64,000 nt of DNA, taken from contig CM102286.1 in the NCBI GenBank assembly GCA_046563655.1, forward strand, positions 3,286,001-3,350,000, read 5' to 3'. Below, one piece after another: positions 1 to 64,000 of the stretch. The DNA is from Yuukianura sp. NJ FZ-2021 (Eukaryota). Every line of letters begins with the position of its first letter. Within the stretch, counting starts at the first letter, position 1. A program made the translations under genes and the position numbers. The notes below the pieces were generated by a model. The model was not told the origin of the DNA and made no database searches. It worked only from the letters and a program-made list of their open reading frames with translations.

Positions 1-1152
1 CCTTGTAACCTTTTCAGATTCTTCCAATTTTTAAGGTTTTTCAACTTTCTGTGCTCAGTCATGCCAAAACATACTTTTTCTTAAAAAAAAAACTGCCAGT
101 ACTCCAATTTGTTCAATAAACCTTACAACTGCAAAACGTAATAAAGTTACAACCAATTTTTGGTCCAAGTGGAGACAGTTGTGGGAGTACTAAGTTTTTG
201 AAAAATTTCAAATTCCTCTCAGGTAACTTTTCTAGTGAAAGTACTGCATTTTTGGCAAAAGCCAACTGAAGCAGGGTGTTCGCCATAAATCTTTGTCCGT
301 TTTTGACCTCCTTATCAATTTCTATTTGTTCGAAATCAGCAATATTTTTTGACACTCCAACAAAATTTGAAAAAAAAAAGTTTGTGAGAGAAGGAAGGCG
401 CCAAGAACAAAAACACGCCGATTGACTTTTGACATCTGAGGTCCTCATTTCACTTTTTTACAACTTTTTTTCTGTGAAAGTATCCAATTTGGTCGGGATT
501 TTGCTCCAGTTGGCCTCACCACAAAGCAACACTTTTCGAAAACATTTTTTTTTTTGACAAATTTACATCATTTTTCAAAAAAAAAAAGTTTTCATCACAC
601 TTCTTGTTTAAGAAGTCCGTTTTCAAACGTCGTCTGCAGGGTTGTTGGTGGACAAAATTTTTTTGAAAGCATATTTTTCAAGTAACTGAAAATTTTGTAT
701 TTCTCCAAATTTTTTAAAAGTTGCTTGTAATGTGTTGGCAGTTGCCAAAACCAGGAAGTTCCGAAACTAGAATAACCTTGTCTAAAAGGTGAAATTTTTT
801 TCTGACGTTTTCAACAACTGTTAAAGCGATGACGTGTAGTAAGCCAATTTATAGTGTAAGCGGATGCTGGATTTGTTATGCAAGAAAAGACTCAAGTTAT
901 ACAGCTTCTTTCATCACCTTTCTCTTTATGAGGCAAAAGTAAAAGTTGGGCTCATAAAGCACTTTCTTTGCACAGCCAACTCTTACACTGTACTTTTCAC
1001 ACCAAAATCCGAATCCTCCAGAAATTCCTTCCAATTCAACAATGGTCGTTGGAGCGGAAGAGGTGATAAAAAATGGATATAACTGGCTCTCACTTTATGT
1101 TTCACAAGCGTGCGCGGGAAAAAAATAGTTCGTACATTTTTGAAAAACTTAC

Positions 1153-1287
1153 ATTTTCTACTATACAGACGAGACTTATGACGGTTCCTTGCTGGACGTG
1201 GTACTCCTTCGCTCCAAGAATGAATGCCTTGGGCACGAGTACTTCCAAGTTGAAAAAATGTGAAATTGTTCCCTTGCTAGTTGAAAC
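1153..1287 (-). CDS. dpr12: dpr12-like exon (end of Ig1, start of Ig2)
   Basis: 45 codons, VSTSKGTISHFFNLEVLVPKAFILG...LVCIVEN, canonical splice sites. Confidence 0.9.
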
Positions 1288-4200
1288 CTGAAATTCAACA
1301 GGTTAAAATAAACAACAATCAATTAACATTTTAATGAAAATATAATTACATTCATAACAAAATCCACCGTTACATCAAGCTAGTTTAAAATTTAGTGCAA
1401 CTGTCTAATATTTTTAGTCTTAAAATTTATTTATAAAGTTTTCAATCTCCAAAATTGATCTTTTTTCGTCGTTTCGGTTCCTATTTTTGAAAAAGGTGTT
1501 TAACAAAGGCTGCTCAGCAAAGAACGAGAAAAAGAGAAGAGATTTTGATTTGACCACCAGACACTCCGGAAAATGATGTTCAAATCACATTTCTCGGGGA
1601 ATATCTAGTGAAATAGTGTGGCGGCGGGCTTTTCATAGAAAATGGAACTCTTTTTTAAGAAATCGAATCTGAGAAGAAAAAGATGGAAGAATAATGAAGA
1701 AAAATTGAAAATGGGCGCTACGCTTTTTATCTCACTTTACTTTTTGCATGGGTTATTTTACTATAACGTAACGTAGTACGCAACGTTAAAGAAATCGACT
1801 TGAGCAGCAGTGGGATTAGATCGGGGCTTTCACCTACTTTCTCCGTCTGATAAAGATCCATTGCCAATGATCCAACGGAAGCCTCATTTCCGTGTGACGC
1901 AAGAAGACAGACAGCCTTAAACCCCATCTATTTCTTTTTCTACAGGAAGATAGATTCTTTTTCGATTTTCATTGGATATCATCTAAGAAATCATTTGAAA
2001 TGCCCGCCAAACTTAAAAAATGGCAACTTGGACCAAAAAAGTTCCTGAGTTGAAAGATTATTGGAAAAACACAAAAATAGCAGGTAAAGTAGAACAGAAA
2101 ATAAGTAATGCGAGGAAAACAGAAGTGATGCGGGAAGGTTCAAAATTTACTTCTTTTTTGAAATTTCAGCGAAATGTGGAAACTGTTTGAACTTTTCTTG
2201 GCGATTGACTGTTTGAAGTTTGGCAGATGATCTGGGTTGAAGATAAAAATAAAAGTAAATGGTTTCTGCGTAGATTTGGAATTCAAATGTAAATGTAGCC
2301 GTTTTCAAAATGTTGGATTCAATTTCAATGATTTCTTTCCATCTTCTTTTCTCCTTTCGCAACTGTCAACCTGACTTTGACTTGTTTCTTTTCAATCCTT
2401 ACATCATCACTTCACCGATCCCAATCTTTGGATGTTCCGAAGAGATGCTGAAGTCAGATGTCTTGTCAGAGACAAAAATAGTTGAATCCTTCCTTTTTAC
2501 ATTTACATATGCGGAACTTCTACACATCTCGTCTGTTTTGCTACAAAAGTCGAATGGTAACAACTCCATGACTCCTGTCTTTGAGCAAGAAAAAAATAAA
2601 CCGGTTGTAAACCGCCCATAATGATAATAGCGAAGCAATAGGCCCCCCGAAGGGGGTTTGTTCCCCCCACTTTCCGCCCTCCCCCCCCCGGGGGAGTGGG
2701 GGTGTTTCCCCCACTTTCCCGCCCCCCCCCCTAGGCGGTGTTGACAGGTGAGACGTGACAGCTGAGGCGTGACAGGTGAGAGGTGACACCCGGCAACTGA
2801 GAGGTGACAGGTGACACCCGGCAGGTGACAGGTGACACCCGGTGGACACAGTGCATGAGTGTGTAAAGTGTATAGTATGTCAACTGCGTAATAGATTTTT
2901 TGCTAAGCAGAGAACCAACTCCCATGCCAATTGCCTTTCCAGTCTCACAAGCAGAGTTTTTTTTACCCACACTTGCATTACAAATGACCTTTGAAATCCA
3001 TTTTGAACTGGAAGCAGGTGACCTAGGGTCACACATTACACACAAAAGTTGTTCCCCGCGATGAGATGAACAACTTTTGTAGAGGTCATTTTCCCGGTTA
3101 CCAGGGATAAAACCGGTTGACCTTGACCTTTGACCCGGAAGGAGTTGACACCCGGGGGTCATATTCAATAGTGACCTAGTCCGGGTCATGGGGTGTTGAT
3201 AGGTGAAAACCGGAATCAAATCGGGCCAGTAGTTTCTGAGATAATTAATCTGGACAGACAGACGGACAGACGGACAGACAGACGGACAGACAGACAGACA
3301 AACCACTTTTATCATAATAGCTTCGCTATTATAATAATTGTGAAATTTATGTTGACAAGCTATCCTCCTTGCCTTCCTGCGTAAAACTCCAAATGTCAAA
3401 GTTGTCAAAAACGGTGAAAGTATATCGATACACGAAGTTGTAAGTTTGACAAAACTAATGTCCACTGTATCCAGTCGTCTGTTTTTTCATGTTATTGTGT
3501 CGTTTTTTTATTGTTGAAAAAAAAGGCGTGTTTGAATACGTTGAAATCCTATGACACTACTATTTCCTAATGACGTCAGATAAAACATTGTATTTGCCAA
3601 CGTTGGCAAATGTTAGCTAAATACACATTCAAAAATTCGTAACTTTATCATATTTTTGTGTAGATTTCCAAACAATTTTTTTCACTAGTTAAATGTTGCT
3701 GTTAAAATATCAAACATGGTGTTAAAATATTTGTGATGCCTGTTTACAATTATCGGCTACGGAGCTATCTATCTACACTAAAAATCTCTTACTGGAAGCT
3801 TGGATACAAAACATTTCATTTTTTGCCGCAATTTGTCGAATCTAAATTTTAGATCTCCTAAGTGAAAAAAATTGAGATATTTAACTAAAGCCAAAGCAAA
3901 TTTACAATGTCGCGGCGCTTAATAGAAACGCGCGGTTCTGAAAATTGCAAAATCCTGTAACCCCGCACATTAGTTTCTCTGAGCGTGCTAATTTTCCATT
4001 CCAGTGTTGATTGGCATTAGATTCACAAGCCCATTATTAATTCTGAAGTGCTTGAGGCTTCTACCGTTGAAAGCTATGTGGTAAAGGTGAAGCGTTGATG
4101 CTTGATGTTAAAGTTGAATAATGGAAGTGAATGGGGTGAGAATAAGTCTAGTTATTCCCCACACCACTTCAAATCTTGGCGCACTTTCTCTTCATTTCTA

Positions 4201-7200
4201 GTTTACAAAACCTTGCATTTCAAGTTACTAGAAAGTTCAGCGCTTCTCAGAACCATTCCCTCATGAATATGCAACGGGAAAAGAGGCCCTTGAAAGATAA
4301 AATGCGCCAAACAGAATCCAAAGTGTGAACAAGGGGAAGACTCACAGCCAGACTTTCACTGTAGCCAAAACCCCATCAATCATCTCGTTTCACTTCAAAG
4401 GAAAAATAGATTCACAACGCAGGAACGACTTTCTAAGTCTAGCATAACTCTAGATCACCTTACTGTTTGCAAAATTCCAATTTTAATAGCCTCATAAATT
4501 CATTCAAGTTAGGTTTTCCAATAGGTTAGACTAGAATTTCCGTAAAGTCAAAGCAAATTTTTTCATTACGCGAAGGTTTGTTGAAGCTGTAGCATCGCTT
4601 TCCCTATGTTGAGCTAAAGTTTTTGTTATGTTTGGAAAAGATTTTCTCCTGAATTCACGTCTTAGCGTAGGTTTTCCGATGAGCCCCTTAGTACATTGCT
4701 TTCTCTTTTAATACCTAAAATTTTTTATAACTCTCTCTCTCAAGACGTTTTATGTCTCAATCTATGTTTCGCTGAAGTTCTAGCTGTTGTAGTATTCATT
4801 ACAAAAGAGAAACTTTAAGCTGTCTTGGCCTCCTCAACTTTGGCGCAATCAGTTAAACCTTCTTCTGATTACTTCTTGCTGTTTTTGCTCTACACTGCCA
4901 TGTGTTGAAGATGAAATTGAGTTACTCCGGAGCCGATTTAGTTTAGGAAGAAGTGAAAGTTTAGGTTAGCTTGGCTAAGAAAGCTATAAAGAACTAAAGA
5001 AAAAGGAGCCACGACGACTGGTGTGCTGTCGAGCCGTGTCTTGATTCCGCTCGACAAAAAGAAATCTCCTCCTTTATCTTCTTCTTTGAACAGGAAACAT
5101 CAATTTCAACCTCCGACGAAGTGGGAAACAAATGCTCTCTGCTCTTCCTCGTTCTTTCCATTTCAAATTTTCCCTCCTCTTCAGTTTCATTTTATGTTGG
5201 TTGTTGGTGCGGTTTTTTCAAATTTTTAGTTATTCAGGTCATGCTTGACGGTTCCAGTGAATGCTAAATACATGGAGAGAAGATGTATAACCACACAAAG
5301 AAGAAGAAAGGCTTTGAGTGTGTAAGAAAGAGAGATTTATTTTCAGGCGGGACCATTTAAGTTGATCTCCTTTGATCTGTCGTAAGGGCATTTCACTTTG
5401 AAACTGTCAACTCACTCACTCATTTCATGTGGGCTTTCACTTTTCAAAATCTTGTTTGTTTTGAAAAAAGAGAAAAACTTCCCACTCATTTTTGAATTTA
5501 AGAAATTTTGATAAATTGGCAAAGCTGGCATATTTTATGAGTGATTTTATCTTTTAGTTTGAACCAACTTTTTGTGTCGTGTCACTACTACAAAATTTCA
5601 TACATAAAAACTGGAAACTTTTTTTTTTCGTGTTAGACACGCCACTGTCAACAGTTGCGCCTCACTTTAAACATAGTTGACAGTTCAACAAAAAACAAGT
5701 TGTATGTTTGTAACCTTTCGTGTTCCAAAATTTGAAAATTTAAAACTTGCTATGGCAAGCAAAGAGAAAGTATAATTTTTTTTTCAAAATTAAAATTATT
5801 TTTGGTAACTTGAAAGTGTCACGAACGTAAATTTGAAATTCGCACTTTTAGTTTTTACCAAAAAGTAAGTTGGCTAAGAAAACTCGTTAAGCAAAAATAT
5901 AAAATTTAATCTTGAGGATTTGGCGGAGCGAAAAGTAATTTAAATTGGCAAATTTTGCTACTTTTTGCAACGTTGCTCTTAACATCGCATGATCCGCACC
6001 ACTTAAACGCAACTTACAAAATGTTTCCGTTTGTAATTTCAGGTTCAGTTAGTGTCCAATTAAGGTGTGTTGGAAGTTGAGATTTAATTACAGCTTGCGG
6101 GCATTAAAGAAACTGGGCGGGCTGTTTGAAAGTCCTTGCCAAAACAGTTATCAAATTAGAAGATCTGGTTGGAGCTTACAGAAATACAAAATTGTCCAAG
6201 AAGTTTCTCCTTTTCTATGCTAATTCTTGATAAAATTATGGTACAACACAAACAACGCTGTCGATTTGATTCATCATTCTAAACCCGCTCAATTCAAACT
6301 ACTAACGAAAATTAGTTCAAAACATTCATTTGTATGGACGATGCGTGGAACTCGGCACTTCAAATTCCTATGAGACTTTCCCAAAAGTAGAAATTGAAAC
6401 GATCAGAGGATATTTGAGGAAAGCGGGAAAACTTGAAAGTGAATTGTAGAAACGCATCGCTTCTACTTTGTAGCTTCTGCGTAAAACATGTTGCTGCTCG
6501 TAATCCTTAGTTGATACAACTAAAGGAACAAAAGTTTGCAACACCACACAGTTCCAAAGTTTTTTGAGCTTGAGTGCATGAATTTCAGAAAATGAAAATT
6601 TCCAAATTTTGGCGACCATGCTGTCGACAAAATGCGTGCGCAAACTTTCACTTGTTTAATTAAAGCGGATCCACACACTACCACTAACTTTCATATGAAA
6701 TTTTAACTCAAGATTTTTGTACCTGATACCGTTTTCAAAACCAAAATTTTCCAACTTGTAAACAAACCATTTAGAAGCGTTTTGTCAAAATGTTAAACAT
6801 TAATTACCTGACACTCGTACGTTCCATCATCTCTAGTTTGCACAAATTCTATCACCAAAATCCATTCTTCTGACCCTTCTGTATGTCGTATTTTGAATCT
6901 GTCATCATTTGTATACACAGTTCTGCCTGATGTCAAAATGTGCCAATCTCTGCGTCTGATCCATGAAACCTAAAAGAAAAGAGAAAATTAACACTTAAAA
7001 AAAATTCTTATCAATTATTCCCAAAATTTTAAACCCTAGTTTGCTTTCAAAGTCAAAATTACTTAGAATTAATTTTCAAAATTCATGCTATTTTACAGCT
7101 CAAAATAGGTTGATGTTAAAATTCTATCAAAGCCGATGATGCAACAACTCAAATGTCAGAAATAACAATTCAATTTGAATTTTAGTCTCCATTTTATTGA

Positions 7201-10200
7201 AATTAGGCTCACTAGTGCCAAATGTCAAAAGCGACAATTCAGTTTTGGTTTTTAATCCCAACTTTTTTGAAATTAGCACCACCAGTGCCACTCCAGTGTT
7301 GTCTAACGTGTGGAGACAACTAGGCCTTGTGGGCATTTGTAGTGAAAGTGGAGAAAGTGAAGTCGTTTGACTTGAATGGAGGGAATTGTGTTGACTTGGA
7401 GATAATAAAAAATGGAGTCCCAGGGCATCAAGTCTACTTTTTATGAGCCATAAGGCAACAAAAGAAATTCTGTCTCTGGGCTAACCCACAGAAAATAGAG
7501 TTGGAAATAATACTGGAAACTGGGCCAGTATTCTCCATTTCTTATGTATGTGCTGGCAGTACTGGGTTAGGTACTGTTTCATTTCCTTGGAACTCTTTCG
7601 TCTAGTCCAATGTGGTTTCCATGGAGGGAATTGAAGTTCCGGAATGGAGGAATTGGATCATCTTCCAAAGTCCCAGTTGAGACTTGGCGGGAAAGAACAA
7701 AAGACAGTGGAGCATGGCTGGTCCCAGATAATTTTCCAGTGGCAGTAATACTTTGCCTAATAAGAGAACCCACTGACTTTCACTCTATTTGTTCTTCTGG
7801 CTTTTGTTTTCTCCATCATGCAACTCAAAATCCCACTGGACAAATTTCTTTTCCTCCTTGTTTTCTAGTCATTAGATTTTTCAAATGCTAGGGAGCAATC
7901 AAGTGCCAAATTGCTCCAACCTAATGTAAAAGCTAACCGTAAAAGTAGAGCATTTGAGCATTAAAGTTTAGATTAACCTAAAGTGAGGTTGGTTACTCTT
8001 AACCTAAATTTTCTCATTACTTAATAATACCATTCCTGATACTGTTTGACTTCGCTTCACCTTTGACATCTCACGCAAATTATACAAAATTCTATTAATA
8101 CAAAAGTAAACTTTTTTTTGAACCACTTCGTCTTAACGTCGCATGTCTGAATGTCTCAAGAGAAAAATTCTTCGATAGTGTAATATTTGTCTAACTTTTT
8201 GTGATAAATTTTCCAGAAATTTTTTGGACCTTGGTCTTTTTTTGTGATTGTTTTGATTCTGGAAAGAAAACATCGATTTTGTCTGGCTTTTTGTAAAAAG
8301 TTGGTTTGTAAAAGTGAGACGCAGAAAGTTTGTAAGGACCTTGTTATGACTTTTGCGAGCTCCCGAAATGTCAAAGGTCAGCCTGTGAAATGGAAAAATG
8401 AAACTTTGCTTTATTGACGAATTTGGCTTGGAATGGCAGATTTTGAAGTCCTCAGCATTTGGGTGATGGTGGCGCAGTTGAGCCAGAAAAAACGGCGCCA
8501 CCAAAGATGGAATAAAAATGGTGCGTGTGGCGGTTCGTAAAAGTTGGAAAAAATGGAAAAGGCGTGTGACTTTCTCCGTCTTTGTTACACTGTTCCTGGT
8601 TAACTAAGACTTTGCTATTGGTTGGTTATGGTGACCTATTAGACTTCATGACCTCATCAGCATCCCCATTTGACCTAATAGAATATTCCTATCGATGGAG
8701 TCCATCTACTCCTGAAACCTATGGTAAGACTACGGGTTACAGAAGCCTTGAGCACGGCGAAGGTTGCATTAAGGATGGCCTCATTTCGTAACCATGTCAT
8801 TTTCTCTGGAAAGATTTGATTAAGCTGTTCTCTCTCCAGAGAGAAGCAAAACCTAACATCTTTTTAGCAAGAAAACCAAAGAGGAAGGAAGGATCCGTGA
8901 ATTAAGGGCTCCAGAAACCCCGTAGGAGTTGGTTCATATTACGCTGTGGCGTGGCCCTTCAATTTCAAAATCTATCTCATTAATTGAAATTGCACGGTGG
9001 AGACGCTTCAAAAGTGAAAGCAGAAGACCTTGAAAAAGTCATCACAATTTTGAGTCCTTTTTTAAAAATTTAGCAACTGCCAGCACTAAAAAATATGAGT
9101 TTCCTTCATAGCCCTAATTTCGAAAATTGGGTCTTCCTTACCAGTTTTTTGAAAAGAAAATTTTCAAAAATTTATTGTCTTTGTTTCCTGTTTTATGGAA
9201 CTTAAACACTTTCCAATGGAAACACAAAACAAAATTTCCGTTTTCAGAAAATTATGCTTCTTGTAGCCAATAGAATATCGATAGTTTTTCTTTCTAGTTT
9301 TGAAATAATCGTAAATTTTGTGTCGCCAGGACTATTGAAATTCAGTTTTGAAAATCTAGGCTTCTGTGAAGGTTACCATAACCTTCCAGACGGTTACTTT
9401 AGGAAAGAGTAACCTTGGCAGAAGTAACCATGCTGAAAGAAAACATTTGTGTGAGAACGTAAAATGAAGGTGATAAATGGGAAGTATAAAAGGAAAATGG
9501 TCTTTATCAACTAAAAATGAACGACTTTTATAGGGAAAACGCGCCTAGAAATGAATCGAAGCTGGAAAATGAAATTCAAGAATTGGACTAGAATTTTCCT
9601 CTCTGAAGGTTTTAGACTCTCATAAGTTACTGCCATTTCATTCTTTCTAACGTTCATTCTCATCAATTCATGTTACAAATTTTAGATTTTCAAAAATTAT
9701 TTTTACTTTTTCTGAGAGTGGAGCGAGAGAAGAAGTTGAAGTTGAATCCGATGAAGAAGAGAAAAGTCAGAAAGGCATAAGACATTTGAAAACTCCCGCT
9801 AAAGATGCGTGTAATTAATTGAGCCACTTTACGGACCATTTCTTTTGAACAGAATTTCCTGGCAGGGAGTCAAATGATTTGAAGCAGAAGGAATCAGCAG
9901 CCAGGAAAGAATAAAGGATTCTCACGCTCTCATACCAAAATCCTCTTCCGCTTTTCAGGTTTCTTTAAATAGAAAGTGGAGGACTTCCTTTTGTTCAAGT
10001 ACCACCAACTTTTTATATGCATTTTCAAAAAGTTAAAAAAAGTTTCTGATTTTGCACCTTTAAAAGAATTTTATCCAATTCTCACTGGAAATATTCTTTG
10101 ACACGCTTGGTGAGAAAATGCACGACGAATCCAGAAAATGTCATGAAAAACGAAACTTTTGAATGCACTTTATGTTAAGTTTACATTATACAGAGATGAC

Positions 10201-13200
10201 TATTCAAATTTCAAGGGACATTTGCATTTGATTTCAGAATCCAACATTTTATTTCAGGATGCATTTTTAAAAATAAAGTGTGACTGAAAAACAAAATTCT
10301 AAAAAAGTTAAATTAAAGGGTAACTAGCAAACAATATCACGATCTCTTTTTTTTTGCTGCAGTTAACAAAATTTGTGAAGCTGCAATTTAGATGTTCAGG
10401 AAATTTAGAGGACTTGCAGCTTTAGAAACTTTTTTAAAGAGTGGTCCGTGCGACAAATCTTTTTTTTTTTCGTCTGTTTTGTGTAAAATGGATTTTTTTT
10501 TCAAATTTAAGACCCGGTTTTGTACAAGTTCCGTCTTTTTCTGTTTCAAAGCCTAAAGGACTGAATGGATTTTGCTTTCTCCCTGTGAGATTTCCATTGA
10601 TTCCGCTTCCGTTCACTTCCGCCTTCTTTTTCTCCCTACTTTTTTCCCACTTTCTCTGTTCTTTTCCCAGAAGCTTCTTCGCATTGAATCCACTTTTTTT
10701 CCTATCTGCAAAGAAAGTAAAAGTTTCCTTTTCTTTTGTTCTCGTTTGTACAAGTATTTGAAGAGAAAACCTAACATAAAATCGCTCCATAGCTGAAAGT
10801 AGTCGTGTAGATGGGTTCGTAAGTGGAAGACCAAAGGATGAGACAGATGCGAATTCCAAGCGGAGACAAAAGTAGGAGGGAACATTGGACCGTCGGAAAT
10901 GGAATCACGCCTCACTGACTCCAATGTTAAGAAGACCGTGTCACAGCCTACTAATGACTCTTTCTCTCCCTTCTATTATCCACATCATTTCTTATTAACA
11001 AGATCTTACCTAACCTTAAACTAACCCAATAAATCCAACACTAACTTAAACAAAGTACCAACATTCAATCCTAAACGATCTCCAACTTTTAAATCTTCCA
11101 CGTTTTTGGTCAACCTAGGATCATACTGTAGGGTCTTTTTAAAAGTAAAGACTTGGTAAATTTACAACCAAGTTTGGTTATTTATATTAACTTTAGTGCA
11201 ATTGAGGTTAAGATTTTCAAATAAAGTCAGGTTCGGTAATCCAAGAGAACAAAAAGGAAGCGAACTTGGTGGGTTTCGGCGTCTCGCAAAGAAAAATGAC
11301 CATGTAGAGCTAATTTTTTTTGTGTTGAATAATTTAGTATCTCTTTTGGATTTTCCTCGAGCATTAAGCGCAGAAAAAAAAAGATTTTTAAGAAAACATA
11401 GGGTAAAAGCAGCTTACTTTTTCTTTTGCAGAGCAAAGAGGAAGCAGTACACAATTTACCATTAAAAAGCCTTGCTTTTATGCCTGAATCTCGAGAGGCA
11501 TTAATTATAAAGTATGCTTCCTTTTCCTTTTTTTCCGTTAGCAACTCCGTAATGCCTGTAATCCTAGTTTAGCCTAATTCTTTACTTAAATCCAACCAGA
11601 AAAAAAAACAGGTTGGCCATAACGGAAGGTTTTCCTTTCTCCAGAGAAATTGAAAGTGGGCTAAAAGAGACATGGCTGGTATCCCTCTGGCTCATTACGA
11701 TAAATAGATCATGTTTGGTGTTCTAAAAGCATAGATTTTCTTTTCAACTTCTTTGAATCTCAAATCCCAACTCTCAAATGGAAAATATATCTTGAATAGC
11801 TAGAGTTATACTAGGCTTTTAGGACGTACTTGAATTGTGAAAGTTGATTCGGTCATAGTTGAATAAAGTTGAAAAAGGAGAAAGTTAAAAGGAACCAAAG
11901 AAATAAATCATTCAACTTCCGCCTCAGTTCACAACTTCATGAATAATCATTTCTAATCCTCATATTTCCATTTCAACTTTCACCAATAATAACCCAGTGA
12001 CTTTTCACTTCAACTTTTTCCTACTTTTTGCAAAAAATGTTCAGACTTACTAAAATTTAGGGCAGTAAGTGAAATGGCATGCCCGCCCCACTGGAAGCAA
12101 TGACGTTTTCAATCCTTCTTTTTCAATTTTCTTATTATTCTCAATTTTTTTAGCTTTTAGCTGTCGAATTTGGATATCAAAAATTTCGTGAGTGGAGAAA
12201 GTTATAACTACGTTATGCCTTTGGGTGGTCCTAATCTTAATTCCATTTTCATAGAAAAGTTCCCAGCGTGCTTTACTTCTTTTTAAGAAAAGAGAAAATG
12301 GACCCAACTATGTTATGTATGAAAAGTAAATTTTTGGAAAGTCCAAAAAGAAAATGTTTAGAAAAGAGGAAATGTAATAAAAAGTTGTGATGGTAATTTC
12401 CTTTTTCTCTCAATCGTTTTCTGCAATGCGATACCCTTCATGCTTTCATTTTTTGAAAAAGTAAAACAAAAATTTTGGAAACACTACACATTGTATAGTT
12501 AAGGAGCTCCATTTGTGTGTTTGTCTAAAGAAGTAAAATCAGACTATAGCCAAAAAAAATTCAGCTAAGAAAGTTAGGTTATTTGAGAGTCCTGAGATCT
12601 GGGATATATGAAATTAACTGTCAAAAAACTTTATGATATGAAACTGAAGAAAAGCCACTTACTTGGAAAAAATGAGGTTTGGTTTTAGCACACAAAACTG
12701 CATGCCAAAAACCGTTCTAATCGTTTTTGATAAAAATCACTTCAATTTAGATCACTTTCTTTCCAATTTTAGCGCCGAAATGGTTACGTTTTGGTCTTAA
12801 CGACTAAATTTAAATAGCAACTTCAAATTTTTTGGCAATAAAGTACAAGGTCGCCAAGTTCACCGAAATTACAGAATCTATTACAAAATACGTTTTTAAG
12901 AAATGTAGCCTGTCATAACCACCAACACGGTGTAAAAAAAATAACTGAAGTTATACGGACAAAGCCGTTTTCGGAAACTTTTCGAACTAAATTGTGTCGT
13001 TTTTTATGTTAGCTTTAGCAGAATGATTTTTATCATGTTAGGCGATATAAATCAGAAATCAACCGACCTTGACTCATCACTGTGTCTTCTGGTGATGAAA
13101 AATGAGAGTAGTGCATTTGTCATAAATTTTCAAAGATAAAAATGCGTTACAAGGAAAGAACTTTTTCAAAAACTTCTTTGTTCTGACCCCACATTTTCCA

Positions 13201-16200
13201 TGTTTTTACTTCCTCGCAAGAAAGGAATTACAAAATCGTTAGGTTAATGTTAGCATGAACCCAACAAAATAATCTAATGCTACCTAACGAGAAAGCGTTG
13301 CTTAGAATATAATTGCTTTTGGATTAATCACAATGTTAATGAACTCTGTGATCATTTTAGGTTAGAAGACGGAGAAAATAGGGGAAAGTCTATGGACATG
13401 CAATTCTCCACTTTAATTTTACAAAACAACTCCCTTACGGTTGCTTTCCTTCTCGAAAAGAAAGCAAGCCGGAGCGAAAAACCGGGAAGTGAGAAGCCAT
13501 GAACAATTTTTCACCCGCGGATAAATAAAGTGGAGAAAGCCTTTTCAAGTGCTTTTTCAGGTCAAGCTTTCCAAAAGACCAAAAGTGGGATTCGATAAGG
13601 TCAAATGCTCTTTAACCCTACGGCTTCCAGTACAATTCAGGAAGAACTGTAGGCAGGGATAAGCTTTCTTGGCGCCAAACTACGAAATTCAAGCTAAACT
13701 AAGCATGCAACACTTTGAAATAAACGTTGACGTAACCTCTGCGTGACTCCTTAAGAAAATGGCTAATGAGAAGAAAACAGCAAAAAAAAAACAGTGAGGT
13801 TTGGAAATGGCTTTATCGACGTCCTACTGCTCACTTTCAAATAAATAAAAACGGAAATCACATTTTAAAAAACTACTAGAAATAAGTCTAGAGTTTCAGA
13901 ATTGAGTAAATACGGAAACCGTAGAATTGGAGATAAACAATGAAAGCGGAAGTATTTTTTGAAAAAAGGCAAGCTTCTATTCCATTTCATAGTGTGCCAA
14001 TAACTCTACCTGAATATGTGAAGAACGATAGCAAATGTGTGATTATTTTAAAAGTGGTTTGAGTATTCTCAAGTGTCAGTCTTCCATTTTATAAATGGAA
14101 GAAGTTTCATGGAACCCAGTGCTTGAAGCCCTATAAATCCCATCAAATCGCCTTCATCCCCATACAGTATATGCACTCCAGAAAAAAAACCTCTTGAGCA
14201 TCAACATGAAAAATGAAGTGAAGCGGTAATTCTAAATGATCGAGTGAACAACTACGATTTTAATACAAAGTCAGTTGGTGATTTTCTGGTCATAACTTTC
14301 GATCCATTTTGGTTCCACACAAAAATCCTTGACGAAAAAATTTATATTCAAATATGCCTAAAAAATTAAAATGACGGAAAGCGTCGTAACTTTCATATGA
14401 GGTTTCAAGTTAAGTGAAAGTATGCAGCAAATGTTAGTTTGAAAAACGGAGAAAAGTGAGTTGGAAATGAGAAAGTGAACCTGTACCATTTTAGAATATC
14501 TGCACCCAGATTAGAAACTTTTTTTTAGAAAGTTTTTGAGCAGAAGAGTAGTGGAATGTGTCGGTTCTACATAGAAGAAGAAGCTCGGCTAGAGAAAACT
14601 GGAAATACTTTTATGAGGAAATTCTTAGGATCATAAAATCCATTATAAAATGTCGCACCGCAACGCATAGCGTCATAAATCTTTTATCTAAAACTATCTA
14701 TAATTTTGTCTTTTATGTTGAAAGGACAATGAGCAGGAAACTAAACGAACAGAATCTACAAGAAACACGTAGCCCTCTGGGCTTTCTAAAATTTTCGCAC
14801 GGTTTGTTTTTGTTTAGGTGGAGTTTTATTAATTTTAAGACATACTATTCTCACTATAACATACAGATAACAAGTGACATTACTTCAAAGCAAACAGTAG
14901 AGACGTCATGTAGTTCAGCACGTTTTGATTTACAATCATGACAGTTCCACGATCAACATAGTTAAGTGGACCACACCTTAGACAGCAAGGTTGCAACGCT
15001 CTAACTTGCATTCGTCGTTCACGTTGTTTACCTGCAACTTTCAAAAGTTCTAGAATATAGTGTGTTGACGCAACTCTAACTATTGCCGCGTTTGTAAAAC
15101 ACATATTTAAAAATACAAAGCTGAAGGCTGCTATAACCATAATATTGAACATTGAAAAACCAATTTTGAAAAATATTGCAAAGTAAATTGACGTCAGCGT
15201 ACTACCAAGTGCAGCAAATGAACCAAATGGCAACGAGTAAAAATCGTTTACAATAGATATATAAATACGCAGAATATTATAACGATGAATTTCATTCTTA
15301 GGGTAGGATATCTTGAGTCTATTTTTCAGTAACTTTAACGAGAACAAATATTGACAAGTATCAGTCACCATAGTAACAGCCATTACATATTGCATGTACT
15401 TGTAGGTCATCATATACATTTTGATGCAAAAGACTATGCCTACCAGCAAAGTTAAGCCTGTCGCCAACCATGTTGTAGAGTACAGCAATAAATGCAAGTG
15501 AGAAATGACTTCTTGGAGCAACCGATGCGTATCATTATAGTACTTGACGCATACCGAGGCTGTGTAAAGAGTTATAGCAATTTTAAATCCTCTACTGTAG
15601 TTTTGCATTACACGGCATCTGAACACTGATTCTGGGATGTACATTAAGCTTCCTGTGAAAAATAACAATGATGCATTAAGGTAATGTATTAAAATATTCA
15701 GGGATGTCAAAAATATGTGCTAAAAACCCCCGAAATATGGACAAAAAAATATTGTTTTTAAAAATCGACCAAATAGTTACTTATTTAACATTAAGAGCAT
15801 GAACAAATAAATAAATATTTAGAAACAAAAACCCCACAAATATTTTTTTGTTAACATTAAGGATATGGAGACTAAATATGTTTGACATCCCTGGAACTTG
15901 ATGTATACTATGAATATATTTAACCCAACCTTTTGCGATATACAATACAGTGTTCATTGCTTGCTGCCAGTACTTTTTTTGGTAGATGCAGTTGACGTCG
16001 ACACTAATATTGTGGATTGCTGAAAGACATGAACCGAGTAGCGCCAGGGAAAACAGAGTATTAAACTTGAACGAATGATTGATCCCCAACAAACTAAGGG
16101 TTAGAATGACATTGAAAATGTCAAAAACCAGTACAATTAGAGCAATGCGTTGATAACGCTTTGACTCATCTAATATAAAGCAATTTTTGGCATTGGACCA

Positions 16201-19200
16201 CTGTAGAGGATTTTGGTAAGTACTGTATGCATTTTGTATGGAAAGTAACAACAGATCAACAGCACGTCTGGGAATCATTCTGTTGAGAGTCACACAATTG
16301 AGTTCAAAAGGGCAGCTCAGCAGCTACTGGAGCAATACTTATAGTTAACAATTCAGGCTTCAACTGTTTACCTACACGTTATATGGTTTCATGAAGTCCA
16401 ATTTTATTCTGGAAGTAGCTTATCATGTCAGGAAATTTAGATAATTTCCACAACCTTGAATATTTCATTTCACAGAAGTAGGCATTCCGAACGGAGAAGT
16501 AGGAAAAGCAACTTCAAGCTCATCCTTATTGGAGTTCATACGGAAGAATTTTTTTAAAAAGCATATTCTGAAATACTTCCAACCACTCAAGACTCACAAC
16601 AGCTGAAGCAACATTGGTGCTGAAATATTTAATAAAGATTTCAAGGACTTAAACTTAGTGTCAGTAGATAATTTAACGGCATGCGCACTTTACAAGTATT
16701 TCTCATTAGGTTCATCAAATATTTCGTATTTGGTTGAGTGGTCTGCATGCCAATTTCACTCCTCTTATGTCAGTGTATGCTTAAGTCGACCAAACGGAAT
16801 TTTGTTTTAACCAAAGTTTAGAAATATAATTCCCTCTTTACGTCTTGACTTTACACAGTTATACAGGGTAAATAATTCATGCATAAGTAATATGTAGCTA
16901 TTCTGAGCTTGTTTTTAGACCCTTAATACTGATTACACACTAGTAACACTATGCGTACAATGTGATTTCAAATTGCCTTTTCATATACTACGTTTAACAT
17001 GGATTAAGTGTACTTAAAGTCAAAGTCAAAATTTTTCTTCACGCACGCTCAGGCGCTAACAAGTATATTACATTATAGTATTGTTGTATACTAATTTAAT
17101 ATTACAACTGCATTGTTAAAAATATTTAACGCGACTTAATTGCAATTGCTACAGTAACAGTGTAGCTCAGTATGTTCCCATTTGTTGTCATAACCATTGC
17201 ACGATCTACGTGGTTTAGTGGACCACATTTAATGAAAAGTGGGTGTAGAGATTTGGCAACTCTATGCTCCACCGCCATCTTACTGTATCTTTTCCGAAGT
17301 TCAAAAGCATATTGCTCTGACAAGTGATAAACATCAGCCGCCGCAGTGAACGAAATATAAAAAAATGATATTATTACCGTGCAAATTAAAATTATCAAAC
17401 TCATGTACTGGAGTTTGCATCGAAACGCAACGCCATAGTACACCGAACAGAATACAGTACATGCTACCGCAAATGATCCTAATGGTAATTCTGCGTAATC
17501 ACTAATTATTAATGTGACGATGCGAATTGTCTGGTATCTTTGTATTTCCAACTTCGGATGACGTAGTGTTGTAAGCCGCTTACGTATTTGTGGAATAGAG
17601 ACCCAAAATAAAAGAAAACATCTCACAACGAAGGTTACGTTGACATACGGCATATGCTTGAGATATATTAGGTAAAGTTGGATAGCGCATACGGTTGCAA
17701 ATATGATTGATTGAGCGAGTACCAACCATAACGGTAAGTCATAATTAAAGATGCTCGCTATGTTACACGCTACCTTTTGAAGTAGAAGGTATACATCATA
17801 GTAAAGCAGCATGGCGACTCCTATATGCAAACAAACCAGACCACATTTCACTGCCGTATTGAAAAATTTCAGCAATCGTACACAGTTGACAGCCTCAGGG
17901 ATATGCAATGATCGGCCTATGCATAAAACATTAGTATGAGAGAGCGACTATGAAATAAAGCCAAATAAGCATTTTATACGATTTAGGCTTATGTGAGATT
18001 ATTAATTATCGTCAATGCAATTCACCTTCTTCCAATCTGAATAGAAATATGATTGTGCTGATCAGTTGTAGCCAGTACTCTCCTCTGTAGATGTTATTGT
18101 AGTCAAGGCTAATGTTTAACATACAGTAGCAAGAAAAACCTAATAGGATCAGGGACAGTACAGGATTAAAGTTTGATTTATAGTTAAACCATGCCAGTCC
18201 GACAAGTACAATAACAACGGCAATATCTAGTAGGAGGATACACTTTGAAAAAATTCGATACCGCTTTGACATGTCGAGAACATAATAGTTATGTGAATCG
18301 TCCCAAACTAAGGGATTTTGAAATGCCCTATGTGCCTCTTTTATGGACTTCAGTAAGAAGTTGAGGTCACTTCTAAATTTCATTGTAAACCGCCTGTAAA
18401 AACGTTTTTGAGCGTCGTTGTTGTGAGTTGCTTATTGTTCACACTGTAAAGTCAGAACTAGCTATAGATCGAATTTGCGAAATTATTTTGGTGGTGAAAG
18501 TATTTTCCAACGATTCTATTGCAAAATTTAGTAAATTGAGACAGGAAAAGGATGTATTTGATTATTTAAGCGTTTAGCTTCCAACTTTTTTTTTCCCTTG
18601 GCCGCCTGTAAAAATGTTTTTGAGCGTCGTGGTTGTGAGTTGCTTATTGTTCACACTGCAGAGTCAGAACTAGCTATACATCGAATTTGCGAAATTGTTT
18701 TGGTCGGGAATGTATTTTCAACGTTTGTATTACAAAATTTTGTTGAGATTGAGACAGGATTGATGGAAGAAAGGACCGGATGTTCGGATTATTTAAGCGT
18801 TTAGCTTCAAAATTTTTCTTCCTTTGGCCAGTCCAAATTTTGTTTTTAACTGGAAAGCTTACTTTAATAAATAATTAGGGCGCAAGTTGATCAGAAGTAC
18901 AACTTTAATTTTTACGTTTATTATGCGTTTTTTACTAACTACGTCCATTTTTCTTAAAATTTACAACTTAAGAACTTTTCTTCTGCCTTTGTGTCTTTAA
19001 AACCAAATTTGAATAAAAATTCTCTAAAAAATAATTTTATGTTGAACAAGGTTTTCGTATTTAGATCGTATCTTAATCTTAGATTTATTTTGATGTAACC
19101 AAAGAAAAGTTTTGCTTTACTAACATTGAACAAGTTTAACTTTACTAACATTGAACTAACTTGTGAACTAAATCGCTCAATGTGCAATTAAAATTGTGAC

Positions 19201-22200
19201 CATGTCGTTGACTATGTTTCCACTTAGTACTTAGGCTACCATACCATGATCTACAAGATTAATTGGACATCTTATGGTACGAGGCAATGACCTATCTATC
19301 ATGTTGTCATGTTCTCTCTTTCGTTCATTTTCTGAAGCTTAACGATAAGCGAGGGTTAGCACACAAAAGAGAAGCAGATTTAACAAAACATTCAAAACGT
19401 TTATTCGGGAAATCGGTTCAAGAATGGTTTCCATGAATGAAACCATGGTTCCATTAACATTGACTACCATTCCACGGTGTGTATGAAACTATGAGAACCA
19501 CACCTATGGTAAGGATAGTACATACGGTGTTCCGAGTTTAAAAGCAAATGCGTTATTTACCATTTAGTTGTTGACTATGACTACATTGCTTGCAGTGCAA
19601 GTAGAATTGTAACCATGTAGTTTATTATGTTCTCATTTACTTTGACTACCATTCCACGATCTACGAATTTAAGCGGACCACACCGTATGCTACATGGACG
19701 TAAGGACCTAACCTTCAGCCTTCCCAATCTGTCTCGTTCGTTCAATTTGCGTAGTTCAAAAATTAGCGCATTGGAGTTGGCATACACAAGAGAGGCCCAG
19801 GAATGACAAATATTTAAAAATATTACTACAAAGCTAACAAAAGAAATAATGAAGATCATGTATAGTGCTCCAAATCTGAACCCAACTGCATAGTACATGG
19901 AGCAAAATGCAGTGCATGCAGCAGTGTAGGACATTAATGGCAACATTATAAAGTAGCTTAACATTTCAGTAATTATGTAAATTTGTTTGTAGCGAATGTT
20001 TTCAAATTTCCTTTGTCCAATTATTTTCCGCCGACTATGTAACTGGTTAAGCGAAAGCCAAACCAAACTAGGTTGTTGAAATATTAGCGTTACCTCGATA
20101 TACTGAAGATGCTTGCAAGTCATAAGGTAGACTTGAAATGTAACAGAAACAACGGTAATTACAATACAGGCTAGTAGAATTGGAGGTACGTATTCAGTGA
20201 AATTTAAAAGTTTCACAATGGTCAAAATTATCGTTTTGAGTAAAAGTTCAATGTCATTGTAAAATACAATGAAAACAAAGACAACGGAGGCCATTGCAGA
20301 AAACTTCAGTCCAAAATAAAGTGATTTCATCACAAAGACACTGGTGCCAGACTCAGAAATGTATAGAGAATGTCCTAAAAATTACACAAGGCAAATGTTA
20401 GGTAGTCCGCCATTAAATGCATATGAAGTAAGGCTAAAACTATTTAAAAAAACAGAAACACGTTATACCTATTGCTAAATTTTAAATTTTGATATTGGTT
20501 TCAATTGTACCTTTTTTCAGCCTCACCAAAAACAGCAACCTGTTCATAACAATCAGCCAGTTGTCCGCATTGTAGATACTGCAGTAGTCAATGCTAACGT
20601 TATGACAACAGTAGCAACTAAACCCGAAAAATATGAGTGACAGCAACGGATTGAAGTTTGCTTTGTAGTTGACCCAGGCTAGTCCAAGAAGGTAAAAAAT
20701 AAGGCAAATATCCAGTACAAGGATGCAATTTGAAAGAATACGGTACTGTTTTGACTTGTTTAGAACAAAGAAGTCATGGGATTTGTTCCAAAGTAATGGA
20801 CTTTGAAACGTTTTGCGTGCATCCTCAATTGACTTTAGCAACACTTTGACATCTCGTCTTTTCATTTCAACGTATTTTGTTTATCAAGTTTTCAAAAAAA
20901 TTTCTAATGTCCAAGAAAATTTCTGGAGATTGTAGAATATTCGAAGTGTACAAATTTACTGGCTAAAGAAATATTTTTAGAGTGCTTCGATGTGATCTTT
21001 TGTAAGTAGATAAAAGTGCTTCCATAAAGCCAACTTTGACAGACGGGGAAAATTATTTGGACACAACTGCTTTTTTTAACATTGGAATTTACTTAACATT
21101 TTAAAGCATTTCTTTCCAAACATGGTCAATCCTCTAAAACAAGATTAAATTTCTTGAATATTTAAGTTAACTTAGGTTTGGGTTTCCACTTTGCAAAAGT
21201 TGCCATGTTTCTTTTCTTGTTAAATGTTTTTCTGGTTGCCTGAAAAAATTTCTCAAAATTATTTAGTAGTCTCAAGGAAGCGAAAACTGCCAAAAGCGTT
21301 TCTCTGTTGGCATTAGATAAACGATTAACCAAAATACGGGAGGGGACGGCCGGCAACCGTCGAGGCGACATTTGCTTTGAATACTCAGCCTCTCTTAAAC
21401 GTTAAATCATGTTTCGCTTTTGTATTTAAAAGATAAGAAGCTTTGCCTCGTGGATCACACCCCAGGAAATTGAAGAAGGCAGTGTAACTTAAAAGGAATT
21501 TCCAAAAAATTGGAAAAAGTGTTTGACGCCCATGAAAATCCGCAGGCGGACTGCTATTCTCCCAAACGCTGTAAGCAGAGGTACAATTTCACCAAAAGTA
21601 TCACAAACGTCAAAATCTCGAATGATCAAGTTTGTACTCTGAAAAGTTAGTGAACTGGGGTAAAATTAGTGACTGCAACCTCCAAACGATTGATAACCTT
21701 GCAACACGATATATTACAAGAAATTAAATCCTGAATTCATTGCTTTTTATATCGCAAACGCTTTTAAATTTTTGGAAACTCCTTTTCTCATGGCACAATA
21801 AACTCTTGCAAAGCAATAGTACGAACAAGCAAATATTGACGGTAAAATACTTTTATTATAAATATATTTAATTATACGTAATTATACTTAGTTAGACTTG
21901 ATTGAATTGCTACTCCACAGTTCTGCTACATGCACCGTATATGTCACAAGAAGTAATGCACACTGCCTCACATATTTGTAAACTAACGACTTTGTTTCAT
22001 ACAGAAACGTTAAGCCACAAAAACAAAGACCACAGAACATCAAATAAAAACACGTTCTAATATTTCCTTTTAAGTTGATCTTCTTAGGCAGAGTCAATAC
22101 TCTTTTTCTTTTCAAATTTTCTTTTAGAATTTCATCATTTGCCGTTGGATTTCGCACAGGTTGCCATTTCTCCCATAGTTGAAATATCCCAAAAGCCAAA

Positions 22201-25200
22201 TATTTTTGTAATTTTTCATGCACGAATTCGTCAAACATACAAAAGAGTTTTACTATTTCTTGTGATTGATTCCCTTTGCGAAAAAAAATTTGGGATTCTC
22301 CGTTACGACTATTTTGATGATGAGCTAAAAATAAGTTCAGATTAAACTCTACGCCCAGAAGTGCAATTTTCTTACAAGTTGAAAGCATTTGATCCAATTT
22401 TGTAAGAACAAAATGAGTATCAGTTTGGTGTGCCCAAATTTGAAAATATGAATATATATTTGCCATAACAAACTCATTTGGTACATTGTAATGCGGTTGG
22501 CGTTGATCAAGTTTTAATTTGCTGTCTGCAGTCGTGGATTTTTTTACGAGAGCATAGTGGTCGCACATTATGGCTTCGTGCAAGGTCGATGGTAGCAAAA
22601 CCTCCGACGTATTTCTGCAAGTTTTGGGAGTTGTTTGAGTCAGTTTCAGCAGTTGTTGCAATATTGGGTAATTTACGGCGTCAAGGTGAACGTGTTCGTA
22701 ATTTGTATTGAAGTAGGGTGTACAATTACAAACAACTTGGGTTGCGAGTTCAGTTGAATTTACATATGTAATAGTGTGGGCTGGCAATATTTCATCGTAT
22801 GGCAAGTATATGCTGGTCTCAAAATCTTGAATTAAAACAAAACCTTCTAACTGGTTGGCGGTAAAGAAAGTTTGACGAATCGGCAGAGGAGAGGATAAAA
22901 ACGAAACTACTATTCCTTTGTAGGCGTTTGTTAAAACAAGAAGTGCAAGAGTCCACAAAGTGACTACAACAGTTAAAGCGCTTTCTGGATTTTGATTTTG
23001 AGGAAATTTTTGAAAAACGTCAACTACGTTTAATGAAATTACAAAAAAGACGTTTACTGCATAACGCAGAAATTGTTTTACCGCTAACTCAATGTGTGTC
23101 CTAATGTAGAAAGCAGTACAAGTGAGAGCAACCAGAAAACAAAAGAGTGCAGCAGCAAACCAAGAGAACGTGTCAAATGGTGCGGCGTAAAATTCAAACG
23201 TGAGGACTTCACTTGTACCGTCACAAGTTAAGAAATTTACCTTTTCTGTACCAATGACTACAGCAAAACTTGTAGGTGCAATGTGACAATTGGGCGTAAT
23301 ACATCTAAAATCTCCTTCCTTGATTATCAATTCTCTCTTTGCATTAGGAGCTGTGAATTTATTGGCAATGCTCGAAAAAATAAATATTTGAACTTCGTCG
23401 AACACTAGCAATTGAAGGTACTCAAGGAATGTTAGGTTTGAGTTGAGTTGTGCCCGTTTGAATGGATTTAAATGTGTTTTGGATTCAATTTTGACAAATG
23501 GCCCAGTTCCAGGCTGCTCATAGTAGTACTTGTGATTTAGTATATTTCGAACCGCTGGAATTATTTTCATTACAGGAACAGCGAATAGCTGATGAGTGTC
23601 GTTTGTTTTGAAATTAGAAGCTGTGTTATGGTATGTTATATCAGTAATGTTTGTTGCACTATGATAATATTTTGTATTGGTAGTGAGAGGTGCAAGTCTG
23701 GAGAAAACAAGAGGGTTTCTACCAACTAACGAAAAGAGATCATGAAAAAATAAATGCGTACGAGGTAAACTAAAATCTAGGTAATGAACTATTACATTTA
23801 AAGTAAATTTTGAATCGAAGCTAATTAAGTCGTCTATACTTTTACCATGGTATAAGTTGACACAGCGTGGTTTAGACTTTGCTGGACCTTTAGTGAACAT
23901 GTTTTTACCAATGTAGTATGGAGTTACAAAGAATATTGCAAAATATTGGAGCTTACTCGTCCTTGTACCAGCACCAGCCAAATGTACTGCTGCAACTTGT
24001 TTCAGAAGTTTGTCGTTATGATTACAATATATCTTTTGCTTTGTTTTTAAGTAAAACAATTTTACTGGGACTTCAAAGCCTGCTGTAATCTCTGGGTGCT
24101 TGTCATCTCCTGCGACTAACAAATTGTCGCTGTGTGCAAATTGGTTTATCAGAAGATGAAGATTAGTCACTTGGAAAGAATTGTGACTAGCTGTTGCAAA
24201 ATGTACAGCAAATTGCGTTAACAATGTAACCACGGTTGATATACTGAAGAGGTCCATCTTGTCTTGACAAAAGTTGATGCTTACAACCAAGACAAACAAA
24301 AACTGACTGTCGAGCGTGCTTCACAATTTGACCTCCACTTTCAATATCAAAATTGGAAAACTCTAAACTGGAACGCCTTTACCCGTGTCAAATATTTCAA
24401 GATATCAAAATTGAAAAATCCAAAACTGGAACGCCTTTATTCGTGTCTTTTCAAGAAACTTTTAGCATTTGTAACCTTAAGTTTCACTTTAGAAGAGTCG
24501 CCATCGTTTCTGAATTTGTTAAATGTTTTTTGGTTGGCTGAAAAAAGTTCTCAAAATTATTTAGTAGTCTCAAGGAAGCGAAAACTGCCAAAAAGCGTTT
24601 CTCTGTTGGCATTAGATAAACGGTTAACAAAAATACGGAAGAGGACGGCCGGCTACCGTCGAGGCGACATTTGCTTTGAACACTCAGCCTCTCTTAAACG
24701 TTAAATCATGTTTCGCTTTTGTATTTAAAAGATAAGAAGCTTTGCCTCGTGGATCACACCCCAGGAAATTGAAGAAGGCAGTGTAACTTAAAAGGAATTT
24801 CCAAAAAATTGGAAAAAGTGTTTGACGCCCATGAAAATCCGCAGGCGGACTGCTATTCTCGTAGCCCATGTAAGCAGAGGCTCTCGCCTTGGTTCAAGTG
24901 CCATCAGGAAGAAAAAAGTTTTTCCTGTTACATTTTTTGCCTTACCGTATTGTTCTCTTTGTCTTTTTTTTTCAATTTGCCGCTTCTTTGCCCTGATTCG
25001 ATTTGAATGATTTCTTGGATCTTTGATGCAACACAACGTCTAACAATATACAAACAACAGAACACAGAAAGCAACCTTGTCTTCAAAATAAATTCAAAAT
25101 GGCTTTTTTGAATTTTTTTTTATTTTGGAAAAGAGTAGAAAATGCGTTTTGTTTTTTCACACTTGTGTAGGAACATGTTCAGAGGTGGGAATTCTTGTCA

Positions 25201-28200
25201 ATTTTCAACCGAATGCCTCTCAGAATTCAAATTGAAAATGTCGACAGGAATTTTTTTCCTTTTTGAGAATCCTTCATTGAACATGGGAAGGTTCAAAGTG
25301 ATGGATGTCGTGTTTCGTATGGTTCAAAACTTACTAGAGAGAAGTCCAACGTCAAGTCATTTTTCTCAGTACAGAAGAAGGCAAAAACTATTTTGGATTC
25401 AAGAACCATAGAACCGATTTTAAACTTTTCATTTCTCTGCTGCCAAAAAATGCATCACATCACACCGTTTACAAGATGAGCATCATATTTGAGCCTCTTC
25501 GTATTCAGAACACCATGTCACAATTTGAAAAAAAAATCCCCCCAAAAAAAAAGTTTCATCCCAAAAGAAAGTTGGGGACGAAGTTAAGCATAGAATCGTA
25601 TAAGGCAAAAACGGAACACATTAAAGTTTTGGTCGAAATTTTCTTTCATTTATTCAAATTTGTTTTTAAATCTCCACAAAAAAGTCACTCCCTGTCATTT
25701 TTTGAATTGATCATAATGTATATTTCTCACCAAAATTCAAACCACCATTTGTGGATTTCTATTCCTTATGTACCTTACTTTAAAGTACTATTGTTAAAAA
25801 AGTAACAAATTCTTGAAATAGAGTTTGTTGTAGTTCGGGTGACCTTATACTGAAACAGGCCAAGTTTCGGAAGAGTGACAAATCCTAGTTCCTGTGTTTT
25901 TTTTCTTTCTGTCCAATTTATCTTCGTTAAGGAAATCCTCAAAACTTTTCAAGCGTTTTTCTTTTTTTTTCTAAGAAAAAATGTCATTTGTTCAAACAAA
26001 CAGTCACTTTGCTTCAACACAGACGCTAAAAGTCACTTGTCAGCTAAACTGAACAAACAAGAAAAGCTCTTCATTGGAACTTCCCATTTGAATTCCAAAG
26101 TCAAAAAAACGATCGTAACAGATCATGAAATCGTATAAAAATAGCACCAAAATATTCCAAATTTTAATGGAAACTTGGCACGAGATTTTGAAAAAAAGTT
26201 TGAGAATAGAGATAGTCATCAACCTGCATTGATTTGAAACGTTTGCCAAACCATGATCAAACGCAATTCTTCTGAAGCTGCTATTCTAATTCTAACTGGG
26301 TCGAAATTTTTAAACTTTTTCGGGATACGCTTAGGTTTAATTACTTTAAATTGTTAAAGATTAAAGGACTATATACTTTGTATTAGCATGTTTCATAATT
26401 AGCTAAAACTCTTCAATAAACTCCTTGAAGCTTTACGCACATGCCTTCGAAGTTCAAAATTATGATTACGTTTTCTGAGAAAGCAGGGGTTCCTAAGTGA
26501 AAAGTTATGGTAGTTTAGTTACTTTATGTCATAAGTTCACTTAAACTAAATTGGGAAGTAAAAAAAAAGTTTACGAAAGTTCGGGACTTACGGTACGATC
26601 TCCCAGATTCTTAACTCGACATCGAAGGAAGACATGGCTGTCAACTTGTTCAGAGATGTTGGTCATCATGGCATGTTCAAAGAACGGCTCCATCTCGGTG
26701 CGTCCACGCCCTTCTTCTCCACTGTTCCTGCCACCCCCACCGCCCCTACTGTAGGATCTGGATTCAGCCGAAGTTGGAACTTCAATGGAGGCTCGACTAG
26801 AATCTTCATCTGGATCGTCCCAGTCCTCAGGGATATGAACCCACGGGTTCAGACTTCGAATTGTGTCGGGAGAATCTGCTGAAATTTGAAAAAAGATGAA
26901 TCAAAATAATAAAAAATTGGCGAAAAGACTTTGTGTTGTACCTTGAGGCATAAAAATGTAAAAAGAAAATTGATCCTTCAGTTTCAGGAACCATCGAAGG
27001 TAGAAACGTTACAAAAGTAAAAACAAAAATAATGAGAGTATCAATCTAAAAAGCATGAATTTCGGTTTCAAAATTTTTGTATGTATCTTAGTTTGCCTTT
27101 GGCTCGTTGGTTTTGGAAACTTAGTTGCCTGAAAACATTCAATTTGATTTCAAAATTAGGGGAATCAGTAAATTGAACCCCTGCACTTGATGAGGTTGGA
27201 ATGTTTACGCAATCTAAAAAGTATTGGAAAGTCGCCTTCAAAGAAACTGAAGTGGCGGGAAACCTTAATGAGTTTTTGGTCCAAAACTTTTCCACATGAA
27301 GGCTACCCGCAACTACCAGTTAAAGTGCTTGATTTTAAATTATGGCTCTTCTTTGGACGCGGGAATTGAGAAAACTTTGACTACATACTACTATCTACCT
27401 GTCAGTATTGAATTAGTGGATTTCGTTTCACAACTTTGTTTATAAAAGCATAAAAACAGTCCACAACATAGATTCTCGGGAGCGTTTTTTATTTTACGAA
27501 GAGAAGGTTTTGTCGGCTTGATGTGCAAAATGATCAACATCAATAGTTCTACAAAATTTCCAGAAACAAAATATCCAGTGCCACACTTTCTATATTCTGA
27601 CTTGTGAATATTTTTGACCTATTTGTAGTCGAACAATTTGCTGTCGACCAAATATGCTTCCACCCACTTTGTTATTCAAGTGAAATATACAGTTTATTTA
27701 CTGAGTGTCGCCGTAAAAAACATAGTAGTCACTATGCACCACAAGATTTATGTTCCATAACTTAAAAAAGAAAGAGCTATTCCTGGTTGGTTGTAAAACT
27801 TTCCCGCTTTATTTAAAAGTTTGATTTGTTTTAGATCGCATAAAAATGACACAAAGATTACAGGATGCTTTCACCTTCGAGAATGCAACTGCTGCTTCTT
27901 TCTGCGTATCTTACGTTTAGTGTGACTGTTTTAGTTCATAAGAGTGGAATCTAATGTAGTTGATACGGTCTTTACCTTTTCCTTTGACGTTTTATCGACA
28001 AAAGAAACGTAAACATGTCAACTTTCCCTAGTTTCTTTTCCATTCCCACAAAAGTTTCTTAAGCCACTTTGTCTGAAACGTCTTTTTGTTCAATTTTTGG
28101 CACGACTTGGCTCTCATCTTTTGTAGTAATGTGTTCTTTCACACAAAAAAAATTGTGTTGTAGAATAAAAATCCTGGACAGGTTGTTTGTGTTTGAGCGG

Positions 28201-31006
28201 CTAAGAGAGAAAGTAAAAGGGGCTTAAAAGTTTTTTATCCACTTCGACAGTCTTGAACTTTCTGTTTTCTTTAGGTTTTGATTGAAAATGGAGGATTTCA
28301 ATACCGCCAGAATGTAACCTACCATATATACTTATTGCAAACATCACAACATTCTTCGGTTTCCTTCTTCTTGTTGGACTTTACGCAATTTAAGAGGCAA
28401 GAAAACAACGGAGAAAGTAATTCCGCCTTTCTCTTGTCCAGAACAAACTAAAAACTAATCTCAGTCGAAGTTACTATGATTGAAAACAGGGTTGTTTCAA
28501 TCCAAACAAAACCGTTTTAGAAAACTAAGCTTTCGTTACTTTTTTTTTAAATAGAAACAACTGCGGGATTTGAACCTCCTCCAATAGTTTCCTGGTTCCT
28601 CAACTCAAGCGATTTTTTGAAACTCTTGTGAGTTTGAATTAAAGTTTTGAAATGAAATTCTGGAAGTCTAGAGTTTGGAGTTGTAATGAATAAAATTGAG
28701 TAGCTTTCCACTTAAATTTTATGTTTAGTTTCTTCTCAATTTCTTCTTTTTCAAATTCACATTTGGCTTTGGACTTTTCCAGTACAAGGAGGGGGTGGAT
28801 ATGGAAATGAATTCATCGATTCAAGTAGAAGCGGAAGGAAAGCACAGCGGTTCTCCGCTCTGCTTGGCTCTTGAAATCAAAATTTACTAATTCTAAAATA
28901 TGAACGCTCTGCTCTGGGCCCAAAAACGCGGTCTTTTTAATTTTGATTTCGTGCAACCCTAAGCAGTATCCAGCCAAAAAGTTTACTCAAAAAGGCTTTA
29001 GCTTCAGGAAACAACGTCAGAAATGAAAAATTCTCACTTCCTCTCAAGGCCTACAGTCTTTCACAAGAGGGTTGCTGCTTGCTTGAAAACTTGTTTCTGG
29101 TCCATTGCGTTCCCTCATTTGTTGTCTACCGCACCATTGACTTGCGAAGTAGTAACATTGTTAGCAAGTAAGTGGCTGCCAGCGACTAGGAACTACAAAA
29201 GCTTTAGATAGTTAGCTCTCAGCTCCAGACGAAAAATAAACCCACATTCTGGGCATAGTTCACATTCAGTAACTGAATTTCAGAGTTGCTGATGTTCAGA
29301 TGATGACTATGCAAACAGAAACTTTGGTGAAAATTAGGGGAATCCAGAGAAAGTTAAAAGCTTTGGCAGTGAGTAGACACAAAGGGCAGAAGCGCGGAGC
29401 GGGAGAATTAAAATGAATAATTACACTCACCCTCATATAATGAAGTGTGTCGACTGCAAACATTATAGAAAGAGCGGGAAAATTTGAACTTTAGCAACGG
29501 AACACATCATTTACAAACTGAATTTAACAAGCCCTAAATCCCTCTTTGGCCCTTTGTCTTTTTCTGGTAGTTTGGCTATGGCTTCACTGATACAAGCTTG
29601 TCAAGCCACACAAAAGAGCAGAGAAATGCTTTGTACAAATTTTAATTTACTCCACTGTGGAACTAAATTAAAAGAAATTAGAAATGGACTTTATTACATT
29701 CATGTGTTTAATTTTTCGTTTTAAAGTGCAAGAAGCGTTCTATTTCCATTTGGTTAGTGAAATTAGAAGCAAGAGGATGGTGGTTTCATTTGAGCCTGTC
29801 ACTCAAACGTCCTCTTCCTACCAAATTAATTTCATCAATTCAAGTCCCTTTTCAGCATGAGGAGAAAGCTGCTTAACAAGGAGATTTTGAAATGAAAAGA
29901 ACTCGTCCGACTTTGACAAATTCCTTACTTTTTACACCAGGGCAACTCATAGTGAGAAAAAAAGCAATTGCAAACCCGAAAAAAAGTCAAATTCAAAAAT
30001 TTTCAGGGTGGAGAAAGTACTTTCTCGTCTTCTTATAATGTTAAGGCTGCCATCCATTCCCTTCCTTGACTTCCCCCCTGATACAAGAGCATTTTGAAGC
30101 CAAAACACTTGAACAGGGGCCCTTGCAGCTAGGAGCCAAACCCAGAAGGGCTCAGGAGGCCAATGTACTTGTAAGTACTGCTGAAGCGTGTAGTGGGCTG
30201 GAAGTCGTAAAAATATTAAGAAGGATAAAGGCCTCCTATAATAATATTTCATAACGCTGAAGTCTCTTCCGTTTCCTCACTATAGTTGGACACGGGAAAG
30301 GGTGGGTCACTAGGGGAAACTAACTTTGGTTTTCTGCTTTGAAATAAGAGTAAGGTCACTTTGAGTCTTCTTTCTCCAGGAGTAGTTAGTGTAGGTGATA
30401 AATTTGAAGCTTTCTGTTCATCCTGGAACCAACTCCATGGTCACTTCCAAGGGCCAACTAAAATGGAAGATATCGGGCAGTAGAGGTTCTTCAATACTAT
30501 AAGTCCCATTGATTTACACAGTTTCGTCTCTTGGCACGAGCGTGCTGTAGGCTATATCTTACAATACTTGGCAACTAGCTGCTTCGAAACAGCGTTTGAA
30601 TGAATATTGAACTCCTAAACTACTCTAATAAAAAATCTCACATAACCCCACCTCAACGCTCAAAACTTAAACTTAAAACTGGAGTTTTAAAAATGAAGAA
30701 ATTTTAGAATTGAGGAAACCCTAAAAAAATAAAAACTTCTTTGCAGTTTTGTTGAAAGTGGGCCACTCAATTTTGGATAAAAATTAAATTTAACTTCAAA
30801 GGAAGTTTCAGCAGCGGAAAATTTAAAAAAGCTTTGAATTTTTTTTAAAAGTTAGAAACAGAGTTCTTACTTAGCGGCAGAAGAGAAGTTGTGCTATTTG
30901 TATGATTTCGGAATACTTTTTGCTTCAAGTGCTCCTCGACTTCGGTGATTCCAGTTCCAAAAAGTAGGCAGAGGATCCATGCCACTAGACTTCTGTCCAG
31001 AATCAT
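1153..31006 (-). CDS. dpr12: Defective proboscis extension response (Dpr) family Ig-domain cell-surface protein, dpr12-like; 3' end lies beyond the left edge of the window
   Basis: Exons 31006-30871 (MILDRSLVAWILCLLFGTGIT..., signal-peptide-like, phase 1), 26878-26592 (...EPFFEHAMMTNISEQVDSHVFLRCRVKNLGDRT), 6969-6808 (VSWIRRRDWHILTSGRTVYTNDDRF...DDGTYECQ) and 1287-1153 (VSTSKGTISHFFNLEVLVPKAFILGAKEYHVQQGTVISLVCIVEN). All have canonical AG/GT boundaries and compatible phases. The SWIRRRDWHIL, YTNDxRF and VPxAFILG motifs are characteristic of Dpr proteins; the dpr12 assignment is from memory of the fly protein. Confidence 0.88.
2621..3335 (-). mobile_element. Non-autonomous DINE-1/Helentron-like (HINE) or MITE-like element
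   Basis: Inverted ends ATAATAGCGAAGC (2624-2636) and GCTTCGCTATTAT (3320-3332); the right end is itself a hairpin (3314-3332); (CAGA/CGGA)n microsatellite 3252-3300; GC-rich stem-loop near 2641-2656; internal GACAGGTGACACCCGG-type repeats 2743-2848. Confidence 0.7.
6808..6969 (-). CDS. dpr12: dpr12-like exon (Ig1 core)
   Basis: 54 codons, VSWIRRRDWHIL...DDGTYECQ, canonical splice sites. Confidence 0.93.
14880..16278 (-). CDS. 7TM chemoreceptor, divergent OR/GR-like (~373 aa), paralog 1
   Basis: Exons 16278-15930 and 15652-14880 with a phase-1 intron; multiple hydrophobic helices; C-terminus RALQPCCLRCGPLNYVDRGTVMIVNQNVLNYMTSLL. Confidence 0.78.
17126..18383 (-). CDS. 7TM chemoreceptor, divergent OR/GR-like (~382 aa), paralog 2
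   Basis: Exons 18383-18026 and 17916-17126 with a phase-1 intron; clear paralog of its neighbours (NPLVW, CGPLNHVDR). Confidence 0.8.
18390..18829. repeat. Two-copy tandem duplication (~212 and ~228 bp) of the sequence just upstream of paralog 2
   Basis: CCGCCTGTAAAAA...GATTATTTAAGCGTTTAGCTT at 18390-18601 and again at 18602-18829. Confidence 0.9.
19177..19398 (-). pseudogene. Decayed 3'-end fragment of a 7TM receptor paralog (relic A)
   Basis: Translates, with frameshifts and stops, as ...KSASLLCAN..KLQKMNERE..RSLPRTIRCPINLVDHGMVA*VLSGNIVNDMVTILIAH*, which aligns with the C-terminus of paralog 3. Confidence 0.75.
19410..19560 (-). pseudogene. Decayed 3'-end fragment of a 7TM receptor paralog (relic B)
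   Basis: Translates as NAFAFKL / HRCGSHSFIHRGMVVNVNGTMVSFMETIL; shares TTGACTACCATTCCACG with paralog 3. Confidence 0.7.
19581..20865 (-). CDS. 7TM chemoreceptor, divergent OR/GR-like (~382 aa), paralog 3
   Basis: Exons 20865-20511 and 20374-19581 with a phase-1 intron; C-terminus RSLRPCSIRCGPLKFVDRGMVVKVNENIINYMVTILL. Confidence 0.8.
21217..21581. repeat. Direct repeat copy 1 (~365 bp) flanking the IR-like gene
   Basis: Near-identical to 24516-24880 by visual alignment, with scattered substitutions. Confidence 0.93.
21888..24257 (-). CDS. Divergent ionotropic receptor (IR, iGluR superfamily)-like protein, intronless, ~789 aa
   Basis: Single ORF; signal-like N-terminus from the ATG at 24257; pre-M1 FLTCDG...FEFYAAPFDTFSW; M3-like LWTLALLVLTNAYKGIVVSFLSSPLP; late FGIFQLWEKW and a C-terminal TM ending in YE. 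Confidence 0.82.
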   Translation of the reverse strand: MDLFSISTVVTLLTQFAVHFATASHNSFQVTNLHLLINQFAHSDNLLVAGDDKHPEITAGFEVPVKLFYLKTKQKIYCNHNDKLLKQVAAVHLAGAGTRTSKLQYFAIFFVTPYYIGKNMFTKGPAKSKPRCVNLYHGKSIDDLISFDSKFTLNVIVHYLDFSLPRTHLFFHDLFSLVGRNPLVFSRLAPLTTNTKYYHSATNITDITYHNTASNFKTNDTHQLFAVPVMKIIPAVRNILNHKYYYEQPGTGPFVKIESKTHLNPFKRAQLNSNLTFLEYLQLLVFDEVQIFIFSSIANKFTAPNAKRELIIKEGDFRCITPNCHIAPTSFAVVIGTEKVNFLTCDGTSEVLTFEFYAAPFDTFSWFAAALFCFLVALTCTAFYIRTHIELAVKQFLRYAVNVFFVISLNVVDVFQKFPQNQNPESALTVVVTLWTLALLVLTNAYKGIVVSFLSSPLPIRQTFFTANQLEGFVLIQDFETSIYLPYDEILPAHTITYVNSTELATQVVCNCTPYFNTNYEHVHLDAVNYPILQQLLKLTQTTPKTCRNTSEVLLPSTLHEAIMCDHYALVKKSTTADSKLKLDQRQPHYNVPNEFVMANIYSYFQIWAHQTDTHFVLTKLDQMLSTCKKIALLGVEFNLNLFLAHHQNSRNGESQIFFRKGNQSQEIVKLFCMFDEFVHEKLQKYLAFGIFQLWEKWQPVRNPTANDEILKENLKRKRVLTLPKKINLKGNIRTCFYLMFCGLCFCGLTFLYETKSLVYKYVRQCALLLVTYTVHVAELWSSNSIKSN
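24344..24450. repeat. 58-bp two-copy tandem duplication upstream of the IR-like gene
   Basis: ATATCAAAATTG...AAACTGGAACGCCTTTA..CGTGTC starts at 24344 and again at 24402. Confidence 0.8.
24516..24880. repeat. Direct repeat copy 2 (~365 bp) flanking the IR-like gene
   Basis: Near-identical to 21217-21581. Confidence 0.93.
26592..26878 (-). CDS. dpr12: dpr12-like exon (acidic/Gly-rich linker plus start of Ig1)
   Basis: tttcag acceptor, GTAAGT donor, encodes PFF...VFLRCRVKNLGDRT. Confidence 0.88.
30871..31006 (-). CDS. dpr12: dpr12-like first coding exon (signal peptide)
   Basis: Pyrimidine tract and AG directly before the ATG; 45 codons + 1 nt; GTAAGA donor; phase matches the acceptor at 26878. 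Confidence 0.75.
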
Positions 31007-32668
31007 CTATGAGAGAGAAAGTAGAAAAATGGAAAAAGTTTAATTAAAACAAAACTCTGCCTAATTTGAGGTTACACTTCCCCTTCACTCTTCTAATTGG
31101 TTTTTATGGAAATTTCCGCACAGAGCCAGAGGCTCATCATGCCTCTTCTGTGTTCTAATATTAAAAGTACGCCCAAAATCATGCAAGATAAGCGGGTTGA
31201 GTCAAATTTTGAAATTGGGACGCGTGCACAACTCTTTTTTTTTTTATTTTTTTGCAAAACCAAGGGAAAGATTTTGATCAAATCATTTGCGGAGAAAATT
31301 TTCAATTTAAAAGAGAATTGGTTTTCTCTGCATCGTATCTGCATATTTTGCTGTAAAGTATCTAAAACTGCACACAGAGGAAGCTTCGATTGTGCTTCTA
31401 GGTTCCAAAATTTGTAAAATCTGAAAAGCAGGAAATTTCTTTTCGAAATTGAAATCTTTTCTTTTGAACGAGGCGTCAACAAAGGCTTTACTAACGGACT
31501 TGTGCTTCAACGCTTGATATAGTAAAGACTGCTTTTTCTACTTAACCGGGTTTTTCACTGCTGCCTGTTCCCAGCTCTTAGGGTTTTAAACAGATGAGAA
31601 AAAAGAGGCGGGATTTTTCTTTGGTTTTGGTTTTACTCTCTACGTTTTTTGAAATTGGAAGGATTTCGTTTGAGATTGACCAACCTTACGCAGTAGATCT
31701 TAAGAAAAAGTTGTGATTCCAAAGATAGTGAAGCTGCATGCAGGATTTTTCTTACGATTAGTAAGACTCCATTGATGGACAAAACGGACAAGAAAATTTT
31801 GGCCTGGTCCTACATTTCCGTTCTTCTGCTTCCTTGAAAAGTGATCGATTCGGAAGGAAACTCATGTCAAAAAGAATCTTCCGTTGACATGTTGACAATA
31901 CCGACGGGCATCCATTTCCTTCTCGCTTCACTTCCACTTTGTTCCAAATCCAATATGGCATGATACATTCAAACATTCAATTGCCCCATTTAAGGAAATA
32001 GCACACTCTGTTCCTTCCTTCAATAAATTGATCTCATCTCATCTCTCTGGCAAATAATCGACCAGAATGTTGCCTCTAGGCAACGGCGGTTAGAAAGTAA
32101 TCGAGCGTTTGATTCCTAGAAATCCTGGAAACGAACTCTAGCTACAAAAAATAAAAACGGGCAGGGAAAGTGATTCATGTCTGTTTAAGAACTTGCTCAG
32201 CTTAGGTTCAGTTTTCCCTACTACGCAAGTGCGTCAAACATTTTTGTAATTATCAATTATCAGTTATACCCCCGGTTGACCCAATTTCTGAAGGTGAAGA
32301 GTCGTCTATAGTGATGGAATTGTGTTCAAACCAATTCAAAAAAACTCAAATTTCGAAAAATCCATTGACCTAGTTTTAAGTTCGAAGGTGCTGAATTCGT
32401 TGGCAATTTTTAATTACGGAATCAATACCGATTGTAGACGAATTCCAGCTGTTGAACAATATCCTTACTTTTGACCGTGCTTGGCGCATACAATGCCCAG
32501 AGTTATTGGAATCCAATTGACGTTCTTTTTTCGTATGGAAAATAACAACTGTTGGTTTTACTAAAATGTTAAACCTATGAATCGATCATCATTTCATTTC
32601 CAAATATACAGTTTAAATTCGAAACGTTTTAGAAACAAACAGAAGTCAACTTGATAAATTTTTTTATA

Positions 32669-32854
32669 CAGTCACGCTTAAAACTGAACACCTTCATGGT
32701 AAACAACTTATTTATTTTTTAAACTATGAGGAGATTTCTGAGCCAATAATTGATTGTATTGACTGAACAGTATTTGTGTAAAAGAATTACAAGAAAAGTT
32801 TGCGAATATCCCTCATGAAAATCATTTTAGGGTGTTCAGTTTTAAGTGTGACAC
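32669..32854. mobile_element. ~185-bp MITE, Tc1/mariner-like
   Basis: 22-bp inverted repeats GTCACGCTTAAAACTGAACACC (32671-32692) and GGTGTTCAGTTTTAAGTGTGAC (32831-32852) with one mismatch; left end reads TA-CAGT; right outer end is degenerate. Confidence 0.7.
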
Positions 32855-35800
32855 GCAACTAACAATTAATTAAAATTGTTTTTTCTGAAAAGTATGTTAT
32901 TAATTGCTGTCTTTGTGAAAAAATAGCGTTTTCTTAATTGTCAGAGATATTTTTAAAACGGCTGACGCAAGCAACGGTTACCGTGCCTGCTTTGCTTTCA
33001 AACGCTTTTGAACATGGCGATTGCTTAAACATTATGAAAAGACGGAAAATTTTTAATTAATTACGCTCCCTTTCCATGATTGAATGACAGCATAAATGAG
33101 ATTCAAAATGACAAGAAGATTAATCAGAGCCGAAGGGAAGTCTAATACTCTTTAGCTGGTTTTCACCAGAAGACGGTTTCAAAAAGTGGTGACTGTGAAG
33201 AAACGGTGCTTGTTTAGTTCAAATGAATTTTCAAACCTTGACGGCATCTTTCACGCACCGTTCAATGGCTTTGCAAAGTGTTAAGCCAAAACTCTCTACT
33301 CGCTGCACGGTTTTCAAGCCCCAGCGCCTTGGTTTCACTTCAGAACAAAAGAACTTTCGCTAAAAACAAATTCCAGCCAAAGTGAAAGTTGGTGAAAGGA
33401 AACAGCGAAAGTGAAAAAACTTTTGTTTTCATTTTCCCCATCCACCAAACAATCAATCCCACAAAACACAACGAAGCTGCGGGAAAAAAACTTTACTTTT
33501 CGTGTCTTCAATTAATTTTAGGCAAATTACTTTCACTTGTTTTACTTTTTCTCAGCCTTTACTTTCTTGTTTTGACTTGTGTCATTTTTATTAAAAGTTT
33601 TAGTTAATGTTACAAAGACACAAAGAGAAATGTTACGTTTTCGGTAATGAAAAAATTTCAGAATATAAGGAAAAGTTCAATTGTAAAATGACAATTCTGA
33701 AAAAACGAAAACAAGAAGTTATGATAGAGAAAGGCTTCTGATGTCTTGCCTCCTTTACATAATTTCTTATGCTGACTTCAATTTTTTCCTCTTTTCATTT
33801 TTCATGCCGCTTTTTTTTTCATTTTTTTTAAACCAACTGAAACAAAACGAAAAAAGCCGTTCATCCCCGTCTTAGAATTTTTTTTCCTGTCTCATTCTTC
33901 CTGGAAATAATGCATGTTATTTATTCCCGTTCACTTTTTCAAATCTTGTATGAAACTGCACATGTAAAACACAACAAAATACGGAAATTTCTTATTCCTT
34001 GTTGGAAAAATGAGTTTCAGTGCGTACTTGGAATGTCGGAAACGCATATTCAGGGAAATGGAACATGACCTCTATACATAGTTTTCATAAAATGTAGAAA
34101 ACAGTTTTTCAGAAAATGGTAAATGGATTCTACCGTGCGTCTGCGTCATAACAATAATTAATAATTCTTATTCCACTTTCACTTTCCAAAACGAGCTCGT
34201 TCTACTTCTTTTTCCTCTCGGCTAGACTTGATTTCTAAGCGATTCATGCGTGGGTGTAATAGCAAAAATCTAGAAAAAATACTTTTGTTCAAACGGGTTT
34301 GTTCAAGCGGGCTTTTTCAAATGGGTCAACTGAAGAAGAAGAAATAGATTTGAAGGAAGAGGAAAGACCTCTTATGCATGGTAATGGACGCCCATTTCCT
34401 ATTGCCTCTATGGACTAGACTGAACCAAATGGGCCAAGGCAAATGCATCTATTCAGCAAGGCTAGAAGCATTCAGTAGGAAACACTTCTCATCTCAATTA
34501 CGACAATCGGATCTCCATTTATGTCTCAACGATCTGTTTCCACATACGAGTGACAGATGACCCCGCCACTCAAAAAGAAAATGGACATTAGGCTTTTGGT
34601 AAGAGCCTAAAGCACATACACTCTCCGTGCTAAAGGTCGTTTGAATCCATAAAAAATAACCTAAAACCTAATAAAACTTAAACTAACCCGCTGGATTTTT
34701 AGAAAATGATCTACATTATCATCAATCTTTCAACAGTTCCAGATGTAAGCAATTTCATTCGGTGATGTGTATGATATGTTACGCAAATGATTCGTTTACT
34801 ATCGCTATAAGGTAGAAATTTTGAATTGAACGAATTTGAGCTAAATAGTTTTTCTATTTTGAAAAATTTGAAAAGGCTATCATATTTAGTTGGAAGGACT
34901 AAATTGTTCCTTTGCGAATTTTTTCTTTGTCCAATGAATAATTTAAACAATTTTTTTTTATTTTAAGCTTTGTGGCGTAAACGCAACACGCGACGAAAAC
35001 AAATTTTAAAGTATTTCAAATAACAATTTTTTTTGCGAGTTTACAAATTTTGTTATGCATCCTAATTTGTACTATTTGGAGCAATGCGACTGCAAACAAA
35101 AGCCTGTACAGAAGCATTGTTCTTCAGCCTTTATTGGACACAAAGATCTCCATTTGTATTCAAATACCAAAAGAATGAAAATGGGGCGCATTGTTTTGTT
35201 CAACTGAAAACTAGAAAGTTCCAACATACATGTTTTTCTAATCTTCACGTTTAAGTTCTCAAGGGAACTCATCCAGAACAAAAGAATTTGGCCATAACTG
35301 TAGCAGTCTCCCACATGGTCTGACTTGCACCAGGAATCCGGAACCCCTTTACGGAGATTCGGACCGAGATTTGGCGGGATTTTGTAAGAATGTGTTAGAT
35401 TTCGCAAGTACACGGACTTTCAAAAGGTTCAAAATGTCCACATTTCCTTTTTATCGTTATGACAACTGCTAGTGGAGTACGAGGCCATATGAATAAAAGA
35501 AAGACGCAAGGGGACGGTGAAATGAACAAAATTAAAATCAAAGCTTTTTACAGTTACAACTTAAGGTTTAGTGGGACAGTAAAGCCTGGAAATGGTAGCG
35601 GGAAAAAACTAATTTGGGGCACAAAAGAGACTTCAAATTCTGTTAAACAGTTTGGTTGAAACAATGCCCAAGTTCTGAATAATACATCAGTTAGTTGACA
35701 TTAGAATCTGTAACTATGACTGTTAATTCTAGCTCATAGTGTTTTATTGGATTTATTGACTCATTTACAAAGTTCTGTGGAGGAGCTTTCAAAAAAAAAT

Positions 35801-38800
35801 TAACAGGATTCTAAAATTGACCCAATTTCTGTTTTCTATCAAACACTTTTAGTAACAGCATCGCAATCCACAAGGAATATCTCCTTAAAAATGGCAAAAA
35901 ATAACTTTAAAATAGCTTGAACGTTGTCAAATTTAGTTTATCGGAGTTTAAAAAAAAACTTGTATTTTTAGTTTTTTCCAAAAACGCGACACGCGTTGTA
36001 GTATTTTAGACTTTAAATTTAAAAAAGGAATTTCAAAAGGAAATCAAAATTTTCAATGTTTCTTCCGCATTTCAAAACCTTTGAAGCTGAAAATTTATGT
36101 TTTGGTATTGAGGTCGCTTTGGATTATTTTTGGACAAGGGAGGGAGCCCTTATAAATCCTCTTTTTCCATAAAATGAAGTTAAACTGCCCAGCAGCAAGC
36201 AACAAGAGAAGACGCAGAGAATATTTCATGAATTTTATTTTGGATGTCTAGAAACCACATTGTGCGCCTTAGTCATCCCTGTGTGTTGTCAAAAGGAGAA
36301 AACAAAAGGGGAAAGTCGCCTTTTTCTGCACAGTGTACTCCTTTTGTGTACAAAATTCAGTCTTTTCTGTTCACAAAGTCCCTATGTAGTTACTATTATT
36401 TCAACAAAACTGTCCACGTCCACTTGTGTTTTTTTTCTTATGGGACAAAAGACGGGAAATGTACCGAAAGGAAAGCAAAAAAGAAAGTCGCCGCACTTTC
36501 TCATCTGCTAAAACTTGGGTTTCGTTGAAATGGAAGCAAAAACTTCACGCCTCACAAATCTCTCTGACGAAGCCTTTTTTTGGGTTCCTATTGTTGACTT
36601 TTTGTATTTTTATTTTTTCCAGATCATATGTGCTTTCTTATGTCCAGTCAAATAAGGCAAATAGAAAGGCTTCCAATATTTTTAGAATGTTCGGATTTGT
36701 TTGCATTGTACCTGTTTTTGTTTGCTTTTCCAATATTTTTGACGCACCTTTTGTGTTTTCAAAAAATTGCTTATTGAACCACGCCTTTTCAATGTTTTTT
36801 CTCTTATAACAAGGTTTGTAACATTTCAAGGTTGGTGTTTGGAGAAAGTGGAGTATGAGCTGGAAATTTTTAATTTTCGGAAACATAAAATTGGAGATTT
36901 ATGTTCGTATTTTCACCAATAACTTTCTCCGTAGTTCCCATAATTTTTGTGGGTAAGTTCCTTTAGTTTGGCGGGAAGGGCGGAGGAGTGCCAAACAATC
37001 GTTTCAAGGTGAACGAACTTTCCAAACCAAAAAAAAAACGTTGAGCATTGCTACTGTAAAAGGAGGCTGAGCCCAAGTTTTTATCTGCGCGACTTCGTGT
37101 CTCCTTGTCCACATAAAAGAAAGTCCATATTGACCCAAATTGGGGCAAGTGAAGAAAGGAGAAAGTCCAGCAACAACCTCCAATCTTCCTTTGCTCGTGA
37201 ATCCCTACAATTCTATGGAGAATGTACGATGTGCATTATTACGTCTTCCAACAACCCTAATAAACTCTACTCAAAACAGTTGCACTTAAGTAGCGAAAGT
37301 GGAAATTGGTTGTAGTTTCAACTCAAGAAACTGATGCGTTTAATAGATTTGTTTAAGTTAAAAGAAAGGGTTTTTGTACGTCAACTAAATTGATTATTTT
37401 TTGTGAGTAGGTAAGGAAACCTCTGTCACTACACAAACAACTTATAGTGATTTTTTGTTTACCAATTAACAGGCCCAGTTCTAACGTTGATAATTATACC
37501 CTGTCGCTCGCTATTTTCTAACATCCAGCTTAGAAAAAAGTCATATAGTACTTAATTCCCACAAAAATTAGTATTTGCAACGTTAATAACTGTTTATGAC
37601 GTTACCATCAACAACCATCAAAAATCAAAACAAATGGAACTGGGCGGACAGACAGACGGACAGACAAATTGACTAAAGTGTCCGTCTCGAGATGTTATCA
37701 AGTGAAAAGAGTTCTTGGACTGTGAGACTTGTGTGTAAAGTTGAAAGCATTTTGGAAGTTCATGACGTCCTGTCTGGTGGTGACACTCTAAAAGACAACA
37801 TTCCAGATAAACCCCCTAACCACCACCCTCGTGTTCCTCTCCAGGAATTCGCGAGGTCATTTTATCCGTCTTCTCTTCCCCGAAAAAAGCAAGTTCTAAA
37901 AAGACTTTGTCCAAATTTCAATTTCATTTCTAAAACTCCTTTCCTTGGAAGTACTAACTTTTCAAAGGCATTTCTTCTTCGGAACAAGCCAAAGGACGTG
38001 ACATGTTCGTGCCGGAGAGAAGGACAGTGTCCAATAAAGTGGAGCAAAAGACTTCCTAGGCAGTAGGACGAAAAAAATAGAAAGAAGTTGAAGTAACAGA
38101 GGAATGTCGTAATGATTTAGTAAGTTGGAAAACAAAGTAAAGATTTTGTCGGTGTCCTCGTGTAGACTTTGGTTCTTCCTTGAGCAAAAAAAAAGTGGTG
38201 CGAAGCATGAATCTGGCGTGTGTCTCCGTTTTTACGCGGGTTGCCTCCTTACCCGGCTTGTCTAATCAAATGAAAGCTTTTTTCCAAGTGGCACCAACAT
38301 TTTCTCTCTCAGTTTGCACTACAGAGTTACAAACTCAAAACGAAGACGAAGAAGCGGGGAAAGGGCACAAAGTAGCGTTAGGTTAGGCAAAGACTTGATT
38401 TATGGCTCCACACCTTCACACTCCCAATCGCTTCCTTTCAGCCGGATTATTTTCTCCTTTATCTTCCCATCTTTGGGGAACTGGTTAAGCTCTCAACCCA
38501 ACGCTGGAATTGACTCTGCCGCTAGAAAATACTTGCGCGCTTGGGTTCAAAAATCTATTTGGAATGACACTGCTGCTGTGAAAGAGGAACCCGCCAAAGT
38601 TGAAATAAAGACGAAAATTAATCAGGATAAACAAAACCAATTCCATGCCATTCACATTACTCTACGACTTTCTCTGTTCAATTTTCCATCAATGAAGTTG
38701 GAACCATGAAGCTTCCTTTGGTTCTTCTTCTTCTAAGCCTCAGTAACTTTCAAACCCACGCTACTTTTTTTTTAGAAAAGCACATCCCAAGATTTATGTC

Positions 38801-41800
38801 TTCGTTTCAATTTTAATGAATTCCATTTTTCAAAAGCGCCGAAAAATAGCGATTTTTTTTCTTAAAAATATCCTATCGGCCAAAAAAAATTATCAAACGC
38901 GACGCCTTGATGCACAATTCACACATCGTAATAATGCAGTTTTGAGAATTCAAACTTCTAACTCATTTAAATTCAATAAAATTTAAAGTGATGTCAATTT
39001 CACGGTTTTGCTAAACACATAAGTTTAATTAAAGTTAAATTTACGCTGGGCTGAGACCTGCGGCTGATTCGGAGTTTTAAAAACCTAATAACCTCTGAAC
39101 CAGAAGTTTTGAAAGCAACTTTGGCATACTTTAGAACAGAAAGTTTCTCGTTTCTGAGAAGAGCCAAACACCCAATTAACACTCTAAACCCAAACAAAGT
39201 TTTCAGTTCATTAATCTAGCAAGAAGAAAATAGGAGGGCAGGGGGTCATCACTTTCACTGGCTCCAAACTAACTAAGCCGTACAAAGTTTTCAAAATTTT
39301 GAAACGCACAAGAGGAGGAATGTGACAGATTTGAGAGTTTGTCTTTGTCCCAGCGGGAAATTTGAAGATGGTGAAAGTGATATGAGCAGAAAGTTGTGGA
39401 CGACTTCAAAGCTAAAGCTTTAAGTAAAAACTATTCAAGTCCAACAGTAGAGTTCCGAAGAGCCTCATTATAGAAGATTAAGACGAATAAGGAGAGCGGG
39501 GGAATAAAAAGTTTTAAAGAGGGAAATCATTACTTGGGAAATAATTTAGAACTGTGGAGGAAGAAAGTGAAACTTTGTTCTTCCCAAAGTGAAAGTCCTT
39601 GTTAGCTTAAATTGAGACTTAAATTAGGATTGCCTAAAAGTCGGAATTTTGATGACTCTTCATCATCTCTCGTTTTCTTTGTATATTTTCCATCTTCCTA
39701 CGGTAATCCTGGGTGAAAGTGTCCTCCTGTAGGGAGTAGAGCACTTTCCCTTTGTCAATAAGAAAACCAACTTAGGATATCTAAACTCTTAGAGGCACTT
39801 CTGCTTCGACGGAGGAGCTAAAGACTCTCTCTCTTTTCTTCTAATTCAATATCTTAGCTCCCAGCTAAAAGATTCTGAAGCAAAGGAAGCCTTTCCAGGA
39901 ACAGACGAAGATCGTAGATCATAATGTCTTATTCTATTTGCCTTGGACCAGATGCGACACTCCTGTTCCCTAAGGTAGATTACGTTTAACCTAACCATGG
40001 CTCTAGGGACCGGGAGTTAGGCCAAGGACGCAACGGAACATGACAGCTACATACATCCGCAAACAAGGAACCAACTCTCATACCTTTAGTATCTCTGTAA
40101 ATAGCACATTCGGAACCGTTACTGTATGTCTTCGGACGGACTCCCATGAACCACTTGTTCCCGGACACAGTTTTATTCCGAGTTTTAGCCAGGTTTTTCT
40201 GGAAGATGCAAGAATTAAAAAAGTGCAAAAATTGCTTCTTGGAATTCGTCAAACCCGTTAGGCGTTTATCGTTCGGTACTTTAGATTTTTATAAAACGGT
40301 GATTTGTGGAGCGGTTTCTAAAAATCCGTCCATAAAAATTCTAGAAATCCACGGAAAAGTTGTCTTGGAGAGTGGCTGAGCCGTTGGGGGTCAAAGAACT
40401 CCAAAAAGCATCTTCTCAGCGGGAGATTGAGCAAGACGAAAAATCGTTGGATAAACAAGAACAAAGTTTACAAGATATCAATTTCCAGGTGAATCGTTTC
40501 AGTGTGTCATGTCAACCAATTTGCCAAAGTTGAAGTATCGTAGGGACAGAGGATGGTGCAGTAGAGTGGCAAAAATGAAATCAAAACATTCTTAGCATTT
40601 TTTAGAAAGCTGAACAAGATACTTCTGATTTTTTTTTTCGTTTTTTGGAAATGCGATATTGTATAACATTCTAAGGTAGACATTACTTACAGTATATGAG
40701 TGCACCAAATATTTCAAAACAAACAAACGCTAACGTAGCCCGAAAGCGTAAATTTTCTGTATACCTTTTTTAATTAAAAATTCAGCTTTTTAACGCGTAG
40801 TTATCACATTTCTAGGAAACTTTAAGGCTTAAAAACAACAAAAACTGATACAATTTTCAACAAAAGCGGGATTATATTTGTGTAAAATGCGAACTTTCAG
40901 GTTTTGTTGCCAGAGTTTCATCCGTTTTGCCAGATAATTTGTAGAAGGCTAAAAAAACATAAGCTTTTGGTGCTGTTTTTGCGAAAGCAGTTAGAAACCT
41001 GTGTCATTCTCGTTAAAATTTAAACTGAAAACGAGCGTTCTAGATTAGTAAATTGAAGTACAGCAGCTGCTACCTGTCAAACGTCGTTTGCAACCTTTGG
41101 TAGAAACAGCAACCTCTGAACACTGCTAAGTTTTAACAATGGTAAGGTGAGTAAAAGTGGATGATGGAAAAAAGAGCTGGAAGAAAACGAAGGATAATTT
41201 TGAAAAGAAGGGGAAAGTCCGTGGGGAAATTTCGCCAAAAACCAAATTCAGAGAAGATGCAGAATTACTAATGCTAGAATGGTCGAACCTTTGGCTAACG
41301 TTGTTGCCTGTTCTGCTGTTGGTCTCAATACCAAGGGAACCAAATTCTAGGAGACAACAAACCCACTTTAGGCATTTCCTTTTAAAATACCACAGTAGGC
41401 CCAAATGTAACGTAAAGCATAATTTCACTTCTTCACTGAGGTAATGGAACAGAGCAGAGATGAGATCTAACTCAAAATTTTACTGGTCTCCCTCTAAAGC
41501 TGCTTTTACATTATGAAATTTATTTTCAGAAACTTTGCAACTCTTTTTGGACTAAAAAGTTAGACAAAAACTTCTTCAAGACGAAAAAAATCAGCTGAAA
41601 CAATAGACAACTTCGCAGATTTTGCAGCGACCGTCAGTGGTAGAATATTTCAAAAACACAATTTAAAATATTTAAGATGCTAAAGTTCATAAGCTTCTCG
41701 TTTTTCACTTCTGACTGTTCTGGACTAATACGCAAAAAATTACGGAGGTATTGGAATTCTGTCACTTATATTACGCTAGTTTTAAATTTGTAGATTTTGC

Positions 41801-44800
41801 CGCTTAATGTATGTTGCCTGATATTACGCGTAACGCGCTGCGTTTGGAATTTTGAATTTTGCGCGTGGATAGTGTAAAACTAGCCTTACTGAAGTACAAA
41901 AGAACCTCAGTCCAATTTTCCAGACTACTTTGCATTTGGGAAGGCACTGCTCACATTAATTTCTTTGTTTACTTCCATCTGGTGAAAGTAACTTTCACTT
42001 TGCCTTTTCATGCACCACGACGCTTCCTCTTCTAGTTAACCGCTGCTAGAAAGCTCTTAAAATTCTTTTGAATTGGAACCATGTAGAAACATCGATATGC
42101 TTCACGAGGCTCTCTTCGTTGTCGAAGTCATTGCTTTCTAAATTTCCCTCTCTAAAGTCCAAATAGTTTCTTAATGTGCTAGGCACGATCCCCATAATTC
42201 CTCTTTTACCCTGAAATCAGAGAGCATCAGAACCGAATTGAGCTTCCTGCCTTTCCGCCCCTTTCAACTAAATCTCGATTCCGAAACTTCCTTCTCCATT
42301 TTTCCTCGTTTTATTTTAGTTCGATTTCCATTGCAACTGACACAGATTTTAACTTTGCACGATCTTCCGCATTCGGACGTTATGAGGAAGATGTGAGGAA
42401 CATACTAAAAAGATAGGCTACAAGTAGGCCAAGTAATGAACATTACTAAACAACTTTGAATTCAAAGAATCTTTCCTTTCCTTAGCACATCTCCAACGGA
42501 AGTTGGCTTCGACTCTATCATTTTGGAACCAAAACTTGTTCAAAGTGTAGCGCCAGAATTTAAAACAAGAATGCTTTTAGGAAACTTAACGCACAAAATT
42601 CTAAAACAGAGTGTTTCTACACTGTGCAACCTCTGTTCAAACTTTTTTGTAAACTTTCGACAAACTTTAATTTTCTTCTGTTCAAAATGTCACAAGAGTC
42701 CTTTAACAATTTAAAATTTCCAAACCGTGTGGTTGGCAATTCAAAGGAATTGTGAGAAATGTGCTGTTCTTCACAAAAGTGAATTTTTCTTCCACTGGAA
42801 TGCTGAATTTGACTTGCAAACTAACACGGAAGGAGCGAAGAGAGTCTCTTCCAAATACACTTTTGTCTTCTAAAAGCCTTTTTGCTTACAAGAGCTAAAA
42901 ACAGTTTACAAAGAATTTTGAAAACGGAGGCACAAAATATTCTAAGATATTCTGAAAACAAAAATTTCCTTTTAACCAGAAAAGAAAAAAAAACTTGCTT
43001 ACCTTGTTTTTTTTTGTGACTGAAGTTGTTTTTTGACCGCGCAAATTGGAAAACGGGCTGAAAGCTATATAACTCTTCTAGCTGTAGCTTTTTTTTAAAA
43101 AACGTTTTTAGAAACACTAAATTTTCTTTTGAAATGGTGCCGGAGCAAGTACAAAGTCAAAGGCTGCTTTTAAGTTTCCTTTCCAGCGGTAATTGCGAGA
43201 AAAATTGGAGAAATCAAAATTTACTTTCACCAATTTTAAAGTTTGTTCGTTCCTCTTTTCCTTTGCTGTGAGTTCTCACTCTAATGTTAACTTTTCAGTA
43301 TTTTTCGGAAGTGGGACTCATTAGCTGTTGGTTGCAGAAGGAAGTGGCAAGAAAAGATTTGTTGACACAATAAACTCTTGATGGAGAAACTTTCTTTTAA
43401 TTATTTTCAACTTGTTCTGAACAAAGCAAAAACGAAGTTTTGAACAGGGTTATGAAGTCCTTGGTTCGTGAAATCAGAGATGAAACAAAGCAAAATTCTT
43501 TAGCAGTACTTGTTTGGACAAACTCTCCCTCCTGGTCTTTCCCTTCTTCAAAAGTAATGATTTTCGGGGCGGGTGTTTTCAAAAATTGATGAAGAAGTTT
43601 GCAGCAACTGGAGAAAGTTAGAAGGAGTTTACTGGGACAAAAGAAGAAGCTGCGGGAGTATTTGAACTGACTGAAACAAAACCCTGGAAATTTTATTACA
43701 CCTTGAAGATGGATCACTTCCACGGTGGAGAAAACAACTTGTTTTCGGTAGCAGAGCTCCTAAACCCAACGACTTTCCACTTTCTCTCTCAATTCAACAC
43801 TGCCGAGAGACCCGGGAGACACATTTTCAGCTAAAGCTTGTAGAATTCGTGTTTCGGCCGTGGGAGGAAGAAAGATGCGTTTGAGGCAGGCTACAAGGCG
43901 CTGAAACTCGTTCAAAACTTGTGGATATGTAAAAGGTCTAACATTCCGTTCATTTTGAACATAGTATTACGTTTAGTAAGAAACGTTTTTAAAAATGTAG
44001 AAATTAGAAAAACTGAAAAAAATATGTTATTTAGCCTTCATTTTCGCTTCAGCTTTTCATTGCATGTTTCACTTTGCAAAAGTTTGGAACAGCGATAACG
44101 TTTTTGTAAAAACTTGTCTGAAATGTCCACTCCGCCTTTTTGATTTTAGATAGATGGACTAGTTAAGTATTTATGATTTCGACAAGAAATTTTCGCAGTT
44201 TTGACAAGAAATCCATTGAATGAGCCCATTTGACTTGCTAAGTGGAAAAGTGGACAACAAAAGTCAAAATGCTTAACTTATTTTGAGACGTACGGAACAC
44301 TAGCTCAAAACACGCCCAATACAAAAGGTAAAATAGAAAACTACAATTTTTTTTGAAAACTACATGTTGCAAAATTTGTTTCCGCAGCAAATAGGATGCT
44401 CCGATACAATTATAATCCTTGGGCTTACGTTTTCCACGTTGCTTTATGTTATGGTTAAAACTCGCTTTTAATTAGAAACGCGCCGGAGGATTTGATTGGC
44501 TTGAAGTCGAGAGTCTGATTGAAATTGGTGGCTGAAATGTGATATCCGATCACCCAACAGGAGCAATGCCATCCAGCATAGATTCTGTACAGATTCGTCA
44601 GGCAATGAGGAAAAGCGGATTAGTTCTGACACTTACGAGAGCGCTTAGGTTGACCACGAAATGAAATGAGGTAGACAATACATAGAAGATAGAAGTGAAC
44701 GCTGGAAACGCTGCAATTTCCAGTGTAAAGAACACAGTTTGAGGGGGTAACGACATCAGGGTTCTAACATGTTCGAATGTGCTGTCACTGGGAGAAGTGG

Positions 44801-47800
44801 TAGAGAAATGCACTAATCCCCAGCCGAAAGGGATTTGAATTTGGGCGGGAAAGTGTTGACGCAGCATTAACTAAACATTAGCTAAAAGCAAAAAATGCAT
44901 AGAAATTAAATTTGAAGTTAGAGTTACTATATGTATATGTGATTTTGCGTCACTAGAATACGCACACTTTCAATTGATTTCAATATTTCCAAAATTCCAA
45001 ACAACTTTCTTAGTTCTGAAGCCTATAGTTTATGGTAAATGGTGTTCAGTGAATCTATTTTAATCAATAAAACTAACAGAATGAATTACCGCTCTATAAC
45101 TATAACAAAAAAGTGCTGAAAAAACGACTAATTGTAAGCTTGACATTTTCCAGGAGGATTCTCCGTTTGAATAACATCGAACCGACTAATACTATAGTAT
45201 TTATAAAGAATAAATATAACAAATTTTGCCAAAATGCAAAAGAAATTATTTTCAGCTAACCGCTCATTCCATGAAGTTAAATTACTCAAAATTTTAAGTT
45301 AGCGGACATTTCTTTGTTCGAACAGACTAGGTATGCAATTATTTTGGCGAAACTCTTTTTTTTTGATTGAATGTTCCATTTTTATTATAGGGTGCCTAGG
45401 AATTTTAAGGAACTCGAAAAATGGACATTGGAAATCTCCAATAATCCAAAAATTACTCAAAGTATGATTTTTAGCCTGTTTATTTCTTCAACACTTAAAA
45501 ACTTAACCTAAAATTGTATTGAAAATTTTTCTTTGTGAAGGATTCTTTCACAACTTAGAAATAGCATTTCTGCGATAAGAAAATGAAAGGCATTGAAAAG
45601 TGAAAGAAAGAAGAGTTTGGTCGACTCACAATTTCACAAATGAAGAAGGTAACTATATATAGCAGAATTGCCAAAATTTCCAATTTGAATTACCGTTCTC
45701 GACCAATTTTTTTTTTCGAAAATGGAGTTTGAGAGGACGTAGGCTGCTGTAGTAGAAAGTAAGAGATGAAGCCATAATTCCATATCCTCCCTACTCAGCT
45801 AAAACTTCTATTAGAGAAAGTGAACTCAAAGATTAAAGAGATATGGGACATAACTTTGTTACAAACAGACGAAGGAAGTAACTAGAACAGAAATCGCTCC
45901 ACTGCCGCCTACAACTCTACTTTCATGGGGATACTTTCGGCAGTACTGAAAATAAAGTTATAGCCATCGCACGAAAATTGAACAATTCTAAAACGTTGCA
46001 CTTTCACATCAAGGTCAACGTAATTTGAAAATTTAGAAGAAAAAAAACGGACCTTCGCCAAGTGAAACAAATTGCCGTGGTTTGAAAATTCAAAAACGTC
46101 AATGGACTTTTAAAACATTCCTAATTCAAAATTTTACAAAACTTTAGTTATTTTAGGTTATTACAAGCACACGTTGGAGCTATATCTTTTCATAGAATTG
46201 AAAAAAATCACCAAAATTGACTTATTGTTATAGTATGATAATGTAGTATAGTTAATCATCTGTTTTATCTATTTTATCGCTTGACTATAGGTTATATTGG
46301 TTCTTTATACTTTAAACAAGCTGGAGCAATGTAATTTGATAGGTTATGAAACAGTTTTGGATGATACTTTAATTGGTGAGTAAATTTTATATAAATTCAA
46401 GCTTATTTTCCAATTGAGAAAGTAAACACTCTTTAAATATTTAAGAGTCGGGATTGTTCAAAATTAGCTAAGGTTATGTTTCAAATATTCGAAAAAATAA
46501 ATACATTTGAAATGGCTTATGACGATCTAATTCTACAAGGAGCAAAAAGAAAAAGCCAAGTTTTTTGAAAATAACACTCAACCACAAGTCTCTTCTTCGC
46601 TTTGATTTTTCTCCGCCTTTGAACTTTAATGAGCTTAAGATTTTGTTCTCTATCAAAGTTTATTAGTTAAGCTCTATACAAAACCAACAAGAACAAAATG
46701 AAAGGGAAACTTGCAAAAAATATAGAAAAAGATGAAAAGGAAGTCAGTAGTATTGCTTCGAGGTTTAAGGTTGCCATTTCCCTTGGAGATATTAAATTAA
46801 TCCACTAAATTGCCAACTTCTGCAGCTTTCTCCTTTCACTTCACTTTCTCCACCATGATTACAAACCCTGATTATGAAGTTTCCACTAGTAAGTTCGTTT
46901 TTTTTAATTGAGACCTGCATTGAATATAATTCAAATTTGGCAGTGAAAATTACAAGAATGAAAACAAATAAGAAGTCACGTGAAGCTGCAGAAGAACTAC
47001 CTGTTTCATTTGTATTTTTTATATATACCGTCTATAAACTTTGTATGACGCGTCGATTTCAAATTTCAAGACACGTACTACATTATTTCCAATTCTTCAA
47101 CGCAGCTTTTACTTTACTTTTAGTCAACCGTCGACTTTGACTGAAAAGCTGATGCTCGCCTCGCATGACTGACGTGAGATTAGTGTCAGTAGAGCAGGAA
47201 ATTCCAGCGACGAGGTTACACAAATTTGCAAGAATTGGTGGATTTACTTTCTCGTTTTTACAATCTACCGTTTGCGGGTTAGAGAGAAAGCAATTTAGAA
47301 ACAAAAAGACAAGAGGAAATTTAGACTGAAATGACATAAAAAACGGAGAGGACTGAAACGATATCCATTTAGACTATGCTCAAGCCTTAACATTTTGTAC
47401 TGTATGCAAACCCTAAACTGCCCAGTAACACTGGAGCTCAGGGACTGGTGAGCTTCATTTAATACTAGGAAAATCTCCAAAAAGTTCCAACTTTTTGTAC
47501 CCCCAGTGGAGACATTAGTTCCAGGGAAAAGTTACTTCCACCAACTCCAATTCCCGTCCACTGAAATAATGAGTAATAATTTTTAGGGAATCGGAATAAC
47601 TCTAAGCAGGATAAAAGTGGTAGTGAGACCAATGACTTTGAAAGTACACAGTTTAGTAAGGATTTGCATGAAATGATGGTCACTTTGAAGTGGAAAGCAT
47701 CAACTCGCAGATACCAAACTTTCATTTCTGTTTACAAATAGCACATAAAATGAAGAGCAAAACAAATGAATTCACAAATTTAAAACTGCCGCAGTGATAG

Positions 47801-49008
47801 AAAAAAAGCCAACGTAAGGAAAGTAAACAAAGAGTTCTGCTTTCTAAATTACAGTAAAGAAATTTTAGGACAAAAATTTATCTATATAAATTGAGAAATA
47901 AAAAAAAAGTTTTTTATGAGTAATTTTAAAGGAAGCCAATTTTTTAGCGTGTTTTGAACTTTGCAATGGTGAGGGCGGATGAAAACGAGAAAGTGTGACT
48001 ACAGATAAATATGAAAGTAGAGAATTATTTTGATTGGACAGCGGGAAATTAAATTAGGCTTGATTTGACTCTCTTGTTCTAATCTACTACGTTTTCAACT
48101 TTAGAATTTTGGAAAGATCCGGCTTATTACAGAAGATTACTGTTGGAATTTTAGAAATTTACGGGATTTTCAAAAAGTGGAAATAATTGTAACCGTGAAA
48201 GTGTTTCTTCAAACTTTCTTTTCACTCCAATTTCAAAAGAGAAAGTCAAGCCAAATTAGAGTATGAATTAATTACTACTATGAAGCAGAAGGAAGCTATG
48301 AATAGAGAGTGACATTAGAATGTCATACCTACAACTTTCTTAGGTCACGCAGTTTTCAACTCCTGTGAAACGGAGATCGTTATTATTTTCGCACTGTCCA
48401 CAAAAGTTTCAAAATATTGTTCAAAAATAATTCTAAAAGTTATGAAGTTTGACAAATCTTACTATTTTAAACCTCATTGTCTTTCTCGTTTTCTCAATTT
48501 CGACATAATTTGAAAAAAAATCCTCAGTATAACGGAGTTTCTTTCTGTTTCAAAATTGCCAAATTTTTTCAAATTGGATTTTAATTAGCTCTGACACGAC
48601 TGTTTTCCGTAAATCACTGCAAAACGTCTTCAAGCACTTCCGTAATAGATTTTAAGCAACTAAATTGTTTTTAACATTTTTTCGCAAAACTCACGAAATC
48701 ATTTACATTAAAAAAACTCTTTTTAAAAGCAACATGTAAACTGCAATAGGGTTTAAGTGTTTGCGAGCGTGGAAACATGATAAAGTACCATGGAACAAAA
48801 AATTTCCAGGAATTTCGTCTTTGTCCGCAAATCAGGATTAATAAAAACTGGTTTATGTTAAAAAATGCTTTTTCTAATAGTAACCTAAACGTGTATTATT
48901 GCAAAAGATGACACTAAAAGGCCTTCACATAATTGTTGGCTGACTAGTTGAACAACTTCGTAACCTTGAAAATAAAGAAGACGATCCCAATGTGTTAGAT
49001 CCACTTAC

Positions 49009-49086
49009 CTACACTAGTACTGCGACAGTGAACGTGTAGTCCTTGATCCTGCCAGAATCAGCAAAGTTGACCAGTAGACTAACTAA
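49009..49086 (-). promoter_or_regulatory. Candidate non-coding first exon/TSS on the minus strand (possibly the dpr12-like 5' UTR)
   Basis: Consensus AG|GTAAGT donor at 49009/49008; TTAGT initiator-like motifs near 49078-49086; stops in all three frames. Confidence 0.25.
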
Positions 49087-49283
49087 TTACAAACTAATGA
49101 GAATTATTGCTGATTTCCAAATACAATTTTAAACAACTTAAGGCAAAGAATAGCGTCAAAAACTAATTACCGTCGAAAGTGAATTCAACATGGACACGGT
49201 AGCACAATAATTTGATTGGTGCCAGTTTACTCTCATCCATTTTTGTCACTTTGAACTTGCCTTTTAAGCCTGAAACTCTGAAA

Positions 49284-52200
49284 ATGGCAACTATGATTTG
49301 GACAGTTCTAATATTTTTCATTATTGGAGAAATTAGGTAATAATTAGTATTTAAAAACTCATTTCGATTGAATTCAATACACTAATGCTTAACTTCGTTG
49401 TATTCATTTCCCAAAATTTTCAGTTTCTCGATGATTTACAAATGTTTTTTTTTCAGTGTTGAGTATGTTTGTGCTTATAAAAGTGGGAACAAGGCTCCAG
49501 TAGGCGTATTTTTGTTGGAACAACCCGAAAATCCAGAAGCTTTGTACGATCATCATGGAATTCCTCAACACTTTGAAGAGTTGAACAGAATTCATAAAGT
49601 AGAAGATAAAGTCAAGAGAGAAGCCATTTTAAATGAAAGAATTGTTCGTGTCAAGCGAAGTCCAAAACCTCAATTTTCTGGAGGTTTTGGCCTTAATACA
49701 AATGCTGGACAGAAACCAGGGTCCATCGGTGCTTCTGGTGGAATTAGCCTTGATGCACCTTCATTGCCCTCAGGCAACGCCCAAGCCGATCTATCGGCAG
49801 GAAGTTTGGATTTCGAAAGCACGGTGGGAGGCAGCGTCTCTGGTGGACTTTCGCCTGGTATAAATTTAGGTGGCAATATTGATTTAAAACAAGACCTAAA
49901 CGTTTCTCCCGGAGGTGGCGCTGCAGTGAATGTCCAAGGTGGAATTGCAGGAAATTCAATTCCTGGCGCTGCAGTTACGTTACCTTCCGCAGAAATCAAG
50001 TTGGATACAGGAAATTCCAATCTCGGTGCGGGATTGCTGTTACCTTCGGCAGGAGTCAAGCTAGATGCAGGAAATTCAAATCTTGGTGCAGGAATCAAGC
50101 TGAATGCAGAAAATGCAAGTCTTGGTGCAGCAGTTACTTTGCCTTCAGCAGGAATCAATTTGGATGCAGGGAACTCAAATTTTGGTGCGGGAGTTGCGTT
50201 GCCTTCGGCAAGAATCAAATTAGATACAGGAAATACAGGTGCCGCGGTTACACTGCCTTCCGCTGAAGTAAACCTGGATATAGGAAAGTCCGATCTTGTT
50301 GAAGCAGTTACGTTGCCCTCCGGTGAAGCCAAGCTGGATACTGGAAGTCTTTCGACACCGAAGTTGAACATTTCCGTAGTGTCAGTTGATACCGATGGAA
50401 AAACTACTGTTAAGGTACCCAACGTAAAATTACTTGAAGTTTCACATGCTGAAGGCAAACTTTTAGAATTACTTAACCAACAGCCTTCTAGCCCGCCTTC
50501 AACCGAAGAAGAAAATTCAACTGCAAAAGATGACAATGCTACCCAAAACGTAACAAGTCCTGCGACGACGCCAATTCCTACCGTCTTACAGACGACGACT
50601 GTCGACCCCCAAATCAAAGGTGGAGAATTGCTTCTTCCTCCAAATTACGAACTTCTTCAAATCCCAAAACCGGATTACGGTAAAAAAAATGAAACGGTAC
50701 GCAACTGCTAATATTACACGAACTAAAAATTTAAACTAAATTTTTACCAGGCAAATCCATCGGACAATATCTACCAGGTCCCCTCATATGCTTAGTATTT
50801 GTGAAAATATTGGGAATTTCTTCATTCAATGAAATTGACCGCGTAAGTTGAAAAAAATTCATCACGTTGATGTTACGACGTGTTCCACTGTTATTAGTCT
50901 ACGTAATGTGTTTTACAGTGTTAAATTTTCAGGTCTTTTTATTTCAATATAGACTGTAACCTTTGACACGGATTTTACGGTAGAATGGATTGACGGAGTG
51001 ATATTTGACATTTCGGACACATTTGATAGACCTCCGCCAACGAAAAAACAAGTTCTAGCGGCACAAAGAACGTTGAGTCCCGCATTTTTAAAAAAAGTTT
51101 GGAGACCGGATTTGTTTATGGGTAACACTAATGCAATGCATTTTGTAATGCAATTTTTGCAAATGTAATGCAAGTTTAATGCAAATGTAATGCAAGTGTA
51201 ATGCAAATGTAATGCAAATGTAATGCAAACGTAATGCAAATGTAATGCAAGTGTAATGCAAACGTAATGCAAATGTAATGCAAACGTAATGCAAACGTAA
51301 TGCAAATGTTATGCAAATGTAATGCAATCGTAATGCAAATGTTATGCAAATGTAATGCAAACGTAATGCAAATGTTATGCAAATGTAATGCAAACGTAAT
51401 GCAAATGTTATGCAAATGTAATGCAAACGTAATGCAAATGTTATGCAAATGTTATGCAAATGTAATGCAAATGTTATGCAAATGTAATGCAAACGTAATG
51501 CAAATGTTATGCAAATGTTATGCAAATGTAATGCAAACGTAATGCAAATGGTATGCAAATGTAATGCAAATGTTATGCAAATGTAATGCAATCGTAATGC
51601 AAATGTTATGCAAATGTAATGCAAACGTAATGCAAATGTTATGCAAATGTAATGCAAACGTAATGCAAATGTTACGCAAATGTAATGCAAACGTAATGCA
51701 AATGTTATGCAAATGTTATGCAAATGTAATGCAAACGTAATGCAAATGGTATGCAAATGTAATGCAAATGTTATGCAAACGTAATGCAAATGTTATGCAA
51801 ATGTTATGCAAATGTAATGCAAACGTAATGCAAATGGTATGCAAATGTAATGCAAATGTTATGCAAATGTAATGCAAATGTAATACAATTTTTCCCATGA
51901 AACATTCTGTATCTATGTCTTATTCTATGTAGATGGAGTGGCAAAGGTAGACCAACCGTCGATTACTAACAAAGCTGTATTGTCTCTGAAATTCAACAAG
52001 CTAACAGGATTTATTTCATACACGGTCAGGTGAGTATCGCATAGTTTTTGGCGATACAGCTTCCTAACAAATATAGTCATGATATATTCAGTATTTTATG
52101 AAAGTTGCCCGTTGCACATGCAAATTTATTCATAGAATGTCAGTAACCGTGAACTGTCCAATGTCGTTTGAGTACTACCCAGCAGATACTCAGCACTGTG

Positions 52201-53255
52201 ACTTTCGAATTGCAAGCTGTAAGTTAAACCTGTTTAACTGTAACTTGTAAACTACAGCGGGACAATTTGATTCCAATTTGTGGCGCTTAAAATCACATTG
52301 TTCAGATTCACATACCAAAGATGACATGTCCTTGGACTGGCTCGTGCTGGACTCAAAACACATTGGAGTGATTTTGGATGAAGACGAAGACGACAATTTT
52401 GACATTAAAGTGGACGGTCAAGACAAATTTGAATATACACCGAAGTGGAACAATGCAGCAAGTAATCTTACACGTGTCTTCTTACTTGTAGTTGTAGTTA
52501 AGACAAAAACATGCGGAATCACATTTTTTTTTCAGATTCCTCGTACGAAGTGTTGACGTTCTCTATCAGTGCACGGAGGAAAATCAGCTACCATTTATTT
52601 CAAACATACTTGCCCAGCGTATTTCATATTTTCGTTACATGGCTTGTATTCCTCATTCCATATACATTGTACGACTGTCGAATCGGCACAACTATGACTA
52701 CGCTACTCACACTTACCGCTATGTTCTCAGCCGTTAGAGAACAATCTCCACAAGTCAACTACATTAAGGTAATTACTAAATTTACAGCAGTTGAGCGTGG
52801 CAAGTGTTTTCATAAATTTTACCTACTACTAAAATGTTTAAGGCCATTGACTTGTGGATGTTGTCGTGCGTCCTGTTTATATTCCTGAACCTTCTTGAGT
52901 TGAGCGTAATGACTTGGTAAGTTCACTTTTCATGAAATTTAAGCAAATGAATAACAAATTTTGTTCAAACGGGATTAGGCTGAGGATTACTATTGAAACT
53001 TATGAAGAAATGGAGAAGAAGGCGGAAGATGAAGAATCACCACCAGACACTGAAAAGAAAGAACACCTTGACCTGGGTTCAAAAGTTACTAAATGGAGAA
53101 TCGAGAAATTCAGAAAAGTTTACTCGTACATTGATCGATACTCTTTTCAGAGTTTTGCAGGACTGTTTGTGTTGTACAACGTTGTCTACTGGACATGGCT
53201 GTTCGTTGCCTCGGGATATTTCACGTGGGTTCCAAATGAGCGCAACGAGTTATAA
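49284..53255 (+). CDS. Cys-loop (pentameric) ligand-gated ion channel subunit, GABA/glycine-receptor-like, with a long repetitive N-terminal extension (~818 aa)
   Basis: Exons 49284-49336, 49457-50679, 50751-50842, 50953-51121, 51933-52029, 52136-52218, 52306-52461, 52536-52768, 52843-52916 and 52979-53255; all GT-AG, phases compatible, total 2457 nt. Motifs: LLPPNYE..IP, VWRPDLF, Cys-loop CPMSFEYYPADTQHC, M1 LFQTYLPS, M2 RIGTTMTTLLTLT, PQVNYIKAIDLWM, M4 IDRYSF...NVVYW. Confidence 0.88.
49965..50350 (+). repeat. Coding tandem repeat, ~60 bp / 20 aa (GAAVTLPSAxIKLDxGNSNL), 6-7 copies
   Basis: Visible in the translation of channel exon 2. Confidence 0.9.
51129..51887. repeat. 11-bp minisatellite (GTAATGCAAAT and variants), roughly 65-69 units, within channel intron 4
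   Basis: Direct reading; variants include GTAATGCAAAC, GTTATGCAAAT, GGTATGCAAAT and GTAATGCAATC. Confidence 0.97.
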
Positions 53256-53391
53256 AATCATGAGCCTTTGAGTCAACTTCAACCGTGAATTTCAGTAAGC
53301 ACGAAGCGAAAGTTGCAACTTAAGATTGATATTACTGAATACTCATTGTTAGTAAGTTTAATGGTGAGTTTTAATTCAGCAAAAACTTCCT

Positions 53392-56091
53392 TTACTTCTG
53401 GAATATAAATTTAGCTTCTTGCCTGCCTGGTTTCACCGTAGAACATTTGCGAACAAACATTTGACTATCAGATCTTATCCACTAAATCAAAAAATGCCGA
53501 TGATTAAACCGTCATGTTGTCTATTGTTGTACGATTGAACGTCTTACCTTGTTGGCAACTGCAAAGTTTAAAATCAAAATATCCAGTAAGGTTAAGTTTA
53601 AACACAAATCGACTAATTGGACAGCTTGTTTTTAACTCACTGTATTTGGAGCCGTATACCACAGGACATCCGCCTAGAGAAAACATTAAAAGGCCTATTA
53701 ACATATACGTTAGGAAGATACTGAAGTGAGTTTGGGTTAAGTTCCTAATACCATGCAGTGATTTTATATCCAATGAGCCATCGGACAGTAAATTGTTCCA
53801 AAATACGGCAGAACCTTGAAAAACCGAATTTTTAAGCCCCATATCCTGAATTTCTTTTTTGTAAACCGAATATTTCTTCGGTGTAACCTTACCTTTGATG
53901 GGCTGTGCAGCAAAATTTAGTTCTGGAAATGCAGTAGCTCCACCGACTTCCACTTTTGATAACTTTAAAAAAATATAAAGTTTAGATTGTTTTTAATTAC
54001 CTATAATAATTCAATGTAAGTTTAATTACATAAATAAATTTAATTTAACAGTTTGTTTTTATAATCTTACATAAATCATGAAAGTTGAAATCCGGTCTCC
54101 TTGTCTTCCCAGAAAAGCGGCAATGCGTTCTTTGCTTAATTTCTGGAAAAACATACAAAAGAAAACTCTCCCGTATTACTAAACATTAGAATTTTAAAAA
54201 AAGGGTTATAAGCACATGCCTCTAGCGTTCCAGTACCACTGGCAATTGCATCGTAGTGTGGACCATAAAATGCTCCAGGATTATAGTTTGCCACTTGCAT
54301 TTCTTCTGCCGCCTGCACTCCTTGAACATTTAGTCCAGTCAAAATTTCAATTCTTTTTGAAATATATCCAAATGGATTTCCAAGTACATGATCTCGGTAA
54401 AACAAACTGGAAGACGTTCGTCCAGCATGCGGCTTTCCACTAGAATTTTCTAGTTCTACGCTACTTCTCTCCAAAAATGGATCCGAATTTTGACGCAAAG
54501 TATTGGCTTCATGATTACTCAAAAAATCGTAGATTTGGACAATTTTTGGACCCAAATTTAGCAACTCCAATTTATATGGCTGAAGATACAAATATGGGTT
54601 GTTAGATGAAGAGTACTCGCAATACAAATCTTTCTTTTCAGTTGGTTCCTGTGAAACGTTCAATTAAAATTTTCTAAAACATTTTGGAATTTTGATTAAT
54701 TTTGTTTCAAAAATGTTCTTATATTACTCTTAGATCTCCCTTTTGGCAAATTTGGTTGAACATAATTGACAGTTTTCCTTGTCCATCAGGATTCATTTCT
54801 GTCAAAAATTCGTCAGTGCTTATTGACCGTTTGTTTCTGTACGATTTACTTTTGATGGAACCGAGACGCCGTGAAAAATGGAATGGATTCTTTTGGCGGG
54901 AAAATGTTCCATTTGCCAAGTGGAAGTCGTGCTAAAACAAACGCAATGAAAACTTTCGGAGCAAACTTTAAATTCATCTATAAGTACCAACAACATGAAA
55001 AATCATGCTCAAAATTTTGTCGATTTTTTTCAATTCCGATTCTTACCCTTTCAGCAACTTTCTTCATTTTTTCCTTCACTTCCTTTTCAAATTCTAAATC
55101 TCTCTTAGCCAATTTTCGTAAGCGGCTCAGGCAAGCGTCAAAGTGTGGCAAAGCCAAAGTGTACAAGGCTTTGCGGTAACTATAATTTCCCAAGTAGTAC
55201 AAATCCTCTGCTGTGAGTCCTGAATTTGTTTTAAGTCCCAACAACTTCCCTTGAGCTAACTTCAAATACAAATGTACGTGAAAAGAAACGTCAAATTTGT
55301 TCCCGCCAAAGTTGAAAAACAAATACTACAACTGATTTACATTTTTAGCCGAAATGTTAAATATTTGTTGTAGTCGAATTATTCCCATTTGAGAATCCAG
55401 TACGTCCTGCTCTTTAGGGTAGTCGATACGACTTTGTAATGACTTCAGGTTTGATATTAAATCTGCGGAAAGAATTTAACCATAACGTTTTTTTGAATGT
55501 TGAACAAAAGATATTTTTTTGAAACTTTGATATCACAAATTTTCGAGAAAGAATTTAACCATAACTTTTTTTTGAATGTTGAAGAAAAGATATTTTTTTG
55601 AAACTTTGATATCACAAATTTTCTTCACTTGTAGTAACTTACGGTGATTGATGGTTTCACCCAAACCCTCAAAAAGTGGATTTAAATCATTTCTGATCCG
55701 TTGAAACAGCTGAAACACTTCTATCTGACTTGCGCCTTTGGCTTTTAACGCATTCCTATTGTCGTTGACCTTCCCTTTGATATTTTCCTCAAAGTTTGGA
55801 TTTCCAACAAATCCGGCTTTTTTTGTGTACCTACCCAGAAATTCAACGGTGAAAGTATATTATAGAAAAAATATTTATAAAAATAACTTACGCTTTGATA
55901 TTTTGCAGCTGAGTTTGTGCTTGTTCCAAATATTTGTTGAGCAACGCCAAAATTTTTTGCTCGTGCAAAACCAACTTCTGGACAGCATACGTCGAAAAAG
56001 CATAACCGACGCCCACCCCATTGTCTGAGTTTCCCAATGTCAATCTATTACAGAAGCTTAGAATTAAAAGGACGGCAATGAATGGAGACAT
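53392..56091 (-). CDS. P4HA: Prolyl 4-hydroxylase alpha subunit (~564 aa)
   Basis: Exons 56091-55892, 55830-55643, 55462-55341, 55259-55047, 54931-54728, 54648-54220, 54142-54071, 53962-53893, 53814-53752, 53673-53641, 53558-53548 and 53481-53392 (1695 nt). Signal peptide; motifs IIRLQQIF, PYLYLQPYKLE, QVANY..G.FYGPHYD (HxD), GDRISTFMIYLSKVEVGGATAFP, KGSAVFWNNL, SLHGGCPVVYGSKYIANKWIR. Confidence 0.92.
55468..55623. repeat. 79-bp tandem duplication in P4H intron 2
   Basis: GAAAGAATTTAACCATAAC...GATATCACAAATTTTC starts at 55468 and again at 55547. Confidence 0.9.
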
Positions 56092-57048
56092 TTCTTCTCC
56101 AAAATTCGAAATTGCAAGAAATCCGGAACTAAAAACTAACTTATTTAATTGAAATTGGGAATTAGTCAAGTCAAATGCAAATTTGGATTAAGCATGTTGT
56201 GTTTGTTCAGTTGCAATTGTGGTTTAAGTTGAAGAAAATTTAACCCTTCCGGCATAGCTTAGCTTAGCTGAAAGCCAAAACATTTTTCTGCGGTATTAAA
56301 ACCCACGATAACACACTTGTAACTGTTCGTAGAGGCCATTAGCCCTTTTCAAAAGTTTCAACTAGAATTCATTATACAGAACAAAGTCCAGGTGAAAAAT
56401 TCCACCTGAAAAAGTCCATTGTTCGATTTATTTCAAAGTTTCTCCAACATTTAAACGAATTTAAAAACGAGCATGGGGCGGAGGTTAAATTTGATAATTG
56501 AACCATTGTTTTACGGTTTTACACTCCGCCTTTAAATTTCGACGCGACAATGCCTGTTCGATTTACGTAAAAGATTCACAACAGGAAATAAAATTCAGAA
56601 AGGCGGAGATTTTTTGACAGATTAATCAACCTAACACGGGTTTACCTCACACCCAGATATTGGATTTTAGTACACGATACACGCTGCGGTATGTAGGATT
56701 TTGCAAGTAGGAAGTAAAAACCAGTCTTTAACCTTCACCTTCAATCGTCTTCTTGTCCCAATTTAGGCACAATTCACAGAAATCCATTGGTTTGAGTATC
56801 AAGAAAATCTGAATTTGTTATGTTTTGTTTTTGAGATAACTTCTAATTGTAAGTCAAAATTTTGAAAGATAAACCTTGGAGGCCAAGGCATCAATTATTC
56901 CTCGGTTCAAAAGCAACAAAAAGCAGTTCCCGGTACATCTTGTTGGCCAGACATATCACGTCTTTCGTATTCTACTCTTCCGTTAGCCTCTAAAACAGAG
57001 TGGACTTGTGAAAGAATTCAAGCTTAATTTAAACTCGAAATTTAAAAA

Positions 57049-58344
57049 ATGCTTACTCGCAAAGAACTTGAAACTTACAAACTAACTCTCGCCTGGACGA
57101 CAAAATGGAGCTATCCATTTGTTTGGACAGGAACTCAGCTTGTACGCAGGAGTTCAAAAGTTAGGCGCATTGTTCATTACTTTCTAATGTTGTACTACAC
57201 CGTTAGTACATTCTACCTTGCCTACAAAGTAAGTACTGGAAATCCAGGCTCAATGCAGTTTCTCATCAATTTGTTAGCTCTGATGTACTACTGCGGTTGT
57301 CATGCTGTTCGGCTCAGCTACGAAGTTTACACTGATGAGACGATTGATTGCATCAACATGGTCCTATACAGCAACGCTGGCATTGGTAAGCGAAAATTCG
57401 TTCAAGGAATTCACAAAATTTGTTGACGTAGAGGCTTTGAGGCATTTTGAATTTGGCATTTGATAGGCTTCAAATTTCTGAACCGCAAGTACGAAGAGAA
57501 TTCTGTTCGCGACTTGCTGAATACGACTGTCAAGTACATTCCAATGTTTGCAGCTTTTCCGTATTTCTGCATTTCATTTTTTTTCTCGGATGGATTCGTT
57601 GTGACTGGAATAGCTACGTACTTTGGATGTGGATATGCTGTGCAAACATTGCTATTTGTTATAACGCAACCTTTAGTACAACTGGATCTGTACTCCGTTT
57701 TTCAAATAACATTCATTATTGTCGTTTACAACTACTACGTACTCAACCTTTGGCTTAAACGTTGCTGGTAAGTGTAATATATTGTCTTAAATTCTAGATG
57801 TATTTCGCAAGTTAGTTTCTAAAGTTTAACTTGGCTAAATAAATTTAGCATCACTTGGCCAACCTCTGCTGAAAATGTTGAAGAAACCGCAAAGAACTGC
57901 CTGTTGATTTACCGCTGCTGCTACATCATGAATAACTTACTAAATAAGTTCTTTGGAATGATCTACATTCCAGCAATTAAGCTGGCAATTCTTATACTGA
58001 TTTCGGCATGTACATTCGGATTGGTTCGGCTTTCGGAACGACTGGACTTTCTTTCGGTTCTATTTTTGGGTGTCCTGTTGTCTGCAACACTGATCTTTGC
58101 TGCAACATACTCTCACGTCGTATCCAATATTTATTCAACATCTTCACAAATTTACACCAACCTTCCAAATTTACTCAAACGCGTACCACACTCCCCCATG
58201 CGAATGGAGTATGCAAGAGAACTCCGATCCCTACCATCCATTTATTGCAGTGTTGGACATCTCTATGACATGGGCGCAGAAGCAAAGCTAACATATCTTG
58301 ACACTATTATAAATTTTACTACTTTTGTTCTTCTTACATTCTGA
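57049..58344 (+). CDS. 7TM chemoreceptor, divergent OR/GR-like (~377 aa), paralog 4
   Basis: Exons 57049-57385, 57467-57767 and 57849-58344 (phases 1 and 2); YPFVW, IYRCCYIM, RELRSLPSIYCSVGHLY...TYLDTIINFTTFVLL. Confidence 0.8.
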
Positions 58345-58680
58345 GCCGTAAAAACATAAATTCTAATGTAAAAGAAACATTTCGCCGCTAGGTCATTAAC
58401 TGAAGTGTTTTCGAAAAATTAGTAGCTTTCTTTATCTTTGCTGAGCTAGCAAACTTTACTGTTCCTGCCAATTCTCCACTTCTAAATAATTTAGTAAATA
58501 TTGATTCACATGGCACACGTACCACCTTGAGCTCCAAAATAAAGCTATTTTGTCAGTAGTATTTGAAGTGATATCCATGGAGCATGAGAAAACCGAAATT
58601 CGGTTTTGCGATGTTAGTAATTTAAAGGAACAAGATCAGTGTAGCCTGTTGCTCCTCTGTGGCACAAATTAAATCCAAAA

Positions 58681-59794
58681 ATGGCACAGTTTTGTGAAGC
58701 AAGCGTTGACTTTTTGTGCAATAATTGCTGGAATTGGATGGGATTACTTCGGTTCCTTGCAGTGGTAAGGAATTTCTGAACAAAATTTCTAAAAAAAATA
58801 ATAAATAAAATCACATTCATTTATGTAAAAAAGATAAATCCGCTTAAACTTAACATTCCTTCTTTCAGTTGATTCTTATTGTCTCATTAACGTTCAGCAT
58901 TCTATCTTTTCCCGATGCAAAAACTTTGGACTTTGTGAAAAGCAATCCAGGACTAGAGATAGAAATCTATTACATCTTATTTGCAGTTATCATAACATGT
59001 CTCGCCATCTACGTGTTGAGTATGTGCATATTTCAATTGGGAGAATTGGATGCCAATACGTGTACTCGCTTGATCGTAAGTAAAATATTTACATTTGCGC
59101 GGTTTTAATAAATATTATGTCTATGTTTAGTTTTAAACAAAATTTTGTAACTCCACAAAAATTTTTAAAAACAAATATTCTATTAATTATGAACAACTGT
59201 ATTTAGTATTTTTTCACTAACATAACTTTTTTTTTACAATAAATTAGTTGTAGTTTTATATGTCTTACAGGATTGGATTGTAACTCTATTTACTGCAATT
59301 GCGATGATAGCATTTGGGATGTTAGTAGGGCAACACGCTATAAGCTATATCAACCTCATATGTGGTCCACTACCTGAGCATCTAAAACAGAACAAATCAG
59401 AGAGGCAAAATTTGTGACATACATTAAATTTGCAGAATTTAATTTAATACTTTATTATACTGAACTACGATTCTCATATTTTGCATTGAATATTTTAGTA
59501 TTTTCATCAACTGTACGCTAAATCGTGGAACAATGACTAATTACGAAATATGCAACTGCGATACACGGGATATCGTACATTGCGACTTCCTAAATGCAGC
59601 AGCCGTACGTTTGTATGTTATTCTGCAGTAGAATACAATTCCATTACTTTGACATTTTAAATTTGTGTTTGCAGGCATTGTGTACTGCATGCGGAATATA
59701 CTCACTTACTCTACTTTTTTCGCTCTCACTTTTGCTATTTTGGCCTACAATGATGGGATTAAAGCGAGCTGGCAACAAACTTATTCCAAAGTAA
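58681..59794 (+). CDS. Four-TM membrane protein, MARVEL-like, paralog A (~219 aa)
   Basis: Exons 58681-58764, 58869-59075, 59271-59413, 59499-59604 and 59675-59794; four hydrophobic segments; CGP...C...CxC loop. Confidence 0.75.
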
Positions 59795-60322
59795 CAATAA
59801 GTGAATATAGAATGCAAAAACTATTACGTCAGAGTTAAAAGCTCCATAGTGGTGCACTATCACTTCTAATTAATTACCTGCCCCTGACATTTTTACTTTT
59901 CCGCCAACGGGATATTGGTGCAAAGAAATAAATTTTGTTTTTGTGCAATTTTTACGTCGCAATTCGCTTCTAATGATATCACCTCCAACATTTACCAAAT
60001 TTTATAAGTCTGCTGATGATGTCAACAACAAGATAGCTTCCTGATAGCAAATTCGAGATAAAATTTTCAGATTTGCACTTTACATCAAACTAATGCAAGC
60101 TTTACCGATAATTAGCCTCAACTCAAGCCAGACTCAATGTTATTCCGAATTAGCGCACGTGTAAAATAAAAATTCCAATTTGTTGAATCTAGATTGCAAT
60201 CTCAGACTTATTATTATTATTACATCAAAAATATAACCAAAAATGAACGTCTGTGTACTCAAGTTCAGTTAATCATATTCATAACAAATCAGTTTAATAT
60301 AGAGCAGTAGTCAACGTCAATA

Positions 60323-61320
60323 ATGGCACCAGTAAGCCAAACTTCAATCCTGGAAACATTTTTCAAAAAATCCAAATATTTCTTTAGTAGGAACTGTTCT
60401 AACTTCCTAGCTGGTTTTAGGGGCGTCACAATTGTAAGATACCATGTAACTACTTCCAGTTAATTACTTTTTTTACAGTAATAATTTTGATGCCAATGTG
60501 TAAATTATAGGTTGTTCTTATTCCTGCGTTGATTTGTAGTATTCAGTCACTTCCAGATGACAACTTTCTTGATTTTGTTGCAAATAACCCAGGACTTGAC
60601 ATTGGAGCGTACTATCTCTTGTTTGTAGTCGTCGCTACAACACTCGGCATTTACGTCGTATGTACATTCTGTTTCCCATTGGGACCACTGAACACAACAC
60701 GATGTCTCCTTGCTATGGTATATAGCTACAATTATAACTTACACAATTAATATTTTTCATATATTACCACATTAACAATATTACATTACATTAAAAACAT
60801 TGTAGGACGCAATCATTATTCTGTTTACTGGAGTTGGTTTAATTGCCTTTCCAATCATTTCAACAACTCATATCAGTGACTACATTCAGGATGTATGCGG
60901 CCCCAGGTACAAGTTAAACAATATATAGCATATATTTTTTAGATTATGAAGAATAGTATAATCATATCATAATTAGTAATATATACAATTTATTTTCCGG
61001 TTTTATATAGCTTGTTCCATGTAGACTGTGAAAGACGCTCTGTGATGGGAGAATACGCAATATGCTTCTGTGATACAACGGAAGCAATCAAATACGGGTA
61101 CCTCACACCGGTATTGGTAGGTGAATTTTTAATCAGATAACTTAAAGCAAAATCTAAGCAGTAGATTTTTAATTGTTTACAGATAATTTGCCTCTGGTGT
61201 GGTGCATATTCGAGTATTATACTAATGTTGATGTTATACCTACTGTGGTGTCCCAGTGTGTTGAGGATGAAGAGAGTTGGACAAAGACTTGTTCCTCAAC
61301 AAGAGGACGACGAAACCTAA
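60323..61320 (+). CDS. Four-TM membrane protein, MARVEL-like, paralog B (~220 aa)
   Basis: Exons 60323-60433, 60511-60717, 60806-60906, 61011-61116 and 61183-61320; same phases and same 207/106-nt exons as A and C. Confidence 0.78.
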
Positions 61321-61917
61321 TCATACGTTTTTTAAATATAACTAAGAATTAGCAGAATAATAATTATATAATATATAATACTTTTGTAAACAAATTCTAG
61401 TTGCAAAATAAAAAAAAAAATAGTACACTACTTTTGAGCAGGATCATTTGAAATGGTGTACGTCAATTTGCGTGCATCGTGTCTATCGTTTATCATGCTC
61501 ATGAGCAGTTTACAGTATCAGCGTTACGCCACTATGATGTGACGTCCTGGATCAAGTTCTCCTTCCCAAATATTTTTTTTCGTCACTTGACCCTTCGGCT
61601 GATAATGCATCAGTTTCTATGATTTAGGGTCGACGTCGTAGGCCATACTACAAGTGCAATAAGATTAGATTAATACAATTCGATGTAAATTGCGTATTGA
61701 ATTAAACTTGAAGGTTTTAACTTATTGGTGACACACGGCACCTATAGCCCCAAACAAACGAATCAATTTCATTCTAAAGTAGTACCGTGACCGTGTGCAA
61801 AAGTTGTGCAAAATTATATGTTGAAATGAGAGTTCCCAAGATTTAGTTAATTCATTAGATTGTCAGTAGTGCTTCTATTAAAGTGAAACTAAATTAGTTA
61901 TAAACAAAACTTAAATC

Positions 61918-63147
61918 ATGAAGTCGTCGTGTCAGAAGACAATGCAGTATTTTTGGAGGAACTGTTCGAACCTCTTGGCTTGTTGTCGAATCTTCATAAT
62001 TGTAAAGTATTTTCAATATTTCAAATTTTGTTCGATACAAACTGTGCATCTATTAATTTTGTTTGTCTGTTTCAGGTTTTCCTTATTCCGGCTATGATTT
62101 GTAGTATTCTGTCACTTCCGGATGAAGCATTCTTTGATTTTGTGGACAGAAATCCATCACTTGACGTTCGAGCATACTACTTACTATTTATAGTAATCGC
62201 TACATCACTTATTATTTACATAGTGTGTGCATTTTGTTTTCCAATGGGAGAAAACCATGCCACACGACTTGTCTCTACTATCGTAAGTCACAAGTATATA
62301 AAAAAAAACCTTATAATATAGCATAATTTCGTATCATGTTCATAATTCTTAACTTACTAACTTAGGGTATAAAATTAACTTTTTTTAAAGGTGAATCGTT
62401 ATCCTTTTGTTGGTATTCAGTTTGTTCACTAAAAAAAGTAGAAATCATCAAACTAAAAAGTTTGTCGATTTTGAAAATTTGGAGGGGGGGGGGGGTAAAA
62501 TTGTAAATTTTTGCAGATAAGCTGCTTTAATTCAACCTTCGAACCCTCCCCCCCTCCCAGAAATAGCTAATTTTGAAAAAAAAATGCTTTATATGTACAA
62601 TAGGACTGGCTTCTTGTTCTGGTCAGTGGAACTTGTATGGTCGTTTTTGCAATTTTGCTGAAGGATCATGTCAGTGCCTACATTGAATTGCTTTGCGGTC
62701 CTGCTCCTTATCACTATCACGGAGGCGAAGACGAAGCCACACTGTAAAATTCAAGCTTTACACTTTAATTTGATCGTTGCGAATAGCCTGGGGCACTTGT
62801 TCGACAATTCCTAACAAATAAGTGGACAAACTAATTGTAGAATATCTTTTATGAATTGGCAGGATCGTAATAGACTGTTCAAGACAATATTCTGAAATTG
62901 CAGAGTACGTACGTTGCTACTGCCCCACAACAGTAGCTATAAAATATGGCTATTTTAAACCAGCATGGGTAAGTTCCGTCACAACTTACTAGTTTAATAT
63001 ATAGTATTTAATATAAGCAAACTTTAATATTTCTAAATGTTATTGTTGATTTGTCCACAGATATTGTGTTTTTTCGCCGGTCTATTTAGTGCTGTTATAC
63101 TTCTAATGCTTACGTACGAAGTTTTCTGTCGGAAGATGAAAAGATGA
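61918..63147 (+). CDS. Four-TM membrane protein, MARVEL-like, paralog C (~207 aa)
   Basis: Exons 61918-62001, 62076-62282, 62604-62743, 62863-62968 and 63061-63147. Confidence 0.78.
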
Positions 63148-64000
63148 AATGTTATAATGTTAAAATCACGCATTTTTAGATTTATGTTTCTCTGGACTCT
63201 GATTCACTCGTGAGTTAGTTTTCGTTTAAAATTTCCATGCATTTCTATTTCCAGTAAGAACTTTGCTCTTTAGTTTCCTACTCCCGTTTGGCCAAATTAA
63301 GCCCCCCCCCCATTGTTGTGTATGTATTTTCGTTACTCTCAGCAGAGTAACGTGTACTTCCGTTACTCTGATCATTGTTTGAGAAAAACTTTAAATATAA
63401 TTTTTTCCTGATTTTTACAATACAGTCTGATTATTTATCAGTTAGCGAAAGCGAAATTTTGCTACAGTATTAATATTAATTCTCTTATTAGTTTTAATTT
63501 TTGCATGATACTAACGAATTAATGAAAGCCCAATGTCGTAATTCGACAGTTATTTTTTTTTTCAATCGATTTGGACATTTTGTTTGAAAGTGAAATTGTT
63601 GCAAAAAATTTCACTTTTAACAATATCCTTTGTTCTACATAGTCAAAGTAATAAAAACATTCGATTTCATTGGTAGCAGAGGTTTGATTTTCATTACGTT
63701 GAGCTACACCATTTGAGGTATATTAGCCTTTTCCTAATGCGGTTCTCTTCTGGGCAATGTTGGCAAATTGCCGTTTTCATTTGTATTTTGTCATCTGTTT
63801 CTTCTGCTAAAAAGAAAAAGTCAAAGGTCAAGAAGGAATCTCCGTCTTACATTTCAATTCGGACAACTTTGGAAACACTTACGCTAAATGCAACACATAC
63901 ATGTCATGGCGGTGGATGGTTACCCGACTCTACTTACGTTAGTTGTATCTGTGTCAAAGGAATTTGGGCTGTTTCGAGCGAATACTGCGATGAAAATACT

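Follow-up and report, generated by a model that had tools for sequence, protein, structure and literature searches.

An N-terminal extension of about 400 residues ahead of a predicted Cys-loop receptor subunit in a springtail

Introduction

In reviews of the pentameric ligand-gated ion channel family, N-terminal accessory domains are treated as a bacterial feature (PMC9897478). The prokaryotic channel DeCLIC carries an extra extracellular module, two folded jelly-roll lobes that come before its ligand-binding domain. Extracellular additions of several hundred residues appear to be rare in animal subunits, although not unprecedented. The one example found in print is Drosophila Dalpha5, a Cys-loop subunit of 807 aa cloned as a cDNA, which sets a precedent for long N-terminal extensions in animal subunits (PMC3444433). 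All but one of the full-text literature searches turned up nothing on Cys-loop receptors of springtails or on mucin-like leaders within the family; a paper from the remaining search treats GABA-receptor clades only.

Here we analyze a 64,000-nucleotide stretch of springtail (Collembola) DNA (the window), in which a long, repeat-bearing open reading frame precedes the exons of a putative channel subunit. The locus resembles DeCLIC in the position of its extra module and differs from it in that searches for a fold, a family or a homologue of the extension gave none. It shares with Dalpha5 a long N-terminal extension; Dalpha5 is a nicotinic, cation-channel subunit, whereas the window channel best matches GluCl, GABA-A beta and GlyR.

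Materials and methods

The spliced model was compared with its relatives using local BLAST, MAFFT, HMMER and IQ-TREE, while Pfam and database searches were run by single exon. The profile was built from 15 relatives, with the window model left out; all 15 carry PF02931 in a precomputed Pfam column, and nine of them were re-scanned.

Results

Gene model and splicing

Ten plus-strand exons between 49284 and 53255 splice into an open frame of 818 aa (Table 1). Assembled from exon 1, exon 2 and the eight channel exons, the model reproduces exactly the length proposed in an earlier note on this DNA. All nine introns are of the GT-AG type and measure 62-811 bases, with GTAA donors in eight. Residues ~405-818 make up a Cys-loop receptor subunit with the C-x13-C loop and M1-M4. 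Residues 1-404 open with a signal peptide and a charged leader containing RVKR; a Gly/Ser-rich region, the 20-aa repeats (six to seven) and a Thr/Pro-rich stalk follow in turn. This bears out the layout that had been predicted, down to the NST/NAT/NVT sequons, the Cys-loop and M1-M4. On sequence grounds, we put at roughly 0.8 the probability that this is one gene, encoding an 818-aa pentameric ligand-gated ion channel subunit in which the extension precedes the channel.

Table 1. Positions of the predicted exons and other features of the gene within the window.
Feature	Position	Strand	Description
Exon 1	49284..49336	+	Start codon; hydrophobic N-terminus resembling a signal peptide (MATMIWTVLIFFIIGEI.); phase 2 at the donor GTAATA
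Exon 2	49457..50679	+	1223 bases, residues 18-425; entire extension and the channel's first conserved segment; in-frame Met absent
RVKR, then SP	49647..49658	+	Residues 82-85; predicted furin-type processing site ending the charged leader
Gly/Ser/Asn-rich low-complexity stretch	49659..49964	+	Residues 86-187
Tandem 20-aa repeats	49965..50357	+	Residues 188-318; consensus close to GAAVTLPSAEIKLDTGNSNL
Thr/Pro/Ser-rich stalk	50478..50603	+	Residues 359-400; NST, NAT and NVT sequons
Exon 2 end, ~21 codons (ELLLPPNYELLQIPKPDY)	50616..50679	+	Pre-beta-1 segment conserved in relatives; donor G|GTAAAA, phase 1
Exon 3	50751..50842	+	Spacer and beta-1 strand; TAA 50732-50734 closes the frame upstream
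Exon 4	50953..51121	+	Ligand-binding domain, beta-2 to WRPD motif
Minisatellite in intron 4	51144..51888	.	Non-coding; period 33 or 44, 17-22 copies, 89-92% matches
Exon 5	51933..52029	+	Ligand-binding domain; homologous stretch also at the start of L001
Exon 6	52136..52218	+	Cys-loop C552-x13-C566 with YPADTQHC
Exon 7	52306..52461	+	Ligand-binding domain, C-terminal part
Exon 8	52536..52768	+	Pre-M1, M1, M2
Exon 9	52843..52916	+	M3
Exon 10	52979..53255	+	Short M3-M4 loop (~55 aa), M4; stop TAA 53253-53255

The frame of exon 2 had been located correctly before, as an apparently orphan open reading frame at 49398-50711 of 437 aa; measured from stop to stop, it extends over 49386-50711 and 441 codons. 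The probability of such a frame being open by chance is ~7.5e-12 at the stop-codon frequency of the window (0.056). The GC content of exon 2 is 0.447, compared with 0.25-0.30 in the introns, and amounts to 0.575/0.455/0.312 at the three codon positions. The open frame, the GC contrast with the introns and an excess of third-position differences among the repeats mark exon 2 as coding in this frame.

No Met occurs in model residues 5-511, and none of the three ATGs in 50680-50842 is in frame, leaving exon 3 without an in-frame start. By its sequence, the channel is translatable only if joined to exon 2, and exon 2 in turn needs exon 1 for a start codon and a signal peptide, which would place ~380 extra residues outside the cell, N-terminal to the ligand-binding domain. 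A signal peptide before the extension is consistent with an extracellular ligand-binding domain. The start in exon 1 is the first ATG in its frame (best 10-mer hydropathy 3.0) and was preferred to the in-frame ATG at ~49431 of the unspliced frame (MIYKCFFF...) because the hydrophobic core of exon 1 is far better. Direct splicing of exon 1 to exon 3 was rejected because the phases do not fit: it is 2 at the end of exon 1, whereas exon 3 requires 1.

The junction between exons 2 and 3 lies in the spliced model where the earlier note had put it: the last exon base is G 50679, followed by GTAAAA, and a 71-base intron ends at AG 50749-50750, in phase 1. This acceptor inserts nine residues, KSIGQYLPG, between ...PKPDYG and PLICLV. 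They were missing from the junction peptide given previously, as if the in-frame AG at 50776-50777 had been used, and acceptor 50750 is favoured because a Folsomia relative has a comparable spacer (AGKLFGIKVSKLS).

The channel part and its class

The spliced model scored 367 bits against the 15-relative profile and matched all 23 fetched relatives at E <= 2.4e-26 in BLAST. Its ligand-binding domain is homologous to Neur_chan_LBD; taken singly, exon 6, a 27-aa piece, matched PF02931 with E 1.5e-05 and 25 bits, just under the cut-off of 26. Pfam returned nothing for exons 3, 4, 5 and 9 singly and chance-level matches for exon 7, both under the cut-off (SLT_beta, E 0.041; P53_tetramer, E 0.12), and none of 13 candidates among longer proteins reached E <= 0.01 with exon 4 (56 aa). 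The Cys-loop is formed by C552 and C566 with 13 residues between them, and YPADTQHC fits the F/YPxD pattern. Exon 8 matched PF02932 (Neur_chan_memb) with 31.8 bits (cut-off 28.1) and exon 10 with 15.7 bits, under the cut-off; hydrophobic 19-mers begin at residues 647-652, 698-714 and 785-786, and the model contains the four helices M1-M4, M2 being the one that lines the pore.

Among solved structures, exon 8 matched 119 chains at E <= 0.01, with GluCl alpha (1.3e-10) and GABA-A beta-2 (1.9e-10) as the best and GlyR also found. Judged by these matches and by source names, the closest sequence relatives lie in the GlyR/GluCl/GABA-A branch. Anion-selective members carry Pro-Ala-Arg where M2 has its inner mouth. 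In contrast, the pre-M2 residues read YDCR in the window (...LYDCRIG) and VEAR in the Folsomia relative P0005 (...PARMVEARIG), with the Arg kept and an acidic residue two places earlier. By its sequence, the channel is a member of the GlyR/GluCl/GABA-A-like branch, within a springtail-specific clade, and is predicted to assemble as a pentamer and to be gated by a ligand.

Conservation across the exon 2/3 junction

The last ~20 codons of exon 2 match a segment conserved in relatives before strand beta-1. The BLAST alignments crossed the exon 2/3 junction in 10 of the 23 fetched relatives, starting at model residues 364-415. The 'LP..Y....P' segment at the end of exon 2 was aligned in 10 of 10 rows and its Tyr in 16 of 16 rows of another alignment. 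Against the profile, the model scored 361.7 bits from residue 395 and 345.1 bits from exon 3 onward, while controls with shuffled tails (n = 20) on the same profile gave a mean of 347.7 and a maximum of 351.9 bits; the gain of the exon 2 tail over shuffled tails was 14-17 bits. BLAST, alignment and profile agree in supporting the expectation that the ligand-binding domain starts only near residue 405. In compact relatives the conserved Tyr is found at residue 29-42, which fits the general statement that this domain usually follows soon after the signal peptide in animal subunits; in the solved chains of GluCl alpha, GlyR alpha and GABA-A beta, the match starts near residue 26-70. These comparisons support a splice between the long exon and the channel exons. 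The reading of the 'orphan' frame as exon 2 of a channel gene likewise finds support in sequence and homology, including the same architecture in the closest annotated relative.

Relatives and phylogeny

The best match, P0004, shares 64% identity over 271 aa with the model. The nearest annotated relative, P0005 (XP_021951306.1), is a predicted model of 683 aa from Folsomia candida named 'glycine receptor subunit alphaZ1', which aligned in BLAST from model residue 405 with 39% identity over 416 aa and whose own residues 301-584 match GlyR alpha-1 at 3.9e-43. A second, independent Folsomia annotation, P0027 (OXA55410.1, 718 aa), is identical to P0005 in its N-terminal 476 residues; the 35-aa difference between them sits where the window has the exon 7/8 border. 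In the tree, the window model and P0004 group with 100/100 support and the springtail clade of seven rows is also supported at 100/100, while P0005 joins the pair with moderate support (84/81) and under a long-branch warning from the tree tool.

Both Folsomia models show the same order as the window gene: a signal peptide, then a charged leader that contains KR sites (four in P0005), a Thr/Pro-rich stretch, the segment 'GEL.LP..Y..L.IPK.D.GK' and the channel. The Pfam ligand-binding domain of P0005 starts at residue 297, after a leader of ~270 aa, compared with ~400 aa in the window; it has a Pro-rich stretch and lacks the 20-aa repeats and the Gly/Ser region, and it was not among the matches in the exon 2 search. 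Similarity between the charged leaders of the window model and P0005 was marginal (local score 43, reached by 3 of 500 shuffles), and no signal was obtained with P0006, P0010, P0012, P0008 or P0009 (24, 114, 172, 281 and 437 of 500 shuffles, respectively). In P0006, from the same clade, the leader is Thr/Ser/Pro-rich and ~100 aa long, and in P0012 and P0014, from another clade, RLRR/RSRR followed by SPE occurs ~20 residues before the conserved Tyr. Across the series, ~60, ~100, ~270 and ~400 residues precede this Tyr.

Composition of the extension

The leader contains two basic sites, KR (residues 71-72) and RVKR (82-85), and no dibasic site was found between residues 86 and 486. The repeats (residues 188-318) comprise six full or nearly full units, which measure 18-20 aa and in five cases exactly 20, and one unit of 13 aa; Tandem Repeats Finder detected 60-base periods in the DNA with 77-83% matches. 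Among the five full units, differences by codon position numbered 48/50/100, and 62 of 139 differing codons were synonymous. Over the 60 residues preceding the conserved motif, the S+T+P fraction is 0.38.

A Pfam scan of exon 2 gave no family, including no PDZ domain. Against 1.84 billion representatives, exon 2 had no true homologue and only three matches, all to AHNAK-like repeats (4.3e-75, over 23 stretches; 8.0e-21; 7.1e-05) with 26-28% identity. None was found at E <= 0.001 among longer proteins (714-2035 aa, word search), none of 159 pattern matches in metagenome contigs was confirmed, and the Protein Atlas yielded no usable match. The AHNAK-like vertebrate proteins share short words with exon 2, for example VTLPSAEI, and their scores are summed over many repeats. 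They are giant (1171-5932 aa), and a scan of two of them, P0002 and P0003, showed an N-terminal PDZ domain in each. Membership of exon 2 in the AHNAK family, whose giant intracellular members have long central repeats after the PDZ domain, was rejected, as it has no PDZ domain and its product lies after a signal peptide and before an extracellular domain; the likeness is probably convergent, a resemblance of periodic repeats and not of common descent. AlphaFold2 run on exon 2 alone as a single sequence gave a pLDDT of 38.3 (38-47 over the repeats, where short strands were placed) and a pTM of 0.26, an uninformative result that signals neither disorder nor a fold.

Discussion

With neither a Pfam family nor a true homologue nor a confident fold, the extension looks like a flexible glycosylated arm rather than a sensor domain. 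Such an arm, with its predicted disorder and glycosylation, is plausible, and we do not think that the extension is a ligand-sensing domain. It probably grew in place as 60-base units within a single exon were duplicated in tandem, the starting point being a shorter leader, charged and Thr/Pro-rich, of which the nearest Folsomia relative would still have a ~270-aa form. After removal of the signal peptide, a furin-type convertase would probably cut off the first ~65 residues at RVKR|SP, and the mature subunit would keep a flexible, N-/O-glycosylated arm of ~320 aa, five per channel. If the gene model is right, we tentatively suggest that this arm may act as a glycosylated spacer or anchor, placing or holding the channel in the glycocalyx, cuticle-lining or matrix, or limiting access to the binding site. 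It seems doubtful that the extension goes further and works as an accessory module, five glycosylated repeat arms that anchor the channel in cuticle or matrix, or that tune gating or access of the ligand. Such a module would be a eukaryotic counterpart of the N-terminal domains described until now in bacterial members only, and would have originated in springtails when a pro-region expanded.

Alternatively, the locus could hold two transcription units or give two isoforms, exons 1-2 encoding a secreted repeat protein that ends at TAA 50711, with intron 2 retained, and the channel using another first exon spliced to 50751, but we regard this as very unlikely. The unspliced frame does reach a stop 32 bases beyond the donor, and a scan of 44001-49283 returned two candidate exons that have an ATG and a GTAA/GTGA donor in phase 1; the start of 46874-46979 is moderately hydrophobic (hydropathy 2.15), whereas 48777-48879 is hydrophilic, and a channel so started would lose the conserved pre-beta-1 segment, which is located on exon 2. 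Moreover, no AATAAA or ATTAAA occurs in the 489 bases downstream of TAA 50711, the donor GTAAAA resembles the other donors of the gene, the intron is of typical size, and the closest Folsomia relative has twice been annotated with a continuous long leader. Within the single-gene model, retention of intron 2 may give a secreted isoform of 437 aa.

If the gene model holds, the repeats might still fold into a strand-rich solenoid or rod, an adhesive or binding module that docks the channel to a specific matrix or cuticle partner or transmits force, along the lines of the tether or sensor with mechanical or tethered-ligand gating put forward in the earlier note. The regular 20-aa units with alternating hydrophobic positions, the third-position excess of differences, which indicates protein-level constraint, the short strands in the low-confidence model, and the repeat-level resemblance to AHNAK-like scaffold proteins are all compatible with such a module. 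It is nonetheless unlikely: neither Pfam nor the Protein Atlas supplied a match for it, the pLDDT over the repeats is uninformative, and the AHNAK-like proteins are vertebrate PDZ-domain proteins of probably convergent likeness. The leader of P0005 is Thr/Pro-rich and charged instead, and the absence of the repeat module from it argues against a conserved docking function. The extension might also be a pro-region, removed whole or releasing peptides, that serves folding, trafficking or a separate secreted role and leaves a channel of ordinary size. The KR and RVKR sites, the KR sites of the P0005 leader and the basic motifs near the conserved Tyr in P0012 and P0014 point in this direction, yet we find it quite improbable, because residues 86-486 lack a dibasic site, so that the convertase would take away no more than ~65 residues beyond the signal peptide and leave ~320 attached.

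On the single-gene reading, a springtail clade of GlyR/GluCl-like subunits has long leaders that differ between species, as seen in the window gene and its Folsomia relative, the window leader probably having been lengthened by a recent repeat expansion within one exon. The leaders of ~60, ~100, ~270 and ~400 residues would offer a natural series for studying effects of the arm on trafficking, localisation and gating. For annotators, the locus is a caution that a long repeat open reading frame such as this one is probably not an orphan gene.

Predicted gene structure and channel region

The window is AT-rich eukaryotic DNA (GC 0.33-0.40) with short introns, and joining ten exons at GT-AG borders yields an 818-codon open frame at 49284-53255 on the + strand, which reproduces the length proposed in an earlier note for a Cys-loop receptor subunit with a long N-terminal module. 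On the sequence evidence, we consider it very likely (probability about 0.8) that this is one gene, in which an extension (residues ~1-404) precedes the channel. Eight of the nine donors start with GTAA, and the introns span 62-120 bases, except for intron 4 (811 bases), which is long because of a minisatellite at 51144-51888 (745 bases; built on 11-base units resembling TGCAAATGTAA; 17-22 copies with 89-92% matches at Tandem Repeats Finder periods of 33 and 44). This minisatellite also generates spurious long open frames on both strands.

Predicted features of the extension (protein residues) and of the gene (window coordinates)
Feature	Position	Strand	Basis
Signal peptide	residues 1-17 (or to about 24)	+	model
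Charged leader with KR (71-72) and RVKR (82-85), then SP	residues ~25-85	+	model
Gly/Ser/Asn-rich stretch	residues 86-187	+	model
Repeats close to GAAVTLPSAEIKLDTGNSNL, six units of 18-20 residues plus a 13-residue unit	residues 188-318	+	
Linker	residues 319-358	+	model
Thr/Pro/Ser-rich stalk, three sequons	residues 359-400	+	model
Conserved pre-beta-1 segment	residues ~405-425	+	model
Exon 1	49284-49336	+	GT-AG model
Exon 2	49457-50679	+	GT-AG model
Exon 3	50751-50842	+	GT-AG model
Exon 4	50953-51121	+	GT-AG model
Exon 5	51933-52029	+	GT-AG model
Exon 6	52136-52218	+	GT-AG model
Exon 7	52306-52461	+	GT-AG model
Exon 8	52536-52768	+	GT-AG model
Exon 9	52843-52916	+	GT-AG model
Exon 10	52979-53255	+	GT-AG model

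The channel part of the model is real and belongs to the Cys-loop channel family. In exon-by-exon Pfam scans, the 27-aa piece from the Cys-loop exon matched Neur_chan_LBD at E 1.5e-05, its 25 bits falling just under the cut-off of 26. Neur_chan_memb (cut-off 28.1 bits) was matched by exon 8 at 31.8 bits and, more faintly, by exon 10 at 15.7 bits. Exon 8 also matched 119 distinct chains of solved structures at E <= 0.01, the best being GluCl alpha (1.3e-10), GABA-A beta-2, beta-3, and GlyR alpha. The model contains a C-x13-C loop (C552, C566; YPADTQHC); M1, M3, and M4 are hydrophobic, M2 is amphipathic, and a short loop of ~55 residues connects M3 to M4. Its sequence relationships assign it to the anion-channel branch. 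In anion-selective members, the usual residues before M2 are Pro-Ala-Arg. At this site (residues ~667-676, 52650-52680) the model has YDCRIG, where the second residue ahead of the Arg is acidic, and four Folsomia relatives, including Folsomia candida XP_021951306.1 (P0005, 683 aa), have VEARIG at the same inner M2 end. The ion selectivity of this springtail clade may differ from the textbook pattern.

Probable assignment of exon 2 to the channel gene

Exon 2 is coding in the model frame. Its open frame of 441 codons has a chance probability of ~7.5e-12, its GC content is 0.447 compared with 0.25-0.30 in the introns, and GC at codon positions 1/2/3 is 0.575/0.455/0.312. Among the five full repeat units, differences at these positions number 48/50/100, and synonymous changes account for 62 of the 139 differing codons. 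A 324-codon open frame opposite exon 2 (49670-50644, - strand) is interpreted as arising from the sequence bias of the repeats, since splice sites, homology, and the third-position pattern belong to the + frame.

The case that exon 2 belongs to the channel gene is indirect yet strong, and that its protein and the channel are encoded by two separate genes appears improbable. The exon 3 frame is closed by a TAA (50732-50734) and has no in-frame ATG, all three ATGs between 50680 and 50842 being out of frame, so translation of the channel depends on a coding exon further 5' whose donor is in phase 1. Exon 2 in turn requires exon 1, since Met is absent throughout model residues 5-511; exon 1 supplies a start codon together with a signal-like segment of strong hydrophobicity (hydropathy 3.0). 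Direct splicing of exon 1 to exon 3 was ruled out by a phase clash, exon 1 ending in phase 2 where exon 3 calls for phase 1.

When the spliced model was compared with 23 relatives by local BLAST, 10 of the alignments started 5' of the exon 2/3 junction, at residues 364-415 (among them P0005 at 405; the relatives P0009, P0010, P0006, and P0012 at 408, 407, 409, and 404, respectively). Model ELLLPPNYELLQIPKPDYGK lies opposite P0005 ELYLPEDYNNLEIPKLDAGK, other relatives have similar segments, and the Tyr of the segment preceding strand beta-1 occupies the same column in all 16 rows. With the model left out, a profile of 15 relatives scored 361.7 bits from residue 395 versus 345.1 from exon 3 onward; 20 shuffled-tail constructs gave a mean of 347.7 and a maximum of 351.9 bits. 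By homology, the end of exon 2 is thus predicted to be part of the channel. The earlier proposal that the long open frame is an exon of the channel gene is borne out by frames, coding signal, homology, and the architecture of P0005, and its junction is recovered exactly (phase 1; donor GTAAAA following the G at 50679; last base of the acceptor AG at 50750). The peptide quoted with it fits another in-frame AG (50776-50777), use of which would drop nine residues; 50750 is preferred since P0005 has retained a spacer of 11 residues here that begins in the same way (GK.xG).

Springtail relatives and leader length

A word search seeded with the exon 8 region brought up 23 proteins, the named matches being from the springtails F. 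candida, Allacma fusca, and Orchesella cincta, then a copepod. These matches place the window in a springtail or a near relative of springtails. The best relative, a 269-aa fragment (P0004), shares 85% identity with the model in the exon 8 region and 64% across 271 aa. Its 1107-base contig has one ~58-base intron at the position of the window exon 5/6 border, none at the four later positions, and an end shortly 3' of AATAAA, and therefore looks like either a partly spliced transcript of another springtail's orthologue or a gene with fewer introns. It supports the predicted exon 6-10 joins and does not reach the 5' part. In the tree, the model and P0004 group at 100/100, then with P0005 (84/81), within a seven-row springtail clade (100/100), subject to a long-branch warning.

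P0005, the nearest annotated relative, shares the architecture of the model: its Pfam ligand-binding domain begins at residue 297, and ahead of it lie a signal peptide, a charged region containing KR sites, and Thr-rich and Pro-rich stretches. A second annotation of this locus, made independently (OXA55410.1, 718 aa), is identical over the first 476 residues and differs solely by 35 residues at the position of the window exon 7/8 border. The conserved Tyr falls at residues 29-42 in six compact relatives, 66-135 in eight others, 278 in P0005, and 415 in the model; leader length is thus highly variable in this group, with the window gene as the extreme.

Long leaders on animal subunits are already on record: PMC3444433 reports that the N-terminal region encoded by the Drosophila Dalpha5 cDNA (807 aa) exceeds the usual length by ~300 residues. 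Long-leader Folsomia models are present in public databases; full-text searches found no literature comment on them, and one related paper covers GABA-receptor clades only. New here are the longest leader among the sequences compared, its own repeat module, and its occurrence on a GlyR/GluCl-like branch.

Character and possible role of the extension

The extension is placed extracellularly because a signal peptide lies upstream and the ligand-binding domain downstream. Of the seven N-x-S/T sites in the model, six fall within the extension, and its repeat-region DNA has 60-base periods with 77-83% matches (Tandem Repeats Finder). No Pfam family was found on exon 2, and a search against 1.84 billion representatives matched only three vertebrate AHNAK-like giants, repeat on repeat; both of the two scanned have a PDZ domain. 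This likeness of the 20-aa repeats (49965-50357; summed 4.3e-75 over 23 stretches; shared words such as VTLPSAEI) is probably convergence of periodic strand-like repeats. An Atlas search with the extension gave no usable match, and its single-sequence AlphaFold model has a pLDDT of 38, a value that counts neither for nor against a fold. In shuffle tests, the charged leader showed marginal likeness to P0005 (3/500 shuffles) and none to five other relatives. As Pfam and homologue searches were negative and the repeat module is absent from P0005, we take the extension to be a low-complexity region that evolves fast.

We suggest that the extension grew in this lineage as tandem duplication within exon 2 lengthened an older charged and Thr/Pro-rich leader. 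A convertase would cleave between RVKR and SP, ~320 residues would stay attached, and the stalk would be heavily N- and O-glycosylated, giving one flexible arm on each of five subunits. Tentatively, and at well below even odds, the extension would serve as a glycosylated spacer or anchor that sets channel position or limits access; the sensor-domain form suggested earlier finds no support. A folded adhesive rod is unlikely. Removal of the entire extension as a pro-region seems less likely still, and model residues 86-486 contain no dibasic site. The R-x-[KR]-R-S-P motif of the window leader (49647-49664) has counterparts in two springtail channels from a different clade, where it precedes the conserved Tyr by ~20 residues (RLRRSPE, P0012 ~113-119; RSRRSPE, P0014 ~63-69), which hints that convertase-cut pro-regions may be common among springtail subunits.

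Other open frames in the window

Three tandem gene copies (14880-20880, - strand), each with open frames of 266-279 and 132-180 codons, look like related multi-pass membrane proteins; Pfam gave no match at E <= 0.01 for their three long frames. Nor did it for an uninterrupted 810-codon frame with hydrophobic segments (21888-24320, - strand), which by eye we take to resemble ionotropic receptor-like proteins, or for the stop-to-stop frames of 53504-54663 (- strand). The latter, 162- and 175-codon open frames just 3' of the channel gene, resemble, again by eye, a 2-oxoglutarate dioxygenase (prolyl hydroxylase-like).
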